Origin: Candidatus Omnitrophota bacterium
GTDB lineage: Bacteria > Omnitrophota > Gorgyraeia > Zapsychrales > JANLHA01
Length of the DNA stretch: 64,000 nucleotides
Assembly: GCA_038222225.1 (NCBI GenBank)
Contig: JBBRHV010000005.1
Span: 1,824 to 65,823, forward strand
Direction of reading: 5' to 3'
Positions 1 to 64,000 of this stretch are shown one piece after another; the stretch's first letter is position 1, and every line of letters starts with the position of its first letter. Both the position numbers and the translations under genes were made by a program. The notes below the pieces were generated by a model. The model was not told the origin of the DNA. It saw only the letters and a program-made list of their open reading frames with translations, and searched no databases.

Positions 1-1413
1 GCCTTAATCATATCATCAACCATTTTTTCAGAACCTAGGATCTCCCGATAGTGATGAATATCTGCCTGCAGAGCCTTATATTCTTCATCGATCTTTGAGC
101 GCTCAAGAGCCGTTAAGCGCTGAAGCTGCATTTCCAAAATCGCCTGCGCCTGCATGTCCGAAAGCTTGAATTTTTTCATCAAGCTCACTTTCGCTTCCGG
201 CGTCGTTTTTGCCTTACGGATCGTTAGAATAATCTCATCAATGGCATCGATGGCGATCTTTAAACCCTCTAAAATATGGGCGCGTTTCAAAGCCCGGTCC
301 AGCTCAAAGTGCGTCCTTCGTCGAATTACTTCTCGGCGGTGAACGACATATTCAACCATCAGCTGACGCAAATTCAAAACTTTGGGGGTATTGTGAACCA
401 GCGCCAAATTGATAATCCCGAAGGTCGTTTCAAGCTGCGTATGTTTATACAGATAATTCAAAATGATTTGCGGCTCAACGTCACGCCTTAATTCGATCAC
501 AATCCGTATGCCGTCTTTATCCGACTCATCCCTGATATCCGTAATTCCATCGACCGCTTTATTCTGAACCAGATCGACAATATTGGTAATCAGGTTTGTT
601 TTGTTGACCTGATAAGGAATTTCCGTAATAACAATGGTGTCTTTATTCCCCTTCTGCCGCTCAATAACCGCCTTTGCCCTCAATGTTACTTTTCCCCGAC
701 CGGTTAAATACGCCGATTTAATCCCGTCGCGGCCGCAGATAATGCCAGCGGTTGGAAAATCCGGCCCTTTAACAAACCTCATCAAATCTTTAACGGCCGC
801 CTCTGGATTGTCCAGAAGATAGGCAATCCCGTCGCACACCTCATGCAGGTTGTGCGGCGCCATGTTCGTCGCCATCCCGACGGCAATTCCGCTTGAGCCG
901 TTCACCAGCAGGTTCGGGAGAACCGCCGGCAAAACCTGGGGCTCTTTTAATGTCGAGTCAAAGTTCGGGTCGTAATCAACGGTGTTTTTTTCAATGTCAG
1001 ACAGCATCTGCGATGAAACAGCGGCCAGCCTTGCCTCGGTATAACGCATCGCAGCGGCTGAATCCCCGTCGATCGAACCGAAGTTTCCCTGTCCGTCAAT
1101 CAGGGGATACCGCAGAGAGAAATCCTGCACCATGCGAACCATCGTGTCATAAACGGCCGTGTCCCCGTGAGGATGGTATTTACCCAAAACTTCACCGACA
1201 ATACGCGCGCTTTTTTTATACGACTTGTTAAAATCCAGGTTCAGGTCGTTCATCGCGTATAAAATCCGGCGGTGCACCGGCTTGAGGCCGTCTCTCACAT
1301 CCGGCAAAGCGCGCCCGACGATAACGCTCATGGAATACGCCATATACGAGCGCTTCATTTCTTCTTCCACAAAAACCGGCACCACTTTTTCTTTGATCGC
1401 TAAACTGTTCATC
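1..1413 (-). CDS. gyrA: DNA gyrase subunit A, N-terminal part (continues beyond window start)
   Basis: The minus-strand translation from the ATG whose complement lies at about 1411-1413 reads [54 protein letters not shown]...[12 protein letters not shown], the canonical GyrA N-terminus. The frame is open to position 1. It is not in the ORF track because it is truncated by the window edge. Confidence 0.9.
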
Positions 1414-1442
1414 TACTTATAAGCCTTTCTTTAAAAGCGCTT

Positions 1443-4147
<2,705 letters not shown>

Positions 4148-4151
4148 AATT

Positions 4152-5240
4152 TTAAATCCGCATCGGAAGAGCTAAATACAAATAATCGTTTGTCCGAATC
4201 ACCCCGGCCTTGTCTGGGCCCATCAACTCTAAATTTATATCCTCTTGTTCGATGTTTTTCAAGACATCAATTAAAAATTGTGGGTTAAAGCCCACCACCA
4301 ACTCTTTTCCGCTGTATTCGATCCCGACTTCCTCCCGGGACTCCCCAACATTCGGAGTGGATTTTGAAACAACCAGCTTGTTTGAAAAAACCTCGCATTT
4401 GATGGCCTGAAAATCCGGAGTTGCCAGCAAATTCGCCCTTCGGATAGCGCTTAACAATTTCTGCGTGTTAACCTTTATTTTTTGCGGCGCCGGTTCTGGG
4501 ATGACCTGGTTGTAGTTTGGGAACTCTCCTTCTATGATCCGAGTCGCAATCAAAACGCCCTCAATATCAAACAAAACCTGATTTACTCCGCAAACAATAG
4601 ACACGGTCCCTTCTTCGGACAAATTTCTGTGAATTTCCTGAATTGCCTTAATAGGAATAATAACAGAAATGTTCTCTTTTGAAGGAACCTGCAGCTGCTT
4701 TTCGTTTTTCGCCAAGCGCCTGCCGTCTGTGGCGACCATACAGACCTTATTTTCTTTAATATCCATTAAAATTCCGTTTAAAACATAGCGGGACTCTTCA
4801 TGCGATACCGCAAAAGAGGTCATGCGGATCATTTCTTTCAGATCTTTTTGGTTTATGACGATAGCTTCTTTATTTTTAAAATCCGGAAATTTAGGAAATT
4901 CTTCTTTCGGCAACCCAATCAGCTTAAAACGGCATTTCTGCCCTTCTATATCAATCTGGTGGTTTTTCTTCGCATTTATCACGATTTCCCCAGAAGGCAA
5001 TTCTTTGGCTATATCGCTAAATCTTTTAGCTGGAATTGTTATCGCACCTTCTTCAATAGTTTCCACAGGTAATTCACAGGAGATGCCTATATCTAAATCT
5101 GTTGTATTTAAACGAAGAACGTTCCGTTTTGTTTCTATCAACATGTTGGATAAAATTGGAAGCGTGGCCTTGGAAGAGACTACATTTTGTACAATTTGAA
5201 TTCCCTGAATTAATGTATCTTTGTCAATTTTCACCTTCAT
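4152..5240 (-). CDS. dnaN: DNA polymerase III beta sliding clamp
   Basis: 362-aa ORF with three-domain clamp architecture, adjacent to dnaA. Confidence 0.95.
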   Translation of the reverse strand: MKVKIDKDTLIQGIQIVQNVVSSKATLPILSNMLIETKRNVLRLNTTDLDIGISCELPVETIEEGAITIPAKRFSDIAKELPSGEIVINAKKNHQIDIEGQKCRFKLIGLPKEEFPKFPDFKNKEAIVINQKDLKEMIRMTSFAVSHEESRYVLNGILMDIKENKVCMVATDGRRLAKNEKQLQVPSKENISVIIPIKAIQEIHRNLSEEGTVSIVCGVNQVLFDIEGVLIATRIIEGEFPNYNQVIPEPAPQKIKVNTQKLLSAIRRANLLATPDFQAIKCEVFSNKLVVSKSTPNVGESREEVGIEYSGKELVVGFNPQFLIDVLKNIEQEDINLELMGPDKAGVIRTNDYLYLALPMRI

Positions 5241-5403
5241 ACATCACCTTTTCTTGTTTTGAACAGGGGGTTTAACGTGTTATTTAGTAATGTCATATTA
5301 GTCGTAATAGGGCCTGTGTATAACTATACAAAAATAAAAACCATTGAAAATAAACAACTTATATTAAATATGCTTGTTTACAAGTGGTGTGTTTCCCGTG
5401 TGG

Positions 5404-6744
5404 TTACTGTTTAATAAATGTGATTATCCGATCAATCTGTTTTTTAAGATCGCCATTTTCATCAAGAGCCTTTTCGATCTTGCGGAAAGCATGAAGAATG
5501 GTTGTATGGTCTTTTCCTCCAAAAAGCCCGCCGATTTCCGGAAGCGATAAATTAGTCATTTTTCTTGATAAATACATGGAAATTTGTCTAGGAAGAATGA
5601 TGTTTTTGTTTCTCTTTTTAGATTTAAGCTCGCTTAAGGGAAGATCAAAAAACCGGGCCACTTCTTTTTGAATAGTATCTACGCTAACGATCTTGGATGT
5701 TTCGTGCACCATGTCTTTTAAAACGGTTTTGGCGGTTTCCAGGCTCACAGGGCGCTCCTCTAATAAAGAATAGGCGACAACACGGATCAGAGCCCCCTCC
5801 AGTTCACGGATATTTGTTTTGATTTGTTCCGCAATAAAAAAAATCACGTCTTCCGGGACTTTAACCGGCTCTCGTTCCAGTTTTTTTCTTAGAATCGCAA
5901 CGCGTGTTTCAAAATCCGGCGGATGAATGTCTGCAATTAAACCCCAAGCGAAACGGGAAACTAGGCGCTCTTCCAGATTGGCAATCTCTTTTGGCGGCCG
6001 GTCTGAGGAAATGACGATTTGCTTGTGGCTATTATGAAGAGTGTTAAAGGTGTGAAAAAATTCTTCCTGGGTGGCTTCTTTCCCGGCTATGAAATGGATA
6101 TCGTCGATTAAAATAACATCAATGTTCCGGTATTTTTGGCGGAACTGCGTCGTGGATCTGTTTTTGATGGAGTCGATCAATTCATTGGTGAAATATTCAG
6201 AAGACAGATAAACGCATTTTTTTTCAGGAAACCTTTTTTTAATTTCATGAGCCACAGACTGCATCAGATGAGTTTTTCCTAATCCGACCTGACTATAAAG
6301 GAAAAGCGGGTTATATGATTTCGCCGGAGATTCGGCGACGGCCTTACAGGCCGCAAAAGCAAAGCGGTTAGATGGGCCGATCACAAAATTGTCGAAAGAA
6401 AAACGCGACGCCAGACTCAGAGACGGACGCGGTTCGCTGTCTCTTCCCTCTTGCTGGTACGGTGAAGGGCTTTCTGCGGCGGGTATTTTGGGTGCTTCTT
6501 TGGACAGCGAAGCGTTCACGGTTACGATGACGGACATCGGGCTTTCGGAATGCGAACTTAAAATTTGGCGGATCGTTGAAAGATAGTGATCTTCGAGCCA
6601 GGTTTTGAAAAAATCGTCTGGGGTTTCTAAGACTAGAACGTTCTCTTCTTCTCGTATGTGGATAGACGAGAACCAGGACTCATAGGAAGATGTTCCGATT
6701 TCATTTTTTATTTCATCTTGAATTGTTAGCCAAGTTGCAGACAT
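5404..6744 (-). CDS. dnaA: Chromosomal replication initiator DnaA
   Basis: 446-aa ORF with AAA+ Walker A (GLGKTHL) and a C-terminal DnaA-box-binding domain (ISMYLSRKMTNLSLPEIGGLFGGKDHTTILHAFRKI). Confidence 0.97.
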   Translation of the reverse strand: MSATWLTIQDEIKNEIGTSSYESWFSSIHIREEENVLVLETPDDFFKTWLEDHYLSTIRQILSSHSESPMSVIVTVNASLSKEAPKIPAAESPSPYQQEGRDSEPRPSLSLASRFSFDNFVIGPSNRFAFAACKAVAESPAKSYNPLFLYSQVGLGKTHLMQSVAHEIKKRFPEKKCVYLSSEYFTNELIDSIKNRSTTQFRQKYRNIDVILIDDIHFIAGKEATQEEFFHTFNTLHNSHKQIVISSDRPPKEIANLEERLVSRFAWGLIADIHPPDFETRVAILRKKLEREPVKVPEDVIFFIAEQIKTNIRELEGALIRVVAYSLLEERPVSLETAKTVLKDMVHETSKIVSVDTIQKEVARFFDLPLSELKSKKRNKNIILPRQISMYLSRKMTNLSLPEIGGLFGGKDHTTILHAFRKIEKALDENGDLKKQIDRIITFIKQ

Positions 6745-7076
6745 GTATGTCCGTATGGTTGTGGATGAGTTCCCTTTTCATAAAGTAATTCACAAAATGT
6801 GTAATTTATAACTCTATGGAAAAAGGAACGTTAGGTCCGGTTGAAATTTTTAGTGCACAGGTTTTCCACAGCTGTGAATTTCTTTTTCGGTTTCTTTTTG
6901 CTGTGGAAAAGTGAAATCATTATAGCAAACTCTTTAGTGATTGCAACTGTAAATCTTCTTTGAGGAAAACAATGAAAAATAAAGCTTAGCTAACTTGTTA
7001 CAAATCAAGGGTTTTTCACTCTTTGCGGCATTAAACATCTTGACTGTAAAAAAGACTATGCTATAATTTACAAATT
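6745..7076. promoter_or_regulatory. Candidate oriC / dnaA-rpmH divergent control region with DnaA-box-like 9-mers
   Basis: TGTGGATGA (about 6760-6768), TTTTCCACA (about 6862-6870) and TGTGGAAAA (about 6903-6911) each match the TTATCCACA consensus at 8 of 9 positions. The interval is AT-rich, and the gene-strand polarity switches exactly here. Confidence 0.5.
7040..7067 (+). promoter_or_regulatory. Sigma70-like promoter for rpmH (TTGACT-16-TATAAT)
   Basis: ttgact at 7040-7045 and tataat at 7062-7067, with a 16-nt spacer, about 10 nt upstream of the rpmH ATG. Confidence 0.6.
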
Positions 7077-7214
7077 ATGAAAAAGCATCTTAAAACACCA
7101 ACATTGATTAAAGGCAAGCGGACGCACGGGTTTCGAGCGCGCATGGCAACGGAAGACGGCAGGGACGTGTTAAGCCGCCGGAGAGCTAAAGGCCGTGCCA
7201 AGCTTTCTAAATAA
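7077..7214 (+). CDS. rpmH: 50S ribosomal protein L34
   Basis: 45-aa ORF ([45 protein letters not shown]), below the 60-aa cut-off of the ORF track. It is a classic L34 sequence. Confidence 0.9.
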
Positions 7215-7458
7215 ACACAATTTATCGACGAGCTTTACGTTCATTCTGAAAAGCCTCGTCTGTTTTTTTATTCAGTCCTATCAGAAGATAAGTCATTTGT
7301 GTTTACCGCGAGCTTGTCGGTTTTATCCCACATGTTCTTCGTATGCCTTGGAGGCCGTAGAGCGCTTCGGACTATTTAAGGGAGGATGGAAGGCCGCCAC
7401 GAGGGTTGTGCGGTGCAATCCTTTTTTAAAAGGGGGATACGATCCGGTAGAGGATTAA
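7195..7458 (+). CDS. yidD: Membrane protein insertion efficiency factor YidD
   Basis: Conserved [51 protein letters not shown] core. The start is uncertain; the GTG at 7195 overlaps the rpmH 3' end. Confidence 0.8.
7226..7269 (+). terminator. Rho-independent hairpin plus T-run after rpmH (attenuator inside the 5' end of yidD)
   Basis: Stem gacgagcttt...aaagcctcgtc followed by tgttttttta. This is analogous to the partial terminator that follows rpmH in other bacteria. Confidence 0.55.
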
Positions 7459-7463
7459 CTATT

Positions 7464-9101
7464 ATGGAAAAACGATTTGCGTTAGCGTTGGGGTTGTCTT
7501 TTTTGTTTTTCGTTGTTTGGGGGAGGATTTTCCCGGCAGTAAACTCACCAGTAAGCCTACAACAAACAAAAACCATTGAAAACAAAGAAGTTGCATCGTT
7601 TTCAGTCGGATCCGCAGAGCCGGCTCCTCAATCGCCCATTCAGGCGGCAGAGAGCAGTAAAAATATTCCAGAAGAAGTCTTGACTATTGAGAATGACAAG
7701 ATTCGGGTGTTTATCAGCAATCTTGGCGCCCGAATTGTAAAAGTCGAATTTAAGGAGTATGCTGGGGAAGAGTTTTTTGTTAATTCGGGAGCCGTTCTGG
7801 AATACAGAACAAAAACATATGCGATTGCAAGCAAGGATGGACAAAAAATCAGTCTGATTGGACGTTTTGAAGGTGTAAGCGTTGCTACAAGCTATGAACT
7901 ATCAGAAAACGAATATACTATTTTTGATAAAACAAGAATTTTAAATGAAACAAATGAGGCAAAAGTTGTTAATGCGGAAATTGAGCATGTTTACCTTGAC
8001 GGAGAGTGGCTGAAGGAAACGGTTGATGCTACAACTGGAGAAAAGAAGGACATTGGGCGAGACAAAAACCTTTTAGAATATTCTATCTATAGTAATGGCA
8101 ACGTTTTACGTAAAACAGGGGCCTTCGAATTCAAGGAAAAGGAAAAAAAGCAAGAGTTTTTAAGCGCCGAGTGGTTTGGCTATCGAAACAGATATTTTTG
8201 CTTTATTTCCCGCCCAGATTATACTAATGAAGGGTTCGTTGTAAATCCTATTGATAAGAATCAGCTTTCGCTTTTTGCCATATCTAAGGAAGTCGCCTTG
8301 AATAGGGGAGAGGCGGTTGAGCGTAATAGTTTTATTTATGTAGGGCCACAAAAAGCGTCGGATTTGTCAAAATATAGTGGAAATCTTGAGAAAATCCAGG
8401 TGTATTTTCGTTTTGAATTTTTGGATGCTATTGCAAAAATCATACAGGATGCCATTATATTTTTTCATAAGGGGATACCCAATTGGGGCGTTTGTATTAT
8501 CTTGGTGAGCATTTTGATCTATGGTTTGATGTATCCGCTGACATTCAAAAGCCTGCTTTCTATGAAAAAAATGCAGTCTTTGCAGCCAAAAATTCAAACT
8601 ATTCGGGAAAAGCACGAAGAGAATCCTCAGAAGCTTAATCAGGAAATCATGAAGCTTTATGCAGAGCACAAGATTAACCCTCTTGGAGGTTGTTTGCCTA
8701 TTTTTTTACAGATGCCGATTTTTATTGGGCTTTATCAGGTTTTGTGGCGATCGGTTTGGTTTAAGGGGGCGGGGTTTTTGTGGATTAAAGACCTGTCTGA
8801 GCCGGATCGCTTGATGCTTTTTAGTAAGCATTTCCCGGTTGTTGGAAATGAGCTTAATATTTTACCGTTGGTTATGATGGTTTTGATGTTTGTTCAGCAG
8901 AAAATGTCGACGAGAAGCATGGCAACGACCGACCCGAATCAGCTTGCTCAGCAGAAAATGATGACAACGATTTTTCCCTTGTTTTTAGGGTTTATCTTTT
9001 ATAAACTAGCTAGTGGATTGTCTCTGTATTTCACCATGTTTTATATGATGTCAATTGTCTCACAGATGTTAGTAGCTAAGCACATGAACAAGGATGCGTG
9101 A
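7464..9101 (+). CDS. yidC: Membrane protein insertase YidC (large periplasmic domain type)
   Basis: Start MEKRFALALGLSFLFF (N-terminal TM), a large periplasmic beta-sandwich region, and the conserved C-terminal 5-TM core (PLTFKSLLSMKKMQSLQPKIQ...GGCLPIFLQMPIFIGLY). The track ORF begins earlier at 7386 in the same frame. Confidence 0.95.
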   Translation: MEKRFALALGLSFLFFVVWGRIFPAVNSPVSLQQTKTIENKEVASFSVGSAEPAPQSPIQAAESSKNIPEEVLTIENDKIRVFISNLGARIVKVEFKEYAGEEFFVNSGAVLEYRTKTYAIASKDGQKISLIGRFEGVSVATSYELSENEYTIFDKTRILNETNEAKVVNAEIEHVYLDGEWLKETVDATTGEKKDIGRDKNLLEYSIYSNGNVLRKTGAFEFKEKEKKQEFLSAEWFGYRNRYFCFISRPDYTNEGFVVNPIDKNQLSLFAISKEVALNRGEAVERNSFIYVGPQKASDLSKYSGNLEKIQVYFRFEFLDAIAKIIQDAIIFFHKGIPNWGVCIILVSILIYGLMYPLTFKSLLSMKKMQSLQPKIQTIREKHEENPQKLNQEIMKLYAEHKINPLGGCLPIFLQMPIFIGLYQVLWRSVWFKGAGFLWIKDLSEPDRLMLFSKHFPVVGNELNILPLVMMVLMFVQQKMSTRSMATTDPNQLAQQKMMTTIFPLFLGFIFYKLASGLSLYFTMFYMMSIVSQMLVAKHMNKDA

Positions 9102-9295
9102 TTGCAGTGGAAAAGAACCTTCGAAAAAAATGGCTCTTTGAGGGAAACACCGTGGAAGAGGCAATTCAAAAAGGTCTCAAGGAAACGGGGTTTTCTAAAG
9201 AAGACGTAGATATTAAAGTTGTTAATGAAGAACAAAAGGGCCTGTTCGGGATGGAAGGGGCGAATCCTGCAAAGATTATTATCGTAAAGAAGTAA
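9098..9295 (+). CDS. Jag N-terminal-domain-only protein (truncated Jag/KhpB homolog)
   Basis: 65 aa resembling only the Jag_N domain (FEGNTVEEAIQKGLKETGFSKEDVDIKV..EEQKGLFG). No KH or R3H domains follow, and it overlaps the yidC stop by 4 nt. Confidence 0.6.
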   Translation: MIAVEKNLRKKWLFEGNTVEEAIQKGLKETGFSKEDVDIKVVNEEQKGLFGMEGANPAKIIIVKK

Positions 9296-9328
9296 AACTT
9301 TAAAAAGAGCTTTTGTTTTTAGAATAGA

Positions 9329-9344
9329 CGTTTCACGTGAAACG
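9329..9344. promoter_or_regulatory. parS centromere-like site (cGTTTCACGTGAAACg)
   Basis: 16-bp perfect palindrome matching the tGTTTCACGTGAAACa consensus in its 14 central positions. Confidence 0.8.
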
Positions 9345-9404
9345 TTTTTCTTTTTTACAGACACTTTGGACATTTTAGATTGGACAAATTAATGTCCAAT
9401 CTGT

Positions 9405-9420
9405 TGTTTCACGTGGAACA
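9405..9420. promoter_or_regulatory. parS-like site (TGTTTCACGTGgAACA, one mismatch)
   Basis: Matches the parS consensus at 15 of 16 positions, 30 bp upstream of parA. Confidence 0.7.
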
Positions 9421-9449
9421 TTAAGAGAAACATATTCAAGGGGGTTTTT

Positions 9450-10301
9450 ATGGCCAAAATTATTTCTGTCTGTAATCAGAAGGGAGGCACAGGAAAAACC
9501 ACAACAGCAGTAAATTTGTCGTATGCCCTTTCGCAGGCAGGATATCGCATACTTCTGGTTGATACAGACCCACAGGGAAACGCGACAAGCGGGGTTGGTG
9601 TTAATAAAAATGTTTTAGAAAAATCTGTCTATGATATTTTACTGAACAAGGCGCCGATTGAAGAAGCTTGTATTAAGAATGTTTTTAAAAACCTAGATTT
9701 GATTCCATGTAATATTGATCTTACCGGCGCAGAAATCGAGCTTGTCGGAGCTCTTTCGCGTGAGACGCGCTTGAAAAAGGCGCTTAAGGGCGTTTCGGAG
9801 CAGTATGATTTTATATTTATAGACTCTCCGCCGTCTTTGGGGTTATTAACACTAAATTCTCTGGTTGCCAGCAACTCTATTATTGTTCCAATACAGTGCG
9901 AGTTTTATGCTTTAGAGGGGGTTTCTCAGCTTTTGAACACCTTAAATCTTATTAAGGATGGTTTAAATCCGGGGCTTTTTATTGAAGGCGTTTTGCTCAC
10001 CATGGCAGATTATCGAACAAATTTGACAAACGAAGTGATTAATGAAATTAAAAGCTTTTTTAAGGATAAGGTGTATGGCTCGATCATACCGCGCAATATT
10101 AAGCTGAGCGAAGCGCCGAGTTTCGGGAAGCCCATTATGCTGTATCACGGGGCATCTATCGGGGCAAAAAAATATTTAGAGCTTGCCCAGGAACTTCTTA
10201 ATAGAAACGGAATAGACCGTAACATATTGGAAACAAAGAACTTACAAGAATCCGATCCGATGGAAGACCACATAGAAGACTCCATGGAAACTGTGGAATA
10301 A
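9450..10301 (+). CDS. parA: Chromosome partitioning ATPase ParA/Soj
   Basis: Deviant Walker A (KGGTGKTT) and ParA family architecture. Confidence 0.95.
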   Translation: MAKIISVCNQKGGTGKTTTAVNLSYALSQAGYRILLVDTDPQGNATSGVGVNKNVLEKSVYDILLNKAPIEEACIKNVFKNLDLIPCNIDLTGAEIELVGALSRETRLKKALKGVSEQYDFIFIDSPPSLGLLTLNSLVASNSIIVPIQCEFYALEGVSQLLNTLNLIKDGLNPGLFIEGVLLTMADYRTNLTNEVINEIKSFFKDKVYGSIIPRNIKLSEAPSFGKPIMLYHGASIGAKKYLELAQELLNRNGIDRNILETKNLQESDPMEDHIEDSMETVE

Positions 10302-10325
10302 TTTCGGGATAAAGGAGCCGGTATT

Positions 10326-11186
10326 ATGGAAAAGCGGTCTGTTTTGGGAAAAGGGCTATCAGCGCTGATACCAGATCATGTCGAAGGCGCGGAAAGTTCG
10401 ATTTCCTCTCGAGAAATTAAAGCCGTTCCCGTTACAAAGGTTGTGCATAATAGCCTGCAGCCACGTATTGAATATGAGCCTGAAAAATTAGAAGAGCTGA
10501 AAAATTCGATTCGGGAAAAGGGAGTTTTGCAGCCTATTTTAGTGCGGCCGAAAAATGACGGGTATGAAGTTATCGCCGGAGAACGGCGCTTAAGAGCGGC
10601 ACAGGCCTTAGGGCTGGAAGAAATCCCTGTTCTGATTAAGGATGTCAGCGACGAAGAGGCGCTGGTTTTAGCCTTGATCGAAAATATTCAGCGCGAAGAC
10701 CTTAATCCCATTGAAGAGGGAAGGGCCTACAAACGGCTGATGGATGATTTTCATTTGAATCAAGAACAGGTCGCCGATGCCGTGGGCAAGGAGCGCCCGA
10801 CGGTAAGCAATATACTGCGGCTTTTAAAGCTGCCTCAGGCGATTCAGGACGCTGTTGCAAAAAAAATGATCTCGATGGGGCATGCCCGGACGCTTTTAAG
10901 CATTGAAGGCAAGGAAAAACAATATGAGATTTTCTTGCAATTTTTAGAAGGCGGAATCAGCGTACGTCAGGCGGAGCAGATTAGCAAAGCTTCTTTTCCC
11001 GACCAGAAAAAGAAAAAAAAGAAACCGGCGGATAAAGATTATGAGATTGTCCGTTTGGAAGAAGAGCTGCAACAGGCGCTAGGAACGAAGGTTAAAATTG
11101 ACGCGCAGAAAAAACGAGGAAAGATCATCATTGAATATTATTCCTTAGAGGATTTAGACCGAATTTTAGAAAAAATTCGGTCATAA
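10326..11186 (+). CDS. parB: Chromosome partitioning protein ParB/Spo0J
   Basis: ParB N-terminal GERRLRAAQ motif and an HTH, immediately downstream of parA. Confidence 0.95.
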   Translation: MEKRSVLGKGLSALIPDHVEGAESSISSREIKAVPVTKVVHNSLQPRIEYEPEKLEELKNSIREKGVLQPILVRPKNDGYEVIAGERRLRAAQALGLEEIPVLIKDVSDEEALVLALIENIQREDLNPIEEGRAYKRLMDDFHLNQEQVADAVGKERPTVSNILRLLKLPQAIQDAVAKKMISMGHARTLLSIEGKEKQYEIFLQFLEGGISVRQAEQISKASFPDQKKKKKKPADKDYEIVRLEEELQQALGTKVKIDAQKKRGKIIIEYYSLEDLDRILEKIRS

Positions 11187-11227
11187 AGTGCGGATAAAAA
11201 AGTTTTAATGTCAATGGAGGAAACACT

Positions 11228-12049
11228 ATGATCAAGGGCATGACAGGGTTTGGTAGCGCCCAGATGGTTGCGGGAAAAATTCGGGGAATGATCGAGATCA
11301 AGAGCGTCAACCACCGCTATTTAGATCTCATGTTTTATTTGCCGATCGGATTTGGTTCGATCGAAGACCGCATTCGTAATCTGGTTGAAAAAAACGCCAA
11401 TCGCGGCCGTGTCACAATTTCAGTGAAGATCACGGATAAGCCGCAGCATAAATTGTCTTTTAATCGCGAAGCGGTGACGCAGTATTTGACTTATGCGCGT
11501 TCTCTGAAGAAGGAATTTCATTTGGAGAACGACTTAACCCTTTCAGATTTGATCAAGCTTCCCGGGGTTGTGGAATCTCAAGAAGTTTTGGTGAATCCGG
11601 AAAAAATTTGGCCGGTTTTTGAAAAAAGTTTAACCCGCGCAATTATGAGCATGGACCGCATGCGCAGGCGGGAGGGGCTGAGTTTAGCGAAGGACACGGG
11701 GAGCGTTTTGAAGCGCATGTTAAAGCGGATCAATGAGATAGGAATCAGAGAAAAGGCAGTTTTGAAACAGAAGAAAAAAGAGCTTTCCAATGAAGAGTTT
11801 TCAAATTTTCAAAAGGGCGTGGATGTCAATGAAGAGATTTCCCGCCTGAAGCATTATATCGAAGAATTTAAAAATCTTTTAAAGTCCACGGTGAGCGTTG
11901 GTAAAAAGCTGGATTTTGTTGCACAGGAAATGCAGCGAGAAACGAATACGATCGGTTCGAAATTTCAGGATAAAATCGTGTCGAATTGCGTGATTTCTTT
12001 GAAAAGCAAAATTGAAAAATTACGGGAGCAAGCGCAGAACATTGAATAA
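11228..12049 (+). CDS. yicC: YicC-family stress-induced protein
   Basis: Conserved N-terminus (MTGFG...IEIKSVNHRYLD) and a C-terminal DUF1732-like region. Confidence 0.85.
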   Translation: MIKGMTGFGSAQMVAGKIRGMIEIKSVNHRYLDLMFYLPIGFGSIEDRIRNLVEKNANRGRVTISVKITDKPQHKLSFNREAVTQYLTYARSLKKEFHLENDLTLSDLIKLPGVVESQEVLVNPEKIWPVFEKSLTRAIMSMDRMRRREGLSLAKDTGSVLKRMLKRINEIGIREKAVLKQKKKELSNEEFSNFQKGVDVNEEISRLKHYIEEFKNLLKSTVSVGKKLDFVAQEMQRETNTIGSKFQDKIVSNCVISLKSKIEKLREQAQNIE

Positions 12050-12065
12050 TGTTTGCTGTGCGGGC

Positions 12066-12650
12066 ATGATGAGAAAAGGACGAATTATCATTTTATCCGG
12101 TCCATCCGGAGCTGGAAAGACGAGCATTCATGAGCGCCTTTTGAAATCTAAGGCATTGAAAGGAAAGGTGATTCGTTCGGTTTCGATGACCACGAGGAGT
12201 CCCCGTCAAGGGGAAAAAAACGGCGTGGATTACTGGTTCGTTTCAAAGAAGATGTTTGCCTATAAAAGACGAGCGGGCCATTTTCTAGAATCGGAACAGG
12301 TGTTTGACGAATATTACGGGACGCCAGGCTGGCAAGTCAGGACGGCCTTAAAGACCGGAAAAAGCGTGCTGTTATGTATTGATGTTCAAGGAGCGAAAAC
12401 CGTTTTGGCGAAATGCTCGGAAGCGATTTCGGTTTTTGTCAAAGCCCCTTCCCTGAAGGAACTCACGCTACGGCTAAAAAAAAGGGCAACGGAAAAGGAA
12501 AAGGACTTGCGAAAGAGGCTGGATCGCGTTCGAAAGGAGCTGAGGGAGGCGGACCGCTATGATCTAATAGTTGTCAACACCTCGTTGCCTCAAGCGTGTT
12601 GTGAAGTGGAGCAGTTTTTGATCAAAGCCTTGAAAACAAAAAGGTTTTGA
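12066..12650 (+). CDS. gmk: Guanylate kinase
   Basis: P-loop SGPSGAGKTS and the gmk family motif. The start is taken at the MMRKGRII ATG; the track ORF starts upstream at 12012 in the same frame. Confidence 0.9.
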   Translation: MMRKGRIIILSGPSGAGKTSIHERLLKSKALKGKVIRSVSMTTRSPRQGEKNGVDYWFVSKKMFAYKRRAGHFLESEQVFDEYYGTPGWQVRTALKTGKSVLLCIDVQGAKTVLAKCSEAISVFVKAPSLKELTLRLKKRATEKEKDLRKRLDRVRKELREADRYDLIVVNTSLPQACCEVEQFLIKALKTKRF

Positions 12651-12745
12651 CAAAAAAAAGGCAGTATGATATATATATTAACTTCTTTAAAAAATAAAAT
12701 GGGCAGGCTTTTAATAAAATATAAAAAAGTAAGGAGTATTAAGAG

Positions 12746-13015
12746 ATGGGACATCCTCCGATTGAAGAGTTGCTGCCGAAAGCCGGCATGAGTATTTATA
12801 AGTTAGTGCGCTTGGCATCTGTTCGGGCTTCTGAATTAGCAAGCGGCCGCAAGCCCTTGATTGATGTTCCGTTGAACGCAAAGACCGCAACCATTGCTTT
12901 AGAGGAAATTCGTGCCGGGATGGTTGTTCGTGCAGAAGTTCAAGAGCAATTCAGGCCGGTCAAACAACCTCCGGTAGTGAAGGTGGAGCTAGAAGACGAA
13001 GAAGCTCAGGCATAG
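12746..13015 (+). CDS. rpoZ: DNA-directed RNA polymerase subunit omega
   Basis: Conserved SIYKLVRLASVRASEL core, and the gmk-rpoZ linkage. Confidence 0.9.
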   Translation: MGHPPIEELLPKAGMSIYKLVRLASVRASELASGRKPLIDVPLNAKTATIALEEIRAGMVVRAEVQEQFRPVKQPPVVKVELEDEEAQA

Positions 13016-13023
13016 GTCAAAGT

Positions 13024-13569
13024 ATGACTCAGAATAAACGAACAATTGTTGTGTGCGTGACAGGAAGCATTGCAGCCTACAGATCTGCAGAGATTGTTCG
13101 GTTGCTTAAAAAAAAGGGATATGGCGTTAAGGTTGTGATGACGAAGGAAGCGGAATATTTTATCGGTCAAACGACCCTTGAAGCATTGTCCGGCGAGAAA
13201 GTATGGAGTTCGATGTTTGATAAAGAGGCATGGCAGGGAGCCTTGGGACACATTGAATTAGCCAAAGCGGATTTGGTTTTGGTCGCTCCGGCCACAGCGA
13301 ATATTATCGGAAAAATTGCCTCTGGCATTGCGGATGATTTGACGACCTGTTTAGTGATGGCCACTACTGCCCCGGTTGTGTTTGCCCCGGCGATGAATGA
13401 AAATATGTATAACAATCCGATTGTTCAGGAGAATTGTCAAAAACTGAAGAAGCACGGTGCGCATTTTGTCGGACCGGCAACTGGGGACTTGGCCTGCGGA
13501 GTTCACGGAACAGGACATATTGCAGAGACCGAAGAGATTATCGAAACGGTTCAGAAAATTGTTCCTTGA
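13024..13569 (+). CDS. coaC: Phosphopantothenoylcysteine decarboxylase-type flavoprotein (stand-alone CoaC half)
   Basis: 181-aa flavoprotein fold (VTGSIAAYRSAEIVRLL, PAMNENMY). No CoaB domain is fused, and the position after rpoZ is conserved. Confidence 0.8.
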   Translation: MTQNKRTIVVCVTGSIAAYRSAEIVRLLKKKGYGVKVVMTKEAEYFIGQTTLEALSGEKVWSSMFDKEAWQGALGHIELAKADLVLVAPATANIIGKIASGIADDLTTCLVMATTAPVVFAPAMNENMYNNPIVQENCQKLKKHGAHFVGPATGDLACGVHGTGHIAETEEIIETVQKIVP

Positions 13570-13576
13570 AATTTTT

Positions 13577-13647
<71 letters not shown>

Positions 13648-13845
13648 TTATGAAGATTGAGTTTATGGAGAGAGCGGAAGTGAACGAACATAAACTCATA
13701 ACTGAATTAATCCTGCAAAGCAGGATCTTAAAGATGAGTTGCCTTTTGGCCTTTCTTCGCTAAATAATATGCTGGTTTGGCTTTGCAGGGCCCAATTCGC
13801 GCATAAATTTAAGTTCGTTAAAGCCCCATAAACTTAGTGCTTATT

Positions 13846-13928
13846 GGGCAAGTGGTGGAATGGCATACACGCAGGACTTAAAATCCTGTGGCCGCAAGGT
13901 CGTGTGGGTTCGACTCCCACCTTGCCCA
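13846..13928 (+). tRNA. tRNA-Leu (UAA), long variable arm
   Basis: Acceptor gggcaag/cttgccc, anticodon stem cagga/tcctg with loop ctTAAaa, long variable arm, T-arm gtgggttcgactcccac. Confidence 0.85.
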
Positions 13929-13976
13929 TAATGATAAAATTGAAGGTTGGTTGATAGGAATAAAGAAGTGTTTTTG

Positions 13977-13993
13977 GGACCCGTAGCTCAGTT
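13977..13993 (+). pseudogene. Orphan 5' fragment of tRNA-Val (17-nt identity to acceptor + D-arm of the downstream tRNA-Val)
   Basis: ggacccgtagctcagtt is identical to the first 17 nt of the tRNA-Val at 14079. The sequence then diverges and shows no cloverleaf. Confidence 0.4.
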
Positions 13994-14078
13994 TTAGCCA
14001 GAGGCTGATACGCCTCAGGCGGAGGTTAGAGAGGCTGGGCAGAGAGAGCGGGAAAAATTTTGAATTGGTGAAATGTTA

Positions 14079-14155
14079 GGACCCGTAGCTCAGTTGGTTA
14101 GAGCGCTTCCTTGACATGGAAGAGGTCACAAGTTCGAGTCTTGTCGGGTCCACCA
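14079..14155 (+). tRNA. tRNA-Val (GAC) with encoded CCA
   Basis: Acceptor ggacccg/cgggtcc, anticodon stem cttcc/ggaag with loop ttGACat, T-arm aagttcgagtctt, ending ...a-cca. Confidence 0.85.
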
Positions 14156-14207
14156 GAATTCAGTAGATGTTTTGAAGTTTAATTATTAGAAATAGTTCGG
14201 GAAATTT

Positions 14208-15941
14208 ATGGAATATAAAAATTATTTAGATACACTCAGGCATAGTTGCGCGCATGTTATGGCGCAGGCGGTGACATCTCTTTGGCCTGACGTGAAGGTG
14301 GCGATTGGTCCGGCGATTGAAAACGGGTTTTATTATGATTTTGATAAAGCTGAACCGTTCACGGATCAGGATCTGAAAAAAATAGAGAAAGAGATGCAAC
14401 GGATTGTTAACCGCAATCCGAAGCTGGTTCAGACGTTTATGCCTCGGCAAGAAGCGCTTACGTTCTTTGAAAAACACAACGAAATTTATAAAATCGAACT
14501 CATTGCAGGGTTGGAGGATGAGCAGGTTTCTATTTTTACAACCGGTGAGGGCGATTTTGTTGATTTGTGCAAAGGACCGCATGTGCAGAGCGCCGGTGAA
14601 ATCAAGGCGTTTAAACTGCTTTCCGTAGCCGGGGCCTATTGGCGCGGAGATGAAAAAAGGCAGATGTTGCAGCGGATTTACGGAACGTGTTTTGAGGCCA
14701 AAGAAGAGCTGGAGGCCTATCTGAATATGCTGAAAGAGGCGGAGAGACGCGACCATCGAAAGCTCGGAGCTCAGATGGAGCTGTTTCAGATTTATCATGA
14801 ACAGGCTGGGGCTGGGTTGGTTTTTTATCATCCTCAAGGAGCGATGCTGCGTAAGATCATTGAAGATTATGTCCGCGAAAAGCATTTGAAAAGCGGCTAT
14901 CAATTTGTGCAAACGCCCAACATTTTAAAGGGCAAGCTTTGGGAACAAAGCGGGCATGCGGAATATTATCGCGAGAACATGTATTATTTTCATGTGGATG
15001 AAGAGGAATATGCGGTTAAGCCCATGAATTGCCCGGGGCACATGCTCATTTATAATTCAAAGCTTCATTCGTACCGGGAATTTCCGATCCGGTTTTTTGA
15101 ATTGGGAACGGTTTACCGGCAGGAAAAGGCCGGCGTGCTGCATGGACTTTTAAGGGTGCGGGGCTTTACACAGGATGATGCGCATATTTTTTGCCGCGGC
15201 GATCAGCTAAAAAGCGAGATCATCGGTGTTTTAGACTTCGTCTTTGATATGATGAAGGATTTTGGGTTTCAAAATATGGATATTGAAGTCAGCACCAAAC
15301 CGGAAAAATATATCGGCCGGGATGAGGATTGGCTTCATGCGACGGACGCGCTGGAAAGCTCGCTGAAGGAAAAGGCCATCGCGTATAAGATCAATGCAGG
15401 CGACGGTGCGTTCTATGGACCGAAGATCGATATTAAGCTGAAAGATGCCATCGGACGTTCTTGGCAGTGCGCCACGATTCAATGTGATTTTTCTTTGCCG
15501 GAGCGATTTGATTTGACATATATGGATGAAGACGGAACGGCGAAACGGCCGATTATGATCCACCGCGCGGTGCTGGGCAGCGTGGAGCGGTTTATCGGAA
15601 CTCTGATCGAGCATTATGCCGGGAATTTTCCCGCGTGGCTGGCGCCGACGCAGGTCATTGTGATTCCGATCAAGGCAGAGCATGAGGCGTATGCGCAAAG
15701 TGTGATTGAGGATTTACAAAAACAGCAGGTTCGCGTTATAATGGATAGCCGAAATGAGAGTTTAAGCAAGCGGATCCGCGAAAGCACCATGAAAAAGGTT
15801 CCTTATGTTTTGGTGGTGGGAGACAAAGAGCAAACGGAAAAGATGATTTCAGTGCGCAAGCGCGGCAATGAAGATTTAGGGAGCAGGAGCGTTGCGATTT
15901 TTTCACAGCTTATTTTAAAAGAGATACAACACAAGATATAA
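14208..15941 (+). CDS. thrS: Threonyl-tRNA synthetase (lacks N-terminal TGS domain)
   Basis: Begins at the editing-domain HSCAH motif and carries class II catalytic motifs plus a C-terminal anticodon-binding domain. At 577 aa it is shorter than the roughly 640-aa canonical enzyme. Confidence 0.95.
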   Translation: MEYKNYLDTLRHSCAHVMAQAVTSLWPDVKVAIGPAIENGFYYDFDKAEPFTDQDLKKIEKEMQRIVNRNPKLVQTFMPRQEALTFFEKHNEIYKIELIAGLEDEQVSIFTTGEGDFVDLCKGPHVQSAGEIKAFKLLSVAGAYWRGDEKRQMLQRIYGTCFEAKEELEAYLNMLKEAERRDHRKLGAQMELFQIYHEQAGAGLVFYHPQGAMLRKIIEDYVREKHLKSGYQFVQTPNILKGKLWEQSGHAEYYRENMYYFHVDEEEYAVKPMNCPGHMLIYNSKLHSYREFPIRFFELGTVYRQEKAGVLHGLLRVRGFTQDDAHIFCRGDQLKSEIIGVLDFVFDMMKDFGFQNMDIEVSTKPEKYIGRDEDWLHATDALESSLKEKAIAYKINAGDGAFYGPKIDIKLKDAIGRSWQCATIQCDFSLPERFDLTYMDEDGTAKRPIMIHRAVLGSVERFIGTLIEHYAGNFPAWLAPTQVIVIPIKAEHEAYAQSVIEDLQKQQVRVIMDSRNESLSKRIRESTMKKVPYVLVVGDKEQTEKMISVRKRGNEDLGSRSVAIFSQLILKEIQHKI

Positions 15942-15970
15942 TGAATTGAACCATAAAGAGGAGGTGCTGT

Positions 15971-16490
15971 CATTCAAAAGTTCGTCCGAGTTAATGAGCG
16001 CATAAGAGCGCCAGAGCTTCGAGTTATTGGTCCGAATTCAGAGCAGTTGGGCGTTGTGGTTTTAAAGAGAGCCTTGGAGCTGGCCCTAGAACAAGAGCTT
16101 GACCTGGTTGAAGTAGCCCCAACGGCAAAACCCCCGGTTTGCCGAATCATGGATTACAGTAAATATAAATATGACCAGGAAAAGAAAGAGCGCCGAGTTA
16201 AAAAGAATCAAAAAGTTTCACATCTGAAACAGATTCGGATCAAGCCGCACATTGACGACCACGATTATCAGGTCAAACTGAAACAGGTTTTGAGTTTTTT
16301 GAACAAACATGATAAGGTCAAAGTGAACTTGTTTTTCCGTGGCCGTGAAATGGCGTTTAGGGATCAAGGAGAAGCGCTGATCAAGCGCTTCATTCAGGAT
16401 ACGGCAGAAGTAGGCGTGCCGGAAAAAAATCCTATGATGGAAGGTCGGATGCTTTCTGTTGTTTTAGCACCGAAAGCAGACAAACAGTAA
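15971..16490 (+). CDS. infC: Translation initiation factor IF-3 (AUU start codon)
   Basis: Reading from ATT at about 15971, preceded by the RBS aagaggagg, gives IQKFVRVNERIRAPELRVIGPNSEQLGVVV..., the IF3 N-domain. The track ORF at 16047 is the same frame from an internal Met. Confidence 0.9.
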
Positions 16491-16585
16491 ACCGAGGTTT
16501 AGCACAGTCGGTATAGAATTCTGCAGCAATTCGTTATTTCAACAGCGCGCAGAGAATGTAAATGTAGGAGAAAGGAAAAAGGGAA

Positions 16586-16789
16586 ATGCCTAAATTAAAG
16601 ACAAATCGATCGGCTGCCAAGCGGTTTAAGATCACCAAAACCGGCAAGATCAAGAAACGCAGCGCCAATCGCGGACATATTTTGGGAAAGATGTCCCGAA
16701 AACGTAAACGAAATTTACGTCAAAGCAGTTATTTGGACAAGGTGGAAGAAAAGAGAATAAGGAGGTTGTTGCCATATGGTACGAATTAA
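16586..16789 (+). CDS. rpmI: 50S ribosomal protein L35
   Basis: MPKLKTNRSAAKRFKITKTGKIKKRSANRGH, the L35 signature. Confidence 0.9.
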   Translation: MPKLKTNRSAAKRFKITKTGKIKKRSANRGHILGKMSRKRKRNLRQSSYLDKVEEKRIRRLLPYGTN

Positions 16790-17162
16790 AGCATCCGTTG
16801 CCAGCCGTGCGCGCAAAAAACGCACTATGAAACAGGCTAGAGGGCAATTTGGGCATAGAAGCAAAAGGTTTAGTCAGGCGATCCGTTCCCTTATTAAGGG
16901 TATGGCGTATGCCTATCGGGACCGAAAGGTGAAAAAACGTGAATATAAGGCACTTTGGATTGTCCGTATTAATGCCGCATGTCGCGCAGCCGGGATAACT
17001 TACAGCCGTTTTATGAATGGTTTAACTCGGGCAGGCGTCACTATTAACCGAAAAATGCTGGCCGAAGTGGCAGCCACAGATGAGCAGGGGTTCAACGCTT
17101 TACTTGAACTGTCGAAATCATCCCAAGGCGTGGGTGCTGCTCCTCAAACAGCAACAGCATAA
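16776..17162 (+). CDS. rplT: 50S ribosomal protein L20
   Basis: MVRIKASVASRARKKR...YAYRDRKVKKREYKALWIVRINAACR, the L20 signature. Confidence 0.95.
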   Translation: MVRIKASVASRARKKRTMKQARGQFGHRSKRFSQAIRSLIKGMAYAYRDRKVKKREYKALWIVRINAACRAAGITYSRFMNGLTRAGVTINRKMLAEVAATDEQGFNALLELSKSSQGVGAAPQTATA

Positions 17163-17187
17163 TATGTACGGATATCGGAAAGATATG

Positions 17188-17223
17188 CGGCCCTATTCAT
17201 TTTGAGTAGGGCCGTATTTTTTT
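17188..17223 (+). terminator. Rho-independent terminator after rplT
   Basis: Stem cggccc...gggccg followed by tatttttttt. Confidence 0.7.
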
Positions 17224-17231
17224 AAAAGGAT

Positions 17232-17456
17232 ATGGATAGCGCCTCACTAAAAATTTTAACTGATTTATTCGTTCCAGTTTTGATGTGTTATGCGGCGGTT
17301 TTTTTAGGCTTTTTATATATACGTCATAAACTGGCGAAGGGACGATCGAAGAAAACAAAATCTGCGTTAGCCAAGATCGTTTTATGGATTTCGATCGGCG
17401 CGATTGTCGCATTTTTTATCGGCGTGTCTCAGCTGGCAGGAACCATTACGTTCTAA
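17232..17456 (+). CDS. Small hypothetical membrane protein (2 predicted TM helices)
   Basis: 74-aa ORF with two hydrophobic segments. I recognise no family. Confidence 0.4.
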   Translation: MDSASLKILTDLFVPVLMCYAAVFLGFLYIRHKLAKGRSKKTKSALAKIVLWISIGAIVAFFIGVSQLAGTITF

Positions 17457-17482
17457 CAGTTCCGGCATAAAGGGAGAGTCCT

Positions 17483-18838
17483 ATGAGAATTATTATTGTT
17501 GGAGCCGGAGTCATCGGCTCAAATCTTGCGAAAGAACTTTCACGTGATCACGAAGTTTATTTGATTGAAGAAGACAAAGCCGCTGCGGCTAAAGTCGAAG
17601 AAAAATTGGACGTGAAAGTTGTCGTCGGCAACGGATCGGATCCATCGGTTTTGACCAAGGTTCCGGTTCATAACGCGGACCTGGTGATTGCGGTCACAAC
17701 CTCGGATGAGACCAATGTGGTTGTCTGTTCTTTGGCCGGAGCGTACGGCGCCAAGCACAAGGTCGCGCGCGTGCGAAACGCATCGCTGGCGAGGGCGCTG
17801 GAGCGATATCGCGGAAAAAATTTTGATATTGATGAGATCATTAATCCGGAAGAGTTGGCGGCAAAAACGATTTTGCAAAGCCTGAAAACACCGGGCGCCC
17901 GTGAGGTGGCGGATTTTGCAAGTGGTAGAATTCTGTTCCGGGTTTTTAATATTTTAGCCGGGTCTCCTTTGGACGGGATGAAACTGTCTTCTCTGCAGGA
18001 GGAGGAATTTCCCTGGCCGTTTTTGATCGTGGCTGTGATGCGAAACCGCGAGGTTTTTTTTCCGAAAGGAGATGCCGTTCTGCAGGCGGAGGACCGCATC
18101 TATGTTCTTCTGCCGAAGCAGTCGGCCGGCGAGTTTTTGACCTTTGTGGATTCAGATGTCCGAAAATGCAAAAAAGTTGTGATTTATGGGGCCGGACAGA
18201 TCGGTCAGAGGCTGGCAACACTTTTGTCCCCGGAAATGGAGGATGTTTGGGTTTTGGATGAGCGTCCGGACAAGGCGGAGGATGCTGCGGCGAAACTGGA
18301 AAAGGTGCGCGTGATCCAGGGCTCGGCCTGTGAAAGCGATATTTTAAAGGAGTGTGGGATCGAAACGGCGGATGCTTTCATTGCCGTGACCGAGGCGGAT
18401 CATTTGAATCTGGTCAGCGCGGTTCTTGCGAAAAAAATGGGCGCCAGAACAACGCTCATTACGACCGCCGCTTCGGATTTTATGTCGATCGTTGGTTTGA
18501 TGAATATTGATGTTGTGACTAATCCGCGGTTTTTGGCGGTTGACCAGATCCTGCGGTTTGTCCGCGGAGCAGGGATCAGCGCGGTGAGCTCGTTTGCGGA
18601 ATGCGACGCGGAGGCCATTGAGTTAATTTCTGAAGAAGGGTCTCCGATCACGCAGGCGCCCTTAAAGAAGCTTTCCTTTCCGAAGGACTCGTTGGTCGGG
18701 GCAGTCTGCCGAGGAGAGGAAGTCGTATTAGCGAACGGCGACCTGCAGATCCAGGCCGGAGAAAAGGTGATTGTTTTTTGCCGGGAGGCAGCGATCAAGA
18801 AAATGAAAGCGCTTTTTACGAAGAAACACATCTTTTAG
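17483..18838 (+). CDS. trkA: Trk potassium uptake protein TrkA (tandem RCK/NAD-binding)
   Basis: Two Rossmann GxGxxG motifs (IIIVGAGVIGSNLA, VVIYGAGQIGQRLA) and a TrkA_C domain. Confidence 0.9.
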   Translation: MRIIIVGAGVIGSNLAKELSRDHEVYLIEEDKAAAAKVEEKLDVKVVVGNGSDPSVLTKVPVHNADLVIAVTTSDETNVVVCSLAGAYGAKHKVARVRNASLARALERYRGKNFDIDEIINPEELAAKTILQSLKTPGAREVADFASGRILFRVFNILAGSPLDGMKLSSLQEEEFPWPFLIVAVMRNREVFFPKGDAVLQAEDRIYVLLPKQSAGEFLTFVDSDVRKCKKVVIYGAGQIGQRLATLLSPEMEDVWVLDERPDKAEDAAAKLEKVRVIQGSACESDILKECGIETADAFIAVTEADHLNLVSAVLAKKMGARTTLITTAASDFMSIVGLMNIDVVTNPRFLAVDQILRFVRGAGISAVSSFAECDAEAIELISEEGSPITQAPLKKLSFPKDSLVGAVCRGEEVVLANGDLQIQAGEKVIVFCREAAIKKMKALFTKKHIF

Positions 18839-18853
18839 AAAGAGACGCAGCGA

Positions 18854-20308
18854 ATGCATAAAAAACTTATTTTTTATATTGTTTCTCGCATTTTTCTGAT
18901 TGTCAGCTTTTTTTTGTTTTTGCCGTTAGGGTGGGCAGCGCACGATAATCGGTTTAGTGTCGAAACCAATGCGTTTGTTGTTGTTATTTTAGTCGGATTT
19001 TTACTGGTCGCAATCGGACGAAGTCTGTTCTTTGTGAAGAAAATCGATTTCCAGGTCATGAATACCAAAGACGCTTTAGGCGCTGTCGGCCTTATTTGGA
19101 TCTGTTTGTCGCTATGGGGGGCGTTGCCGCTTTGGTTAAGCAACGTAGTCCCTTGCTTTACAGATGCTGTGTTTGAAATCGTCAGTGGGTTTACGACCAC
19201 AGGGGCCTCGATTTTTACCGATGTTGAGATCCTTCCTCGTGGGATTTTATTTTGGAGAAGCCTGACGCATTGGCTGGGAGGGGTCGGGGTTGTGGTTTTA
19301 TACGTAGCCCTTTTGCCGGCGTTCGGCGGAAGCGCCTATCAGCTTTATAAAGCTGAGACCTCGGGGGTGTCCAAAGATCGGGTGGTTCCGCGCCTTAAGG
19401 AAAACGCGAAGATTCTTTGGGTCGTTTTTTGTTTTCTTTCCCTGGCGTGCTTTTTGTTTTTATTTTTTGGTGGAATGCCGGTTTTTGATGCCCTTTGCCA
19501 CACCTTCGGCGCTATTGCCACCGGCGGGTTTTCGACAAAAAACGCCAGTATCGGAGCTTATGGGCCCTATGTTCAATGGGTGATCACGGTTTTTATGTTT
19601 TTAGGGGGCGTCAATTTTTTGCTGTATTACCGTCTTTTTTTAGGGAACCCGCTTTCGTTATTGAAGGATGAAGAGTTCCGTGCTTTTGGCAGCGGGGTTG
19701 CCTTTTTTTCCGTCGTATTTGCGCTGGTGCTATGGAAGTCCCAGCTCAGCAGCGCGCCTTTCAGGGATGCTTCTTTTCAGGTTGTTTCGATCTTGACAGC
19801 GACGGGTTTTGCCACAAAGGATTTTGATCTTTGGCCGGATCTTTTAAGGGGATTGCTGCTGTTTTTTATGTTTGTCGGAGCGTGTGCCGGGTCTACTAGC
19901 GGGGGGTTTAAAATCGTGAGGCTGCTTTTGACCTCGAAGGTCGGGATTCATTCCATAACAAAATCGATCTTCCCAAATGCGGTTGTTCCGATCCGCTATA
20001 ACGGAACAGCCGTCTCAGAAAAAATGGTCTTAAGCGTTTTAACGTATTTCAGTTTATATATGTTTTTGATCTTTTCGGGAACTTTTTTTCTGCTGATGTT
20101 TGATTCGACCGATATGCTTACGGCTGTCTCTGCGGTGGTTTCGGCGATCAGCAGCGTTGGACCGGGGTTGGCGCACGTTGGGCCCATGCAGAATTTTGCC
20201 TGGTTATCTATTCCGAGCAAATGGGTTTTGATTTTTTTGATGCTGGCCGGGCGCCTGGAGCTGTATGCGATTTTGATTTTATTCATTCCGGCCACCTGGA
20301 GGAAATAA
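18854..20308 (+). CDS. trkH: Trk potassium transporter membrane subunit TrkH
   Basis: 484-aa polytopic protein with repeated TrkH/KtrB pore-loop GG motifs (TTTGAS, ATGGFS, TATGFA). Confidence 0.9.
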   Translation: MHKKLIFYIVSRIFLIVSFFLFLPLGWAAHDNRFSVETNAFVVVILVGFLLVAIGRSLFFVKKIDFQVMNTKDALGAVGLIWICLSLWGALPLWLSNVVPCFTDAVFEIVSGFTTTGASIFTDVEILPRGILFWRSLTHWLGGVGVVVLYVALLPAFGGSAYQLYKAETSGVSKDRVVPRLKENAKILWVVFCFLSLACFLFLFFGGMPVFDALCHTFGAIATGGFSTKNASIGAYGPYVQWVITVFMFLGGVNFLLYYRLFLGNPLSLLKDEEFRAFGSGVAFFSVVFALVLWKSQLSSAPFRDASFQVVSILTATGFATKDFDLWPDLLRGLLLFFMFVGACAGSTSGGFKIVRLLLTSKVGIHSITKSIFPNAVVPIRYNGTAVSEKMVLSVLTYFSLYMFLIFSGTFFLLMFDSTDMLTAVSAVVSAISSVGPGLAHVGPMQNFAWLSIPSKWVLIFLMLAGRLELYAILILFIPATWRK

Positions 20309-20387
20309 TCAGCGGGTCGGAGCTGGCATCACAGTTGGTTTAATGTTATAATGCAGCAGCATTTTTATTTTACGATAAGGACAGGCG

Positions 20388-21425
20388 ATGTCTTGGAATT
20401 TTGAACAGATCCGACAGGATGCACGGCAGGAACTCGAAGCGCTCAACGACGTGCGCGTCCTAGAAGAGTTTCGTATTAAATATTTGGGCAAGAAAGGCCT
20501 GGTGCAAGAGATTTATGCGTCTTTGGCGCAGGCGTCTGCCGAAGAGAAGCCCTTGCTCGGGAAGAACGCTAATATTTTAAAAAATGATCTGTCTCAGATG
20601 TTTGATCTGCGCAAGAACGTCATTGAAGATTTTGGCAGACAGCAGAGACGCAAGGTCATAGACGTGACCCTTCCGGGGATTGCGCAGCCCGTCGGTGTCA
20701 GGCACGTGTTAAACCAGACCATGGATCAGATCTGCGAGATCTTCGAAGGATTCGGGTTTGTGATCGAAGAAGGTCCGGAGGTGGAAACCGAGTTTCATAA
20801 TTTTGACGCGTTGAACATTCCTAAAGATCATCCGTCACGCGACGGGTTTGATACATTTTATGTGGATGAAAGAGATCCTGAGGAGCAAGGCGTTTATCAG
20901 CTCTTGCGCAGCCAGACATCCCCTGTTCAAATCCGGGTTATGAAGACGCATACGCCGCCGTTGGCGGTGGTGGTTCCGGGGCGGGTGTATCGTCCGGATG
21001 CCGTGGATGCCAGTCATTCGTTCATGTTTCATCAGATTGAGGGATTGCTGGTGGATCAGACGGTGCGTTTTTCCGATCTGAAAGGGCTGATTGAAGCGTT
21101 TTTGAAACGGCTGTTCGGCAGGGATATTCATATGCGGTTCCGTCCGCATTTTTTTCCGTTTACCGAGCCGTCGGCAGAGGTGGACATTTCTTGCTATCTC
21201 TGCAAGGGCAAGGGATGCTCGGCTTGCAAACGGACCGGATGGATCGAAGTGATGGGCTGCGGGATGGTTCATCCAAAGGTGTTTGAGGCTGCCGGGTATC
21301 CGAAAGGCAAATATACCGGGCTGGCGTTTGGCCTGGGGGTTGAGCGGCTAACAATGCTGAAGTACGGCATTCATGATATTCGTTTATTTTTTGAAAACGA
21401 CATGCGGTTTTTAAAACAGTTTTGA
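20388..21425 (+). CDS. pheS: Phenylalanyl-tRNA synthetase alpha subunit
   Basis: Class II core motifs (FHQIEGL, GLAFGLGVERL). Confidence 0.97.
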   Translation: MSWNFEQIRQDARQELEALNDVRVLEEFRIKYLGKKGLVQEIYASLAQASAEEKPLLGKNANILKNDLSQMFDLRKNVIEDFGRQQRRKVIDVTLPGIAQPVGVRHVLNQTMDQICEIFEGFGFVIEEGPEVETEFHNFDALNIPKDHPSRDGFDTFYVDERDPEEQGVYQLLRSQTSPVQIRVMKTHTPPLAVVVPGRVYRPDAVDASHSFMFHQIEGLLVDQTVRFSDLKGLIEAFLKRLFGRDIHMRFRPHFFPFTEPSAEVDISCYLCKGKGCSACKRTGWIEVMGCGMVHPKVFEAAGYPKGKYTGLAFGLGVERLTMLKYGIHDIRLFFENDMRFLKQF

Positions 21426-21556
21426 AAAGCAATTAACAGTGAACAGATAACAATTAAAAATTATTGTGCGCGCTCTGGCGCGCTTTAGCTGCGAAGCAGT
21501 TCCTCAATTGTTCATTTTTAGCTGTTAGTTGTTAATTGAATTTAAGGATTTTTGAG

Positions 21557-23587
21557 ATGAAGATCAGTTTAGATTGGATCAAAGATTATGTTTCGTTCAA
21601 CATTCCAGTGTCGGACCTTGTCCATAAACTGACCATGGCCGGGCTCGAAGCGGAAAAAATTGAAACTGTCGGAAAAGACACGGTCATTGAATTTGAGATC
21701 ACGCCCAACCGGCCGGATTGCCTAAGCATGGTCGGCATTGCGCGGGAGATCGCTGCTGTGTTAAAAAAACCGTTAAGTTCACCGAAATTCGCGCGAAGAA
21801 CTTTACCGGACAAGAAAAGCGATGTTGCTATTGAAGCGGCCGACGTGTGTAAGCGATATATCGGCGCTCTCATTGAGGGCGTTTCTGTCGGACAATCTCC
21901 GGCTTTGATCAGAACGCGGCTGCAGGTGCTGGGGAACCGGCCGATCAGCAATATCGTGGACATCACAAATTATTGTTTGTTTGAATTGGGGCATCCTTTG
22001 CATGCCTTTGATTATGATAAGCTCAAAGGCGGCAAGATCATTGTCCGCTACGCGCGCCGGGGAGAAACGATCGTGACTCTTGACGGACAAAAGCGCGAGC
22101 TGGACCCGTCGGTTCTGGTGATCGCCGATGAAGAGCGGCCGGTAGCGTTGGCTGGGATCATGGGTGGGGCGAACAGCGAAGTCACTTCTTCCACCACGAG
22201 AATTTTACTGGAAAGCGCCTGGTTTGATCCGGTGCTGATCCGTCGAACTTCGCGAAAGCTGGGAGTCTCCAGCGACTCGTCGTACCGTTTTGAGCGGGGC
22301 GCGGCGTATGACAATGTGCAAACCGGGGCGCGGCGCGCCATGGATCTGATTTTGGAACATGCCGGCGGGAGCGTTAAAGCTTATAAAGATGTGCAAAAAG
22401 CAGGCGCAGTGAAAAAGAGCTCGTCCATTCTCATGAACGTTTCGGAAGTGAACGGGTTTTTAGGGGCCAAACTTCCGGCCGCGGAAATGAAAAGAATTTT
22501 AAAAGCTTTGGGGTTTCAGGTGGCGGCGTCTTCTAAGAGCGCGCTGCGGGTCACGCCTCCGGGCTTTCGCGCGGATATTCGTTTGGTCGAGGATTGTTAT
22601 GAAGAGATCGCGCGGGTTGTGGGATACGACAAACTGCCGTCTTCTTTGCCGCTGGTCACCATTACTTCGATGTGTTCCAATGAGCGTCGGAAAAAACGGG
22701 CGGTGGTTTGTGAGGCGCTGTTAAAGCAGGGCCTGCAGGAAATTTTAACGTACAGCATGGTGAGTCGGGACGCGAATGGAAAAAGCGGCTGCACGGATTT
22801 ACGGGCAATGTCCATTCTAAATCCTCTGTCGCAGGAGCAGGAAATGATGCGGGCCAGTCTTTTGCCGAGCTTTTTGACGGCCATCGTGAAGAATATGAAT
22901 CACGGGCAAAAAGACCTGCAGATTTTTGAGGCCGGAAAGGCCTACCTGCCCGGAGGAGAGAAAGAGCGCTTGGCTCTGGCCCTCACCGGACTCGCCAGGC
23001 ACGGTTGGAGAGACGAGCAAAAGGCAACCTGTGATTTTTTTGACCTGAAAGGGGCGGTGGAGCAGGCCTGTGCTGCGCTGAAGCTGGAGCCGCCGGCCTT
23101 TGTGGAACTGAAAGACGCCAGGTTTGAAGAAGGACAGGCGGCTGCGGTTTGGCTCGGCAAAAAGAATATCGGTTCAGCCGGGCGCCTGAAGGCAGACATC
23201 CTTAAGGTCTGGGACGTGAAGGCTGAGGAGGTTTTTTTCGCGGAATTGGATCTAGAGGCGCTCTACGCGCTCAAGCCAAAGCCGGCAGTCTATGTTCCGC
23301 TTGACCAGTTTCCGGCGGTGACCAGAGACGTGAGCTTGGCGATTGAACAAAAGATTTCCTTTCAGAGCGTTAAAGAGGTGATCGCTTTCCTAGACATGAA
23401 GATCCTCAAGGACATTCTTTTTAAGGAAGAATATGTTGGAGAAAAGATACCGGCCGGATGCCGAGGCGTGGTTTTTTCTGTTGTGTATCAGGCTCAAGAG
23501 CGGACGCTGACGGAAACCGAGGTTGAAGGCGCTCATCAGCAGCTGTTGGCTGCCCTGATTCAAAATTTAAAGGCCATCATTCGTTAA
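21557..23587 (+). CDS. pheT: Phenylalanyl-tRNA synthetase beta subunit (short form)
   Basis: Start MKISLDWIKDYV. It has B3/B4, B5 and C-terminal FDX-ACB-like regions. About 676 aa, so the N-terminal EMAP-like tRNA-binding domain appears absent. Confidence 0.93.
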   Translation: MKISLDWIKDYVSFNIPVSDLVHKLTMAGLEAEKIETVGKDTVIEFEITPNRPDCLSMVGIAREIAAVLKKPLSSPKFARRTLPDKKSDVAIEAADVCKRYIGALIEGVSVGQSPALIRTRLQVLGNRPISNIVDITNYCLFELGHPLHAFDYDKLKGGKIIVRYARRGETIVTLDGQKRELDPSVLVIADEERPVALAGIMGGANSEVTSSTTRILLESAWFDPVLIRRTSRKLGVSSDSSYRFERGAAYDNVQTGARRAMDLILEHAGGSVKAYKDVQKAGAVKKSSSILMNVSEVNGFLGAKLPAAEMKRILKALGFQVAASSKSALRVTPPGFRADIRLVEDCYEEIARVVGYDKLPSSLPLVTITSMCSNERRKKRAVVCEALLKQGLQEILTYSMVSRDANGKSGCTDLRAMSILNPLSQEQEMMRASLLPSFLTAIVKNMNHGQKDLQIFEAGKAYLPGGEKERLALALTGLARHGWRDEQKATCDFFDLKGAVEQACAALKLEPPAFVELKDARFEEGQAAAVWLGKKNIGSAGRLKADILKVWDVKAEEVFFAELDLEALYALKPKPAVYVPLDQFPAVTRDVSLAIEQKISFQSVKEVIAFLDMKILKDILFKEEYVGEKIPAGCRGVVFSVVYQAQERTLTETEVEGAHQQLLAALIQNLKAIIR

Positions 23588-23598
23588 AGAAATTCCTC

Positions 23599-23626
23599 CT
23601 GGCGCCCAGTGGTGGCGCTTTTCTGC
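23599..23626 (+). terminator. Rho-independent terminator after pheT
   Basis: Stem ggcgcc/ggcgc with loop cagtggt, followed by ttttct. Confidence 0.7.
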
Positions 23627-23646
23627 GGTTGTGATATAATACAATT

Positions 23647-23803
23647 CCCTGCGGTGCTCGTTAGGACTATTATAAACGAACCAATGCAATGACTATGGGA
23701 GCTTTACTTCTGACTGTCCCTTGGGGCAGCTAGGGAGGCACCCACTTGGTGAACCCGGTTCGCCTATGTCAGTAGTCCGACGGCATTTGCGGGGATTTTT
23801 TAT
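23647..23803 (+). ncRNA. Candidate ~155-nt structured sRNA or leader with its own extended -10 promoter (tgaTATAAT at 23632-23640)
   Basis: There is a promoter immediately after the pheT terminator. The 5' end (ccctgcgg) can pair with the 3' end (ttgcgggg), which is followed by attttttat. I recognise no protein-coding frame or riboswitch/RNase P/tmRNA signature. Confidence 0.25.
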
Positions 23804-23968
23804 GATTTGACGCCTTGATTCATCCCGGATTTCCGCGGTGAATCATCCTGATTCCTTCGATGCGGTGTTTTACTCAGGGCGGTGACCACGACCTCGGCAG
23901 AACGCCGAAGGAATCAACGGGGTTGCCTCGAAAAGGAAAGGCCGCGGGCGTGTCCGTGTGAATCCAAT

Positions 23969-25339
23969 ATGAACACAAAAAAAACAAAAACCAGCACAGA
24001 AACAGCTTCAGCGGATCTGTTTGAAGAAGAGCGAGAAGCCCGGATCTTTCAAACACGGCCGCTGAGCGTGCGCATGCGCCCTCAAACGCTGGACGAATAT
24101 GTGGGCCAAAACCATATTCTCGGCGAAGGAAAGCTGCTGACCAGGGCCATTGAGTCGGACCGGATCAGCTCTCTGATTTTATACGGACCTCCCGGCACAG
24201 GAAAAACGACCCTTGCTTATTGTATCAGCCGGCGAACGGACGCGGTGTTTGAACGGGTCAACGCCGTAGCGTCCAACGTCGAAGAGCTGCGCAAGATCAT
24301 TGCCGCGGCCCAGAATCGCAGGGCCAATTCCGGACACCGGACCATTGTGTTCATTGATGAAATTCACCGTTTCAATAAAGCCCAGCAGGATGTTCTGATG
24401 CCGGACGTTGAAAACGGAAATATTGTTTTGATCGGTGCCACCACCATGAACCCATTTTTTTCTTTAGTCAGCCCCTTGTTGTCACGGTCCTTGGTCTTTG
24501 AGTTGGAACCTCTTTCTCCACAGGATATTCTGGCATTGCTCAAGAGGGCTCTTTCGGATCAACAACGCGGGCTGGGCCAGATCAGCATTCAGGCCGATGC
24601 GGAGGCCTTAGAATTTCTCGCCGAAGTCGCAGACGGCGATGCCCGTCGGGCATTAAATGCTTTGGAAATCGGATGTTTAACAACCCCTCCAAGTAAAACC
24701 GGGGAACGGCATTTTTCTATTGAAGAGGCTCAAGCATCGATTCAGACAAAGCAAGTCCGTTATGATAAAGACGGCGATGCGCATTATGATACGATTTCAG
24801 CTTTCATTAAATCCATGAGAGGCTCTGATCCGGACGCGGCCCTGTATTGGCTTGCCAAGATGATTTATGCCGGAGAAGACCCCAGATTTATTGCCCGCCG
24901 GATCTGCATTTGTGCTTCTGAAGATGTCGGCAACGCTGACCCGCAGGCGCTGGTTTTGGCAATCGCGGTTTTTCAAGCGGTCGAAACGCTGGGCATGCCG
25001 GAGGCGCGCATTCCGTTGGCACAGGCCGTTGTTTATGTGGCCTGCGCCCCAAAATCCAACGCATCTTATATTGGCATTGAAAAGGCCTTAGAAGATGTAA
25101 AGGCCAAAAGGGTTCAAGAAGTTCCGGTTCATTTAAAAGACGCCAGCTATCCGGGAGCCAAAAAGCTTGGTCATGGTCAGGGATATAAATATGTCCATGA
25201 CTACCAAGACCATTTTATTGATCAAGTTTATATGCCGAAAGACGTGCATTATTACGATCCGACTGAGCAGGGTTATGAGGCTGAAATAAAGGAACGGCTA
25301 AATGGGCTAAAAAACACTAAAAATGACAAAAAAATGTGA
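23969..25339 (+). CDS. rarA: Replication-associated recombination protein A (AAA+ ATPase RarA/MgsA)
   Basis: Walker A (GPPGTGKTT), Walker B (IVFIDEIHRFNK) and the MgsA C-terminal domain. Start chosen at MNTKKTK; the track ORF extends upstream from 23882. Confidence 0.9.
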   Translation: MNTKKTKTSTETASADLFEEEREARIFQTRPLSVRMRPQTLDEYVGQNHILGEGKLLTRAIESDRISSLILYGPPGTGKTTLAYCISRRTDAVFERVNAVASNVEELRKIIAAAQNRRANSGHRTIVFIDEIHRFNKAQQDVLMPDVENGNIVLIGATTMNPFFSLVSPLLSRSLVFELEPLSPQDILALLKRALSDQQRGLGQISIQADAEALEFLAEVADGDARRALNALEIGCLTTPPSKTGERHFSIEEAQASIQTKQVRYDKDGDAHYDTISAFIKSMRGSDPDAALYWLAKMIYAGEDPRFIARRICICASEDVGNADPQALVLAIAVFQAVETLGMPEARIPLAQAVVYVACAPKSNASYIGIEKALEDVKAKRVQEVPVHLKDASYPGAKKLGHGQGYKYVHDYQDHFIDQVYMPKDVHYYDPTEQGYEAEIKERLNGLKNTKNDKKM

Positions 25340-25484
25340 TTTTTGATGGTTTTTTTATAAAAGCCTTTGATGTATATTTCGAAAAATTCTGTTGAGAACC
25401 CAAGTCAAAAATGATACTATAATAATCAAATTAATACTTATAATCATATTAAATATGATTACGTGTACCTTTTGGGTGTCTTGA

Positions 25485-26042
25485 GTGTTGACTTTAAAAA
25501 AAGAAATAAGACAAAGAATTCTTGAGTTGTTGAAACAGCAAAAGGAGGAACAACGGCTTTTAAAAAGCCGCGCTATTGCAGAGCGAGTTGTCAAACTGCA
25601 AGAGTTTCAAAAGGCAAAAGTGATTGTGTTTTATGCATCGCTTGCAGGAGAGGTCGACACATTCGGCCTGATGAAGAAAGCGCTAGATTTGGACAAGGAT
25701 GTTGTATTGCCGTGTGTTTTGTCGGGTACGCATACATTGGAGTTCAGACGTATCCAAGACTTAGACAACGACTTAGAATATGGCCCCTATAATATTCAAC
25801 AACCAAACCGGAACAAAACCCAATCCATTCAACCTGAGTTGGTGGATCTTGTTATTGTGCCCGGCATTGCTTTTGATCGAAGCAACAATCGTCTTGGCCG
25901 GGGGGTCGGATACTACGATCGGTTTTTAGCAAACTTGTCTGCGGATGTCCCTAGCGTTGGTCTCGCGTTTGATTTTCAGATTCTGGAACGCTTGCCCACC
26001 GACCTTCATGATGTTCCTGTTCAACAGGTCATTTCTGCCTAA
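25485..26042 (+). CDS. 5-formyltetrahydrofolate cyclo-ligase
   Basis: 185 aa with the 5-FCL signature ([29 protein letters not shown]). Confidence 0.85.
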
Positions 26043-26109
26043 ACAAATAAACGGTTTATTTTATTCAGACAAGGGTGAACCTTGTTTCTGTCATAGAGGG
26101 GAGTCTTAT

Positions 26110-27678
26110 ATGAACTTAGAAAACACGCATTTAGTTACAGCATTTGCATCATTCGCATTAGGAATTTGCTTAGGGATTTTATGGCGGACCTATTTCGCCA
26201 ACAAAAGGATTCGCAAGGCCGAAGACAAAGCCCGTAAGCTTACGGAATTTTCGGAACGTGAAGCGGAAGCGCATAAGAAAGAAGCAGAATTAGCAGGAAA
26301 AGACCTGCTGATCAAGCTGCGTCAGGATTTTGAAAAGGAAACAAAAACCCGGCGGGAAGAGCTGGTTGTGTTGGAAAAACGCCTGCATCAGAAAGAAGAA
26401 AACATTGAGAAGCGTGTTGATCTTCTGGAAAAGAAGGAAAAGGACATTGATTCGAGAGTCGGCGCCTTGCGCAAGGATGAAGAACGGAACAAGCTGCGCG
26501 ATCAAGATTTGAATAATTTGATTGAAGAAGAGAAAAAACGTTTGCAGGAGATCTCTTCGATGACATCCGAACAGGCCAAGGAGCTGCTTTTAAAGCGCAT
26601 GGATGAAGAAATCGTTCATGAAAAGGCGACCCGCTTGCGTCAGATGGAAGAGGACATCAAGGAGAACAGCGAAAAAACAGCGCGTCAGATTCTTACAACC
26701 GCTATTCAGCGCTGCGCTTCGGATCATACCGCCGAAACGACCTTGAGCGTGGTGCCTCTCCCTAACGATGAAATGAAAGGCCGCATTATCGGCCGTGAAG
26801 GGCGCAATATCCGGGCCCTTGAGATGGCAACGGGAGTGGATATTATTATTGATGACACGCCGGAGGCGGTTACGATCTCAGGGTTTGATATGGTTCGTCG
26901 TGAAATTGCCCGCATTGCGCTGGAAAAGCTCATAGCTGACGGGCGGATTCATCCCGGACGCATTGAAGAGGTTGTGGAAAAGGCCAAGCTGGAAATTGAA
27001 AAAATTATTAAAGAAGAGGGCGATAAGGCCGCTTTTGAGATGGGGATTCACCGTATGCATCCTGAGCTTCTTCGGCTGGTCGGAAAATTAAAATACCGCA
27101 CCAGTTTTGGTCAGAATGCACTGATTCATACCAAAGAGGTTGCCCGTATCATGTCTTTAATGGCCACCCAGCTTGGTTTTGATCCTAAAATTGCGCTTCG
27201 CGTCGGGCTTTTGCATGATATCGGGAAAGTCGTGTCTCAGGAAATTGAGGAAGGAACGCATGCTGTTGTCGGTGCGAACCTTGCGAAGAAGCATGGAGAA
27301 AATGAAGTGGTGGTCAACGCCATTGCCTCGCATCATGAAGAGGTCGAATGCAATTCGCTTTACGGTGTTTTACTTTGTGCGGCCGATGCGGTCAGCGCAT
27401 CCCGTCCGGGCGCCCGTGCGGAAACGCTGGATATTTATGTGAAGAGATTGGAAAGCCTGGAAAAAATCGCCAATGCGTTTAAAGGCGTCGAGAAGTCCTA
27501 CGCGCTTCAAGCCGGACGCGAGGTCCGTGTTTTAGTGGAACCGGGGAAGGTGAATGACGATGAAGCGATCGTGATGGCGCGTGATATTCGTAAGCGCGTT
27601 GAGCAGGAGCTGGAATATCCGGGGCAGATCAAAGTCATTGTGGTGCGTGAAACGCGAGCGATTGAATACGCGAAATAA
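26110..27678 (+). CDS. rny: Ribonuclease Y
   Basis: N-terminal TM anchor, a coiled coil, a KH domain ([15 protein letters not shown]) and an HD domain (LLHDIGK...HH). Start at MNLENTHL; the track ORF begins at 25945 in the same frame. Confidence 0.9.
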
Positions 27679-27682
27679 AATA

Positions 27683-27958
27683 GGGCACTGAGACACTATG
27701 TCACCAAGACACTAGAAAAGGAAAAAGATATAAAAATAAAACATGAAAAAGCGCAAACATGATGGATGCGAGACTTTAGTTTATAGGCGGGTTGATTTTT
27801 AAAGGTTGTTTTTTTTGTTGAGTTTTTTAGTGCTTTAGCATCTTTGTGTTTTTTTAGTGTCTTGGTGACATAGTGTCTTGGTTTTTATCTTGCGTGTCTT
27901 AGTGGCGAGTGTCGTGGCGTCTGGGTGTCGTAGTGTCTTGGGTTTTTAGTGTCTTCTA
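27683..27958. repeat. Iteron-like array of (A/C)GTGTC(T/G)T(G/A)G motifs, including a perfect 24-bp inverted repeat
   Basis: agacactatgtcaccaagacacta (27691-27714) is the exact reverse complement of tagtgtcttggtgacatagtgtct (27855-27878). Five further direct copies lie between 27893 and 27955, spaced about 8-21 bp (mostly about 16 bp) apart. Confidence 0.6.
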
Positions 27959-27970
27959 AGAGGTTTTTAA

Positions 27971-28777
27971 ATGATGAATATCCTTTGCATCGGAGATGTG
28001 GTCGGCAAGGCCGGGCGGCAGGTTTTGGAAGAAGAACTTCCAAAGCTGAAGGAGGAATTTGCGCTGGACGCGGTCATCGTCAATGCTGAAAATGCTGCCG
28101 GAGGATCCGGCCTTACGGAGAGAATGGCCAAACAACTTTTCCGCATCGGCTGTGACGCGATCACCCTCGGGGATCATGTGTGGGACCGGGAAGAGTTGCT
28201 TGAGTATTTGAAAGAGGAACCCCGCGTTTTGCGCCCGGCCAATTTCCCCGATGAGGTTCCCGGGGCAGGCTCGGTGGTGATCACGACACAGAAGGGCGTG
28301 CGCATTGGGGTGGTCAGTCTTTTGGGGAGGGTTTTTGTAAAGTATTACACAGAGTGCCCTTTCCGCACCGCGGAACGGCACATTGAGAAGTTGAAGAAGG
28401 AGACCTCGATCATTTTTGTTGATTTTCATGCCGAGGCAACCAGCGAAAAGATCGCCATGGGATGGTTTCTCGATGGAAAGGTGTCGGCTGTTGTCGGGAC
28501 GCATACGCATATTCAGACGGCGGATGAAAGAATTCTTCCCAAAGGGACGGCGTATATTACAGATTTGGGCATGACCGGCCCGTATGATTCGGTGATCGGC
28601 CAGAAGAAAGAAAAAATTATTAAACGGTTCTTAACTGGGCTGCCAGCCCGGTTTGAAGTCGCTAAAGATGATTCCGTTTTGCACGGCGTGATTGTTTCGC
28701 TGGATGAACAAAGCGGAGCTGCGCAGAAGATCATCCGTATACAAAGGAGGCTTGTATGTCTGCCTGGGAAGGACTGA
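27971..28777 (+). CDS. ymdB: YmdB-like metallophosphoesterase (2',3'-cyclic-nucleotide phosphodiesterase family)
   Basis: Conserved N-terminus (ILCIGDVVGKAGR) and GDHVWD, GTHTHIQTADERIL motifs. The rny-ymdB linkage matches that in Bacillus. Confidence 0.85.
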   Translation: MMNILCIGDVVGKAGRQVLEEELPKLKEEFALDAVIVNAENAAGGSGLTERMAKQLFRIGCDAITLGDHVWDREELLEYLKEEPRVLRPANFPDEVPGAGSVVITTQKGVRIGVVSLLGRVFVKYYTECPFRTAERHIEKLKKETSIIFVDFHAEATSEKIAMGWFLDGKVSAVVGTHTHIQTADERILPKGTAYITDLGMTGPYDSVIGQKKEKIIKRFLTGLPARFEVAKDDSVLHGVIVSLDEQSGAAQKIIRIQRRLVCLPGKD

Positions 28778-29139
28778 ACCGGAGAAAATTTCCAAGAGCC
28801 AAATATCCGTGTATGGTGACGATATGGATTGGGGCCGAGGATGAAGAGGTTTGTTTAACACATACAGAGAACCTGGGAATCGGCGGGGTCTGCTTGATTT
28901 TAAATCAGCGACTGGAAAGAACCGCCGAAGTCGGGCTTGAAATTGATCTTTTGGACTTAAAGGATCATGTGAAGTGCCGCGGAAAAGTGATGTGGGTGGT
29001 TGAGCGCAAGGGAAAAGACGCAAGCAGCCCGTTCACATATGATATCGGGATTGAATTTCTTAATATCGGCGAATTCGATCGCAGCCGTATTCAAGCGATT
29101 GTTAAGCGATTAGAAAAATACCCACAAAATCGGGCGTAA
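28756..29139 (+). CDS. PilZ-domain c-di-GMP-binding protein
   Basis: Contains an RxxxR motif (RRKFPR) and a D/NxSxGG-like motif (ENLGIGGV). It overlaps the ymdB 3' end by 22 nt. Confidence 0.7.
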   Translation: MSAWEGLNRRKFPRAKYPCMVTIWIGAEDEEVCLTHTENLGIGGVCLILNQRLERTAEVGLEIDLLDLKDHVKCRGKVMWVVERKGKDASSPFTYDIGIEFLNIGEFDRSRIQAIVKRLEKYPQNRA

Positions 29140-29143
29140 CGAA

Positions 29144-30421
29144 ATGACTATCAAGACACGATTTGCCCCAAGTCCAACCGGATTTTTGCATATTGGCGGG
29201 GCGCGTACAGCATTGTTCAACTGGATGTACGCACGTTCGCAGGGAGGGTGTTTTGTTTTGCGGATCGAAGATACCGATCAAGAACGGTCTAAGCGCGAAT
29301 ATCTCGATGAGATTGTGGACAGCATGGAGTGGCTGGGATTTGCCTGGGACGAATTGTATCAGCAAAGCGACCGTTTTGATCTGTATCGGCAGTATGCACA
29401 GAAGCTTTTAGATGAGGGCAAGGCGTATACGGATGGCCCGGCGGTGATCTTAAAAATCCCGCAAATGCAGCTTAAGTTTTTTGATTTAATTCGCGGCGAG
29501 GTTGAATTTAACTCGGAAACGATCAAGGATCAGGTTCTGATCAAATCGGATGGATCTCCAACGTATAGTTTTGCCTGTGTTGTTGATGATGCGCTGATGG
29601 AGATCTCGCATGTGATCCGCGGTGAAGATCACATTTCTAATACCCCTAAGCAGCTTGCGATCTATCAGGCCCTTGATCTGAAGCCGCCGAAATTTGCGCA
29701 CCTTCCTTTGATCATGGATGAAGAGGGCGGACGGATGTCCAAGCGCAGCGGCGCGACCGCGGTGAGTGATTACCGCAGGCAGGGATTTTTGCCGGACGCC
29801 TTGGTCAACTATCTGATGCTTTTAGGCTGGTCACCCGGGGACAATCAGGAAGTGATCTCTTTGCCGTCGGCTGTGAAAAAGTTTTCGATTAAAAAAGTCA
29901 ATAAGGCGGCGGCCGCGTTTTCGATGGACAAATTGAAATGGCTGAACGCGGAGTATCTCAAGACCATGCCGCTGGAACAACTCGTTGAATTTGTCGTTCC
30001 GTTTTTAAAGGAACGGGGCTGGATCGCGGAGGATTATGATAGAAACTGGATTTTAAATATTGTAGAATTATATAAAAGCCGGATGGCTGACATTGAAGAG
30101 TTTTTGGTCCGCACGGCCTATTTATTTCAGGAGGATTTTTCCGTGTCTGATGCGATGAAGGAAAAACAGCTCACCGTTGAGCAGACGGCTTGTTTTCCGG
30201 ATTTTGCGGAGAATTTAAAAAGAGTGGATCCGTTTTCAAAGGAATTGGTAGAACAGGCTTTTCGCCGTTGTGTTGAGGAACAGAATTTGAAAATGTCAGA
30301 GGCGGTTCATCCGGTCAGGGTCGCGTTGACCGGAAGCGATGTGGGGCCGGGCCTTTTTGAAACCATGGCGGTTTTAGGAAAAGAAAAAACATTGAAGAGA
30401 CTTCAGCTGGTAGGAGCATAA
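29144..30421 (+). CDS. gltX: Glutamyl-tRNA synthetase (short form)
   Basis: HIGH motif (PSPTGFLHIGGARTA) and KMSKS (RMSKRSG). At 425 aa it is shorter than the usual ~470-490 aa. Confidence 0.9.
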   Translation: MTIKTRFAPSPTGFLHIGGARTALFNWMYARSQGGCFVLRIEDTDQERSKREYLDEIVDSMEWLGFAWDELYQQSDRFDLYRQYAQKLLDEGKAYTDGPAVILKIPQMQLKFFDLIRGEVEFNSETIKDQVLIKSDGSPTYSFACVVDDALMEISHVIRGEDHISNTPKQLAIYQALDLKPPKFAHLPLIMDEEGGRMSKRSGATAVSDYRRQGFLPDALVNYLMLLGWSPGDNQEVISLPSAVKKFSIKKVNKAAAAFSMDKLKWLNAEYLKTMPLEQLVEFVVPFLKERGWIAEDYDRNWILNIVELYKSRMADIEEFLVRTAYLFQEDFSVSDAMKEKQLTVEQTACFPDFAENLKRVDPFSKELVEQAFRRCVEEQNLKMSEAVHPVRVALTGSDVGPGLFETMAVLGKEKTLKRLQLVGA

Positions 30422-30434
30422 CAAGGGGGCGGGC

Positions 30435-30578
30435 ATGAAACGATTTGTTTTCGCGGTTTTTTTATTGTGTTTTGTAACGGCGGGATGCGCGTCGGGCTCA
30501 GGCCAGAAAACGCCGCTGGAAAAGACAGTTGATGTGGTTGAGAAGGCCGATGCCTGGGTCCAGGAAAATTTATGGTAA
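30435..30578 (+). CDS. Small predicted lipoprotein (47 aa)
   Basis: MKRFVFAVFLLCFVTAGCASGSG..., a signal peptide with a lipobox (TAGC), preceded by the RBS gggggc. It is below the ORF-track size cut-off. Confidence 0.4.
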   Translation: MKRFVFAVFLLCFVTAGCASGSGQKTPLEKTVDVVEKADAWVQENLW

Positions 30579-30626
30579 AACGAAGTTGGGTTTGTTATTA
30601 TTGATCTTTCAATTCTGAGTATTTTT

Positions 30627-30697
30627 TGCCCTGTCGTTCAATGGTAGGACACGAGAATCTGGATCTCGGTATCATGGTTCGATCCCATGCGGGGCAG
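30627..30697 (+). tRNA. tRNA-Gln (CUG)
   Basis: Manual cloverleaf: acceptor tgccctg/cggggca, D-stem gttc/ggac, anticodon stem cgaga/tctcg with loop atCTGga, T-arm catggttcgatcccatg. No CCA is encoded. Confidence 0.8.
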
Positions 30698-30845
30698 TAC
30701 TTCATTTCGCGCCCCCCGGAAGAGGGACGCGAAATTATTTGACCCTCGTTTAAAAAAGAACCTGTGGGCGCACACGGGTTCGCCGGCCCTGCGAAGCAGG
30801 GAGCCCAGGCGGCGAAAAATGACTCTAACAAACAGTTGAGTTTTA

Positions 30846-32537
30846 ATGACCGAACCTATCAATGAAAAATCTTTAGATTTTATCCGTCAGATCGTTGCGG
30901 AGGATGTTAAAAACGGGACGCACGGTGGAAAAGTCGTAACGCGCTTTCCGCCGGAACCTAACGGATATCTGCATATCGGCCATGCCAAATCGATCTGCTT
31001 GAATTTCGGCGTTGCCCAGGAATTCGATGGCCGCTGCCATCTTCGTTTCGACGATACTAATCCGATCAAAGAAGAGCAGGAATATATTGATTCGATCAAA
31101 ACCGATGTGCGCTGGTTGGGGTTTGATTGGGGCCAGCATGAATATTATGCCTCGGACTATTTCGATCAGCTTCATGCGTTTGCTGTTCAGCTGATCAAAA
31201 AAGGAAAGGCCTACGTGGATGACCTTTCTATGGAGCAGATCCGTGAATACCGGGGAACATTGACGGAAGCCGGCAAGCCGAGCCCCTACCGTGACCGTTC
31301 CGTTGAGGACAATCTGGAGCTTTTTGAAGGAATGAAAGCGGGCAAATTTCAAGAAGGCGAAAAAGTTTTGCGCGCGAAAATGGATATGGCCGCTCCCAAC
31401 ATCAACATGCGCGATCCGGTGATGTATCGCATTTTGCATGCGTCCCATCCGCGTACGGGGGACAAATGGTGCATTTATCCGATGTATGATTTCGCTCACG
31501 GACAATCGGATTCGATCGAAGGGATCACGCATTCGATCTGCACACTGGAATTTGAAAATCACAAACCGCTCTATGACTGGTTTATCCGGGAACTCGGGAT
31601 CTTTCCGTCTCATCAATATGAATTTGCGCGTTTGAATCTGACATATACGGTTTTAAGCAAACGAAAATTATTGGAACTGGTCAACGCCAAAGCGGTAGAC
31701 GGGTGGGATGACCCGCGCATGCCGACGTTAAGCGGAATCCGCCGCCGGGGATACACGCCGGAAGCGATCCAGGAATTTTGCAAACGGATCGGCGTGGCTC
31801 GGGTGGACGGCGTGATCGACGTGTCTCTGCTGGAATATTGTTTGAGAGAAGATTTAAACCGGCGCGCGCAGCGGGTGATGGCAGTTTTGAAGCCCTTGAA
31901 AGTGGTTATTACGAATTATCCTGAAGGACAAACCGAACAACTGGAGGCTGTGAACAATCCTGAAGATGAGAGCGCCGGGACAAGGAGGATTCCGTTTTCG
32001 CGCGAGCTCTACATCGAGCAGGAGGATTTCATGGAGGAGCCTCCGAAGAACTTTTACCGGTTAGGTCCGGGCCGTGAGGTCCGGTTACGGTATGGGTATT
32101 TTATTCGTTGTGAAGAGGTCGTTAAAGACAGTAATGGCCGGGTTGTTGAGCTGCGATGCACATATGACCCAGAGACCAGGGGAGGCAATGCCCCTGACGG
32201 GCGAAAGGTCAAAGGAACGATCCATTGGGTGTCGGCCTCTGAATCGATTCAAGCCGAGGTTCGGTTGTATGACCGGCTGTTCAGTGTTGAAAACCCCAAT
32301 GCTGTTGACGAGGGACAGGATTTTAAATTCCATTTGAATCCAGATTCAATGGTGATATTAAACGGATGCCGCTTAGAGCCTTTCCTGAACAATGCCGTAG
32401 GTGAGACCCCTTATCAGTTTGAACGCAAAGGATATTTTTGTTTGGACTGCAAGCTTTCGAAAGACGGAAAGCTTGTTTTTAACCGGACGGTTTCACTGAA
32501 AGACGCCTGGGCAAAAATCTCGCAAAAAAATCAATAA
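30846..32537 (+). CDS. glnS: Glutaminyl-tRNA synthetase
   Basis: HIGH motif ([14 protein letters not shown]) and MSK-type motif (VLSKRKL), with the GlnRS-specific domain organisation. Confidence 0.95.
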
Positions 32538-32616
32538 CGCCGTTTTGGGCAGATGACGATAGCTGGAAAACGCTTGGCTTAGGGCAAGCAGGTCTAAGGT
32601 TTTTAAAGGACTGTGT

Positions 32617-34251
32617 ATGAACGCATTATTTTTAGTCGGGCTGGTGGTTTTTTTGGGGACCATCAGCGGGAAAGTGTTTCAAAAACTTCACATCCCTCAG
32701 GTGGTCGGTTATATCTTGTTGGGGCTTATTGTCGGGAAATCATCGTTGCATATTTTTGAAGGGCCGATCGTTGATTCTTTGATGCAGGTGGTGAGCTTCA
32801 CGCTGGGGATTATCGGATTCATCATCGGCGGTGAACTGAAGGCCGATGTGTTCAAGCGGTATGGGCGTAGCATTTATGCCATCCTGTTAGGGGAGGGATT
32901 GTTTGCCTTTCTCTTCGTTGCTGTCGCGATTACCTTGATCACGCATAAATTGTATTTGGGCCTGATCTTTGGAGCCATTGCGTCAGCCACTGACCCGGCA
33001 TCAACGATCAATGTCTTATGGGAGTATCGTTCTAAGGGGCCTTTAACCACAACGCTGAGTTCGATTGTGGCCTTGGATGACGGTTTGGCGTTGTTGATTT
33101 ATGGTTTTGCCGTTGTCTTTTCCAAGGCATTGATCACCAAGGCGTCCTTTTCTTTTTTGTCTTCTGTGGCGGGCCCTTTGTGGGAGATCGCTCAATGTCT
33201 GCTGGTGGGTGTTGTGGCGGGGGTGATTGTTTCTAAGACTATTGTACGGATTCGGGAAAAGGATTTGGCCGTGGCGTTTATTTTGGGTGTGATCGCCGTC
33301 GTTGCCGGCGTAGCCTTGTGGTTTGAGTTGGATTTGATCCTTTGCTGTATGTCGTTGGGGGCCACGATCGCGAATTTGATCCCGAATAAGAGCGAAAAGC
33401 TTTTCGCCTCGATCAAGGAAATGAGCGTCGCGTTGTATATTCTGTTCTTTGTTGTGATCGGCGCGCAGCTCGATATTTCGATTTTTTTGAAGTCTTCCCT
33501 GCTTCTGTTGGTGATCGGATATTTGCTTGCCAGAGGATTGGGTAAGGTTTTGGGCGCAACGTTTGGAGGAATGATCGCGCACGCCAGGCCTGAAGTCGTC
33601 CGTTATACGGGATTGGGGCTTTTTACTCAAGGCGGAGTCGCGATGGGCCTGGCTCTATCGGTTGCCCATGGAATTTCGACGATATCGCCTGAGGGGCAGG
33701 AAGCCAGCATATTGATCATGAATGTGGTAGCTGCCACCACATTTATTGTTCAGTTGTTCGGTCCGTCCTGTGTAAAATTTAGTATTTTGAAAGCGCATGA
33801 GGCGTATAAAAATGTGACCAAGGAAGACGTGATTGAATCGTTGAAGGTCAGCGATGTGATGCAGAAAAGTTTTGTGCCGATCCCCGAATGTGCCCCGCTA
33901 GCGGAAGTGATCCGGATCATCAAGAACGAAGAAGCGCATTACTTGCCGGTGATTGACTCGCGCAATCAAAGCATCGGGTCGGTCTCTCTCAACAATATCA
34001 AAGATGCCATTTTAGAAGAAGAGCTGAATAATCTGCTGGTTGCCGGGGATATCGCGATTTTTGATTATTGGGCCATTGCCCAAGACCGTCCGCTGCGGGA
34101 CGCGATTCAGATTTTTGAAGAGCGGTATCTTGATTACCTGCCGGTGATTAAGGCCGAAGGCACAAAAGAAGTGGTTGGGATCTTAGAACATCAGCATTTG
34201 GCCGGGGCCATCAATCGGGAACTGCTGGCCCGCCAGGGTTCTAGCGAATAA
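32617..34251 (+). CDS. Cation/proton antiporter (CPA/Kef-NhaP type) with C-terminal CBS-domain pair
   Basis: Roughly 11-12 TM helices with the Na_H_Exchanger fold, followed by two CBS-like repeats (VSDVMQKSFVPI...; IAIFDYWAIAQDRPLRDAIQIFEE). Confidence 0.8.
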   Translation: MNALFLVGLVVFLGTISGKVFQKLHIPQVVGYILLGLIVGKSSLHIFEGPIVDSLMQVVSFTLGIIGFIIGGELKADVFKRYGRSIYAILLGEGLFAFLFVAVAITLITHKLYLGLIFGAIASATDPASTINVLWEYRSKGPLTTTLSSIVALDDGLALLIYGFAVVFSKALITKASFSFLSSVAGPLWEIAQCLLVGVVAGVIVSKTIVRIREKDLAVAFILGVIAVVAGVALWFELDLILCCMSLGATIANLIPNKSEKLFASIKEMSVALYILFFVVIGAQLDISIFLKSSLLLLVIGYLLARGLGKVLGATFGGMIAHARPEVVRYTGLGLFTQGGVAMGLALSVAHGISTISPEGQEASILIMNVVAATTFIVQLFGPSCVKFSILKAHEAYKNVTKEDVIESLKVSDVMQKSFVPIPECAPLAEVIRIIKNEEAHYLPVIDSRNQSIGSVSLNNIKDAILEEELNNLLVAGDIAIFDYWAIAQDRPLRDAIQIFEERYLDYLPVIKAEGTKEVVGILEHQHLAGAINRELLARQGSSE

Positions 34252-34271
34252 AGCACACACTGCAAAAATAC

Positions 34272-34323
34272 TTGCCATCAGGCCGATTCCAGGTATAATA
34301 TCAAATTGTTAAAAAATTCACGA
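34272..34323 (+). promoter_or_regulatory. rex promoter (TTGCCA-16-TATAAT) with Rex-operator-like site TTGTTAAAAAATTCACGA
   Basis: The -35 is at 34272-34277 and the -10 at 34294-34299. The palindromic site at 34306-34323 resembles the Rex consensus TTGTGAAnnnnTTCACAA. Confidence 0.6.
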
Positions 34324-34342
34324 TTAACTAAGGCAGCGGTGA

Positions 34343-34978
34343 ATGAAAAGATTTCCACAGCGCACTATTATACGGGCTTTTATTTATTTGAGGGCGCTTG
34401 ACGCCCTTATTGAAGACGGGCGGGTGTATGTATCTTCCGGCGAGCTTGCCACAATAACATCGCTCACGGATGTTCAGATCCGTAAAGATATTTCGGCTTT
34501 TGGAAAAGTCGGAAAGCCTCGCGTTGGTTATGATACGCGCCGTTTGAAACAGCTTTTGGAAGAGTTTGTGGTTCAGAATGTTGTTCATGTGGTTTTGTTT
34601 GGGGTTGGAAATTTGGGTTCCGCCATTTTGCGGTATCCCGGATTTCAGGAAGACAAAATTAAGATTGTGGCTGCTTTTGACAGTGACCCGGAAAAAGGCG
34701 ACAAAGCCATTAACGGAATTTCAATCTATCCGCTTGATAAAGCCAAGATGATCATTCAAAAGAAACATGTGGAAATCGGCGTGATCGCTGTTCCCAAACA
34801 AGCCAGTCAGCAGATTGCCGACCTTTTGGTGTCCTGCGGGGTAGAGTGCGTCGTGAATTTTTCACCGACGAATATCAGCGTGCCTAAAGGCACGTTTGTG
34901 AAGAATATTGACCTGGCGGTAGAGTTTTTAGCGCTTTTTTGTGATATGAGTTCAAAGAAGGCCGCTCAACATGCATGA
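34343..34978 (+). CDS. rex: Redox-sensing transcriptional repressor Rex
   Basis: N-terminal winged helix (ELATITSLTDVQIRKDISAFG) and a C-terminal Rossmann NADH-sensing domain (VVLFGVGNLGSAIL). Confidence 0.9.
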   Translation: MKRFPQRTIIRAFIYLRALDALIEDGRVYVSSGELATITSLTDVQIRKDISAFGKVGKPRVGYDTRRLKQLLEEFVVQNVVHVVLFGVGNLGSAILRYPGFQEDKIKIVAAFDSDPEKGDKAINGISIYPLDKAKMIIQKKHVEIGVIAVPKQASQQIADLLVSCGVECVVNFSPTNISVPKGTFVKNIDLAVEFLALFCDMSSKKAAQHA

Positions 34979-35324
34979 GCTTTCCATTGCCAGCGCACTG
35001 ATGGAGCAGATCATTTCGGAAGCGGAAAAGCATGAGCTTTCGCATATCGATGAGGTAGAGATTCATGCTGGCATTTTACGTCAGGTGATTCCCGAGGTCA
35101 TGCAGGAAGCGTTTCGGGAGGTGTCTGTGAAAACAGTTGCGGAAGGTGCGCTCCTGATCATTGTTGAAATTGAAGCGCAGGCCCGTTGCCGGAAATGCCA
35201 AACAGTGTTTGAGCCCACCTTAGATTCTTTTTTGTGTCCGCACTGTCAGATCGCGGATGTGGACATTCTTAAAGGCGACGAGATTATTCTGGCGGCGATC
35301 ATGTCTAACAGCGTAAATTTATAA
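34971..35324 (+). CDS. hypA: Hydrogenase nickel incorporation protein HypA
   Basis: MHELSIA N-terminus (Ni site) and two C-terminal CxxC motifs (CRKC...CPHC). Confidence 0.85.
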   Translation: MHELSIASALMEQIISEAEKHELSHIDEVEIHAGILRQVIPEVMQEAFREVSVKTVAEGALLIIVEIEAQARCRKCQTVFEPTLDSFLCPHCQIADVDILKGDEIILAAIMSNSVNL

Positions 35325-35333
35325 GGATGGATT

Positions 35334-36017
35334 ATGAAAATTAATATTGTGAAAAATGTTTTAAAGGCCAACGACCTGGTGGCGCAGGCGAACCGGAAAA
35401 CTTTTAAGGAGAAGGGTGTCTTGGCGGCGAATTTTATCAGTTCTCCCGGAAGCGGTAAAACCACGCTTCTGGAGAAAACCCTTACGGCTTTAGGGGAGCA
35501 GCAGCATAAGGCAACGGTGATCGTCGGTGATTTGCAGACAACCCGGGATGCGCAGCGGCTGGAGCCGTTTGCTTACCAGGTGGTGCAGATCAACACGGGG
35601 ACGAGCTGTCATTTATATGCCAATCAGGTTGCCGAGAGCCTGCCGAAGCTTGACCTGGAAGCGGTTGAATATGTCTTTATTGAGAATGTGGGCAACATGG
35701 TCTGTCCGGGTGAGTTTGACCTGGGTGAAAACATCAAGGTCATTCTTTTGAGCCTGCCGGAAGGGGACGATAAGGTGGCGAAATACCCGACGATTTTCCG
35801 TGCCGCGGATGTGGTGTTGCTGACAAAGACCGATTTAGAACCGGTGATGTCTTTTGATAAAAAGCAGGTTTATGACGATATTTCGCGTTTGAATGCCAAT
35901 ATTGAGATTATTGAGGTTTCTGCCAAAACAGGAGAAGGACTGTCTTGTTGGGTTGAGTGGCTTAAAAAGAGACGCAAGGAAGGAATTGGCGCACAAGTAA
36001 AGTTTATAACGGAATAG
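35334..36017 (+). CDS. hypB: Hydrogenase nickel incorporation GTPase HypB
   Basis: P-loop GSPGSGKTTLL, CH motif, and G-domain ENVGNMVCP. Confidence 0.9.
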   Translation: MKINIVKNVLKANDLVAQANRKTFKEKGVLAANFISSPGSGKTTLLEKTLTALGEQQHKATVIVGDLQTTRDAQRLEPFAYQVVQINTGTSCHLYANQVAESLPKLDLEAVEYVFIENVGNMVCPGEFDLGENIKVILLSLPEGDDKVAKYPTIFRAADVVLLTKTDLEPVMSFDKKQVYDDISRLNANIEIIEVSAKTGEGLSCWVEWLKKRRKEGIGAQVKFITE

Positions 36018-36043
36018 GCGGGAGGTAGGTGTAAAAAATCTCC

Positions 36044-36101
36044 TTGCAACATAAGGAGAAATTGATATAATAATTTCTTATAATTGTTAAAATTTTCACG
36101 A
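36044..36101 (+). promoter_or_regulatory. hox operon promoter (TTGCAA-16-TATAAT) with second Rex-operator-like site TTGTTAAAATTTTCACGA
   Basis: The -35 is at 36044-36049 and the -10 at 36066-36071. The operator at 36084-36101 is nearly identical to the one upstream of rex. Confidence 0.6.
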
Positions 36102-36160
36102 TTTAAAGGTTGAACCGTAAAGCTCTGTTTAACATTTTGAAAAAAATAAGGGCCTCTCTT

Positions 36161-37975
36161 ATGACTAAAGAACTTCAAAGTACAATTCAAGTAATTTGTA
36201 AACAATGCGGGAATGACAAGGCGCGCATGATGGATGTTATGACCGCGGTTCAGAAAAAGCACGGTTGTATTTCCAGCCAGGCTATGGATTTGATCGCCAA
36301 GCAGCTGAAGGTCGACCGGATCGATGTGGAAAGCGCAGCCACGTTTTATTCATTTTTATCCACAAAGCCTAAGGGCAAAACGGTCATTCGGCTGTGTAAT
36401 GACATTGTTGATATGATGCAGGGCGCAAAGGAAGTTGCGGCTGCGCTTGAGCAGGAGTTGGGCATCAAATTCGGCGAACAAACTCCGGATGGAAACATTT
36501 CATTGGAATACACCCCTTGCATCGGAATGTGCGATCAGGCTCCGGCAGCTTTAATCAATGATGTGGTGATGACCTATTTATCAAGCGACAAGGCTCGGGA
36601 GATCGTGCGTGAGCTCAAGAAACACAATGATCCTAAAAAAATTGCTTGTCGTGTCGGTGATGGCAATAACGCCCATGAGCTTGTGCGCTCCATGGTTCAT
36701 AACGGTTTGCGCAAAAAAGGGGACGTGATTTTTGGTGAGCATGCGGCAAATGGCGGCCTGAAAAAAGCCCTGGGGATCAGCCCGGTTGAGGTCATTCGGG
36801 AAATCAAAACGGCCCGCTTAAGAGGCCGCGGCGGAGCAGGATTTCCGACGGGTATGAAATGGGAATTTACGCGTGCCGCGGAAGGTGAAAAGAAATATGT
36901 TCTCTGTAACGCAGATGAGGGAGAACCGGGAACATTTAAAGACCGGATCCTTTTGACCGAAAAGTATGACCTGATGTTTGAAGGTATGACCATCGGCGCT
37001 TACGCGATCGGGGCGCAAGAAGGCATCGTATATTTGCGGGGTGAATATGCGTATTTGAAAGATTTTTTAAACGCCATGCTTGCCAAAAGACGGGCGGACG
37101 GCTTATTGGGAAAAAATGTTTTAGGCAAAAGTGGTTTTGATTTTGATATCCGGATCCAGCTCGGAGCCGGGGCTTATATTTGCGGGGAAGAAACATCTTT
37201 GATTAGTTCGGCAGAGGGCCTAAGAGGGGATCCTAAGACCCGTCCGCCATTTCCTGCACAAAAGGGATATTTAGGTTGTCCGACAACAGTGAACAATGTG
37301 GAAACATTCTGCTGTGTGGCCCGTATATTAGAGAAGGGAGCCGCATGGTTCTCACAGGTGGGGACACCTGGAAGCCCTGGAACAAAATTATTGAGCGTTT
37401 CCGGCGATTGTGCTAGCCCGGGAATTTACGAGTTTCCCTTTGGGATTAAAGTGGAAGAGATGCTGCAGGCTGTCGGCGCTCAGGATGTACAGGCCGTGTT
37501 GATGGGCGGTCCATCAGGTCAGTTTATTGGGGCAGCGGATTTTAAGCGCGCGATTTGTTATGATGATTTGGCTACGGGCGGTTCAGTGGTAATCTTTAAT
37601 AAGACACGCGACCTGTTGGGGCTCGTCGATTATTACATGGACTTCTTTGTGGAAGAAAGCTGCGGATACTGTACGCCATGCCGTGTCGGCAATGTGTTGT
37701 TGAAAAATGGCGTTGATAAGATCCGCGGGGGCCGGGGGGATTTGGCCGATTTAGCGTATTTAGAGGATCTGGGGAAGTCGATCAAATTGACCAGCCGCTG
37801 CGGTTTAGGGCAGACATCGCCTAATCCGGTGGTAACGACCATTAAGAACTTCCGCGGTATCTATGAAAAAATTATAAAAGAACAGAAGGCGGGCATGATA
37901 TCAACGTTTGATATTCATGACGCGTTGAAGCAGGGCGAAGAAGCATCGGGACGAAAATCAGAGATCTTTAAATAA
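36161..37975 (+). CDS. hoxF: NAD(P)-linked bidirectional [NiFe] hydrogenase diaphorase subunit HoxF (NuoE-like plus NuoF-like fusion)
   Basis: N-terminal thioredoxin-like 2Fe-2S domain, the NuoF FMN/NADH module (GRGGAGFPTGMKW, GAYICGEETSLISSAEG), and a C-terminal 4Fe-4S CxxCxxC. The ATG at 36161 is preferred over the upstream TTG at 36110. Confidence 0.85.
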   Translation: MTKELQSTIQVICKQCGNDKARMMDVMTAVQKKHGCISSQAMDLIAKQLKVDRIDVESAATFYSFLSTKPKGKTVIRLCNDIVDMMQGAKEVAAALEQELGIKFGEQTPDGNISLEYTPCIGMCDQAPAALINDVVMTYLSSDKAREIVRELKKHNDPKKIACRVGDGNNAHELVRSMVHNGLRKKGDVIFGEHAANGGLKKALGISPVEVIREIKTARLRGRGGAGFPTGMKWEFTRAAEGEKKYVLCNADEGEPGTFKDRILLTEKYDLMFEGMTIGAYAIGAQEGIVYLRGEYAYLKDFLNAMLAKRRADGLLGKNVLGKSGFDFDIRIQLGAGAYICGEETSLISSAEGLRGDPKTRPPFPAQKGYLGCPTTVNNVETFCCVARILEKGAAWFSQVGTPGSPGTKLLSVSGDCASPGIYEFPFGIKVEEMLQAVGAQDVQAVLMGGPSGQFIGAADFKRAICYDDLATGGSVVIFNKTRDLLGLVDYYMDFFVEESCGYCTPCRVGNVLLKNGVDKIRGGRGDLADLAYLEDLGKSIKLTSRCGLGQTSPNPVVTTIKNFRGIYEKIIKEQKAGMISTFDIHDALKQGEEASGRKSEIFK

Positions 37976-37995
37976 TCTAACTATAAGGGATCGTT

Positions 37996-38709
37996 ATGAG
38001 CGACAAAACATTGACATTTACAATTGACGGAGTTGAAGTAAAGGGCTGCCCCGGGCAGACCATCATGCAGGTGGCCGATGAGGCAGGGATTTATATTCCG
38101 CGCCTGTGTTATTGGGACGGGTTAAAGCCGCACGGAAGTTGCCGTTTGTGTACGGTGCTGGTCAATGGACGTCCGCAAGCGGCCTGCACACAGCCGATCG
38201 CGCAGGGGATGGCCGTTGAGCACAACACCGAAGAGCTCAAAGAGCGTCGCCGGGATATTGTGGACATGCTGTTTGTCGAAGGCAATCATTTTTGTATGGT
38301 TTGTGAGAAAAGTGGCAATTGCGAGCTTCAGGCCCAGGCCTATCGTTTGGGAATTGTAGCTCCGAAATATCCATTTCAGTTTCCGGTGTGCACGGTGGAT
38401 GCAACGCATCCGGATATTTTTATTGACCGCAATCGCTGCATTTTGTGCGGACGATGTGTTCAGGCCTCGATCGATTTAGACGGAAAACATGTTTTTGATT
38501 TTGTAGGCCGCGGCAAGAATAAAAGAATCGCGGTTAATGCCGAAGCCCGTTTGGCTGATACAGATCTGGACATTACGGACAAGGCAACTGAAGTGTGCCC
38601 GGTTGGGGCGATTATTAAGAAGCGTGTCGGGTATGCAATACCGGTGGGCCAGCGCCTTTATGACAAAAAGCCTATCGGCTCTGACATTGAAGCGAAACAA
38701 ACAAAGTAA
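37996..38709 (+). CDS. hoxU: Hydrogenase diaphorase iron-sulfur subunit HoxU (NuoG N-terminal-like)
   Basis: 2Fe-2S ferredoxin (CRLC) and 4Fe-4S motifs (CILCGRC, CEKSGNC). Confidence 0.85.
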   Translation: MSDKTLTFTIDGVEVKGCPGQTIMQVADEAGIYIPRLCYWDGLKPHGSCRLCTVLVNGRPQAACTQPIAQGMAVEHNTEELKERRRDIVDMLFVEGNHFCMVCEKSGNCELQAQAYRLGIVAPKYPFQFPVCTVDATHPDIFIDRNRCILCGRCVQASIDLDGKHVFDFVGRGKNKRIAVNAEARLADTDLDITDKATEVCPVGAIIKKRVGYAIPVGQRLYDKKPIGSDIEAKQTK

Positions 38710-38728
38710 CCGTTTTGAACAAGGATTT

Positions 38729-39280
38729 ATGATCATGGAAAAACCCAAAGTTGCAACAGCGTCATTGGCCGGATGTTTTGGTTGTCATATGTCGATCTTG
38801 GACATTGATGAACGGATCTTACAGCTCATTGAGCTGGTGGATTTCGACAAGTCCCCCATCGACGATATCAAAGAATTTACCGGTCGTTGCCGGATCGGTT
38901 TGATCGAAGGTGGATGTTCAACCGAAGAGAATGTTCATGTGCTGCAAAAATTCCGTAAGAACTGCGATATTCTCATCTCAGTCGGTGAATGCGCGATTAC
39001 TGGCGGAGTTCCGGCCATGCGCAATGGCATTCCCCTCAAGGAATGCTTGGAGGAGGCGTATCTTAACGGACCGACGGTCTACAATCCCGCAAGAACGCTG
39101 CCGAAGGATCCCGAAATTCCTTTATGTTTGGATCAGGTGTATCCGTGTCATCATGTGGTTAAGATTGATTATCATCTTCCGGGCTGTCCGCCGTCTGCGG
39201 ATTTGATCTGGGAGGCATTGGTTGCGCTGCTGAGCGACAAACCGATAGAATTGCCGTATGAACTTATTAAGTACGATTAA
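38729..39280 (+). CDS. hoxY: [NiFe] hydrogenase small subunit HoxY
   Basis: ASLAGCFGCHMS proximal cluster motif. About 183 aa, typical of a group 3 small subunit. Confidence 0.8.
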   Translation: MIMEKPKVATASLAGCFGCHMSILDIDERILQLIELVDFDKSPIDDIKEFTGRCRIGLIEGGCSTEENVHVLQKFRKNCDILISVGECAITGGVPAMRNGIPLKECLEEAYLNGPTVYNPARTLPKDPEIPLCLDQVYPCHHVVKIDYHLPGCPPSADLIWEALVALLSDKPIELPYELIKYD

Positions 39281-39298
39281 TCAAAATGGAGATGTGCT

Positions 39299-40735
39299 GT
39301 GGATAGAAAAAATTTAAAACGAGTTGTTATTGAACCGGTGACCCGCGTTGAAGGTCACGGGAAGGTTTCAATTCTTCTTGATGAAAATGATATTGTTCAG
39401 CAGGCCAGACTTCATATTGTGGAATTCCGGGGGTTTGAGCGGTTTGTGAAAGGGCGTCCGTATTGGGAAGTTCCGGTCATGATCCAGCGTTTATGCGGGA
39501 TCTGTCCGGTCAGCCATCACCTGTGTGCGGCGAAGGCCATGGACCGCATTGTCGGCGGTGAGAATTTGACTCCGACGGCGGAAAAGATCCGGCGCTTGAT
39601 GCATTACGGCCAGACATTTCAATCGCATGCATTGCATTTTTTTCATTTGGTTTCACCTGATTTGCTGTTTGGATTTGAGGCTGATCCGGCGATCCGCAAT
39701 GTGATCGGCGTAGCCAAGAAGTTTCCGGAGTTGGCCGTTCAAGGCGTGATGATGCGCAAATACGGCCAGGAAATTATTAAAGCCACGGCAGGCAAAAAGA
39801 TCCACGGCACCGGGGCGGTTCCGGGTGGGGTCAATAAGAACTTGTCCATCTCCGAGCGCGATGCGCTTTTAAAGGATTTAGATCAAATGGTGATTTGGGC
39901 CAGAAGCGCTTTGAAGCTGGCTAAAGAATATACGGTAACAAATTTTGATAAAGTTAAGGATTTTGGTTCTTTTGATTCGAACCATTTAGGCCTTGTGCGT
40001 GAGGATGGATGTTTGGATTTATATAACGGAAATCTGCGTGCGGTGGATTCTCAAGGCAATACGATTTTTGATCAGGTCAATCCTTTGGATTATGCCGAGC
40101 ATTTGGCTGAAGAGGTCAAGGATTGGTCGTACATGAAGTTTCCGTTCATCAAAAAGATCGGTCCGGAAAACGGATGGTATCGAGTCGGACCGTTGGCGCG
40201 CATCAATATCTGTGATTTTATCGATACGCCGGAAGCGGAAAAAGAACGCCAGGAATTTAAAGCGTTGACCAACGGCAAACCGAACAATATCACGATGGCC
40301 TATCATTGGACGCGTATGATCGAAACACTGCATTCGATCGAAAAAATTAAAGAGCTTCTTCATGATCCGGATTTGCAGGGCACGGATCTGGTGGTTAAGG
40401 GCAAGCGCCGTGAAGAGACGGTCGCCATCCTCGAGGCTCCGAGAGGAACATTGTTCCATCATTATAAAGTGAACAAAGATGATCAGGTCGTGATGGCGAA
40501 TTTGATCGTTTCAACGACCAGCAATAATGAGCCGATGAACCGTGCGGTTCAGCGTGTGGCCAAAGATTCGCTGAACGGAAAAGTCATTACCGAAGGGCTT
40601 TTGAACCATATTGAAGTGGCTATCCGCGCTTATGATCCGTGCTTGTCATGCGCGACACATGCGCTTGGTCAGATGCCGCTGGTGGTCAGCCTGTTTGATC
40701 ATGAAGGCAATCTGCTTGATAAAAAGGTGAAGTAA
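39299..40735 (+). CDS. hoxH: [NiFe] hydrogenase large subunit HoxH
   Basis: N-terminal L1 motif RLCGICPVSHH and C-terminal L2 motif DPCLSCATHA. Confidence 0.9.
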   Translation: MDRKNLKRVVIEPVTRVEGHGKVSILLDENDIVQQARLHIVEFRGFERFVKGRPYWEVPVMIQRLCGICPVSHHLCAAKAMDRIVGGENLTPTAEKIRRLMHYGQTFQSHALHFFHLVSPDLLFGFEADPAIRNVIGVAKKFPELAVQGVMMRKYGQEIIKATAGKKIHGTGAVPGGVNKNLSISERDALLKDLDQMVIWARSALKLAKEYTVTNFDKVKDFGSFDSNHLGLVREDGCLDLYNGNLRAVDSQGNTIFDQVNPLDYAEHLAEEVKDWSYMKFPFIKKIGPENGWYRVGPLARINICDFIDTPEAEKERQEFKALTNGKPNNITMAYHWTRMIETLHSIEKIKELLHDPDLQGTDLVVKGKRREETVAILEAPRGTLFHHYKVNKDDQVVMANLIVSTTSNNEPMNRAVQRVAKDSLNGKVITEGLLNHIEVAIRAYDPCLSCATHALGQMPLVVSLFDHEGNLLDKKVK

Positions 40736-40737
40736 TC

Positions 40738-41205
40738 ATGCCGGTGGGACAATCATCCAGAGTGCTGGTCATCGGCTTTGGAAATCCCGGAAGGCTGGAT
40801 GACGGTTTAGGCCCGGCCTTGGCAGCAGAGCTCGAGGTTTTAAATCTTTCTGATGTCACGGTAGACGCTAATTATCAGCTGACCGTTGAGGATTCCGATG
40901 CAGTTAAAGATCATGATGTGGTGATCTTTGCCGATGCATCGGTGGATTGCCGGGAGCCATTTGAATTTTATCCGATCCTTCCTGAGGCTAAAACGCACTT
41001 TTCAAGTCATTTCTTGGCGCCGGAAGACGTGTTGGGGCTGGCGCAGGACGCTTTTTCCGCCCGCACACGGGGTTTTGTGCTGGCGATCCGCGGTTATGAA
41101 TTTAATGAATTTGGTGAAAGGCTTTCACAGCAGGCAGCGACTAATCTACAGGCAGCAAAGCAGTTCTTAGTGGACCGTATTCAGAAACGGGATTTTGACA
41201 GCTAA
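40738..41205 (+). CDS. hoxW: Hydrogenase maturation endopeptidase (HoxW/HycI family)
   Basis: 155 aa with the LVIGFGNPGRLDDGLG motif, immediately after the large subunit. Confidence 0.8.
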   Translation: MPVGQSSRVLVIGFGNPGRLDDGLGPALAAELEVLNLSDVTVDANYQLTVEDSDAVKDHDVVIFADASVDCREPFEFYPILPEAKTHFSSHFLAPEDVLGLAQDAFSARTRGFVLAIRGYEFNEFGERLSQQAATNLQAAKQFLVDRIQKRDFDS

Positions 41206-41233
41206 CGGAAGAACTTTTCACAGGAGAATAATC

Positions 41234-41608
41234 ATGCAAGACGGAAAACATGTGATTTTGGTTATTGATGATGAGCAGGATATTTTAAAGGTCGTTCAGG
41301 CGTTTCTTGAAAATCACGGCTATTCTGTTTTAACAGCCAGCTCCGCCGAAGAAGGTGTAAAGATTTATAAAAAGGGGCACCCGGACCTGATCATCGTCGA
41401 TTTAATGATGGAAGAGGTTGATGCCGGGGTGAATTTTGTTAAAGAGGTAAAATTATTGGGAAATACAGCGTCGGTTTATCTTTTGAGCGGCGCAGGTGAT
41501 AGCATGGCGGATAGTATTGATTATGAGGCAATGGGCTTTAGCGGTGTTTTTCAAAAACCCATTGACCGCCAGCGCCTGTTGAGTACGATTCATTCAAAAT
41601 TATCCTAA
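41234..41608 (+). CDS. Stand-alone CheY-like response regulator receiver domain
   Basis: DD acidic pocket, phospho-acceptor Asp in IIVDLMM, and conserved Lys in FQKP. About 124 aa with no output domain. The RBS is aggaga. Confidence 0.75.
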   Translation: MQDGKHVILVIDDEQDILKVVQAFLENHGYSVLTASSAEEGVKIYKKGHPDLIIVDLMMEEVDAGVNFVKEVKLLGNTASVYLLSGAGDSMADSIDYEAMGFSGVFQKPIDRQRLLSTIHSKLS

Positions 41609-41687
41609 GACTACGTCTGAGTATGAGAATGCCTTCCTTTGAAGCGCCATCCAATCGGACGCGCTGTTCTTCAATGGACATAATGCT

Positions 41688-43994
41688 ATGAAGGATCCTT
41701 TTGCCAATACAACGCGGTTGCGTATCCTGATCCGGGGGGCAGTTCAGGGCGTCGGATTCCGCCCGACGGTTTTTCGTTTGGCGAAAGAGCGCGGTCTTTT
41801 CGGTTGGGTGCGTAATACAACGCACGGTGTGATCATTGAAGCCGAAGGACCGGAAACAAAGTGCCGAGAATTTTTATCATCCCTTCATATCGAAAAACCT
41901 GTTCATGCATTCTTTCAAAGCCTCGAGGTGTCTTATCTGGATCCCGCAGGATATCAAGATTTCCAAATTCTGGAGAGTGAACCAGGGGAGCCGACAGCTC
42001 TGATTTTGCCTGACCTGGCGATGTGTCTGCAGTGCCGGGCCGATATTTCCGATCCCAAGAATAGTCGTTACCGTTATCCGTTCACTAATTGTACGCAATG
42101 CGGCCCGCGATACAGTATTATGGAAGCGCTTCCCTATGACCGCATCCACACAACAATGAAAAATTTTCAGATGTGTCCGCAGTGTGAAAACGAATATCAC
42201 GATCCGCATAACCGGCGCTTTCATGCCCAGCCTAACGCCTGTCCTGCTTGCGGACCTCAGGTTGAGCTTTGGGATTCGAAAGGAACTGTTCTTGAACGGA
42301 ACGATGCGGCGATAATGATGGCCGAGCATGAAATTTTGAAGGGGAAGATCGTTGCGCTAAAGGGGCTGGGAGGTTTCCAGCTAGCCGTCGATGCGCGCAA
42401 TGCAGAAGCGGTCAAGCGGCTGCGACAGCGCAAACACCGTTCGGCAAAGCCCTTTGCGGTGATGTTCCCGGATTTAAAATCTGTTGAGCGGGAGTGTCAT
42501 GTTTCTGATGAAGAGAAACGTCTTTTGACTTCGGGAGCCGCTCCGATTGTTTTATTGGAAAAACGCGCTGCCTGCGTTTGTAAAGAGGCGGCCCCAGGCA
42601 ATCCTTATCTCGGCGTGATGCTCCCCTATACGCCGCTGCATCATCTTGTGATGTCTGATCTGCAAATCCCGGTTGTTATGACCAGCGGAAATGTTTCGGA
42701 GGATCCGATGTGCATCGATGAACAGCAGGCGTTGGAGGACTTAAAAAATATTGCCGAGGCGTTTCTTGTTCACAACCGTCCGATCGCGCGCGCGGTGGAT
42801 GATTCCGTCGCTCGCATTGTTTTAAATCGGGAATTGATTTTGCGCCGGGCGCGAGGGTATGCCCCATTGCCGATCCTGATTCGGTCTGATGGAAATGACT
42901 TTGACGCGGTTGCGGTCGGCGCGCATTTAAAAAATGCAGTCGCCGTTAAGAAGGGAAAAAATATTTTTTTGAGTCAGCATATTGGAGATCTTGAGACGGA
43001 ACCTTCTTATGAGGCTTTTGTGCGCACGATCACCGATTTGAAGACCATGTATGCTGTTAAGCCACAAGCGGTTTTCTGTGACCGTCATCCGGATTATTTA
43101 TCGACTCAATATGCCCGCAAACAGCAGGCGGCGCCGATCGAGATTCAGCATCACGTGGCGCATGTTTTTTCCTGCATGGCGGAAAACGATCTTACCGCCC
43201 CCGTGTTGGGCGTGGCCTGGGACGGCACCGGATATGGCTTGGACAACACGGTGTGGGGCGGAGAGTTTTTTGAGATTCAAGAGAAAAGCATAACGCGGAC
43301 GGCGTCGTTGCGGCCTTTTCCGCTTCCCGGCGGGGAAAAAGCGGTTCTTGAGCCGCGCCGTTGCGCGCTCGGTCTGTTATACGAGTCATCACGCGGGCAT
43401 GTGGAGTATTACCAGGATATGGAATTTTTAAAATGTTTTTCTGAAACAGAGCTGAAGAATCTCATTCAAATTCTGCGCAATCAAAAGCAGTCTCCTTTTA
43501 CCTCAAGCGTGGGGCGCCTTTTTGATGCGGTGGCATCGTTTGTGGGCATCCGGCAGGTTTTGGAATTTGAAGGGCAGGCGGCGATGGAGGTTGAGTTTGC
43601 GGCAGAGAGAGCGCATTCTGAAAATTACTATCAATATGAGCTGACGGAGAAGGATCAACGGGACAGTCCGTATTCGGCGCAGCGGCAGGTGGATATTGCG
43701 TTGATCGATGCGGTTTCCTCTGATTTAAAAAATGGTGTGGCAACAGATGAGATCTGCGGCCGTTTTCATAACACATTGGTAGAGGCGCTGGTTTCGGTGG
43801 CAAGGCGCGCAAAGATTTCGAAAGTCGTTTTAAGCGGAGGCTGTTTTCAGAACCGCTACCTTTTGGAACGGGCGGTCCGGCGTTTAAAGGAGGATGGTTT
43901 TCATCCCTATTGGCATCAGCGCATTCCGCCCAACGACGGCGGGATCGCGCTTGGCCAGATCGCGGCGGGCTTGGGACAACGGCAATGGGTGTGA
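41688..43994 (+). CDS. hypF: Carbamoyltransferase HypF
   Basis: Acylphosphatase domain, two CxxC-x18-CxxC zinc fingers, and YrdC- and Kae1-like domains, over 768 aa. Confidence 0.95.
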   Translation: MKDPFANTTRLRILIRGAVQGVGFRPTVFRLAKERGLFGWVRNTTHGVIIEAEGPETKCREFLSSLHIEKPVHAFFQSLEVSYLDPAGYQDFQILESEPGEPTALILPDLAMCLQCRADISDPKNSRYRYPFTNCTQCGPRYSIMEALPYDRIHTTMKNFQMCPQCENEYHDPHNRRFHAQPNACPACGPQVELWDSKGTVLERNDAAIMMAEHEILKGKIVALKGLGGFQLAVDARNAEAVKRLRQRKHRSAKPFAVMFPDLKSVERECHVSDEEKRLLTSGAAPIVLLEKRAACVCKEAAPGNPYLGVMLPYTPLHHLVMSDLQIPVVMTSGNVSEDPMCIDEQQALEDLKNIAEAFLVHNRPIARAVDDSVARIVLNRELILRRARGYAPLPILIRSDGNDFDAVAVGAHLKNAVAVKKGKNIFLSQHIGDLETEPSYEAFVRTITDLKTMYAVKPQAVFCDRHPDYLSTQYARKQQAAPIEIQHHVAHVFSCMAENDLTAPVLGVAWDGTGYGLDNTVWGGEFFEIQEKSITRTASLRPFPLPGGEKAVLEPRRCALGLLYESSRGHVEYYQDMEFLKCFSETELKNLIQILRNQKQSPFTSSVGRLFDAVASFVGIRQVLEFEGQAAMEVEFAAERAHSENYYQYELTEKDQRDSPYSAQRQVDIALIDAVSSDLKNGVATDEICGRFHNTLVEALVSVARRAKISKVVLSGGCFQNRYLLERAVRRLKEDGFHPYWHQRIPPNDGGIALGQIAAGLGQRQWV

Positions 43995-44038
43995 TATAAT
44001 GCCGTTTTACAGGTGGCATTTTAAAAAGAGGGTGTGGA

Positions 44039-44284
44039 ATGTGTTTAGCGGTTCCCGGAAAAATTGTAGAGATCATCAATGACGATCCGCTGGAGCGCTC
44101 CGGAAAGGTCAGCTTCGGCGGCATTACCCGTGAAGTCAATTTGGCCTGTGTTCCTGAGGCCAACCCCGGCGAGTATGTTATTGTCCATGTTGGCATGGCC
44201 TTAAGCGTGGTTGATGAAGCGGAAGCACAGCAGATGTTAGAGTATATTCAGTCGGAAGACGACCTTCGCAAAGAGGGACTATGA
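44039..44284 (+). CDS. hypC: Hydrogenase maturation factor HypC
   Basis: [13 protein letters not shown]-terminus. Confidence 0.85.
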
Positions 44285-45369
44285 AATATATTGATGAATA
44301 TCGAGATGCGGGGCTTGTGAAGACTCTGGCCGAAAAGGTGAGGCGCGTTGTGACGCGGCCATGGACGATCATGGAAGTTTGCGGCGGGCAGACGCATGCC
44401 ATTATCAAGTTCGGCATTGATCAGATTTTGCCTAAAGAAATCACGCTGGTTCACGGCCCCGGATGCCCGGTGTGCGTGACATCCGTTGAGGCCATTGATC
44501 AGGCGGTGTTTATCGCAGCCCAGCCCAATGTGATTTTTTGTTCGTTCGGTGACATGTTGAGGGTTCCGGGAACAAAAAAAGATTTGTTGACCGTTAAAGC
44601 TGAGGGCGGGGATGTGCGCAGCGTGTATTCTCCGATGGACGCGGTCGCAATCGCTCAAAAAAATCCAGAGCGCCACGTTGTTTTTTTTGCTGTTGGATTT
44701 GAAACAACCGCTCCGGCCAACGCCAGCGCTATTCATTATGCGCAGGTGCATCAGGTGACAAATATGTCGTTTTTAGTTTCGCATGTTTTGGTTCCGCCGG
44801 TGATCGAGGCGGTTGTTTCATCAAAGAACAATCATATTCAGGGATTTCTGGCCGCTGGACATGTCTGCACGGTGATGGGCTATCATCAATACGAGCGTTT
44901 GGCGAGAGATTATCACATTCCGATCGTGGTGACCGGGTTTGAGCCGCTGGATATTCTGCAGGGGGTTCTGGCGTGCGTGACCCAGCTTGAGAAGGGGGAG
45001 ACGCGTGTTGAAAATGAATATGCCCGTGTTGTGCGCGCCGAAGGAAATCTGCTCGCGCAGGAGATCATGAAAAAAGTGTTTCAGCTTTCCGATCAGAAAT
45101 GGCGGGGGTTGGGAGTTATTCCCGATAGCGGTTTAAAATTGGCAGACAGTTATAACGCGTATGACGCACAAGTTGTGTTTGATGTCAGTCATATTCAGGC
45201 GGAGGAAAATCCGGAGTGTCAGGCAGGCCAGATTCTGCAGGGCTTGAAGAAGTCGGTGGAATGTCCGGCTTTTGGAACGCGTTGCACACCCGAGCATCCG
45301 TTGGGCGCGCCGATGGTGTCTTCCGAAGGCGCCTGCGCGGCGTATTATAAATACAGGAAAAGACACTAA
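44281..45369 (+). CDS. hypD: Hydrogenase maturation factor HypD
   Basis: CGGQTHA, GPGCPVC and CPVC Fe-S motifs. Confidence 0.95.
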
Positions 45370-45545
45370 GACACCGGGCAGTTTCTAGTGTTATAGTGTC
45401 TTAGCCCTGCGGAATTCGCAGAATTCCCGGGATTGGTCTCCCACGCAAAATAAAATTTTGAATGGGACATTATCTTGGCAAATCTGTGATTTGCTCAAGG
45501 CTAAGACAAGCTTTCAGTTTGTGTAGGATATCCTGGTGTCTTTTA
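45362..45545. repeat. Copies of the CTAAGACAC/GTGTCTTAG motif family in the hypD-hypE intergenic region
   Basis: agacactaagacacc lies at the hypD 3' end, and the inverted pair ctaagacac(21 nt)gtgtcttag follows. Further copies are ggctaagacaag and ggtgtctttt, the same motif as in the 27.7-27.96 kb array. Confidence 0.45.
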
Positions 45546-45558
45546 TAAGGAAACACAA

Positions 45559-46593
45559 ATGTTTAATTGTCCGATCCCGAAATCTGATCACGAAAAAATT
45601 TTACTTGGCCATGGTAGCGGCGGAGTCTTGATGCATCAGCTGATTGAAAAAGTTTTTAAAAAGACTTTTGAGAATCCGCTGCTTGCTCAAAATCATGACA
45701 GCACAGTTCTGGACTTTTCTGGAGCAAGGCTGGCCGTCACCACGGATTCCTATGTTATTCATCCGTTGTTTTTTCCCGGCGGGGATATTGGTTCCTTGGC
45801 GGTGCACGGGACAGTGAACGATCTGGCCATGTCCGGCGCCAAGCCGCTGTATCTGACGGTGGGATTTATTTTGGAAGAAGGGTTTGCGGTCGAAGATTTG
45901 CGGCGCATTGTTCAGTCCATGCAGAACGCAGCAGAGGAATCCAATATTCAGATCATTGCCGGCGACACCAAGGTCGTGGATCGCGGCAAAGGCGACGGGG
46001 TCTTTATTAACACAACCGGTATCGGAGTTGTTGAGCATGCCTTAAATATTTCTCCGCGCAGCGTTCAGCCTGGGGATGCGATCATTTTAAGTGGGGATAT
46101 CGGTCGGCACGGCATTGCGATCATGGCCCAACGGGAAGGTTTGCAGTTTGAATCCACCATTGAGAGTGATTCGGCATCTTTGTCAGCCATGATTCTTCCG
46201 CTTTTTCAAAAAAAGATTGATGTTCATTGTTTGCGTGATTTAACCCGTGGCGGGCTGGCCACCGCACTTAATGAGATCGCGCAAGATTCAGGTTTTCACA
46301 TCACGATTGAAGAGAACGAAATCCGCGTGGAGGAACAGGTCCGCGGCGCATGTGAGATCTTAGGCCTGGATCCGCTTTATGTCGCTAACGAAGGGCGCTG
46401 CATTGTTTTTGTTCCGGCTGAGCAGGCCGCAGAGACGCTTTCCACTTTAAGGGAGCATCAGCAAGGCCGGCAGGCGGTCGCGATCGGCTGTGTCTCTGAG
46501 ATACAAGACAAGCGGGTGACTTTAAAAAGTTCGCTAGGCACGGTCCGCATTATTGATATGCTTTCCGGCGAACAGCTTCCGCGGATTTGCTGA
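45559..46593 (+). CDS. hypE: Hydrogenase maturation factor HypE
   Basis: AIR-synthase-like fold with the C-terminal PRIC cysteine. Confidence 0.95.
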
Positions 46594-46691
46594 TTCAAAG
46601 GGCGCTGGTTTTTTATACTTGACAAATGCAAAGAAAATTGTATACTTTAGCTAGTTAATCAACTTAGTCTGGATTTTGTTGGGGAGGTAGC

Positions 46692-47114
46692 ATGCGTATT
46701 TCTGCCAAATGTGATTATGCCTGCCGGGCTTTGCTGGAGCTTTCTTTGCATTGGCCTAAAAAAGAGCCGTTGCAACTTCAGAATATTTCCGGTAAGCAAA
46801 ATATTCCGGTCAAATATCTGGTTCAGATCTTTATTCAGCTCAAAAGAGACGGGCTTGTCGTAAGCTCCAGAGGAAAAGACGGAGGATATCTTTTAGGAAA
46901 AACGCCGGACGCGATAAGCTTGGGTGACGTTATGCGATGTATGGGAGGAGCGCTTTTATCGAGATCCGATGCTTTAAGGAAAGAACCGTCTGTTTTTAGT
47001 GGGGTATGGGATCAGCTTGAAGGAGCAATGACCACAGTGGTTGATCATGTCACATTTGAAGATATTTGTGCAAAAAGCCAAGAGAAAGATAAAATTTTAA
47101 TTTTTCAGATATAA
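46692..47114 (+). CDS. Rrf2-family transcriptional regulator (IscR/CymR-like)
   Basis: MRISAKCDYACRALLELS... wHTH with the Rrf2 signature, preceded by a TTGACA-16-TATACT promoter. Confidence 0.8.
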   Translation: MRISAKCDYACRALLELSLHWPKKEPLQLQNISGKQNIPVKYLVQIFIQLKRDGLVVSSRGKDGGYLLGKTPDAISLGDVMRCMGGALLSRSDALRKEPSVFSGVWDQLEGAMTTVVDHVTFEDICAKSQEKDKILIFQI

Positions 47115-47169
47115 AAAAATTTTAACTTTAATATTACTAAAATAGTCAACAAGATAAGGTAGGTGGAAA

Positions 47170-47391
47170 TTGGAAAATAAAATGCGCGCTTTGGCTAAAG
47201 CCATTACTTGGAGATTATTTGGGTTTATCTCAACTATCGTGATTGTTTATATATATAGCAAGAACATAAAAGAAGCATTGATGGTTGGCGTAGGAGTCGA
47301 TGGTGTAAAGGTGGTTTTGTATTATGTTCATGAGCGTATTTGGAATCGAGTCAATTTTGGAAGAAAAATTATACCAGAATTCAATATTTAA
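47170..47391 (+). CDS. Small predicted membrane protein (possibly DUF2061-like)
   Basis: 73-aa ORF with two hydrophobic helices, located between the Rrf2 regulator and cysH. Confidence 0.35.
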   Translation: MENKMRALAKAITWRLFGFISTIVIVYIYSKNIKEALMVGVGVDGVKVVLYYVHERIWNRVNFGRKIIPEFNI

Positions 47392-47417
47392 GAAATTTAA
47401 AATAGGATTTTAGAGTT

Positions 47418-48149
47418 ATGAAAAAGGAAAACTTTTTAGAAATTAACAGAGATTTTTCACAGCTGAGCCCAGAAGAAGTTCTTTCATGGGCGTTATCGAA
47501 ATTTGACAAGGAGCGTTTGGCGTTTTCCTCAAGCATGGGGGCGGAAGATCAGGTAATCACGCACATGCTTAAGACCATGGGTTTGAGCATATCAATTTTT
47601 ACAATTGATACAGGGCGCTTATATCCAGAAACGTATGATCTTATTAAGAGAACAGAACAAAAATATGGTTTTCGTTACGATATTTTAGAACCAGAACAAA
47701 CAAAAGTTAATGGCATGGTTTCTGAACATGGGGAAAATTTATTTTATGAAAGTTTAGAATTAAGAAAAATGTGCTGTCATGTAAGAAAACTGGAGCCTCT
47801 TCGCAAAAAAATGTTTACGCTTGATGCCTGGATTTGCGGATTAAGGAAAGAACAATCCGTCACAAGGGCTGAGATTGGAAAAATTGAATGGGACGAAACA
47901 TTTGGAGTTGTTAAAATCAATCCGCTTACGGATTGGACAGAAGATCAGGTTTGGTCTTATATTCGAAAGAACAATATCCCGTATCACGCACTTCATGACA
48001 GCGGATATCCCAGTATCGGATGTGCGCCGTGTACCCGGGCCATTCAGCCTGGTGAAGATGTCAGGGCAGGACGCTGGTGGTGGGAAAATCCCCAGAACCG
48101 TGAATGCGGTTTGCATAGGGGGCCTAAGAAAAAAGGAAATTTGCAATGA
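47418..48149 (+). CDS. cysH: Adenylylsulfate (APS) reductase, thioredoxin-dependent, [4Fe-4S]-type CysH
   Basis: PAPS-reductase fold with the catalytic ECGLH motif, plus the Cys pair CC (KMCCHV) and CxxC (GCAPCT) that are diagnostic of APS-specific Fe-S enzymes. Confidence 0.85.
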
Positions 48150-49030
48150 TGGACACATTAGCGCGCCTTGAAGCAAAAAGTGTTTATATTCTCCGTGAGG
48201 CCTATCGCGAGTTTAAACAGCTGGCCATGTTATGGTCAGTTGGGAAAGACAGCACCGTCCTGTTATGGTTGACGCGTAAAGCTTTTTTTGGGCATGTTCC
48301 TATGCCATTGGTCCATATTGATACGCATTTTAAAATTCCAGAAATGATTGCTTACCGGGACCGCTTGGCCGCCGAATGGCATCTGAATTTGATTTACGGA
48401 GAGAACGCCGAGGCCTTGGCGAATAAGGAGACGTTTCCCGACGGCAACGTAGATCGTTTGACCTGCTGCCGGAAATTGAAAAGCGAAGCCCTTAAAAAAA
48501 CAATTTCCGGAGAATGGCCGCGTTATCGTTTTGATCATAGTCTTGGAAAATATGTGCAGGACGCCAATACGGAAGGGTATACTGGCGTTATTGTCGGCGC
48601 ACGCGCAGATGAAGAAGGGAGCCGGTCTAAGGAGCGGTATTTTTCTCCACGCGACCGGCAGAGCGACTGGGATGTGGCGGGTCAGCCGCCGGAACTTTGG
48701 AATCAATTTAAGACTGATTTTGCGCCGGGCACGCATGTTCGGATTCATCCTCTTTTAGATTGGACAGAGCTGAATATTTGGGAATATATTCAGAGAGAAA
48801 ACATCCCGATCATTGATCTTTATTTTGACAAAGGAAAAGGCTTGCGGTATCGTTCTTTAGGCTGTGCCCCTTGCACGGGGACGGTTGTTTCGTCAGCCAA
48901 AAATGTCGCTGAGATTATTGAGGAACTTAAGAACGGAAAATTTGTAAATATTGCTGAACGTAGCGGCCGCGCTCAAGATAAAGAAGACGGCGGTGGATTA
49001 GAAACATTGCGTCGAGAGGGGTATATGTAA
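48146..49030 (+). CDS. cysD: Sulfate adenylyltransferase subunit 2
   Basis: PP-loop SVGKDS and the CysD family architecture. It overlaps the cysH stop by 4 nt. Confidence 0.9.
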
Positions 49031-49032
49031 TC

Positions 49033-50865
49033 ATGAAAAACACAACAGCCAGAATATTGGAACCGACTCGTGGCGGGATTGAGAAAGAAGAGCAGATGAC
49101 GATTGTCATCGTGGGGCATGTTGATCACGGAAAAAGCACGGTGATCGGCCGGCTTCTTGCAGATACGCGCTCGTTGCCCGAAGGCAAGCTTGAACAGGTG
49201 AAGCGAACGTGTGAAAGAAACGCAAGGCCGTTTGAATACGCCTTTCTTCTTGACGCCTTAAAGGATGAACAGGCTCAGGGAATCACCATTGATAGTGCCA
49301 GGGTTTTTTTCAAAACGCAGAAGAGGAGATATATTATTTTTGATGCCCCTGGACACATTGAGTTTTTGAAAAACATGGTAACCGGAGCGGCGCATGCTCA
49401 GGCCGCGCTTTTGGTTATTGATGCCCATGAAGGCATTAAGGAAAACTCCCGTCGGCACGGATATCTCTTGTCCATGTTAGGAGTTCGGCAGGTCAGCATT
49501 TTGGTGAACAAGATGGATCTTGTGGGGTGGAGCAAGGAAATTTTTGATGGTGTTGTTAAACAGTATTCAGAATTTCTTTTTTCCATCGGGGTTAAGCAGG
49601 TATCGTTTATTCCCATCAGCGCGTTTCACGGCGACAATCTTACCGAGAATTCATCAAGCGCGGGCTGGTATTCCGGATTGACGGTCCTTCAGCAGCTGGA
49701 TGCCTTTAACGTCCCACGGCCCTTGGAGGATTTGCCATTGCGGTACCCTGTGCAGGATATTTATAAATTTACCGAGGAGGGAGACGAGAGGCGCATCGTT
49801 GCCGGTACGATTGAATCAGGAACGGTTTGCGTGGGAGAGGACATCGTTTTTCTTCCGTCGAATAAAACGGCTGGAATTTTGTCAATCGAAGAGTTTAGCC
49901 GTCCACCTGCTGATAGTGCGCACGCCGGACAAGCGGTGGGGGTTACGCTGGATACGCAGCTTTACATTAAGCCCGGTGAGATCATGGTCAAAAAGACGGA
50001 GAGAAATCCATGCGTTTCAACTCGGTTTAAGGCAAATCTTTTTTGGTTGGGAAAAGCTCCGCTCATTAAGAATAAACGGTATTATCTGAAGTTGTCCACC
50101 GCGCGTGTACCGGCCCAGGTTTCCGAGATCTACACAGTTATTGATGCCGCGGAACTTTCTACCACGGCACAAGACGGGCAGGTGAACACTAATGAGGTTG
50201 CGGAGATCGTTGTAGAGACTGAAAAGCCAATTGCTTTTGATCTTGCCGGAGAGATCGAAGCAACGACACGTTTTGTGATCATTGATAATTATGAAATTTC
50301 CGGTGGAGGCATTATAACTGAGGCGTTGAAATCATCGGCCGAGGTCCTGAAAGAGCATGTTCGTCAGCGTGAATTTATCTGGGTTAGGGGAGAAATCAGG
50401 GCGGCAGAACGGCAAAAAAGCATCGGGCATGGAGCGGCTTTTGTTCTTGTAAGCGGGCCCCAGGACACAGGTAAAATCGCTGCGGCCAAGGCGATTGAAT
50501 CCGTGCTGGTAAAGTCAGGCTATAACGCGTATTATCTTGGCGTTTCTAACCTGCTTTGCGGATTGGATGCCGATCTGCTGTTTAAATATGAAGATAAAGG
50601 AGAACATTTACGGCGTCTGGGAGAATTGGCGCACATTATGACGGATTCCGGTCTTATTTTTATAGCGACAGCATCAGATATCGATGAATATGATCTTGCG
50701 CGTTTACGGACATTAGCCGAACCGGTTAAGACATTAGCGATTCATTTTGGAAAAGAGGGAACAGGAGCTCTTGCTTCAGACGGATTTTTTTTGAACAACC
50801 CTTCCATAGATAAAGTGACGGCTCATGTTGTTGATTTGCTAAGAAAACATGATATTGTACCCTGA
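49033..50865 (+). CDS. cysN: Sulfate adenylyltransferase subunit 1 (GTPase CysN) fused to a degenerate APS-kinase-like C-terminal domain
   Basis: G1 motif GHVDHGKST and EF-Tu-like domains. The C-terminal ~180 aa are APS-kinase-like, but the P-loop is SGPQDTGKI rather than GxSGSGKST, and the DGDNxRxGL motif is degraded to [10 protein letters not shown]. Confidence 0.88.
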
Positions 50866-50887
50866 GGAAAGAGAGGGACTTCGTCAC

Positions 50888-51385
50888 ATGTCTGAAGGCA
50901 ATGCGAAAAAAAAGCGAGTTGATCGTCCGATGCGCTTTCTTCCGGTGGGAATTGATATTAAAGGCAAAAAAATTCTTGTTTTTGGCGGAGGGCGGATTGC
51001 TTTGCAGAAGCTGCGCACGATCCTTCTTTTTAACCCAAAAGTCACGGTTGTGGCGCCGAAAATTTTATCCGAGATAAAGGACATGGGAGTAGATTGGGTG
51101 GAAGAAATTTTTAGCCGGAATCATCTGGCAGAAGCATTTCTTGTTTATGCGTGCACTTCGGACCCGGAAACAAACCGTGTCATCGCGAGTGAGGCCGGCG
51201 AGAGAGGAATTCTCTGTAATGTCGCCGACGATACGGATGCCTGCGCTTTTATTTCTCCCGCGGTTGCTGTGGCTGATGATCTGGTTATTTCGGTTAATTC
51301 TCAGGGAAGAAATCCAAATCTGTCTAGGGTGGTAAGAGATTTTATTAAGGAGAGCGTTGATGAATTTCTGCATGGTCGGGATTGA
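50888..51385 (+). CDS. sirC: Precorrin-2 dehydrogenase / siroheme synthase N-terminal-like protein (SirC/CysG-N)
   Basis: Rossmann motif KKILVFGGGRIALQKL and the CysG N-terminal-domain architecture. Confidence 0.7.
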   Translation: MSEGNAKKKRVDRPMRFLPVGIDIKGKKILVFGGGRIALQKLRTILLFNPKVTVVAPKILSEIKDMGVDWVEEIFSRNHLAEAFLVYACTSDPETNRVIASEAGERGILCNVADDTDACAFISPAVAVADDLVISVNSQGRNPNLSRVVRDFIKESVDEFLHGRD

Positions 51386-52337
51386 TTATCATCAGGCGCC
51401 AGTGGCGGTGAGGGAGCGCGCTTTTCTTTCTCGGGATCGCGTCTCGGTAGTGGCGAGGGATCTTATGGCGCTGTTTAAGGCCCAAGGCGTTTTTATTTTA
51501 TCGACCTGTGCCCGGACAGAGATATACGCGCAGGGAATCAGCGTGGAAGAATTGCAGTCGGCTTTTATCATGCTTTGCCAAGGAGAAAAATCTTTTTTAG
51601 AATTACGTCAAGGCAGGGATGCCATTGCGCATCTTTTTACGGTTGCTTCTGGGGCGGAATCTCCGGTTTTTGGTGATTCGAATATTGTTCGTCAGATCAA
51701 GGAAGCGTATTTTTTGGGGCGGGAAACAGGAACGTTGACCAGGCTTCTTTCCCGGGTTTTGGAAAGGACGTTGTGCGCGGGTCGAGATATACGCAGGGCG
51801 TTGCAGCTCACACAGAGAGAAGGGGATGTTGCTGTTCGGGCAATTCAGCTGGCGATTCAAAAACATAAGGGCCTGAAGGGAAAAAATATTTATGTGATTG
51901 GGTGCGGCGTGGTCGGACAGTCTTTGATCGAAGAGCTGTGTCAGCAACGGGCACGGATTCAGATCGTAGCCAACCGACGGCATGATCGGGCGTCGTTCAT
52001 CGCGCAGGAACATGGCTGTTTGGCAGTACGCTTTGAAGATTTTTATAACGGTTTAGCCGAAGCAGATCTGATTTTTAGCGCCACCAACAGCCCTCATTAT
52101 GTTGTATCTAGGGATATGTTTGAGCGCAGGGTTCCTGCGGATAAAGAAATGGTTATTTTTGATTTGGCGGTCCCGCGGGATATTGACAATAACATTGAGG
52201 GGTTTTCGGGGGTTAGGATTTATACCATTGACGACATAGGAGCTCCGGGAGAGGAAAGGCTTGTTTCCCAGGCTCGGCATATTGCACATTGCAAAGCAAA
52301 GGCGTTTTTTGCCAGGGAGAAGATCCATGCGGTTTAG
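51357..52337 (+). CDS. hemA: Glutamyl-tRNA reductase (short form, lacks C-terminal dimerisation domain)
   Basis: N-terminus MVGIDYHQAPVAVRERAFLS, catalytic Cys in LSTCARTEIY, and a NADPH-binding domain. At 326 aa it is shorter than the ~420-aa canonical enzyme. Confidence 0.85.
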   Translation: MMNFCMVGIDYHQAPVAVRERAFLSRDRVSVVARDLMALFKAQGVFILSTCARTEIYAQGISVEELQSAFIMLCQGEKSFLELRQGRDAIAHLFTVASGAESPVFGDSNIVRQIKEAYFLGRETGTLTRLLSRVLERTLCAGRDIRRALQLTQREGDVAVRAIQLAIQKHKGLKGKNIYVIGCGVVGQSLIEELCQQRARIQIVANRRHDRASFIAQEHGCLAVRFEDFYNGLAEADLIFSATNSPHYVVSRDMFERRVPADKEMVIFDLAVPRDIDNNIEGFSGVRIYTIDDIGAPGEERLVSQARHIAHCKAKAFFAREKIHAV

Positions 52338-52983
52338 AATCGGTACGCGGCCGAGCCCTTTAGCATTAGCACAGGTGCAGGAGGTTGTCACGCTCATAAG
52401 ACACAAGGGAGTCGATATGGATGTTGACATCGTTCCTATTGATTCTGACGGAGATTTAGACAAAAAGACGCCGTTTATACAAATAGAAGGGACGGATTTT
52501 TTTACCCGTAGACTTGAGGAAGCCTTGCGCCGGAATGAGATTGATTTGGCGGTGCATAGCGCTAAAGATTTAGAAGATGATTTACCGGAAGATTTGACGA
52601 TCGCGTTGATGACACCGTCCTTGAGTTCTTGTGAGTGTCTGGTTGCTCGAGAGAAGGGGTATTCTTTGGAGACCTTACCGGAGGCAAGCCGCATTGGAAC
52701 GAGCAGCCGCAAAAGGCAGAAAGCCCTTTTTCGATACCGGGCAGATTTTGTTGTCAAAGGCATTCGAGGCAATATAGAGGAACGATTGCAGCAGTTGGAT
52801 CATGGTGATTATGAGGCTCTTATTATGGCGCATGCGGCTCTGTTACGGCTGGGGATGGAAGGACGAATCAGTGAGATTATTTCCGGGGACATTATGCCTC
52901 CGCATCCTTTGCAGGGCAGGATTGCGGTTCAAGTCTTGAGCGAGAGGGAGGATCTTTTGAAATTATTAGGGGAATTGTGCTGA
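52327..52983 (+). CDS. hemC: Porphobilinogen deaminase, domains 1-2 only (C-terminal domain 3 absent)
   Basis: MRFRIGTRPSPLALAQ N-terminus and the HSAKDLEDD motif. The ORF ends after about 219 aa at ...LLGELC, before the region that carries the dipyrromethane-cofactor cysteine in canonical HemC. Confidence 0.75.
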   Translation: MRFRIGTRPSPLALAQVQEVVTLIRHKGVDMDVDIVPIDSDGDLDKKTPFIQIEGTDFFTRRLEEALRRNEIDLAVHSAKDLEDDLPEDLTIALMTPSLSSCECLVAREKGYSLETLPEASRIGTSSRKRQKALFRYRADFVVKGIRGNIEERLQQLDHGDYEALIMAHAALLRLGMEGRISEIISGDIMPPHPLQGRIAVQVLSEREDLLKLLGELC

Positions 52984-54389
52984 TGAGAACCACTCAGGGA
53001 AAAGTATATTTAGTGGGAGCCGGAGCGGCGGGCAGGGACTTGATCACAGTTCGGGGCCTGGGTATTTTACAGCAGGCGAATGTTGTCATTTATGACTATC
53101 TTACGGATAGGGCGCTGTTGGCCGAAATAAAAGAAGGCGCTGAGAGTTTTAATTGCCGTGATTTCGGAAAGGATCGAGAAGGAACGTCTAAGGACGCGCA
53201 GGATAAGATTAATGGGATGCTGGTTTCCCGGGCAAGGCAGGGAAAGATGGTTGTCCGACTCAAGAACGGGGATCCGATGATTTTTGGGAGAGCGTCCGAA
53301 GAGCTTGAGGCATTGCGAAAAGCCAGAATAGAATTTGAAATCGTTCCTGGAATATCCGCGGCGCAGGCTGCCGCTGCGTATTCTGGGATTCCGCTGACTG
53401 ACCGCAGCAGCGCCAAGAGCGTTGTTTTTGTGACGGGGCACCAAGCGCAAGGGGAAACAGCGAATCCAGTTGATTGGAAAAGCATCTCAGCTAACGGCAC
53501 GATTGTTCTGTATATGGCGGTCAAGACTATCCCGCGCATTGCCGCAACTCTGATCCAGGCAGGAAAACCGGCGAATACGCCGGTAGCGGCAATCTCTCAT
53601 GCCGGCAGGATAGAGCAGACGATCGTGATCAGCCGGCTTAAAGCGATCGCCTCTGATGTAAAAAAAGGGGGCATTGTTTCTCCGGCAGTTTTTATTATCG
53701 GTGATGTGGTTCTCAGAGAAAAAGCGTTCAATTGGTTTAAAAAGAATCAGCGCATTTTATATACCGGTACTTCCGGGCACAGAACTTCGTCCCGGGGAAC
53801 GGTTTTTCAGCAAGCGTTGATCCAAATTAAACCGATCAAAGATTATACGCATTTCGATAAACACCTTTGCGGTATTGATTCTTTTGATTGGGTTATTTTT
53901 ACGAGCCGCCACAGCGTTCAGTATTTTTTTGAACGGCTTGCTAAAGTTGGGCGTGATTCACGGGCATTGCATGGCGTTGGAGTTGCCGCGATCGGGACAA
54001 TGACCGCGAAACGTCTTTTAGATTTTGGGATCACGGCGGATTTGATTTCCCGTCAGGAATCTTCCCGGGGGCTATTGGCCGCGCTTAAACGGAGCAAGAT
54101 TGAAGGAAAAAGAATTTTTTTTCCCCGATCTAATATCGCGGACAAAGAACTTCCTTTGCAGATCCGGGAGCTGGGCGCAAAAGTCGTTACGAGCGCGGCG
54201 TATCGCAATGTTTCTCCGGAAGGTCTTCCGAATTGGGAAGCGGGCTTTTTTGATGAGATTGTGTTTACAAGCCCTTCGGGAGTGCGCAATTTTATCAAAC
54301 GGTATGGCCACCCCCCTCGAAAAGTAAAGATCAGATGTATCGGAGGCGTCACACGGGCGCAGGCCAAACAATCAAGAGTGATTGCGTGA
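52977..54389 (+). CDS. cobA: Uroporphyrinogen-III C-methyltransferase / uroporphyrinogen-III synthase fusion (CobA-HemD)
   Basis: N-terminal SUMT domain (VYLVGAGAAGRDLITVRG, GDPMIFGR). The C-terminal ~220 aa are HemD-like. Confidence 0.85.
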   Translation: MLMRTTQGKVYLVGAGAAGRDLITVRGLGILQQANVVIYDYLTDRALLAEIKEGAESFNCRDFGKDREGTSKDAQDKINGMLVSRARQGKMVVRLKNGDPMIFGRASEELEALRKARIEFEIVPGISAAQAAAAYSGIPLTDRSSAKSVVFVTGHQAQGETANPVDWKSISANGTIVLYMAVKTIPRIAATLIQAGKPANTPVAAISHAGRIEQTIVISRLKAIASDVKKGGIVSPAVFIIGDVVLREKAFNWFKKNQRILYTGTSGHRTSSRGTVFQQALIQIKPIKDYTHFDKHLCGIDSFDWVIFTSRHSVQYFFERLAKVGRDSRALHGVGVAAIGTMTAKRLLDFGITADLISRQESSRGLLAALKRSKIEGKRIFFPRSNIADKELPLQIRELGAKVVTSAAYRNVSPEGLPNWEAGFFDEIVFTSPSGVRNFIKRYGHPPRKVKIRCIGGVTRAQAKQSRVIA

Positions 54390-55381
54390 TGGTTCAAAAC
54401 AAAAAGAAAACTCATTGGACTCAATGGAAGAGCAAGCTCATTGAGGATCCGGTATTGCCTTATTTTGTTATTGAGGGCAAGAGTACTGTTCAGCCGATCA
54501 AAAGCATGCCCGGAGTGAACAGGTTTTCTGTTGATGAGCTTGTGAAAGATGTTGATTCTGCCAGACAACTCGGAATAAAAACAATCTTGCTGTTCGGTGT
54601 TGTATCCAATAGAAAAAAAGATGATTTAGGAGGCAATGCTTTTTGTCCGGATGATCTTATTTCAAGGGCTGTGAAGGAGATAAAGGATAAAATTAGAGGG
54701 GTAACGGTGATAACAGATGTCTGTCTTTGCGCATACACCACGCATGGGCATTGCGGGATCTTAACGGGACATGAAGGGGCAATAGATAGACGTAAGACGC
54801 TTAAGGCGCTTTCGGAGATGGCCCTTCGGCATGCTGAGGCCGGGGCCGATTGGGTGGCTCCTTCTGCGATGGCAAAAGGTCAGGTGGCGGCTATCCGACA
54901 GAAACTTGATTCCAACGGATTTCATCGGGTCAACATACTTGGCTATTCGGCAAAATTCGCCTCTGTGTTTTATGGGCCGTTTCGGGAAGCGGCGAAGTCA
55001 GCGCCGGCCTTTGGAGACCGTCGGGAATATCAGTTTGCTTCGGCAGACAGCGCCCGCGCGTTGCGTAGAATTGCCGCAGACATAAGGGAGGGGGCGGATA
55101 TGGTGATGGTGAAGCCGGCCCTTGCGTATCTCGATGTGATTCGCCAAGCAAAAGAAAAATTTCGTGTTCCGGTGGCGGCGTATAATGTGAGCGGGGAATA
55201 CGCGCTGATGAAGCTCGGCGCAAAAAAAGGATATTGGGATGAACAGGCTGCTCTTGCTGAGATCATGACTTCGATCCGACGCGCCGGAGCGGATGTGATC
55301 ATCTCGTATCATGCCAAGGACATTGTTCGGCGGAAAAACGCAGAGAAAAAAACTCTAAAAAGTTTTAATGGGGGAGAGTAG
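54389..55381 (+). CDS. hemB: Porphobilinogen synthase (delta-aminolevulinate dehydratase)
   Basis: Conserved active-site region (VMVKPALAYLDVI, YNVSGEYAL). About 330 aa; the track ORF starts upstream at 54335 in the same frame. Confidence 0.9.
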   Translation: MVQNKKKTHWTQWKSKLIEDPVLPYFVIEGKSTVQPIKSMPGVNRFSVDELVKDVDSARQLGIKTILLFGVVSNRKKDDLGGNAFCPDDLISRAVKEIKDKIRGVTVITDVCLCAYTTHGHCGILTGHEGAIDRRKTLKALSEMALRHAEAGADWVAPSAMAKGQVAAIRQKLDSNGFHRVNILGYSAKFASVFYGPFREAAKSAPAFGDRREYQFASADSARALRRIAADIREGADMVMVKPALAYLDVIRQAKEKFRVPVAAYNVSGEYALMKLGAKKGYWDEQAALAEIMTSIRRAGADVIISYHAKDIVRRKNAEKKTLKSFNGGE

Positions 55382-55384
55382 AGA

Positions 55385-57070
55385 ATGAAAGCCAAAGAAG
55401 ATTTGACGCAGGTTGAAAAAGATAAGATCGAAATTGGGTTTGATGCTGATTTTAAGGAGATTGCCAAACGTTCGCTGGAGTCTATTCCACCAAATGAAGT
55501 GGCACTGTGGAAATGGGCCGGGGTTTATCAGCAGCTGCAAAAAGGGTTTTTTATGATCCGCCTGCGGATCCCGGGAGGCCTTATGACCAGCGAACAACTT
55601 GAGCGGGCCGCTGATCTGTCTTCGGAGCTGGCTCAGGACCAGCTGTGCATTACAACACGGCAGTGTTTGCAATTTCATTGGATCCGCAAGGAAGATATTC
55701 ATAAAATTTTGGAAGGAATGAAAGAAGTCGGGATCCTGACAAAAAATGCCTGCGGAGATGTGACCCGAAATGTGGTGACTTGTCCGCTTCCCGGTGTTTG
55801 TCCGCATGAGGAAGGGGACACGTTGAATATGCTGCAGCTGATCGCTGATGATCCGGAGATGTTGGATCAGCAGCGGAATTTGCCACGCAAGCATAAAATC
55901 AGCGTGGCAGGTTGCGGACGTGCCTGCGGGCAGACGCTGATGAACTGTCAGGGATGGCATCCGATTCATCGAGAAGGCCGAACGGGATGGAGGTTTTACG
56001 CGGGCGGAGGTTTGGGGGCTAAGCCGTATTTGGGAAAATTAATTTTTGATTGGGTTCCGGAAGATCTTGTGGTGGATGTCGCGCGTGCTGTGACAGAAGT
56101 ATTCCGCCGTTTGGGGAATCGTAAGGTCAGGGCTTTAGCGAGGCTGAAGATCGTTGTGGATCGTCTCGGGGTCAAGGGTTTTGCCCAGGAAGTTCTTCAG
56201 GAATTAAGCGATCGTAAGGTATCCGGCATCGCAGGAATCGTTGTTGCGGAGTCTTCCGCGGAAATAGAAGAGAGCTTTCTTCAGGGGCAAGCGGTTATCC
56301 CTCAGCGGCAGACGGGCCTTTATGCGGTCCGCGCGATGATTCAGCGCAGTGAATTAACAAGTCAGGAAGCGCGGAGGTTTGCACAGTGGGCGCAGGGGTA
56401 CGGAGACGGAACAGTTGTTTTTACACACCGGCAGAATTTGGTATTTCGCTCGGTTGCGTTCAATAAGACCGAAGAACTGTTGGGGTTGCTGAAAAATGCG
56501 GGGTATCGTATTGAGGGGTTTGAACACTTACCGGATATGGTTGCCTGCGTAGGAACAACGGTGTGTAACCTGGCGGTGTCGGATACGCCCAACACGTATC
56601 GGAGCATGATGGAGAAACTCACATCGGACGCGGATTGGTGGAAAAATATCGGGCCTTTAAGGATTAACATGAATGGTTGTCCTAATTCGTGCGGGCAGCA
56701 TGCGGTTGCGGATATCGGATTGCGCGGGCTGCGCAAAAGGACTGAACAGGGATCGGAGGAAGGATATAGTATTTTTGTCGGCGGCTCCTTGTCCGGCGCC
56801 GGGCATCTCGGGGAATACGTGTGTGATGCAACGGCTTCCCAGGTAATTGCGACCGTTAAGAAGATTTTGACAGTCTATCTTCAGAAGCGCTTGTCGCCGG
56901 AGGAATATTTTGGTGTTTTTTCTCGACGGGTAACCGGAGCCGGAATGAAAGACATGCTGGGAAGCAGAGAAGTCGAATCTGATTTTGTGCAGGAAAGAAA
57001 TCAGAAGTATCAGGCTGTTTTTCAAGCAACAATTGATTCGACCCGAGAACAAAAAAGAGATAAATCATGA
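55385..57070 (+). CDS. sir: Ferredoxin-type assimilatory sulfite (nitrite/sulfite) reductase hemoprotein, siroheme/[4Fe-4S]
   Basis: Two NIR_SIR ferredoxin-like half domains and the siroheme-cluster Cys motifs (CGDVTRN...C; CPNSCGQH). Confidence 0.85.
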   Translation: MKAKEDLTQVEKDKIEIGFDADFKEIAKRSLESIPPNEVALWKWAGVYQQLQKGFFMIRLRIPGGLMTSEQLERAADLSSELAQDQLCITTRQCLQFHWIRKEDIHKILEGMKEVGILTKNACGDVTRNVVTCPLPGVCPHEEGDTLNMLQLIADDPEMLDQQRNLPRKHKISVAGCGRACGQTLMNCQGWHPIHREGRTGWRFYAGGGLGAKPYLGKLIFDWVPEDLVVDVARAVTEVFRRLGNRKVRALARLKIVVDRLGVKGFAQEVLQELSDRKVSGIAGIVVAESSAEIEESFLQGQAVIPQRQTGLYAVRAMIQRSELTSQEARRFAQWAQGYGDGTVVFTHRQNLVFRSVAFNKTEELLGLLKNAGYRIEGFEHLPDMVACVGTTVCNLAVSDTPNTYRSMMEKLTSDADWWKNIGPLRINMNGCPNSCGQHAVADIGLRGLRKRTEQGSEEGYSIFVGGSLSGAGHLGEYVCDATASQVIATVKKILTVYLQKRLSPEEYFGVFSRRVTGAGMKDMLGSREVESDFVQERNQKYQAVFQATIDSTREQKRDKS

Positions 57071-59424
57071 AGCCAGAAAAAATATTTGAGGCCCGGAGGT
57101 GTTTAGAACAGGGAAAAAATGACGAGGCCATTGATCTCTTGAGGTCAGAAGAAGCGCCGCATCATGCTGAGGCTTGTGTATTGTTAGCCCGGGCGTATTA
57201 TCAGCGCGGGGATACACGAGGCGATATTTATAGCAGTCATTTTTTTGCCCAGCGGGCTTTGTCCCTTGGGTTGCAAACAGATGAAGTGTTGGCAATGTAC
57301 GCGGTGACCTCTTTTCAGAAAGAACAGTATACAGAGGCTGTTTTTGCGTTTGAACAGTTTGTGACCGCTGATTCGCCAGCCGGGACGATGTTGTTGTTTG
57401 GGTTGGCCCTGGTTTACAGCGGCAGGGAAATGGAAGGAAAACTTTGGATCGAGAAGGCTAGCCAAAAAGATCCAGCCTGTCAGGAGAAGGCGAAGGAGGG
57501 GGTTCTTTTTTCTCAGAAAGAAAAGACATTAAAGATATCGTCGACCGGGAACATGTATGAATCCCGTTTGGAGCAGCTAAAGTTTTCCGAGCAAGCAGAA
57601 ATCCCAGCCCTTTATGAGCATCAGCCGTTGTCGATGCTGCGCGGTCAGGGAGAGTCGCTAAAAGATTTTGATTGGATGGACAAGAATGTTCCCTGTCAGA
57701 AGGCCTGTCCGGCGGGAACAGATATTCCGGAATACTTGAACGCGATTTTTTTAAAAGAATATGACAGGGCTTACCGGATCAATCTGTGGGACAATGTTTT
57801 TCCCGGGGTTTTAGGACGTGTTTGTGCCCGGCCGTGTGAGGAAAAATGCCGCCATGGCTGGCCGGGGCTTGGACAGCCGGTTGCGATTTGTTGGAGTAAG
57901 CGGGCCGCGGCAGATCACAGGTCAAGTGAGACCGGACGGCTTAAAGCTCTTTTTTCTTCCAGTGGCAAGAGCGTTGCAGTCATTGGCGCTGGTGTGGCGG
58001 GCTTGGCAGCCGCCAGGCAGCTGGCCCTGTGTGGACATGCTGTCACTGTGTATGAAAAACATAAGATTCCGGGTGGGATGATGAATCAAGGAATTCCGGA
58101 GTTTCGTTTGCCTCGGGAGGTTATCCAAAGGGAAATAGAACAGGTTCTGGCTTGCGGGGTTCGTTTAGAATGCGGCAAGGACATTGGCAAAGATATTTTG
58201 TTTGAAGATTTTGTAAAATCTCATGAGGCGGTAATTGTGGCAGCCGGAACATTGCGCCCTAATAAGCTTGAGCTTCCCGGCGCTGAGATTTCCGGAATTT
58301 ATCATGGGCTGGAATTTTTGTTAAGCGTTAATGAGTATGGGCGGCGGGATATCGGGAAGAATGTCATTGTTATCGGAGGAGGCTTTACCGCGATGGATTG
58401 CGCCCGTACCGCTTGGCGGTTGGGGGCTAAAAGCGTCCGTGTTCTTTATCGCCGCTCAGTTGAGGAGATGCTGATTACGCCCGGCGAACTGGAGGAGTTG
58501 AGCCAGGAGGGTATACCTATGGAATTTTTAATAGGCCCTGTGGCATACCTTGGCCAGGCAGGTCAAGGCTTGAGTGCGGTACGTTTTATCCGTAATGAAC
58601 TGGGGGCGCCAGATCAAAGCGGACGACGGCGACCGGTGCCGATTCAAGGAAGCGAATTTAACGTTGAGGCTGATATGGTTCTTTTAGCTACCGGGCAATT
58701 TGCTGACACGTCTTGGATAGGAGGGCCGTTGAGCGATAAAATTTGCGATAGCTCGGGAAGGGTCTTGGGCACAGGGGGATGCCGGACAAATATCGAGAAT
58801 GTTTTTCTGGCCGGGGATTTCGCGCAGGGAGCGTCATCTTTGATTAGCGCAATTGCTCATGCCAAACAAACGGCACGTGAGGTTGACCGATTTTTGACCG
58901 GCAAAGAGCGGTTTAAGGATGTTGTGCGTGTTCAGGACGCACAGACCACCGGACGGATCCGCGAAATGGATGCTGTTCCCCGGGTTGATATGCCGGTCAT
59001 CACAACGGATCAAAGAGACCTGCGGGCTGAAGTCGAAAAAGGATTAGATCCGGCTTTAGCCATCGACGAAACTCAGCGCTGCTATCTTTGTCATTACAAA
59101 TTTGAGATTGATCAGGATAAGTGCATTTATTGCGATTGGTGTATTAAAGCTAAGCCGCGGCCTAATTGTATCCTGAAGGTTAAAGAAATTATCCGTGACG
59201 AAGAAGGGCGGACCAAAGATTTTGTATTTGCCAAGAGCAGCGAAGAAACTAAGTTTATTTATATTAATCAGGAAGATTGTATCCGTTGTCATGCCTGTGT
59301 TTTGGCTTGTCCGGTGGGGTGTATTCATGTTCAGAAGGTGTCCCTGCAGACAAAAGTTTGTGATGGTTCACAAAAAGGAAAGAGCGCTGGATCGAATTCT
59401 TGTGGTTCTTGCGGGTCTCGATAA
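57067..59424 (+). CDS. TPR-repeat / GltD-like NAD(P)H flavin oxidoreductase / 2x[4Fe-4S] ferredoxin fusion protein
   Basis: N-terminal ~200 aa of TPR-like repeats. The central region has GltD-type Fe-S Cys motifs (CQKACPAG, GRVCARPCEEKC) and two dinucleotide-binding motifs (VAVIGAGVAG, VIVIGGGFTAMD). The C-terminal region has CIYCDWC...CP and CIRCHACVLACP. Confidence 0.7.
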   Translation: MKPEKIFEARRCLEQGKNDEAIDLLRSEEAPHHAEACVLLARAYYQRGDTRGDIYSSHFFAQRALSLGLQTDEVLAMYAVTSFQKEQYTEAVFAFEQFVTADSPAGTMLLFGLALVYSGREMEGKLWIEKASQKDPACQEKAKEGVLFSQKEKTLKISSTGNMYESRLEQLKFSEQAEIPALYEHQPLSMLRGQGESLKDFDWMDKNVPCQKACPAGTDIPEYLNAIFLKEYDRAYRINLWDNVFPGVLGRVCARPCEEKCRHGWPGLGQPVAICWSKRAAADHRSSETGRLKALFSSSGKSVAVIGAGVAGLAAARQLALCGHAVTVYEKHKIPGGMMNQGIPEFRLPREVIQREIEQVLACGVRLECGKDIGKDILFEDFVKSHEAVIVAAGTLRPNKLELPGAEISGIYHGLEFLLSVNEYGRRDIGKNVIVIGGGFTAMDCARTAWRLGAKSVRVLYRRSVEEMLITPGELEELSQEGIPMEFLIGPVAYLGQAGQGLSAVRFIRNELGAPDQSGRRRPVPIQGSEFNVEADMVLLATGQFADTSWIGGPLSDKICDSSGRVLGTGGCRTNIENVFLAGDFAQGASSLISAIAHAKQTAREVDRFLTGKERFKDVVRVQDAQTTGRIREMDAVPRVDMPVITTDQRDLRAEVEKGLDPALAIDETQRCYLCHYKFEIDQDKCIYCDWCIKAKPRPNCILKVKEIIRDEEGRTKDFVFAKSSEETKFIYINQEDCIRCHACVLACPVGCIHVQKVSLQTKVCDGSQKGKSAGSNSCGSCGSR

Positions 59425-59439
59425 AGAGTCGGCGGAACA

Positions 59440-60714
59440 TTGAGGAAATCAATAGTTATGGGGTTGTCAAGCAAAGTGAACAACAAGAAATTATTACGCT
59501 CAGCCCGCGCGTGTTTGGTCGGAGGGGTCAACAGCCCTGTTCGCAGTTTTTCCGCGGTTGGGCAGGATTCGTTTATCATCAAAAAGGGGCGAGGGCCATA
59601 TCTGTATGATCATGATGGAAAACGCTATATCGATTACGTGCTGTCGTGGGGTGCGGCGATTTTTGGCCATGCGCATTCTCCGATTGTTAAGGCTGTTCAG
59701 GATAGTGCTCGCAATGGAACGCATTTTGGAGTTACAACTTGCGTAGAGATCGAATTAGCCCAAATGATTCAGGGGGCGATCTCTTTTGTTGAAAAGGTCC
59801 GTTTTGTGAATTCAGGGACCGAGGCGGTCATGGGTGCGGTGCGGCTGGCCAGGGGGTTTACCGGCAGAGACATTATTCTGAAATTTGAACATTCGTATCA
59901 TGGTCATGCTGATTATCTGTTGGCAAAGGCAGGATCAGGATTAGCAACACTTGGGATTCCGGCTAGTAAGGGGGTGCCTAAAGATTTCACCCGAAAAACA
60001 TTGATTGCCCCTGCCGGAGATTGGGAGGCCGTGGAAAGAATCTTTCAACGGCATGGCAAGCAGATTGCCGCTGTGCTGGTGGAGCCCGTTGGAGGGAATT
60101 ACGGCGTGACCCCTCCGGATCAGGAGTTTTTACAAAAATTGCGCCGGATAACACAGCGGAATGGAGCCCTGCTAATCTTTGATGAAGTGATTACAGGGTT
60201 TCGTTTTCATTATGGCGCGGCAGCGGATCTTTTTGGCGTTACGCCTGATTTGATCACGTTAGGAAAGATTATTGGAGGAGGGCTTCCGGTCGGGGCGTTT
60301 GCCGGCCCGGAAAAAATTATGCGGCACTTGGCTCCGTTAGGGCAGGTTTATCAGGCGTCAACCTTTGCCGGGAATCCGATTGTCATGGCAGCAGGGAAAG
60401 CAACGCTGAGGGCTCTTAAGGAGAAGAAAAAGGAGTATTCCCGGCTCAGTCGGTATGGAAATGTATTGGCCTCGACATTGAAAGAATCGCTTTCAAGAAG
60501 AAAGATGAATGTTTCTGTTGTTCAGCATCATTCGATGCTGAGCGTCAGATTTCTTGACGGCAGGGTATTTAGAAAGTTCTACCAGGGCATGTTTCAGCAA
60601 GGGATCTTTCTGGCCCCGTCTGAATTTGAAGTGAATTTTATTTCATTTGCCCATCAGGAGAAAGATATTCATCGCACGCAATCTGCGATGGAGCGCTCGA
60701 TCGCTGCGCTTTAA
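59440..60714 (+). CDS. hemL: Glutamate-1-semialdehyde 2,1-aminomutase
   Basis: GGVNSPVRSF N-terminus and the class III aminotransferase PLP Lys in LITLGKIIGGG. Confidence 0.9.
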   Translation: MRKSIVMGLSSKVNNKKLLRSARACLVGGVNSPVRSFSAVGQDSFIIKKGRGPYLYDHDGKRYIDYVLSWGAAIFGHAHSPIVKAVQDSARNGTHFGVTTCVEIELAQMIQGAISFVEKVRFVNSGTEAVMGAVRLARGFTGRDIILKFEHSYHGHADYLLAKAGSGLATLGIPASKGVPKDFTRKTLIAPAGDWEAVERIFQRHGKQIAAVLVEPVGGNYGVTPPDQEFLQKLRRITQRNGALLIFDEVITGFRFHYGAAADLFGVTPDLITLGKIIGGGLPVGAFAGPEKIMRHLAPLGQVYQASTFAGNPIVMAAGKATLRALKEKKKEYSRLSRYGNVLASTLKESLSRRKMNVSVVQHHSMLSVRFLDGRVFRKFYQGMFQQGIFLAPSEFEVNFISFAHQEKDIHRTQSAMERSIAAL

Positions 60715-60881
60715 GGAGGCATGGATGGAAAAGAAGCGCGTGGATGACGCTGTTTTTAAGAAGAGAGGTTTTTAAGGAACAAGCAGGAGGAAGATTACGG
60801 CGCTTGTAAACGTCGATAGAAAAAACGTAAATTTTTTACATGTTAATTGCAAGTGAAGTTCGATAAGAAAAGGAGGAAGAA

Positions 60882-61607
60882 ATGAGAGTTGGACGTATTC
60901 GTGTTATTGTTTTGATGGGGCTCTTTCTTGCAGTCTCCGGATCCAGCGCCTTGGCGGATTGGCGCAGTTATGTGTGGACCTATGAATATATGACCATGGC
61001 GAAAGGGGCAAAGGAAATCGAATATTATTTTACAACCGAAGTCCCGAAGGCTACGGCGTTCAATGTCAATACCATAAAGCATTGGCTTGAGCTGGAGTAT
61101 GGGATCACGGATCGATGGGATATCGCCGGGTACCTGCAGTACAAGCAGACCAACACAAAGACCAAAGATGATTTTAATTATGACGGGTTCAAGATCCGTA
61201 CACGGTATCGCTTTGGCGAAAAGGAGAAATATCTTTTAGATCCTCTTGTTTATTTTGAATTTAAGAAAGATGACAAAGGTGATACTCCGGATAAACTGGA
61301 AACGAAAGTTATTTTGGCCAAAGACATCAGGGATTTCAATTTTTCCTATAATCAGGTTCTTGAAACGCCGATCGAAAGTCACGGAAAGTCTGAGCATGGA
61401 TATGCGGCAGGGATCAGCCATTCTTTGACGAATCGGTTTAAGTTTGGGGTTGAATCTAAAGGGAACTATACGGATGATGTCTATTATTTGGGTCCGACCG
61501 TGTCGATGGCTCAGAAAAGATTTTGGGCAGGCGCGGGTGTGGTTTGGGGTCTTAATGATCGAAGCGATGATATTCAGACGCGCGTCATTGTAGGATTTCC
61601 TTTTTAA
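60882..61607 (+). CDS. Predicted outer-membrane beta-barrel protein (unknown family)
   Basis: Signal peptide (LMGLFLAVSGSSALA), alternating amphipathic beta strands, and a C-terminal Phe. Confidence 0.5.
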   Translation: MRVGRIRVIVLMGLFLAVSGSSALADWRSYVWTYEYMTMAKGAKEIEYYFTTEVPKATAFNVNTIKHWLELEYGITDRWDIAGYLQYKQTNTKTKDDFNYDGFKIRTRYRFGEKEKYLLDPLVYFEFKKDDKGDTPDKLETKVILAKDIRDFNFSYNQVLETPIESHGKSEHGYAAGISHSLTNRFKFGVESKGNYTDDVYYLGPTVSMAQKRFWAGAGVVWGLNDRSDDIQTRVIVGFPF

Positions 61608-61713
61608 GGAGAATTTTAAAAATGAAAAGCAAAAAGGATGTGGTCAAAAAAAATTGACATAGGGTAGGGGGGTATGGTATATTTAAAGTGCGAACAAGAA
61701 GGAGAACGCAGTT

Positions 61714-61998
61714 ATGTCAGCTAACCCTACGCATAGCGACCAAATAGTGGCCCTTAAAAGGATCGAAGGTCAGGTTAAAGGTCTGCAGAAAATGATCGAA
61801 GAAAATCGGTATTGCGTGGACATTCTAACGCAAACCGCTTCGGTGGTGGGGGCCTTGTTAAGGGTTCAGGACAAGGTTTTAGAAAAACATCTGCAAATGT
61901 GTGTTAAAAATACTTTAGAGGGAACCTCTGAAGCGGAGAAACAGAAGAAAATTAATGAGATGCTTGAGCTGATGAAAAAGTTCAGAAGGAATGTGTGA
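61714..61998 (+). CDS. csoR: CsoR/RcnR-family (DUF156) metal-sensing transcriptional repressor, Cu(I)-type C-H-C ligand set
   Basis: RIEGQVKGLQKMIEENRYCVDILTQ signature. Cys in RYC plus H-x3-C in KHLQMC match the CsoR Cys36/His61/Cys65 pattern. Confidence 0.75.
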   Translation: MSANPTHSDQIVALKRIEGQVKGLQKMIEENRYCVDILTQTASVVGALLRVQDKVLEKHLQMCVKNTLEGTSEAEKQKKINEMLELMKKFRRNV

Positions 61999-62425
61999 AA
62001 TGAATACGCGTTTAAGACAGGGTGTGAGCATCGGCCTGATTGTTTTTTTTGTAGCGTCTTCTATTCTTTGCTGCTGCTTTTCAAAGAGCTCGCAGGCTTT
62101 TGAGCAAAGTGCTAATTCAAGCTTTTCGATTTTTCAGAACAATCAAGAAAGCCATTCGTGCTGTCAGCAAAGGGCCCAACAGAACACGTCTTCCCATCAC
62201 AAACAATGTCAATGCGGAAAGATCGTAGGATTAGTTGTTGAACAAAAGGGAGAGGCCCTAAATGAACATAAGAGTTCGTTCACAACAGATCACGATGTGT
62301 GGGCGATCATGGCCCTTTCCAATTGGACGACCCCCGATGAAACATTCAAAAATACCGGTCAGGATTTAAAAACCACCAAAAGACACAGTCCTTTTTATAT
62401 TCAAACTCATCAGTTAAGAATTTAA
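61991..62425 (+). CDS. Cys/His-rich small membrane-anchored protein (putative metal-binding)
   Basis: N-terminal hydrophobic segment followed by CCC, CC, HH and CQC motifs. I recognise no family. Confidence 0.4.
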   Translation: MCEMNTRLRQGVSIGLIVFFVASSILCCCFSKSSQAFEQSANSSFSIFQNNQESHSCCQQRAQQNTSSHHKQCQCGKIVGLVVEQKGEALNEHKSSFTTDHDVWAIMALSNWTTPDETFKNTGQDLKTTKRHSPFYIQTHQLRI

Positions 62426-62578
62426 TATTTATTTGCAGATATTGCGCTTGGATATTCTCTGCTTCAATGGATATCCACGAATTCGCTTTTTGTTCTATGT
62501 AAGAGTAGAATGAACGAAGCTCAAAGAACAATCATCGGCACGAAAAAGAAGGCATTATTTTTGAAGGAGGGAATAGAG

Positions 62579-63922
62579 ATGTTGTTTAAAAAAGAAAAAG
62601 TCAGCCTGGTTGTGCTTATCGCGGTGATGATGTGCAGCAGTTTAAGTTATGGCGCCAGCGGCGGCATGAGCAGAAAAAAACAATTGCGCCAGCAGGAACG
62701 TTTTTTTACCAAAGACGATCATTCCTCAGAGATGCCGATCACAGAGCAATCAACGGTTGATGATTATATTGCGTTAGGATTGCACAATAATCCGGATCTT
62801 CGCAGCCGGTTTTATCAGTGGAAAGCCGTCTATGAACAGATTGCCCAGGAGTTCTCCTTATCTGATCCGCAGTTTTCTTATACAAAATATAGCAGCGAAT
62901 CGGATAAGGAAGAAGCGTTTGCGGTCGGCCAGATGATTCCTTGGCCGGGCAAGCTCTTGGACCGTAAATCCAAAGCAGAGGCCGCCAGTGATGCGTCCTA
63001 TTATAATTTTCAGGCCAAGAGATTAGAGATCGTTCGTCAGATCAGCGAGGCGTATTATGAATACACATATCTGTCGAAAGCGATTTTGATCACGCAGGAA
63101 AACATGAAATTGCTTAAAAATTTTGAAAGCGTTGCTCAAACGAAATATAAATCCGGTTCAACCAAGAATGGGGATTTGCTGAAGATACAAGTCGAGCTAG
63201 GGAAGTTGCAGAATGAGCTGACAAGCATGGAAGACATGCAGCTGCCTTTAATGGCAAGGCTGAATGCTTTTTTGAGCCGTCCTGCCAACGCACAGTTGCC
63301 TTGGCCGAAGGACTCTTTGGAAAACGCGGCGCTGGAGGCGAGCTATGCGGACGTTGAGGCGCTGATTCAGCAGGCTCAAGACACGAATCCTGAATTGGCA
63401 GCGGCTGAAAAAAACATTGAAGCTGGACGAACGCAGCTGAAATTGTCCCGGCAGGGATACATTCCTGATCTTATGGTGACTTTGACGGATGAGAAGATGC
63501 GCCCTTCCGGCATGGGAGGAGAGGACGATTCATGGATGGTGATGGCTTCCGTTAATGTTCCTTTCTGGTTCGGACGCGTTAACTCAGAGATCCGGCAAGC
63601 GAAGGCTGACGTAAAGGCTTTTGAGAATGAAAAGGAAAACAAGACCAATGATTTGGGTTTCGAAATCTCGATGGTGCATTATAAACTGCGTGATTCTTTG
63701 CGTCAATCGCAGCTGTATCAGGGGGCGTTGATTCCCAAGGCGGTTCAAACATTGAACGCGACCCAGTCCGGTTATGAATCCGGGGATATGGAGTTTTTAT
63801 CTTTGATCGATGCGCAGCGCATGCTTTTGGAATTTCAATTGGCGTATTACCGGCACAATGCGGATTTTTATCAGCGTTTGGCAGAATTGAAAAGTTTGAT
63901 CGGAACAGGCACAGAAAAATAA
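62579..63922 (+). CDS. TolC/CzcC-family outer membrane efflux factor
   Basis: Signal peptide (MLFKKEKVSLVVLIAVMMCSSLSYG) followed by the two-repeat OEP architecture. The track ORF starts upstream at 62510 in the same frame. Confidence 0.8.
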   Translation: MLFKKEKVSLVVLIAVMMCSSLSYGASGGMSRKKQLRQQERFFTKDDHSSEMPITEQSTVDDYIALGLHNNPDLRSRFYQWKAVYEQIAQEFSLSDPQFSYTKYSSESDKEEAFAVGQMIPWPGKLLDRKSKAEAASDASYYNFQAKRLEIVRQISEAYYEYTYLSKAILITQENMKLLKNFESVAQTKYKSGSTKNGDLLKIQVELGKLQNELTSMEDMQLPLMARLNAFLSRPANAQLPWPKDSLENAALEASYADVEALIQQAQDTNPELAAAEKNIEAGRTQLKLSRQGYIPDLMVTLTDEKMRPSGMGGEDDSWMVMASVNVPFWFGRVNSEIRQAKADVKAFENEKENKTNDLGFEISMVHYKLRDSLRQSQLYQGALIPKAVQTLNATQSGYESGDMEFLSLIDAQRMLLEFQLAYYRHNADFYQRLAELKSLIGTGTEK

Positions 63923-63947
63923 ATTTTTTAAAAACGGAGGGGTTGAG

Positions 63948-64000
63948 ATGAACACAGAGCGTATGAAAATTTTCAAAGATCGCGCGTCTCAGTTTTGGCA
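63948..64000 (+). CDS. Start of a downstream gene (truncated by window end; possibly the efflux periplasmic adaptor)
   Basis: ATG with RBS acggagggg. Only 17 codons are visible (MNTERMKIFKDRASQFW). Confidence 0.3.
   Translation, partial: MNTERMKIFKDRASQFW

What the first reader, a model, noticed from the sequence alone, without database searches (positions are those of the whole stretch)
7077..7458. rnpA is absent from the universally conserved rpmH-rnpA-yidD-yidC string; an attenuator hairpin lies inside yidD
rpmH is followed directly by yidD. The yidD conserved core begins about 55 nt after the rpmH stop, and a possible GTG start overlaps the rpmH 3' end. There is no room for an RNase P protein gene. 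A strong hairpin with a T-run (7226-7269) sits inside the 5' part of yidD. This is reminiscent of the partial terminator that down-tunes genes downstream of rpmH in other bacteria. The organism either encodes rnpA elsewhere or uses a non-canonical, protein-only HARP-type RNase P.
Basis: partly seen in the sequence, partly recalled or inferred. Interest (0 to 1): 0.55.

Follow-up and report, generated by a model that had tools for sequence, protein, structure and literature searches.

The report
Omnitrophota rpmH operon lacking rnpA
In this uncultured Omnitrophota bacterium and its whole clade, the RNase P protein gene has been cleanly removed from its usual place after rpmH, and a conserved leaky-terminator-like hairpin lies across the start of the next gene; no replacement RNase P gene could be found with the sequence available.

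Summary
rpmH (7077-7214) is followed directly by yidD (ends 7458), yidC (7464-9101) and a Jag_N-only gene. The 64 kb window holds no rnpA, HARP or RNase P RNA.

The absence is clade-wide. All 12 related Omnitrophota loci, spanning 29-70% YidC identity, have rpmH-yidD with no rnpA within about 10 kb. A sister clade (Makaraimicrobium, class Gorgyraia; 8 loci) keeps rpmH-rnpA-yidD-yidC in otherwise identical synteny.

Published tables point the same way. A 93%-complete Velamenicoccia MAG has dnaA, yidC and yidD but no rnpA by KO or Pfam. A list of 751 HARP-positive genomes contains no Omnitrophota. Relocation, extreme divergence and true loss of rnpA remain unresolved, because I could not read a whole genome.

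The hairpin is real: 7227-7260, 34 nt, about -10 kcal/mol, followed by TGTTTTTTT. It is unremarkable statistically when taken alone. It is, however, kept in position, length and pairing in three lineages while its flanks diverge, and the following 11 yidD codons are invariant at the nucleotide level (p = 3e-5). It most likely acts as a leaky rpmH terminator that overlaps the decayed yidD start (ATG to CTG).

rpmH also has a clade-specific promoter ending 9 nt before its ATG, which would give a near-leaderless mRNA.

The parts
5404..6744 (-). dnaA, divergent from rpmH. The intergenic region 6745-7076 carries a cluster of DnaA-box-like sites (6657, 6760, 6862, 6902), so this is probably the replication origin.
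   Evidence: Pfam Bac_DnaA E = 2e-72; DnaA-box matches
7040..7067 (+). rpmH promoter: TTGACT, 16 nt spacer with TG, then TATAAT. The -10 hexamer ends 9 nt before the rpmH ATG and there is no Shine-Dalgarno sequence, so the mRNA would be near-leaderless.
   Evidence: It matches 11 of 12 consensus positions and has an extended -10. The same architecture and spacing occur in 7 of 7 rnpA-less loci examined. rnpA-retaining loci instead show an AAGGAG/AGGAG-type SD (one reads AAGGGG) followed by a GTG start in 6 of the 7 printed; the start picked for the seventh, L086, was not resolved.
7077..7214 (+). rpmH (ribosomal protein L34, 45 aa)
   Evidence: Pfam Ribosomal_L34 E = 9e-17
7227..7260 (+). A 34-nt hairpin with 10 base pairs and one bulge. 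It begins 12 nt after the rpmH stop codon. The loop holds the position of the ancestral yidD start codon.
   Evidence: Free energy is -9.5 to -10.9 kcal/mol. Length and position are the same in L084 (-12.0) and L094 (-13.2). All 10 pairs hold in 3 of 3 sequences; the only changes are one-sided A/G changes. The 5' arm CGACGAGCTTT is invariant, while the 11-nt spacer and the loop diverge.
7261..7272 (+). U-tract TGTTTTTTTATT directly after the stem. It also encodes Cys-Phe-Phe-Ile of YidD.
   Evidence: From the 3' arm onward, 11 codons are nucleotide-invariant in 3 lineages, against 38 of 56 variable codons in the rest of yidD (Fisher p = 2.7e-5).
7195..7458 (+). yidD. The true start is uncertain. 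The longest ORF begins at GTG 7195, inside rpmH. The ancestral ATG, kept in L094 and L085, aligns with CTG 7246. ATT 7243 matches the start that the gene table reports for the L084 homologue.
   Evidence: Pfam YidD E = 9e-27 over residues 20-85; alignments; the L084 gene call 4738-4953 begins with ATT
7464..9101 (+). yidC membrane insertase
   Evidence: Pfam 60KD_IMP E = 2e-54 and YidC_periplas
9098..9295 (+). A Jag/KhpB remnant holding only the Jag_N domain (65 aa). It is the last gene of the operon and is followed by two terminator-like sites at 9326-9347 and 9376-9403.
   Evidence: Pfam Jag_N E = 1e-16; terminator scan; genes of 62-73 aa at the same position in the related loci whose gene tables were shown, with no such gene called in L092
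13577..14155 (+). tRNA-Cys/Leu/Val cluster. This is indirect evidence that the organism needs an RNase P-type 5' endonuclease.
   Evidence: In relatives L002 and L004 the same three tRNAs are only 15-23 nt apart, which is too close for separate promoters.

Best explanation
**Shown.**
- The window is the origin region of an Omnitrophota genome. Its nearest named relatives are Zapsychrus, class Velamenicoccia.
- Its rpmH operon is rpmH-yidD-yidC-jagN. The RNase P protein gene, which lies between rpmH and yidD in most bacteria and in a sister Omnitrophota clade, has been excised without disturbing the neighbouring genes.
- This excised state is shared by a wide set of Omnitrophota lineages.

**Inferred: how the operon is expressed.**
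- rpmH is transcribed from a near-consensus promoter that abuts its ATG, giving a near-leaderless mRNA.
- The 34-nt hairpin and U-tract that begin 12 nt after the rpmH stop terminate most of these transcripts.
- The fraction that reads through supplies yidD, yidC and jagN, which are needed in far smaller amounts than L34.
- The terminator overlaps the first codons of yidD. The original yidD ATG has decayed to CTG, so YidD is probably made at a low level, either from a non-canonical start (ATT or CTG) or from the upstream GTG.

**Inferred: where RNase P comes from.**
- RNase P activity is still required, because the tRNA genes are clustered and must be co-transcribed.
- The least surprising source is an RNA-based enzyme whose protein subunit is encoded elsewhere in a relocated and probably strongly diverged form.
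- This step is the weakest. It could not be tested on this genome.
For: **Gene identities and absence in the window.** establish the gene identities and the absence of rnpA and rnpB.

**Clade-wide absence.** Loci L002-L006, L009, L031, L082/L083/L084, L085 and L094 all lack rnpA within about 10 kb.

**Sister clade keeps the gene.** L007 and L086-L093 have gyrA-gyrB-dciA-dnaN-dnaA | rpmH-rnpA-yidD-yidC-parA-parB, with a Jag_N gene after yidC in all but L092. These rnpA products are named 'ribonuclease P protein component [Candidatus Omnitrophota bacterium]'.

**Promoter.**

**Hairpin conservation.**. Nucleotide invariance of the 3' arm, the U-tract and the following codons has p = 2.7e-5.

**No alternative promoter.** No other + strand promoter-like site lies between 7067 and yidC.

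**The genome uses intrinsic terminators.** Clear examples follow rplT (17217, -23 kcal/mol), the 6S RNA and jag.

**Need for down-tuning.** In E. coli, L34 is about 130-fold more abundant than RnpA, so genes downstream of rpmH need strong down-tuning (PMC9945441).

**Need for RNase P.** The tRNA genes are closely clustered.
Against: **Hairpin.**
- Taken alone it is not statistically exceptional (z = -1.5; 14 of 95 T-runs have a comparable hairpin).
- Its loop is 13 nt, or 7 nt if two inner pairs form.
- No base pair shows a compensatory double change.
- It is absent from the 50%-identity relative L085 and from more distant Omnitrophota.
- No transcript data exist.

**The 'relocated, diverged rnpA' step.**
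- A 92.7%-complete Velamenicoccia MAG (genome 231 in Seymour et al. 2023) has dnaA, yidC and yidD but no K03536 or PF00825 anywhere.
- Omnitrophus fodinae (70% complete) has no TIGR00188.
- An exhaustive profile search seeded with sister-clade rnpA found 71 representative clusters below E = 1e-10. Every one whose context I checked (6 look-ups, plus L007) is the canonical rpmH-linked kind. No second, unlinked Omnitrophota rnpA group appeared.
Confidence: 0.55

Rival explanations
1. RnpA has truly been lost in this Omnitrophota clade and HARP has not replaced it. tRNA 5' ends would then be made by an RNase P RNA acting alone, by an RNase P RNA with an unrelated protein partner, or by a protein-only enzyme of a kind not yet described.
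For: - rnpA is cleanly excised in 12 loci, while the sister clade keeps it.
- A 92.7%-complete MAG of the class has the origin genes dnaA, yidC and yidD but no rnpA by KO or Pfam.
- O. fodinae lacks TIGR00188.
- No unlinked Omnitrophota rnpA turned up among the best 150 of 1209 hits of an exhaustive profile search.
- No Omnitrophota genome appears in the list of 751 HARP-positive genomes.
- No paper in the library links Omnitrophota with RNase P.
Against: - RnpA is reported in nearly all bacterial genomes, and the only accepted exceptions carry HARP (PMC6380272, PMC10941002).
- The whole-genome evidence rests on two incomplete MAGs. The same table misses rpmH in genome 231, so small genes do go uncalled.
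- My profile was narrow (3 seed sequences) and only 150 hits were visible.
- No complete genome was examined.
- rnpB could not be searched outside about 330 kb of held sequence.
Confidence: 0.3
2. This is an Aquifex-like replacement. The RNA-protein RNase P was lost and a HARP (PIN_5) protein-only RNase P encoded elsewhere does the job.
For: The reduced gene order rpmH-yidD-yidC is exactly that described for A. aeolicus and A. pyrophilus, which rely on HARP alone (PMC10941002).
Against: - No HARP-like ORF occurs in the window or in any held locus. The A. aeolicus HARP query was validated against PDB 7F3E; its best E-value against held ORFs is 0.9. Pfam scans of the window's ORFs show no PF08745.
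- Table S1 of PMC12153264 lists 751 HARP-positive genomes out of more than a million, and none is Omnitrophota.
- HARP is linked to hot, saline or alkaline habitats.
Confidence: 0.04
3. The hairpin and T-run are a by-product of coding and chance, not a terminator. yidD-yidC would then be fully co-transcribed with rpmH and tuned only at the level of translation.
For: - The z-score is -1.5.
- 15% of T-runs in the window have a comparable upstream hairpin.
- The T-run encodes Phe-Phe in a hydrophobic N-terminal helix.
- There is no double covariation.
- The element is absent from L085 and from other Omnitrophota.
Against: - The non-coding 5' arm is 11 of 11 invariant in three lineages, although the adjacent 11-nt spacer and the loop have diverged.
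- Synonymous sites are frozen over 11 codons (p = 2.7e-5).
- Hairpin length and distance from the stop codon are identical in all three lineages.
- L085 encodes different residues at the T-run position (Val-Leu-Gly-Met-Ile), so the protein does not require the T-run.
Confidence: 0.15
4. The hairpin acts mainly on translation or RNA stability. It would hide the yidD initiation region, or serve as a 3' stabiliser or processing site for rpmH mRNA, rather than stop RNA polymerase.
For: - The ancestral yidD start codon lies in the loop or at the loop-stem junction in all three lineages.
- yidD has no Shine-Dalgarno sequence.
- Two lineages independently lost the ATG (CTG in the window, TCA in L084), which suggests unusual initiation.
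Against: A stem followed at once by seven or more U residues is the signature of intrinsic termination, and a purely translational hairpin has no need for it. The two roles are not exclusive.
Confidence: 0.12

Closest known systems
Aquifex aeolicus / A. pyrophilus rpmH-yidD-yidC locus (HARP-only Aquificaceae)
   Same: The reduced gene order is identical, with rnpA removed between rpmH and yidD (PMC10941002).
   Different: Aquificaceae are hyperthermophiles that carry HARP. No HARP is recorded for any Omnitrophota and none is in the window. Whether rnpB is also missing here is unknown.
Canonical bacterial rpmH-rnpA-yidD-yidC(-jag) operon (E. coli and many others; Omnitrophota class Gorgyraia)
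   Same: The flanking genes, their order, the divergent dnaA and the downstream parAB are the same.
   Different: rnpA is absent. rpmH has an ATG start 9 nt after the -10 hexamer, instead of a leader with an SD and a GTG start. Jag is reduced to its N-terminal domain.
Differential expression within the E. coli rpmH-rnpA operon (Hansen et al. 1985, cited in PMC9945441). That a partial terminator lies after rpmH in E. coli is my recollection and was not verified here.
   Same: A highly expressed ribosomal protein gene is followed by genes needed at levels about 100-fold lower. A hairpin with a T-run sits just after rpmH.
   Different: Here the element overlaps the coding start of the next gene, yidD, and is confined to one genus-to-family-level group of three lineages.
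Thermus thermophilus rnpA, which overlaps rpmH in another reading frame (Feltens et al. 2003; from memory)
   Same: It is another case in which rnpA seems absent from the expected spot.
   Different: Tested and not the case here. No + strand ORF of at least 30 aa overlaps rpmH except yidD, and the rnpA HMM finds nothing in any frame.
Rho-independent (intrinsic) terminators and attenuators
   Same: A G+C-containing stem of 10 base pairs is followed within 2 nt by a run of 7 U. It lies 12 nt past a stop codon. The genome uses such terminators elsewhere.
   Different: The stem is weak (about -10 kcal/mol), the loop is large, and the element sits inside the next coding sequence. All three features suggest leaky rather than full termination.

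Membership tests
Canonical rpmH-rnpA-yidD-yidC operon | rpmH, yidD and yidC present, co-oriented and adjacent | tested here: met
   Pfam L34, YidD and 60KD_IMP at 7077-9101
Canonical rpmH-rnpA-yidD-yidC operon | rnpA (PF00825) directly downstream of, or overlapping, rpmH | tested here: not met
   There are 37 nt between the rpmH stop and the YidD domain. The rnpA HMMs find nothing in the window.
RnpA (Ribonuclease_P, PF00825 / TIGR00188) | Any ORF in the genome matching the family | tested here: inconclusive
   Absent from the 64 kb window and from 11 related loci. The whole genome could not be read. Published tables show no rnpA in one 92.7%-complete MAG of the class.
HARP protein-only RNase P (PIN_5, PF08745) | An ORF of about 190 aa matching PF08745 or A. 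aeolicus Aq_880 | tested here: not met
   No hit in the window or held loci. Pfam scans of the window's ORFs show none. No Omnitrophota genome is in the published HARP list. Absence across the whole genome was not directly testable.
Bacterial RNase P RNA (Rfam RF00010 / RF00011) | A match at or above the gathering score | tested here: not met
   No match in the window or in 8 Omnitrophota loci totalling 133 kb. The rest of the genome could not be tested.
Aquifex-type RNase P replacement | Genome-wide absence of both rnpA and rnpB together with presence of HARP | not testable with these tools
   Only the locus signature rpmH-yidD-yidC is shared.
Intrinsic terminator | A stable stem followed directly by a U-tract, downstream of a stop codon | tested here: met
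   The stem has 10 base pairs at -9.5 to -10.9 kcal/mol. TGTTTTTTT follows. The element starts 12 nt after the rpmH stop.
Intrinsic terminator | A short loop of 3-8 nt, and a fold more stable than chance | tested here: inconclusive
   The loop is 13 nt, or 7 nt with two inner pairs. The consensus scan did not call the element. The z-score is -1.5.
Intrinsic terminator | Transcripts actually end at the U-tract | not testable with these tools
   This needs Term-seq, 3' RACE or in vitro transcription.
Conserved RNA structure | Pairing kept across relatives, with compensatory changes | tested here: inconclusive
   All 30 pair cells are paired in 3 sequences, against 40-63% in slid controls, but no pair changes on both sides. 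Support comes from arm invariance against diverged flanks, and from frozen synonymous sites.
Leaderless mRNA | The promoter -10 hexamer lies within about 10 nt of the start codon and there is no Shine-Dalgarno sequence | tested here: met
   TATAAT ends at 7067 and the ATG is at 7077. The same spacing holds in 7 of 7 loci of the clade that were examined. The transcription start has not been mapped.

The most novel reading that the evidence does not exclude
A large, mostly mesophilic clade of Omnitrophota (Velamenicoccia, Omnitrophus and relatives) may have neither RnpA nor HARP. It would then mature tRNA 5' ends with an RNase P RNA that has lost its universal protein subunit, or has recruited a different one, or with an undescribed protein-only enzyme. 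The sister class Gorgyraia keeps the ancestral state and would serve as a natural control.
Probability: 0.3. Interest if true: 0.9.

Novelty: new variant of a known kind. Interest (0 to 1): 0.6.

Why it matters
RnpA is regarded as essential and near-universal in bacteria. The only accepted exception, the Aquificaceae, led to the discovery of HARP, a new class of RNase P.

A second, much larger and non-thermophilic lineage now shows the same locus signature. It has no recorded HARP, and a sister clade keeps rnpA in identical synteny. This gives a sharply defined comparison. Either it exposes how far RnpA can diverge and move, or it points to another way of building RNase P.

The question can be settled at once with existing complete Omnitrophota genomes.

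The operon remodelling is a compact example of how expression levels are re-balanced after a gene is lost from a ribosomal-protein operon. It comprises a promoter-abutted rpmH, a terminator overlapping the yidD start, and a decayed yidD start codon.

Tried and rejected
1. **rnpA hidden in another frame over rpmH (Thermus-style).** Rejected: no such ORF exists and the HMM gives no signal.
2. **Assembly artefact.** Rejected: 12 independent loci from different samples and assemblers share the junction.
3. **HARP search in the protein database.** The query was A. aeolicus HARP. The 120 visible hits that carry a name were almost all Aquificaceae, and none was Omnitrophota, so this was uninformative for Omnitrophota.
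4. **Word-indexed protein search with Makaraimicrobium RnpA.** It returned only 3 hits. I switched to the exhaustive representative search and used cluster names and contig look-ups to place the hits.
5. **Looking for an Omnitrophota rnpA not linked to rpmH.** All 6 contexts retrieved were canonical.
6. **Rfam scans for RNase P RNA.** The window and 8 loci gave only tRNAs and a 6S RNA. A permissive Rfam scan of 6700-7600 gave only noise.
7. **Literature.** No paper joins Omnitrophota with RNase P. The Omnitrophota genome papers do not mention rnpA or rnpB.
8. **Second hairpin plus T6 inside the yidD 3' end (about 7384-7427).** It is not conserved in L084, so I treated it as chance.
9. **Walking along the 538 kb contig of the close relative.** Not attempted. 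Look-ups return only about 10 kb of flank, and two look-ups remained.

Full report
**What is in the window.** The region is a replication-origin neighbourhood.
- dnaA lies at 5404-6744 on the minus strand. It faces a short intergenic region with clustered DnaA-box-like sites.
- On the plus strand follow rpmH (7077-7214), yidD (ORF 7195-7458), yidC (7464-9101), a 65-aa gene with only the Jag_N domain (9098-9295), parA and parB.
- The best YidC matches are named Candidatus Omnitrophota, including Zapsychrus.
- In the taxonomy of Seymour et al. 2023, the closest species-representative locus, L002 (RIFOXYA2_FULL_38_17), is Zapsychrus unditaenarius of class Velamenicoccia.

**Checking the observation.**
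- The Pfam YidD match starts at residue 20 of the longest ORF, which is nt 7252, only 37 nt after the rpmH stop. No rnpA can fit.
- I built an rnpA HMM from 63 rnpA genes found next to yidC in other phyla. I later enlarged it with 74 Omnitrophota RnpA sequences. Neither version gives any signal in six-frame ORFs of the window.
- Rfam at gathering thresholds finds four tRNAs and a 6S RNA but no RNase P RNA.
- Pfam scans of the window's other main ORFs show no Ribonuclease_P and no PIN_5. The remaining ORFs were assigned by synteny with the L082/L084 gene tables.
- A. aeolicus HARP, verified against PDB 7F3E, has no relative in the window.
- The observation therefore stands. Three side statements need correction: 'universally conserved', 'strong hairpin' and 'DUF188-type'.

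**The absence is a clade character.**
- A YidC-anchored scan of GTDB species representatives returned 80 loci. rnpA lies between rpmH and yidD/yidC in 67 of them.
- It is missing in every Omnitrophota locus except one. The loci without it are L002-L006, L009 and L031.
- Closer relatives fetched by exact-protein look-up have the same rpmH-yidD junction. They are L082/L083/L084 (70% YidC identity), L094 (69%) and L085 (50%).
- The exception, L007, is Candidatus Makaraimicrobium thalassicum (class Gorgyraia). It has rpmH, then rnpA (114 aa, GTG start overlapping the rpmH stop), then yidD and yidC.
- An exhaustive profile search seeded with this RnpA found 71 representative clusters below E = 1e-10. 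Every named one is 'ribonuclease P protein component [Candidatus Omnitrophota bacterium]'.
- All six contexts I retrieved share one synteny: glmS-x-gyrA-gyrB-dciA-dnaN-dnaA | rpmH-rnpA-yidD-yidC-parA-parB-pyrR-pyrB (the pyr genes in five of the six), with a Jag_N gene after yidC in all but L092.
- Both clades share the flanking genes, including the unusual Jag_N-only gene. In one clade rnpA has been removed precisely. On a rough YidC tree the rnpA-positive loci form one clade and the rnpA-less loci form two groups.

**Is rnpA elsewhere?** I could not read the rest of this genome. Three indirect lines bear on the question.
- First, no rnpA lies within about 10 kb in 12 rnpA-less loci, nor in the 64 kb window.
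- Second, the stored part of the source data of Seymour et al. 2023 lists annotations for a few genomes.
  - Genome 231 (Velamenicoccia, Duberdicusellales; 92.7% complete, 0% contamination) has dnaA (K02313), yidC (K03217) and yidD (K08998). It has neither K03536 nor PF00825.
  - Omnitrophus fodinae (70% complete) lacks TIGR00188.
  - Genome 58 (order B26-G9), SKK-01 (Gorgyraia) and GWA2-52-8 (Omnitrophia) do have rnpA.
  - A caveat: genome 231 also lacks an rpmH call, so tiny genes are sometimes missed.
- Third, none of the Omnitrophota RnpA sequences I could place is unlinked from rpmH.
- Together these argue against a simple relocation of a recognisable gene. They cannot separate extreme divergence from loss.

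**HARP.**
- The reduced order rpmH-yidD-yidC is exactly what is described for A. aeolicus and A. pyrophilus (PMC10941002).
- A survey of more than a million genomes found HARP in only 751. Its Table S1, which is held in full, contains no Omnitrophota entry.
- HARP is therefore unlikely here.

**RNase P activity is still needed.** The tRNA-Cys/Leu/Val cluster of the window is only 15-23 nt apart in relatives L002 and L004. These tRNAs must be cut out of a common transcript.

**The hairpin.**
- Positions 7227-7260 fold into a 10-bp stem with one bulge, followed by TGTTTTTTTATT.
- Alone it is unremarkable: z = -1.5, and 14 of 95 plus-strand T-runs have a comparable hairpin.
- In L084 and L094, whose YidC is only about 70% identical to the window's, the element has the same length (34 nt). 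It also has the same distance from the rpmH stop and the same tail.
- The 11-nt spacer and the loop have diverged, whereas the non-coding 5' arm CGACGAGCTTT is invariant.
- All ten pairs hold in all three sequences. The only changes are A-to-G changes that keep pairing, and there are no double compensatory changes.
- The 11 yidD codons from the 3' arm onward show no nucleotide change at all. In the rest of the gene 38 of 56 codons vary (Fisher p = 2.7e-5). This points to a constraint on the nucleic acid itself.
- L085 and more distant Omnitrophota lack the element. There yidD starts right after, or overlapping, the rpmH stop.

**The yidD start.**
- L094 and L085 have an ATG that aligns with CTG 7246 in the window and with TCA in L084. 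The start codon has therefore decayed twice.
- The gene table for L084 begins yidD at the ATT one codon upstream. The window has ATT at 7243.
- The GTG at 7195 inside rpmH is also open in all three lineages. It arises from the conserved Gly-Arg-Ala codons of L34, so its conservation carries no information.
- Whichever start is used, the U-tract lies inside yidD.

**Promoter.**
- The only strong promoter-like site on the plus strand is TTGACT-16(TG)-TATAAT at 7040-7067. It ends 9 nt before the rpmH ATG and there is no Shine-Dalgarno sequence.
- The same arrangement is found in all seven rnpA-less loci examined.
- In the rnpA-retaining clade, 6 of the 7 loci printed have a GTG start preceded by an AAGGAG/AGGAG-type SD (one reads AAGGGG), with the TATAAT 27-47 nt upstream. 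The start picked for the seventh, L086, was not resolved.
- No promoter-like site was found between rpmH and yidC. The essential yidC must therefore be reached by read-through.
- This fits a leaky terminator that lowers expression from ribosomal-protein level. In E. coli, L34 is about 130-fold more abundant than RnpA (PMC9945441).

**Verdict.**
It is an ancient, clade-wide excision of rnpA with a matched sister clade, accompanied by a remodelled operon.
- The mechanism of RNase P in this clade is unresolved.
- I rate a relocated or diverged rnpA as most likely, true loss without HARP at about 0.3, and HARP at about 0.04.
- No paper in the searchable library connects Omnitrophota with RNase P.

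Noticed in passing
window 7040-7079; L084, L094, L085, L002, L004, L005 upstream of rpmH: In the rnpA-less clade, rpmH starts with an ATG exactly 9 nt after a consensus extended -10 promoter and has no Shine-Dalgarno sequence, so the mRNA would be near-leaderless. In the rnpA-retaining clade, 6 of the 7 loci printed have a GTG start with an AAGGAG/AGGAG-type SD and a leader, the TATAAT lying 27-47 nt upstream.
   Followed up: partly
window 7243-7248; L084 4738-4743; L094; L085: The ancestral yidD ATG has decayed independently to CTG (window) and TCA (L084), yet the gene stays under purifying selection. The gene table for L084 uses an ATT start.
   Followed up: yes
window 9098-9295; the same position in the related Omnitrophota loci with gene tables: Jag/KhpB is reduced to a 62-73 aa protein with only the Jag_N domain, lacking KH and R3H, in both the rnpA-less and rnpA-retaining clades. 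No such gene was called in L092.
   Followed up: partly
window 13978-13994 and 14080-14096: A 17-nt copy of the 5' end of tRNA-Val (GGACCCGTAGCTCAGTT) lies about 100 nt upstream of the real tRNA-Val. The tRNA spacers here are 149-197 nt, against 15-23 nt in relatives L002 and L004. This could be a recombination or integration scar.
   Followed up: no
window 23643-23799: A 6S RNA gene (Rfam 77 bits) lies between pheT and a MgsA/RarA-type ATPase gene. It ends at a hairpin followed by a T-run.
   Followed up: no
window 6657-6910: Four DnaA-box-like sites with one mismatch cluster around the dnaA start and the dnaA-rpmH spacer. Two of them are inverted TTTTCCACA copies. This is probably oriC. The window-wide count is not significant.
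   Followed up: partly
L008 (record titled 'uncultured Planctomycetales bacterium'): Its YidC groups with Omnitrophota locus L009, and it has the same rnpA-less rpmH/yidD junction with a TGATG overlap. The record may be misclassified.
   Followed up: no
window about 7384-7427: A second hairpin (-13 kcal/mol) followed by TTTTTT lies inside the yidD 3' end, just before yidC. The stem is not conserved in L084, so it is probably chance.
   Followed up: partly
proteins P0251, P0269, P0276, P0283 (166-172 aa): In some Omnitrophota-type RnpA representatives the RnpA domain starts at residue 48-60. These may be read-through or fused L34-RnpA gene calls.
   Followed up: no
window 34971-46593 and 47418-59424: One cluster carries hydrogenase genes (NuoF-like, NuoG-like, small and large NiFe subunits) with hypA, hypB, hypF, hypD and hypE maturation genes. 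It is followed by a sulfate-assimilation, siroheme and heme-biosynthesis cluster.
   Followed up: no

What the first reader, a model, noticed from the sequence alone, without database searches (positions are those of the whole stretch)
27683..27958. Iteron-like array of a 9-10-bp GTGTCTT(G/A)G motif with a perfect 24-bp inverted repeat upstream of ymdB
The rny-ymdB intergenic region holds a 24-bp sequence (agacactatgtcaccaagacacta) and its exact reverse complement 140 bp downstream. At least five further direct copies of (A/C)GTGTC(T/G)T follow, mostly about 16 bp apart, running right up to the ymdB ribosome-binding site. This organisation resembles plasmid or phage iterons, multi-site operators for an unknown DNA-binding protein, or a miniature repeat element. 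I see no coding capacity here, and the array is too short and spacer-poor to be a CRISPR.
Basis: seen in the sequence. Interest (0 to 1): 0.65.

Follow-up and report, generated by a model that had tools for sequence, protein, structure and literature searches.

The report
Octamer-repeat hairpin element between rny and ymdB
The array is real. It is a gene-less copy of a little-described palindromic repeat built from 8-base units, which occurs in several bacterial phyla and, in its full form, flanks small GxxExxY nuclease genes; it is not an iteron or a dedicated operator.

Summary
The 295-bp rny-ymdB spacer of this Candidatus Omnitrophota MAG holds a perfect 24-nt inverted repeat that extends to 39 nt at 90% complementarity. 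Twelve 8-nt-phased units (NNGTGTCN; seven carry an exact GTGTC core) run up to the ymdB ribosome-binding site.

It is not locus-specific:
- A mini-copy lies between hypD and hypE in the same window.
- Spacer-long octamer hairpins of different sequence sit at the same rny-ymdB spacer in three related lineages. Three other relatives have short spacers without arrays.
- A metagenome scan hit its 120-locus limit with (AAGRCACN)n...(GTGYCTTN)n arrays. A Bacteroidales MAG and 35 viral contigs carry them too.
- Paired arms almost always lie CA-arm first, TG-arm second (38 versus 6).
- That polarity matches the arrays flanking GxxExxY (PD-(D/E)XK) genes: 5 of 5 in array-selected loci, and 2 clear plus 2 borderline of 8 independently sampled genes.

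Best reading: a gene-less, REPIN- or intervening-sequence-like palindromic element that folds into a long hairpin inside the rny-ymdB co-transcript. RNase III processing or translational control is inferred, not shown. Iteron, origin and CRISPR readings are rejected. Binding by a DNA-binding protein is not excluded. I found no Rfam family or paper describing this family.

The parts
26110..27678 (+). rny (RNase Y), the upstream flanking gene; stop codon TAA at 27676-27678
   Evidence: Pfam RNase_Y_N, KH_1 and HD domains. The start is inferred from the 522-aa gene call of the identical contig L001.
27683..27714 (-). Left (CA-rich) arm. Read on the minus strand it is four octamer units: TAGTGTCT TGGTGACA TAGTGTCT CAGTGCCC. 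It begins 5 nt after the rny stop codon.
27691..27729 (+). 5' arm of the inverted repeat. It is 39 nt and 90% complementary to 27840-27878; the perfect 24-nt core is 27691-27714.
   Evidence: pair I1; 29-nt ungapped stem, 27691-27719 with 27850-27878
27730..27839 (+). Centre of the element: an A-rich half followed by a T-rich half. These pair imperfectly and extend the hairpin. No conserved ORF and no sigma-70-like promoter on the + strand.
   Evidence: RNA fold of 27675-27975: -91.1 kcal/mol, z = -5.6, 0 of 100 shuffles as stable. Promoter scan.
27840..27878 (+). 3' arm of the inverted repeat, followed by TGGTTTTTATCTT
27855..27886 (+). Proximal right (TG-rich) array: TAGTGTCT TGGTGACA TAGTGTCT TGGTTTTT
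   Evidence: unit table
27892..27957 (+). Distal right array of eight more units: GCGTGTCT TAGTGGCG(A) GAGTGTCG TGGCGTCT GGGTGTCG TAGTGTCT TGGGTTTT TAGTGTCT. It has no partner on the left. It can pair with the left arm in alternative registers at 71-85% complementarity.
   Evidence: (pairs I2, I3, I5)
27958..27976 (+). ymdB ribosome-binding site AAGAGG (27958-27963) and start codon. The 267-aa product that is 100% identical to P0001 starts at 27974; an alternative ATG lies at 27971.
45358..45404 (+). Second, small copy of the same element between hypD and hypE: AAGACACTAAGACAC, an 11-nt loop, then TAGTGTTATAGTGTCTTAG. The hypD ORF ends on the TAA of a CACTAAGA unit.
   Evidence: Fold -23.4 kcal/mol, z = -4.2. 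The HypD domain ends 3 residues before the stop.

Best explanation
The array is a gene-less copy of a widespread palindromic repeat element. Each element consists of a 5' array of CA-rich octamers (CACNAAGR type; here AGACACTA and TGTCACCA) and a 3' array of the complementary TG-rich octamers (GTGYCTTN type; here TAGTGTCT and TGGTGACA).

In the full-length form, the two arrays flank a small GxxExxY (PD-(D/E)XK nuclease-fold) gene that sits in sense orientation between housekeeping genes. In the far commoner short form, the two arrays face each other and form a hairpin. The copy here lies directly after the rny stop codon.

Shown:
- The repeat architecture, its 8-nt period and its polarity.
- Dispersal within the window and across phyla.
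- Presence or absence at the orthologous site in relatives.
- The physical association of such arrays with GxxExxY genes.

Inferred:
- rny and ymdB are co-transcribed, because no promoter-like site was found in the spacer.
- The transcript folds into a hairpin of about 190 nt whose base is a duplex of 29-39 bp.
- That duplex acts like the stems of 23S rRNA intervening sequences. It would be an RNase III processing or stability site that uncouples the rny and ymdB messages and could modulate ymdB translation through alternative pairing with the surplus right-hand units.
- The element originated by insertion, possibly mobilised by or with the nuclease gene, and was then kept and remodelled in place.
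For: Within the window
- The inverted repeat and the 8-nt periodicity are far beyond chance.
- A second copy of the same units lies in the hypD-hypE spacer.

At the orthologous spacer in relatives
- Synteny is conserved throughout.
- Spacers with YmdB 84% and 82% identical (L002, L006) are 135 and 145 bp. They have inverted GTGYC units and fold into spacer-long hairpins (-45.5 and -40.4 kcal/mol, z = -3.9 and -3.0).
- L180 (68% identity) carries a different octamer hairpin, AAGTGCCC/TTGGGAAC, at -50.8 kcal/mol.
- L007, L176 and L178 have spacers of 24-65 nt without arrays.

Across other genomes
- All 7 genome-contig hits to TAGTGTCTTGGNNNNNTAGTGTCT are tandem octamers. They include arrays of 17 and 10 units in MAG KR_bin-2776, which is Bacteroidales.
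- The metagenome scan reached its limit at 120 loci.
- Paired arms within 150 nt lie CA-then-TG 38 times and TG-then-CA 6 times. In viral loci the counts are 5 and 0.
- Stems are 20-49 bp, often perfect.
- 28 of 96 arrays lie within 200 nt of a contig end, where 14 are expected. Multi-copy repeats commonly break assemblies in this way.

Link to GxxExxY genes
- TIGR04256/PF13366 was confirmed for the L039 gene.
- In L039, L109, L025, L071 and L043 the gene is immediately flanked by arrays as 5'-CA array, gene, TG array-3'. L043 uses the same CACTAAGA/TTAGTGTC variant as the window.
- No other ORF family recurs next to arrays.
- Of 8 independently sampled GxxExxY genes from PLSDB, 2 show clear inverted octamer flanks (L137 score 21, L138 score 16; shuffle maximum 12). 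Two are borderline and one has an adjacent full hairpin. The genes sit between co-directional housekeeping genes such as fabD and fabG.

Precedent
- The Coxiella 23S intervening sequence has a 28-bp terminal stem, tandem heptamers (GACAGAT) of variable number in front of a small ORF, and is excised by RNase III (PMC4990558).
Against: - No GxxExxY gene was found in the 64-kb window, and the rest of this MAG could not be searched. A link between this particular copy and a nuclease gene is therefore by analogy only.
- Only 2-4 of 8 independently sampled GxxExxY genes have inverted octamer flanks.
- More than 90% of arrays have no gene nearby.
- No target-site duplications or other footprints of transposition were seen, and no filled-versus-empty site pair with exact borders was found. 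Mobility is not demonstrated.
- Single-arm arrays show no clear orientation relative to flanking co-directional genes (18 versus 8-10). This does not support a strand-specific RNA role.
- The gene calls behind those context statistics are crude ORF heuristics.
- The element has persisted at this locus through at least three lineages, which could equally mean it is a host regulatory structure.
- RNase III processing, co-transcription and any effect on ymdB are untested.
Confidence: 0.6

Rival explanations
1. The units are a DNA-level binding array. A nucleoid-associated or global regulatory protein recognises GTGYC on both strands, and the array modulates ymdB transcription or local chromosome structure.
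For: - Units occur on both strands, which suits recognition of double-stranded DNA.
- Single-arm arrays show no orientation bias relative to genes.
- The Geobacter metallireducens genome paper interpreted 24 pairs of four tandem octamers (GTTGCTYN) on opposite strands as sites for an unidentified global regulator, or for IHF/HU (PMC2700814).
Against: - An 8-bp period puts successive sites on different faces of the helix.
- The unit sequence differs completely between orthologous spacers (GTGTC, GCGCT, GGGAAC), while pairing between the arms is kept.
- The strong CA-then-TG polarity (38 versus 6) is not expected for simple binding sites.
- No regulator gene is linked to the arrays.
- The arrays occur next to functionally unrelated genes in several phyla.
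Confidence: 0.15
2. It is a locally evolved RNA structure of the rny-ymdB operon: a partial terminator, attenuator or 3'-end stabiliser for rny built by slippage of short repeats. It would not be a mobile or dispersed element.
For: - A spacer-long hairpin is kept at this site in four lineages despite sequence turnover.
- In the window the stem is followed by TGGTTTTTATCTT.
- Many soil family members contain a canonical GC-rich hairpin with A and T tracts, AAAGAAAGGCCGC...GCGGCCTTTCTTT.
Against: - The same units form a hairpin at hypD-hypE and arrays in unrelated genomes.
- The orthologous hairpins lack a U tract and abut the ymdB ribosome-binding site or start codon, so read-through is needed for ymdB expression.
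- The terminator scan found none here, although that scan only accepts loops of 3-8 nt.
- This rival overlaps with the main explanation on function and differs only on origin.
Confidence: 0.15
3. It is a functionless simple-sequence expansion: replication slippage of an octamer, plus a chance inverted duplication.
For: - Tandem short repeats arise by slippage.
- Short (GTGTCTTR)3 runs also occur sporadically, for example in Bacillus salitolerans. In Bacteroidales they even occur as coding sequence for a lipoprotein signal peptide.
Against: - Slippage does not explain the perfect 24-nt inverted copy 140 nt away.
- It does not explain conservation of a hairpin at the orthologous spacer.
- It does not explain the fixed polarity across about 45 paired elements, or the association with one gene family.
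Confidence: 0.06
4. It is a set of plasmid or phage iterons or a replication origin, or a CRISPR-like array.
For: Direct repeats lie next to an AT-rich stretch. Related arrays occur on IMG/VR viral contigs.
Against: - There is no rep, integrase or cas gene.
- Both flanks are conserved syntenic housekeeping genes.
- dnaA, with DnaA-box-like sequences next to it, is about 21 kb away.
- The units are 8 nt with no spacers.
- The specific two-unit pattern is absent from viral contigs.
Confidence: 0.02

Closest known systems
23S rRNA intervening sequences (IVS), e.g. Coxiella burnetii, Leptospira, Salmonella
   Same: Both are inserted elements bordered by complementary termini that form a stem of about 28 bp or more. 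Both exist with or without a small ORF of unknown role. The Coxiella IVS has tandem short CA-rich repeats (GACAGAT, copy number variable between strains) just inside the 5' arm. It is excised at the stem by RNase III and is thought to be a relic of a mobile element (PMC4990558).
   Different: IVS lie in helices 25 and 45 of 23S rRNA and carry S23p four-helix-bundle ORFs. This element lies in an mRNA operon spacer, its arms are octamer arrays, and the cargo seen in related copies is a GxxExxY nuclease-fold gene. RNase III cleavage has not been tested here.
REP / REPIN elements and their RAYT transposases
   Same: Both are short dispersed extragenic palindromes, often arranged as inverted doublets that form hairpins. 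Both lie mostly after gene ends in operon spacers, lack target-site duplications, outnumber a single associated protein-coding gene that is itself flanked by the repeats, and break assemblies.
   Different: REP units are single imperfect palindromes of 20-40 nt, not tandem octamers. The associated gene is a Y1 (IS200-like) transposase, not a PD-(D/E)XK-fold protein. REP families are genus-specific, whereas this octamer recurs across phyla.
Paired tandem-octamer sites of Geobacter metallireducens (class 1, GTTGCTYN) and cyanobacterial STRR heptamer repeats
   Same: Both are arrays of 3-5 tandem 7-8-nt units in intergenic regions. In Geobacter they occur as pairs on opposite strands at variable distance, in dozens of copies, with function unknown (PMC2700814).
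   Different: The unit sequences differ. The Geobacter sites were proposed to bind IHF/HU or a global regulator, and insertion sequences insert beside them. No link to GxxExxY genes or to hairpin polarity was reported.
MITEs (miniature inverted-repeat transposable elements)
   Same: Both are short, gene-less, bounded by inverted repeats and dispersed. The relation to longer gene-carrying copies is similar.
   Different: No target-site duplication was found, and there is no DDE transposase partner. The arms are internally repetitive rather than unique terminal inverted repeats.

Membership tests
Octamer-array palindromic elements (operational family defined here) | Tandem units with an 8-nt period and a GTGYC / GRCAC core | tested here: met
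   Twelve phased units on the right and four on the left. Autocorrelation peaks at lags 8, 16 and 24.
Octamer-array palindromic elements (operational family defined here) | Polarity: CA-rich arm 5', TG-rich arm 3', with the arms complementary | tested here: met
   The window has the CA arm at 27683-27714 and the TG arm at 27855-27886, with 24 nt perfect complementarity. In the family the counts are 38 CA-then-TG against 6 TG-then-CA.
Octamer-array palindromic elements (operational family defined here) | Lies in an intergenic spacer, starting at or within a few nt of the upstream stop codon | tested here: met
   It starts 5 nt after the rny stop. The hypD copy supplies the stop codon itself. 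The same is seen in L018, L016, L137 and L136.
Octamer-array palindromic elements (operational family defined here) | Multi-copy in the host genome | tested here: inconclusive
   Two loci were found in 64 kb. The rest of the MAG is not in genome contigs and could not be scanned.
Octamer-array palindromic elements (operational family defined here) | Cargo-bearing copies (GxxExxY gene between the arms) in the same genome | not testable with these tools
   None in the window by tblastn. Other contigs of the MAG are unavailable.
23S rRNA intervening sequence | Located in helix 25 or 45 of the 23S rRNA gene | tested here: not met
   It lies between protein-coding genes rny and ymdB. Rfam gives no rRNA match here.
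23S rRNA intervening sequence | Terminal inverted repeats forming a stem of 20 bp or more; excision by RNase III | tested here: inconclusive
   A stem of 29-39 bp is present. Cleavage cannot be tested in silico.
REP / REPIN | Unit is a single imperfect palindrome of 20-40 nt; a RAYT (Y1 transposase) gene is flanked by the repeats | tested here: not met
   The arms are tandem octamers. The only recurrent flanked gene is GxxExxY, PF13366.
MITE | Terminal inverted repeats plus target-site duplication | tested here: not met
   No direct duplication flanks 38 hairpin elements or the window copy.
Plasmid/phage iterons or replication origin | Directly repeated sites of 17-22 bp next to a rep (or dnaA) gene and an AT-rich unwinding element | tested here: not met
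   The unit is 8 nt and no rep gene is present. dnaA is at 5404-6744, with DnaA-box-like sequences next to it. Housekeeping flanks are syntenic in 7 relatives.
Intrinsic (Rho-independent) terminator | Short GC-rich stem-loop followed directly by a U tract | tested here: inconclusive
   The scan found none in the spacer, but it only accepts loops of 3-8 nt. The long stem is followed by UGGUUUUUAUCUU in the window. Orthologous hairpins lack a U tract.
CRISPR array | Repeats of 24-48 nt separated by unique spacers of similar length; cas genes nearby | tested here: not met
   The units are 8 nt and head-to-tail, with no cas genes nearby.
Any Rfam RNA family | Match at or above the family's gathering score | tested here: not met
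   Only sub-threshold matches to plant miRNA precursors, which reflect a generic long hairpin. Twelve family loci gave nothing but one tRNA.

The most novel reading that the evidence does not exclude
Inverted arrays of CAC/GTG-core octamers define a cross-phylum class of selfish or domesticated cassettes. Full copies carry a GxxExxY PD-(D/E)XK nuclease gene between a 5' CA array and a 3' TG array, and they insert in sense orientation right after stop codons inside operons. Gene-less hairpin derivatives vastly outnumber the full copies. In effect they would be intervening sequences of messenger RNAs: the arms pair in the transcript and are processed, for example by RNase III, so that the host operon tolerates the insertion, while the nuclease and arrays mediate spread or maintenance. 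The rny-ymdB array would be such a derivative, retained and remodelled over several Omnitrophota lineages.
Probability: 0.35. Interest if true: 0.75.

Novelty: new variant of a known kind. Interest (0 to 1): 0.55.

Why it matters
- It would give a concrete genomic context, and a testable nucleic-acid partner, for GxxExxY/PDDEXK_3. This is a multi-copy protein family listed with unknown function (PMC3424549), and it has no PDB relative detectable by sequence.
- It would tie together scattered observations: the tandem repeats and stems of 23S rRNA intervening sequences, and the paired octamer sites of Geobacter. Together they could form one class of hairpin elements.
- For annotation, these arrays generate spurious ORFs with motifs such as HEGTKARR and FVPSCLRA. 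They also break assemblies and can be mistaken for iterons or operators.
- For this operon, a duplex of 29-39 bp between rny and ymdB is a plausible point of differential expression of the RNase Y gene and its partner gene.

Tried and rejected
- Rfam on the spacer at a permissive threshold, and on 12 family loci at gathering threshold. Only generic long-hairpin (plant miRNA precursor) noise and one tRNA turned up.
- Promoter and terminator consensus scan of 27500-28100. Nothing was found on the + strand in the spacer.
- Small ORF in the element centre (MKKRKHDGCETL). It is not conserved in L006 or L002.
- An internal TGTC-N5-GACA palindrome as a dimer-binding site. It is not conserved in L006.
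- Exact look-up of the 268-aa YmdB. It failed because the recorded product starts one codon later.
- Phage or plasmid origin. The two-unit pattern is absent from viral contigs and GxxExxY has no hits in INPHARED phages. The looser three-unit pattern does occur on 35 IMG/VR contigs, without GxxExxY.
- Search for other gene families recurrently next to arrays. None was found apart from GxxExxY.
- Target-site duplications at hairpin borders. None was seen.
- Orientation of single arrays and gene context of hairpins. There was no significant bias, and the gene calls were heuristic.
- Querying the protein database with the array-encoded peptide (HEGTKARR)x5 to find cargo genes fused by annotation. 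It returned only 20 short domain-less ORFs.
- Strain comparison of the KR_bin-2776 arrays through P0121. No DNA was available.
- PDB sequence search with GxxExxY. No hit.
- Literature searches for the octamers, the array-encoded peptides, GxxExxY, PF13366 and TIGR04256. No description of the arrays was found.
- RNA-protein motif analogies (TRAP, HutP, PUF, KH-domain YCAY clusters), a Chi-site or DNA-uptake-sequence reading, and a match to the RNA polymerase pause consensus. These were considered from memory only and dropped, because units occur on both strands and no test was possible.

Full report
**What is in the window**

The window comes from a Candidatus Omnitrophota MAG. Its YmdB is 100% identical to P0001, and the nearest named relatives are Omnitrophota/Omnitrophica. 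The region reads 5-FTHF cyclo-ligase, rny (RNase_Y_N, KH and HD domains), a 295-bp spacer, ymdB, then a PilZ gene, all on the + strand.

- The 24-mer at 27691-27714 recurs as an exact reverse complement at 27855-27878.
- The arms extend to 39 nt at 90% complementarity.
- GTGTC cores continue at 27894, 27909, 27925, 27933 and 27949, up to the AAGAGG ribosome-binding site.

The array is not chance.
- GTGTCTT occurs 21 times in the window against 4.9 expected, and 6 of the 21 are in this spacer.
- Seven GTGTC cores lie in 103 nt where 0.07 are expected (P about 1e-12).
- Base identity peaks at lags 8, 16 and 24.

The true unit is therefore an octamer (TAGTGTCT, TGGTGACA, TGGTTTTT and so on). The left arm is four such units on the other strand. 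The right side has twelve units, eight of them without a partner on the left.

As RNA, the spacer folds into one long hairpin: -91.1 kcal/mol, z = -5.6.

**It is not unique to this spacer**

A second cluster of the motif lies in the hypD-hypE spacer at 45358-45404. It has two CA units, an 11-nt loop and two TG units, and folds at -23.4 kcal/mol with z = -4.2. The hypD reading frame ends on the TAA of a CACTAAGA unit, three residues after the end of the HypD domain. The other long intergenic regions of the window have no such arrays.

**The orthologous spacer in relatives**

Synteny is conserved in all seven related contigs examined.

| Locus | YmdB identity | Spacer | Content |
|---|---|---|---|
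| L002-L005 (identical to each other) | 84% | 135 bp | inverted GTGYC/GCGC units around an A-rich then T-rich centre; hairpin -45.5 kcal/mol, z = -3.9 |
| L006 | 82% | 145 bp | same layout; hairpin -40.4 kcal/mol, z = -3.0 |
| L180 | 68% | 84 bp | a different octamer hairpin, AAGTGCCC... / ...TTGGGAAC; -50.8 kcal/mol |
| L007 | 72% | 24 nt | no arrays |
| L178 | 69% | 39 nt | no arrays |
| L176 | 71% | 65 nt | no arrays |

So the element is present in some lineages and absent in others. Where it is present, its sequence has turned over completely while pairing between the arms is kept.

**The same octamers elsewhere**

- *Genome scan.* Scanning one genome per species for TAGTGTCTTGGNNNNNTAGTGTCT gave 7 loci, and all of them are tandem octamer arrays.
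  - Two contigs of MAG KR_bin-2776 carry arrays of 17 and 10 units, plus further arrays and other period-8 repeats in every intergenic region of L010.
  - Its ParE is 83% identical to Bacteroidales proteins, so this carrier belongs to another phylum.
  - In three other Bacteroidales MAGs the same DNA is coding sequence for a lipoprotein signal peptide. This is a reminder that short runs can arise or be co-opted independently.
- *Metagenome scan.* Scanning for three GTGYCTT units hit the 120-locus limit. The sample names include a fermentation metagenome and ENA or NCBI assemblies; most habitats were not looked up.
- *Viral contigs.* IMG/VR gave 35 loci. Two contigs of 66-68% GC carry at least 6 and at least 4 arrays.

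**Family anatomy**

- *Polarity.* Where two arms lie within 150 nt, the order is CA-rich arm then TG-rich arm in 38 cases and the reverse in 6. In viral loci the counts are 5 and 0. This order is unchanged by reverse complementation, so the bias is a real polarity. The reverse cases I inspected, such as L022, look like the end of one element abutting the start of the next.
- *Stems.* They are 20-49 bp and often perfect even at the variable unit positions. A soil subgroup encloses a GC-rich hairpin with A and T tracts.
- *Borders.* No target-site duplications were seen.
- *Copy number.* Arrays lie near contig ends twice as often as expected (28 of 96 against 14), which fits multi-copy repeats.
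- *Context.* Hairpins with callable flanks lie mostly between co-directional genes. Single arrays show no clear strand preference relative to those genes. Both results rest on heuristic ORF calls.
- *Rfam.* No family matches.

**The link to a gene**

In L039 the two arms are 402 bp apart and enclose a 144-aa ORF. It matches TIGR04256 (GxxExxY, E = 2.9e-41) and PF13366 (PDDEXK_3, E = 1.5e-39).

A tblastn search found five GxxExxY genes among the array-selected loci. Every one is immediately flanked by arrays in the order 5'-CA array, gene, TG array-3'. The unit variants differ by lineage: GGCAC, GCGAAG and CAGAGG types. L043 has the window's own CACTAAGA/TTAGTGTC type. No other small-ORF family recurs beside arrays.

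As a reverse test that does not depend on the arrays, I took all 8 PLSDB records that encode GxxExxY.
- Bacteroides finegoldii (IR score 21) and Bernardetia (16) have clear inverted octamer flanks, CACAGAGG / CCTCTGTG. The maximum score in shuffles was 12.
- Sphingomonas and Treponema have one-unit inverted flanks (score 11, borderline).
- Gemmatirosa has a complete hairpin element just downstream of the gene.
- Three records have none. One of these has 22-nt direct repeats instead.

The genes sit in sense orientation between housekeeping genes, for example fabD-X-fabG and radA-X. The link is therefore real but not universal, and more than 90% of arrays are gene-less.

**Interpretation**

The simplest account of all this is that the rny-ymdB array is a gene-less member of a palindromic repeat family. 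The architecture and polarity of the family are those of the arrays that bracket GxxExxY cassettes.

For how it works at this locus:
- No promoter-like site was found in the spacer, and orthologous hairpins abut the ymdB ribosome-binding site or start codon. The element is therefore most probably transcribed within an rny-ymdB message.
- There it would form a duplex of 29-39 bp at the base of a hairpin of about 190 nt.
- A 130-nt loop makes cruciform extrusion in double-stranded DNA unlikely here. This is my inference.
- The closest characterised analogue is the 23S rRNA intervening sequence. The Coxiella element has a 28-bp terminal stem, tandem GACAGAT heptamers of variable number ahead of a small ORF, and is excised by RNase III (PMC4990558).

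By analogy, I propose RNase III processing or a stability determinant that uncouples the two cistrons. The surplus right-hand units offer alternative pairings next to the ribosome-binding site (pairs I2, I3, I5). These steps are inferred, not shown.

**Rivals**

- *A general DNA-binding protein.* This was proposed for the paired GTTGCTYN octamers of Geobacter metallireducens (PMC2700814) and cannot be excluded. It explains the polarity and the conservation of arm complementarity poorly.
- *A purely local regulatory hairpin.* It is contradicted by the dispersal of the same units.
- *Iteron or origin.* It is contradicted by the gene context and by dnaA, with DnaA-box-like sequences next to it, about 21 kb upstream.
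- *CRISPR.* The anatomy excludes it.

**Novelty and limits**

I found no paper describing these arrays or their link to GxxExxY, no Rfam family, and no PDB relative of the protein detectable by sequence. The kind of object is familiar: REP/REPIN elements, MITEs and intervening sequences. The variant is apparently not described: octamer arrays, fixed polarity, a PD-(D/E)XK cargo and cross-phylum reach.

Main limits:
- The rest of this MAG could not be searched.
- Mobility is not demonstrated.
- Gene-context statistics rest on crude ORF calls.
- The metagenome sample was selected with one unit pattern, so variation within the core cannot be judged from it.

Noticed in passing
window 5404-7385: Probable chromosomal origin region. 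dnaA is at 5404-6744 (minus strand). A 641-bp intergenic region follows, with inverted DnaA-box-like TTTTCCACA / TGTGGAAAA and an rpmH-like small ORF, then yidC at 7386-9101. Gene orientation switches here: almost everything downstream is on the + strand.
   Followed up: partly
L180 2417-2500: A more distant Omnitrophota relative (YmdB 68% identical) has a hairpin at the same rny-ymdB spacer built from a different octamer (AAGTGCCC/AGGTTCCC paired with TTGGGAAC/TTGGGTGC), at -50.8 kcal/mol. Its 3' arm ends 4 nt before the ymdB ATG, so any ribosome-binding site would lie inside the stem.
   Followed up: partly
L010 248-295, 2242-2580, 6053-6400, 7325-7496: The Bacteroidales MAG KR_bin-2776 has several other period-8 tandem arrays (ATTGTTCT, ATTGTATA, ATAACAAT, CACAGAGG-like) alongside (CTTGGTGT)n in every intergenic region of a 7.7-kb contig. 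This suggests a general octamer-repeat phenomenon rather than a single motif.
   Followed up: partly
L008 2741-2790; also L011 and L012: In Bacteroidales (Candidatus Limimorpha and a relative), the DNA TTAGTGTCTTGGTGTCTTAGTGTCTTGGTGTC is coding. It encodes the hydrophobic core of a lipoprotein signal peptide, ..RRLVILVSWCLSVLVSLTSC.
   Followed up: partly
L149, L152, L158, L159 (IMG/VR contigs 3300028648_000006 and _000008): High-GC viral or prophage contigs carry many single-arm arrays, TTAACAC(CAAGGCAC)n, between genes, plus heptamer arrays (GGCACTR). No GxxExxY gene was seen in them.
   Followed up: partly
L181 (Fusobacteria plasmid pZRK30-1), flanks of the gene at 292-666: This GxxExxY gene is flanked by 22-nt direct repeats (cagatttaatccgtgtacctat) rather than inverted octamers. 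This points to more than one type of GxxExxY cassette.
   Followed up: no
window 25473-25491: An isolated two-unit match, GGGTGTCT TGAGTGTT, lies at the start of the 5-FTHF cyclo-ligase ORF upstream of rny. It may be chance.
   Followed up: no
window 13577-14155 and 30626-30698; L176/L178 about 5332-5617: A tRNA-Cys/Leu/Val cluster, and a tRNA-Gln between the gltX-like and glnS genes. At that second position, relatives L176 and L178 carry an 80-84-aa GIY-YIG gene.
   Followed up: no
L039 1148-1193, L025, L036, L061, L126: Array DNA is translated in spurious or over-extended ORFs as 8-residue periodic peptides, for example HEGTKARR or HKGTKAQR from the CA strand and FVPSCLRA from the TG strand. 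All three reading frames give the same cyclic peptide. This is a likely source of odd N-termini in annotated GxxExxY proteins.
   Followed up: partly

What the first reader, a model, noticed from the sequence alone, without database searches (positions are those of the whole stretch)
34272..46593. Rex-controlled NAD-linked bidirectional [NiFe] hydrogenase locus with a complete hyp maturation set
The interval holds rex, hypA, hypB, hoxF, hoxU, hoxY, hoxH, hoxW, a receiver protein, then hypF, hypC, hypD and hypE, all co-directional. Two nearly identical palindromic sites sit upstream of rex (TTGTTAAAAAATTCACGA) and of hoxF (TTGTTAAAATTTTCACGA). Both closely resemble the Rex operator consensus TTGTGAAnnnnTTCACAA, and both overlap or follow sigma70-like promoters. 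This predicts NADH/NAD+-responsive control, with autoregulation, of a cytoplasmic group-3 hydrogenase. HoxF here is a NuoE-NuoF fusion with no separate HoxE. That matches the soluble-hydrogenase arrangement rather than the cyanobacterial five-subunit type.
Basis: partly seen in the sequence, partly recalled or inferred. Interest (0 to 1): 0.7.

Follow-up and report, generated by a model that had tools for sequence, protein, structure and literature searches.

The report
Rex-repressed NAD-linked hydrogenase gene cluster
This is an intact gene cluster for an NAD-linked hydrogen-producing/consuming enzyme, with all its assembly genes, that very probably is switched on by the redox sensor Rex when NADH builds up. 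The wiring is sensible and conserved, and it extends a known type of regulation rather than revealing a new one.

Summary
All 13 genes are intact and co-directional. The two 18-mers sit exactly where stated (34306-34323 and 36084-36101), each just downstream of one of the three best sigma-70-like promoters in the region.

HoxH is a group 3d (SH-type) [NiFe] hydrogenase. Its best solved relative is the Hydrogenophilus NAD-reducing hydrogenase, and an 80%-identical Omnitrophota orthologue is published as group 3d.

Comparative genomics supports the Rex interpretation:
- rex-hypAB-hoxFUYHW is conserved in 7 of 8 distinct Omnitrophota-type contigs, which have differing flanks.
- The box T[TC]GTT-N6-TTCACGA lies downstream of the hoxF promoter in 9 of 9 distinct loci, and upstream of rex wherever rex has its own promoter.
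- The box is the most conserved stretch of both upstream regions.
- Unrelated Rex paralogues and Rex-like boxes accompany hoxF in Bacteroidota and Spirochaetota, with about 100-fold enrichment.

Binding and NADH response remain untested. Rex control of [FeFe] and Ech hydrogenases is already established, so this is a new member of a known kind.

Two refinements and one extra:
- The NuoE-like domain of HoxF lacks a complete cluster motif.
- The Rex may be a hox-dedicated paralogue.
- A 124-aa receiver is a conserved, unexplained sixth gene of this hox operon type in at least 8 phyla.

The parts
34272..34299 (+). Promoter-like site P_rex (TTGCCA-16-TATAAT)
   Evidence: 11/12 matches, joint best in 34000-47200. 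An equivalent TTGnnn-N16/17-TATAAT is seen upstream of rex in L081, L083 and L089.
34306..34323 (+). Rex-like operator 1, TTGTTAAAAAATTCACGA. It starts 7 nt after the -10 and so covers the predicted transcription start.
   Evidence: Conserved upstream of rex in L081, L083, L085 and L089. It is the most conserved 14-mer block of the rex upstream region.
34343..34978 (+). rex, redox-sensing repressor (211 aa)
   Evidence: PF06971 + PF02629. NF003995, 198 bits (cut-off 126). PDB Rex 5zz5, 3ikt, 1xcb and 2vt2 at E about 1e-31 to 1e-32; GVGNLG Rossmann motif present.
34971..35324 (+). hypA (Ni metallochaperone). Its start overlaps the rex stop by 8 nt, so it is co-transcribed with rex.
   Evidence: PF01155, E 8.6e-27. 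Coordinates.
35334..36017 (+). hypB (Ni-insertion GTPase)
   Evidence: TIGR00073, 264.6 bits (cut-off 121.2).
36044..36071 (+). Promoter-like site P_hox (TTGCAA-16-TATAAT with an extended-10 TG)
   Evidence: 10/12 matches plus TG. An equivalent promoter precedes the box in all relatives.
36084..36101 (+). Rex-like operator 2, TTGTTAAAATTTTCACGA. It starts 13 nt after the -10 and lies 60 nt upstream of the hoxF ATG.
   Evidence: T[TC]GTT[AC]N5TTCACGA is present upstream of hoxF in 9/9 distinct Omnitrophota-type loci. It is the most conserved 14-mers of the region.
36161..37975 (+). hoxF, diaphorase subunit (604 aa): degenerate NuoE-like domain fused to a NuoF-like FMN/NAD(H)/[4Fe-4S] module
   Evidence: three Pfam domains; best PDB hit 5xf9_A, E 3.3e-107, over residues 38-572; the CX4C motif is replaced by C-N-D-I-V-D. 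The start is taken from relatives, which are 603-605 aa.
37996..38709 (+). hoxU, NuoG-like Fe-S subunit
   Evidence: Fer2_4, NADH-G_4Fe-4S_3, Fer4_Nqo3; the best NCBIfam model is HoxU NF005745, at 204 bits, below its cut-off of 333.
38729..39280 (+). hoxY, hydrogenase small subunit (about 183 aa)
   Evidence: PF01058; translation. Relatives are 181-183 aa.
39299..40735 (+). hoxH, [NiFe] large subunit (478 aa) with RLCGICPVSHH and DPCLSCATH motifs and a 24-residue C-terminal extension
   Evidence: 5xf9_D, E 1.8e-168; that chain ends at the His aligned to H454. PF27537 (HoxH) on all relatives. PMC8542988 assigns the Ca. Aceula enzyme to group 3d.
40738..41205 (+). hoxW, large-subunit C-terminal maturation protease
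   Evidence: TIGR00072, 58.5 bits (cut-off 47.45). Conserved after hoxH in most loci.
41234..41608 (+). Stand-alone receiver-domain protein (124 aa), a conserved sixth gene of this hox operon type
   Evidence: PF00072; sequence; 27 loci, with DD/D/S/K conserved; homologues picked through the receiver alone are all hoxW-adjacent.
41688..43994 (+). hypF (carbamoyltransferase)
   Evidence: five HypF domains.
44039..44284 (+). hypC
   Evidence: PF01455, E 7.4e-26.
44281..45369 (+). hypD
   Evidence: PF01924, E 2.4e-154.
45370..45558 (+). hypD-hypE spacer that folds into one long hairpin (function unknown)
   Evidence: -69.8 kcal/mol, z -5.9, 0/200 shuffles as stable; unrelated long inverted repeats sit at the same place in L082, L086 and L087.
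45559..46593 (+). hypE
   Evidence: TIGR02124, 476 bits (cut-off 251.6).

Best explanation
The interval is a two-promoter regulon unit of a probable Omnitrophota bacterium. The first transcript is P_rex-rex-hypA-hypB. The second is P_hox-hoxFUYHW-receiver-hypFCDE. Together they encode a cytoplasmic group 3d (SH-type, HoxFUYH) NAD(H)-linked [NiFe] hydrogenase and its full maturation machinery.

Proposed mechanism (inferred from the established Rex mechanism):
1. At a low NADH/NAD+ ratio, a Rex dimer occupies an 18-bp imperfect palindrome placed over or just after each transcription start. It blocks initiation, and at P_hox it also blocks read-through.
2. When NADH accumulates, NADH binding in the Rossmann domains releases Rex. 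This derepresses the structural genes, the nickel-insertion genes and rex itself.
3. The matured enzyme then re-oxidises NADH with H2 evolution. This lowers NADH and restores repression, so the circuit is a negative-feedback redox valve.

Shown here: gene identities, operator sequence, operator position relative to promoters, operator conservation, and recurrent rex-hox linkage.

Inferred: Rex binding, NADH response, operon boundaries, and the direction of catalysis in vivo.
For: - Gene identities.
- The two identical-type boxes exceed chance. They lie 7 and 13 nt downstream of near-consensus -10 elements.
- The rex-hypAB-hoxFUYHW arrangement is conserved in 7 of 8 distinct Omnitrophota-type contigs with differing flanks.
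- The box is present upstream of hoxF in 9/9 distinct loci, and upstream of rex in 5 of the 6 loci where rex has its own promoter (a sixth, L088, is degenerate).
- In the 8 relatives (about 162 kb), 13 of the 14 matches to the clade pattern are at those two places.
- An unbiased 14-mer footprint puts the conservation maximum on the boxes.
- Rex-like boxes are 34-fold to about 100-fold enriched in the 300 nt upstream of hoxF across 71-72 loci.
- Rex proteins only 26-36% identical to this one sit next to hoxF, with such boxes, in Bacteroidota and Spirochaetota. This points to repeated recruitment.
- The left half-site TTGTTAA equals the published clostridial Rex half-site (PMC8457756 and PMC5367854).
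- Rex repression of hydrogenase operons and of rex itself is demonstrated by EMSA and DAP-seq in other bacteria (PMC6391272; PMC8457756).
- Published Omnitrophota genome analysis infers that the 3d enzyme disposes of fermentative reductant as H2 (PMC8542988).
Against: - There is no binding or expression data, and the organism is uncultured.
- Both operators deviate from perfect dyad symmetry: TTGTTAA on the left against TCGTGAA (the reverse complement of TTCACGA) on the right. The left half is variable among relatives.
- Many hoxFUYHW loci have neither rex nor a box (Planctomycetota, Acidobacteriota, proteobacteria), so the control is lineage-specific.
- The core TGTGA-N6-TCACA is shared with CRP-type sites.
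- Group 3d enzymes are reversible. H2 uptake would turn the loop into positive feedback.
- Only 64 kb of the genome is visible, so whether this Rex is local or global is unknown.
Confidence: 0.75

Rival explanations
1. Same genes and same Rex control, but the enzyme works mainly as an H2-uptake, NAD+-reducing hydrogenase, as in Cupriavidus and Hydrogenophilus SH. Rex derepression would then give a feed-forward loop: H2 oxidation raises NADH, which releases Rex, which gives more hydrogenase. It would not be a redox valve.
For: The closest solved relative is an NAD+-reducing, H2-oxidising enzyme (5xf9). Group 3d enzymes are bidirectional (established knowledge).
Against: - Omnitrophota with this enzyme are predicted fermenters that use it to dissipate reductant (PMC8542988).
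- Relatives place it beside fermentative trimeric [FeFe] hydrogenases.
- Known Rex regulons derepress NADH-consuming pathways (PMC6391272, PMC8457756).
- The window shows no respiratory or CO2-fixation partner for H2-derived NADH.
Confidence: 0.15
2. The boxes are operators of another regulator that recognises TGTNA-N6-TNACA-type palindromes, for example a CRP/FNR-family protein. On this reading the adjacent rex is incidental.
For: The Rex consensus contains the CRP core TGTGA-N6-TCACA (visible directly in the sequences). No binding data exist.
Against: - rex is the gene immediately downstream of box 1 and is linked to hox in three phyla through non-orthologous paralogues.
- Box flavour changes with the Rex lineage: TTCACGA with the Omnitrophota Rex clade, TTAACAA in Bacteroidota, and ATGTGAA...TTCACAT with the second Rex of L085.
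- No CRP/FNR gene lies in the cluster.
Confidence: 0.06
3. The two 18-mers are non-functional AT-rich promoter-proximal sequence that resembles the Rex consensus by chance. On this reading hox is constitutive or controlled through the receiver protein.
For: Each site has 2 mismatches to the consensus. Across the 64-kb window, sites with up to 3 mismatches are not enriched (8 found against 5.1 expected).
Against: - 0/100 shuffles give two matches to the shared pattern.
- The pattern is conserved in 9/9 distinct orthologous hoxF upstream regions although the surrounding sequence is unalignable.
- 13 of the 14 matches in the relatives fall at these two positions.
Confidence: 0.03

Closest known systems
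Rex regulons that include hydrogenase operons: Caldicellulosiruptor bescii and Clostridium thermocellum (PMC6391272, PMC8457756). Rex autoregulation was first shown in Streptomyces coelicolor.
   Same: - An NADH/NAD+-sensing Rex repressor.
- An 18-bp palindromic operator of the TTGT[GT]AA-N4-TT[CA]ACAA type at the promoter.
- Hydrogenase structural and maturation genes, and rex itself, as targets.
   Different: - The target here is a group 3d NAD-linked [NiFe] enzyme plus hyp genes, not [FeFe] Hyd or membrane-bound Ech.
- rex is physically fused into the hydrogenase cluster, co-transcribed with hypAB.
- The operator is a conserved hybrid, TTGTT...TTCACGA.
- The host is an Omnitrophota-like Gram-negative, not a Firmicute.
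- I found no paper linking Rex to Hox.
NAD+-reducing soluble [NiFe] hydrogenase HoxFUYH of Hydrogenophilus thermoluteolus (PDB 5xf9) and Cupriavidus necator
   Same: - Four-subunit HoxFUYH architecture.
- HoxF has an N-terminal NuoE-like domain without a complete [2Fe-2S] motif.
- L1 and L2 Cys motifs are present.
- There is a HoxW-type protease.
- These are the best PDB matches for HoxH and HoxF.
   Different: - Those enzymes serve aerobic H2 oxidation and, to my knowledge, are controlled by HoxA/HoxJ/HoxBC H2 sensing.
- Here control is by Rex, in an apparently anaerobic fermenter.
- There is no HoxI.
- A receiver-domain gene follows hoxW.
Cyanobacterial bidirectional hydrogenase HoxEFUYH
   Same: Group 3d, NAD(P)H/ferredoxin-linked, reversible, used as an electron valve.
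   Different: - The cyanobacterial enzyme has a separate HoxE with a [2Fe-2S] cluster. Here the NuoE-like module is fused to HoxF and is degenerate.
- Cyanobacterial hox is controlled by LexA and AbrB-like factors (my knowledge), not by Rex.
Electron-bifurcating [NiFe] hydrogenase HydABCSL of Acetomicrobium mobile (PDB 7t2r)
   Same: It is the second-best solved match for HoxH (E 8e-154) and for the NuoF module.
   Different: - 7t2r_B aligns only to residues 201-576 of HoxF.
- The window HoxF ends 28 residues after that and has no extra C-terminal ferredoxin domains. It has no separate, cluster-bearing NuoE-like subunit.
- Bifurcation is therefore not expected.

Membership tests
Rex (redox-sensing transcriptional repressor) | N-terminal winged-helix DNA-binding domain plus C-terminal NAD(H)-binding Rossmann domain with GxGxxG | tested here: met
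   PF06971 (residues 5-51) and PF02629 (82-175); the alignment shows GVGNLGS and QIRKDISAFG, matching Rex 5zz5 and 3ikv.
Rex (redox-sensing transcriptional repressor) | Scores above the curated family threshold | tested here: met
   NF003995 at 198 bits (cut-off 126), NF003994 at 196 (130), NF003996 at 184 (138).
Rex (redox-sensing transcriptional repressor) | DNA binding relieved by NADH | not testable with these tools
   Needs EMSA or SPR with purified protein, with and without NADH and NAD+.
Rex operator (ROP box) | An 18-bp inverted repeat close to TTGTGAAN4TTCACAA or TTGTTAAN4TTAACAA | tested here: met
   both sites have 2 mismatches to the general consensus. The left half equals the clostridial half-site (PMC8457756).
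Rex operator (ROP box) | Placed so as to occlude a promoter, and conserved upstream of orthologous genes | tested here: met
Group 3d NAD-coupled [NiFe] hydrogenase (HoxFUYH) | Large subunit with N-terminal RxCGxCxxxH and C-terminal DPCxxCxxH Ni-Fe ligand motifs and a cleavable C-terminal extension | tested here: met
   the alignment shows RLCGICPVSHH and DPCLSCATH; 24 residues follow H454.
Group 3d NAD-coupled [NiFe] hydrogenase (HoxFUYH) | Closest to characterised 3d enzymes rather than to 3a, 3b, 3c or groups 1, 2, 4 | tested here: met
   bit scores: 564 (5xf9_D SH), 516 (7t2r), 398 (MvhA, 3c), about 110 (3b, 3a, group 1). An 80%-identical Ca. Aceula orthologue is published as 3d. No formal HydDB or tree classification was run.
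Group 3d NAD-coupled [NiFe] hydrogenase (HoxFUYH) | NuoF-like FMN/NAD(H) subunit and NuoG-like Fe-S subunit encoded together with the small and large subunits | tested here: met
Group 3d NAD-coupled [NiFe] hydrogenase (HoxFUYH) | H2:NAD+ oxidoreductase activity | not testable with these tools
   Needs an enzyme assay.
Complete Hyp maturation set | hypA, B, C, D, E, F plus a specific endopeptidase | tested here: met
   all seven are present as intact ORFs.
Response-regulator receiver (CheY-like) | Acidic pair, phospho-acceptor Asp, Thr/Ser and Lys of the active site | tested here: met
   IDDE, IVDLMM, LLSG and FQKP are conserved across 28 sequences. Phosphorylation itself was not testable.

The most novel reading that the evidence does not exclude
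The hox-linked Rex is not the cell's global Rex. It is a dedicated paralogue with its own operator flavour (TTGTT-N6-TTCACGA), insulated from a second Rex that governs the [FeFe] hydrogenase, as seen in L085. In addition, the conserved 124-aa receiver encoded after hoxW is a phosphorylation-controlled partner of the HoxFUYH enzyme or of its maturation. NAD-linked H2 metabolism in many uncultured anaerobes would then be set by two layers: NADH sensing at transcription, and a two-component input at the protein level.
Probability: 0.25. Interest if true: 0.6.

Novelty: new member of a known kind. Interest (0 to 1): 0.35.

Why it matters
It gives a concrete, testable regulatory logic for the commonest cytoplasmic [NiFe] hydrogenase of several uncultured anaerobic phyla (Omnitrophota, Bacteroidota, Spirochaetota). 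H2 release would be tied directly to the NADH/NAD+ ratio. This helps in interpreting metatranscriptomes and H2 fluxes in anoxic sediments and lakes.

It also supplies defined operator/repressor pairs for NADH-responsive expression systems.

The hox-specific receiver protein, present in more than 2000 sequences at E <= 1e-15, is an unstudied component. It could reveal post-translational control of a soluble hydrogenase.

Tried and rejected
- The primary comparative Rex paper (Ravcheev 2012) is not held in the library. Its consensus sequences are therefore cited second-hand from PMC6391272, PMC8457756 and PMC5367854. I could not check whether it, or RegPrecise, already lists hox targets.
- Look-up of the window's own HoxH (P0001) found no record. 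Taxonomy is therefore inferred only from source names of close HoxH relatives and from synteny with L081.
- A third pattern match inside rex (34851-34868, minus strand) has only one good half-site. It lies in the codons of the conserved NFSP motif. The mismatch scan of the relatives' loci listed no match inside their rex genes. I treated it as chance.
- An Rfam scan found no RNA family in the cluster.
- BLAST of the hypD-hypE hairpin found no other copy in the window or in the loci held at that point (L001-L089), so it is not a repeated mobile element there.
- Electron bifurcation was considered because 7t2r is the second-best hit. I rejected it because the extra Fe-S domains are missing.
- The strict Rex consensus initially missed the spirochaete boxes. 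A core-palindrome search recovered them.

Full report
**1. Observation**

ORF listing plus Pfam and NCBIfam scans confirm thirteen intact, co-directional genes:
- rex 34343-34978
- hypA 34971-35324, which overlaps the rex stop by 8 nt
- hypB 35334-36017
- hoxF, hoxU 37996-38709, hoxY about 38729-39280, hoxH 39299-40735
- hoxW 40738-41205. Pfam found nothing for it, but TIGR00072 scores 58.5 bits against a cut-off of 47.45.
- a receiver-domain gene
- hypF 41688-43994, hypC 44039-44284, hypD 44281-45369 and hypE 45559-46593

Two starts need correcting against the mechanical ORFs:
- hoxF begins at the ATG at 36161 (604 aa; relatives are 603-605 aa).
- The receiver begins at the ATG at 41234, behind an AGGAG (124 aa).

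No separate hoxE and no second hydrogenase is present in the window.

The two 18-mers are exactly as quoted, at 34306-34323 and 36084-36101. None of 100 dinucleotide-preserving shuffles gave two matches to their shared pattern. Each sits just downstream of a near-consensus promoter:
- TTGCCA-16-TATAAT at 34272-34299. The box starts 7 nt after the -10.
- TTGCAA-16-(TG)TATAAT at 36044-36071. The box starts 13 nt after the -10.

**2. What the proteins are**

Rex:
- It scores above the curated cut-off of three NCBIfam Rex models.
- It aligns end to end with crystallised Rex proteins of Thermotoga, Thermus and Bacillus at E about 1e-31 to 1e-32.
- The alignment includes the QIRKD recognition segment and the GxGxxG Rossmann motif.

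HoxH:
- Its best solved relative is the NAD+-reducing soluble hydrogenase of Hydrogenophilus thermoluteolus (5xf9_D, 564 bits, E 1.8e-168).
- Next come the Acetomicrobium NiFe enzyme (516 bits) and Mvh/3c (398 bits). Groups 3a, 3b and 1 score about 110 bits or less.
- The RLCGICPVSHH and DPCLSCATH ligand motifs are present.
- The mature 5xf9 chain ends at the His aligned to H454. This leaves a 24-residue extension here, the expected HoxW substrate (an inference from established [NiFe] maturation).

The nearest database relatives (80-94% identity) come from Omnitrophota/PVC MAGs. One of them, Ca. Aceula lacicola (P0061, 80%), is published as carrying a group 3d hydrogenase that is inferred to vent fermentative reductant as H2 (PMC8542988).

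HoxF:
- It matches 5xf9_A over residues 38-572.
- Its NuoE-like domain has C-N-D-I-V-D in place of CX4C, but it keeps CIGMC.
- Across 77 homologues none has the canonical four-Cys motif, and several have also lost the last Cys.
- 'NuoE-NuoF fusion, SH-type, no HoxE' is therefore correct, but the NuoE-like module is probably cluster-less, as in the solved SH.
- HoxF has no extra C-terminal ferredoxin domains, so the bifurcating HydABCSL type is unlikely.

**3. Are the boxes real operators?**

I collected two sets of loci: 80 hoxH loci from GTDB species genomes, and eight distinct contigs carrying the closest HoxH relatives, plus one near-duplicate, L084.

In the close set:
- rex-hypA-hypB-(CBS)-hoxFUYHW-(receiver)-hypFCDE recurs in 7 of 8 distinct contigs, although the flanking genes differ.
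- Upstream of hoxF, all nine distinct loci (window included) show a TTGnnn-16/17-TATAAT-like promoter followed within 7 nt or more by T[TC]GTT[AC]N5TTCACGA. The surrounding sequence is not alignable.
- Upstream of rex the same kind of box is present in the window, L081, L083, L085 and L089. It is degenerate in L088.
- In L082 and L086, rex abuts an upstream gene and has no promoter of its own.
- A search that knows nothing of the motif (best-match mismatch of every 14-mer against the seven non-trivial relatives) puts the conservation maximum on the boxes: 2.0-2.9 mismatches against a regional mean of 4.8 for hoxF, and 2.75-3.25 against 5.5 for rex.
- In the eight relatives (about 162 kb), 13 of the 14 matches to the clade pattern lie at these two positions.

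**4. Beyond the clade**

- Across 72 loci with a usable hoxF upstream region, a half-site scoring scheme finds 28 boxes in 21.6 kb upstream, against 56 in 1.45 Mb elsewhere. That is a 34-fold enrichment.
- The strict core TGT[GT]A-N6-T[AC]ACA gives 22 hits in 21.3 kb against 15 in 1.44 Mb, about 100-fold.
- The carriers are Bacteroidota (TTGT[GT]AA-N4-TTAACAA, usually 35-80 nt before the ATG) and Spirochaetota (CTGTTATTTTTTTAACAG right after a TATAAT in L007 and L008; TGTGAGGATTATCACA in L004).
- rex lies within about 1 kb of hoxF in six Bacteroidales loci (same strand) and three spirochaete loci (divergent).
- L032 reproduces the two-box layout: box-rex-box-hoxF.
- These Rex proteins are only 26-36% identical to the window's Rex and fall into at least two different Rex groups. 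The rex-hox partnership therefore seems to have been assembled repeatedly, which argues for function.
- Planctomycetota, Acidobacteriota, proteobacterial and other loci have neither rex nor a box. The control is lineage-specific.

**5. Mechanism**

Steps taken from established Rex biology:
- Rex binds 18-bp palindromes of consensus TTGTGAAN4TTCACAA, or TTGTTAAN4TTAACAA in Clostridiaceae.
- It represses until NADH/NAD+ rises.
- It commonly autoregulates and controls hydrogenase operons. This was validated by EMSA and DAP-seq in C. bescii and C. thermocellum (PMC6391272; PMC8457756; PMC5367854).

Applied here:
- Rex would sit over +1 of P_rex, and just downstream of +1 of P_hox.
- Rising NADH would derepress rex-hypAB and hoxFUYHW-receiver-hypFCDE.
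- The enzyme would oxidise NADH to H2 and close a negative-feedback loop.

The direction of catalysis is the weakest inference. The enzyme class is reversible, and its nearest solved homologue is an H2 oxidiser. I favour H2 evolution because of the predicted fermentative lifestyle. In relatives the cluster is also co-located with trimeric [FeFe] hydrogenases.

**6. Local or global Rex?**

L085 encodes two Rex proteins:
- The hox-linked one is 59% identical to the window's Rex and has TTGTT...TTCAC[GA]A boxes.
- The second is 30% identical. It is followed by a Cache histidine kinase and a trimeric [FeFe] hydrogenase, and it is preceded by ATGTGAATATATTCACAT and ATGTGAAAGGAATCACAA.

This suggests paralogue-specific operators and a hox-dedicated Rex. 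With only 64 kb of this genome available, it cannot be settled. No further box occurs in the window apart from one poor intragenic match.

**7. The receiver**

- The 124-aa receiver has all the phospho-acceptor residues.
- At 39-82% identity, it is the gene after hoxW in 27 loci. These come from Planctomycetota, Verrucomicrobiota, Spirochaetota, Acidobacteriota, Methylomirabilota, Myxococcota, Latescibacterota, Lentisphaerota and Omnitrophota.
- More than 2000 homologues exist at E <= 1e-15, almost all of 124 aa.
- Three homologues chosen through the receiver alone all sit at the end of hoxFUYHW operons. These three share synteny, so they count as one independent case.
- No paper mentioning such a component was found.
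- Its role is unknown. A phosphorylation-dependent partner of the enzyme, or of its maturation, is the most interesting possibility.

**8. Known or new?**

- Group 3d hydrogenases in Omnitrophota are known, and so are Rex-controlled hydrogenase operons with Rex autoregulation.
- Full-text searches for Rex together with hox, hoxFUYH, group 3d or Omnitrophica returned nothing relevant.
- The key comparative Rex paper and RegPrecise could not be consulted.
- I therefore class the finding as a new member of a known kind.
A specialist would expect an NADH-linked hydrogenase to be a natural Rex target.

Interest is 0.35. It is raised slightly by two results: conservation of the wiring across three phyla, and the unexplained hox-specific receiver.

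Noticed in passing
window 41234-41608; also L001-L024, L079, L081, L083, L085, L090-L092 just after hoxW: A 124-aa stand-alone receiver with canonical phospho-acceptor residues is a conserved sixth gene of the hoxFUYHW operon in at least 8 phyla. More than 2000 homologues exist. No cognate kinase is present in this window, and no literature was found.
   Followed up: partly
window 45370-45558 (hypD-hypE spacer): The 189-nt spacer folds into one long hairpin (-69.8 kcal/mol, z -5.9). L082, L086 and L087 carry unrelated long inverted repeats at the same position. There is no Rfam hit and no other copy in the window or in the loci held at that point (L001-L089). It could be a processing, termination or stabilising element.
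   Followed up: partly
window 36161-36700 (HoxF N-terminal domain): The NuoE-like domain has C-N-D-I-V-D instead of CX4C but keeps CIGMC (3 Cys plus a conserved Asp). The whole SH-type HoxF family lacks the canonical four-Cys [2Fe-2S] motif.
   Followed up: yes
L085 12419-19436: A relative carries a second Rex paralogue, only 30% identical to the hox-linked one. It has differently flavoured boxes (ATGTGAATATATTCACAT, ATGTGAAAGGAATCACAA). It lies upstream of a Cache histidine kinase and a trimeric NuoE/NuoF/HydA [FeFe] hydrogenase.
   Followed up: partly
L007 6799-6816, L008 6797-6814, L004 6666-6681: Spirochaete MAGs have rex divergent from hoxF, with perfect core palindromes in the shared spacer (CTGTTATTTTTTTAACAG; TGTGAGGATTATCACA). 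The strict consensus search missed these.
   Followed up: yes
window 34851-34868 (minus strand), inside rex: TCGGTGAAAAATTCACGA matches the clade pattern with one mismatch, but it has only one good half-site and lies in the codons of the conserved NFSP motif. It is probably chance.
   Followed up: partly
window 1443-9101: gyrB, dnaN and dnaA are on the minus strand, followed by yidC on the plus strand. The 6745-7385 spacer is therefore a candidate replication origin.
   Followed up: no
window 23643-23799: 6S RNA (Rfam RF00013, 77 bits). Four tRNA genes lie at 13577-14152 and 30627-30697.
   Followed up: no
window 46619-60714: Directly downstream of hypE there is a strong promoter (TTGACA-16-TATACT) and an Rrf2-family regulator. 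After these come cysH-like, cysD-like and cysN/C genes, siroheme and tetrapyrrole genes (hemA, cobA/hemD, hemB, hemL), a sulfite reductase and a GltD-like oxidoreductase. Together they form an assimilatory sulfate-reduction block.
   Followed up: no
L082 3615-4025, L086 3074-3490; L088 6205-6648, L089 6229-6672: In some relatives a NikR nickel regulator lies two genes upstream of rex. In others a CBS-pair protein gene is inserted between hypB and hoxF, with the Rex box staying directly upstream of hoxF.
   Followed up: no
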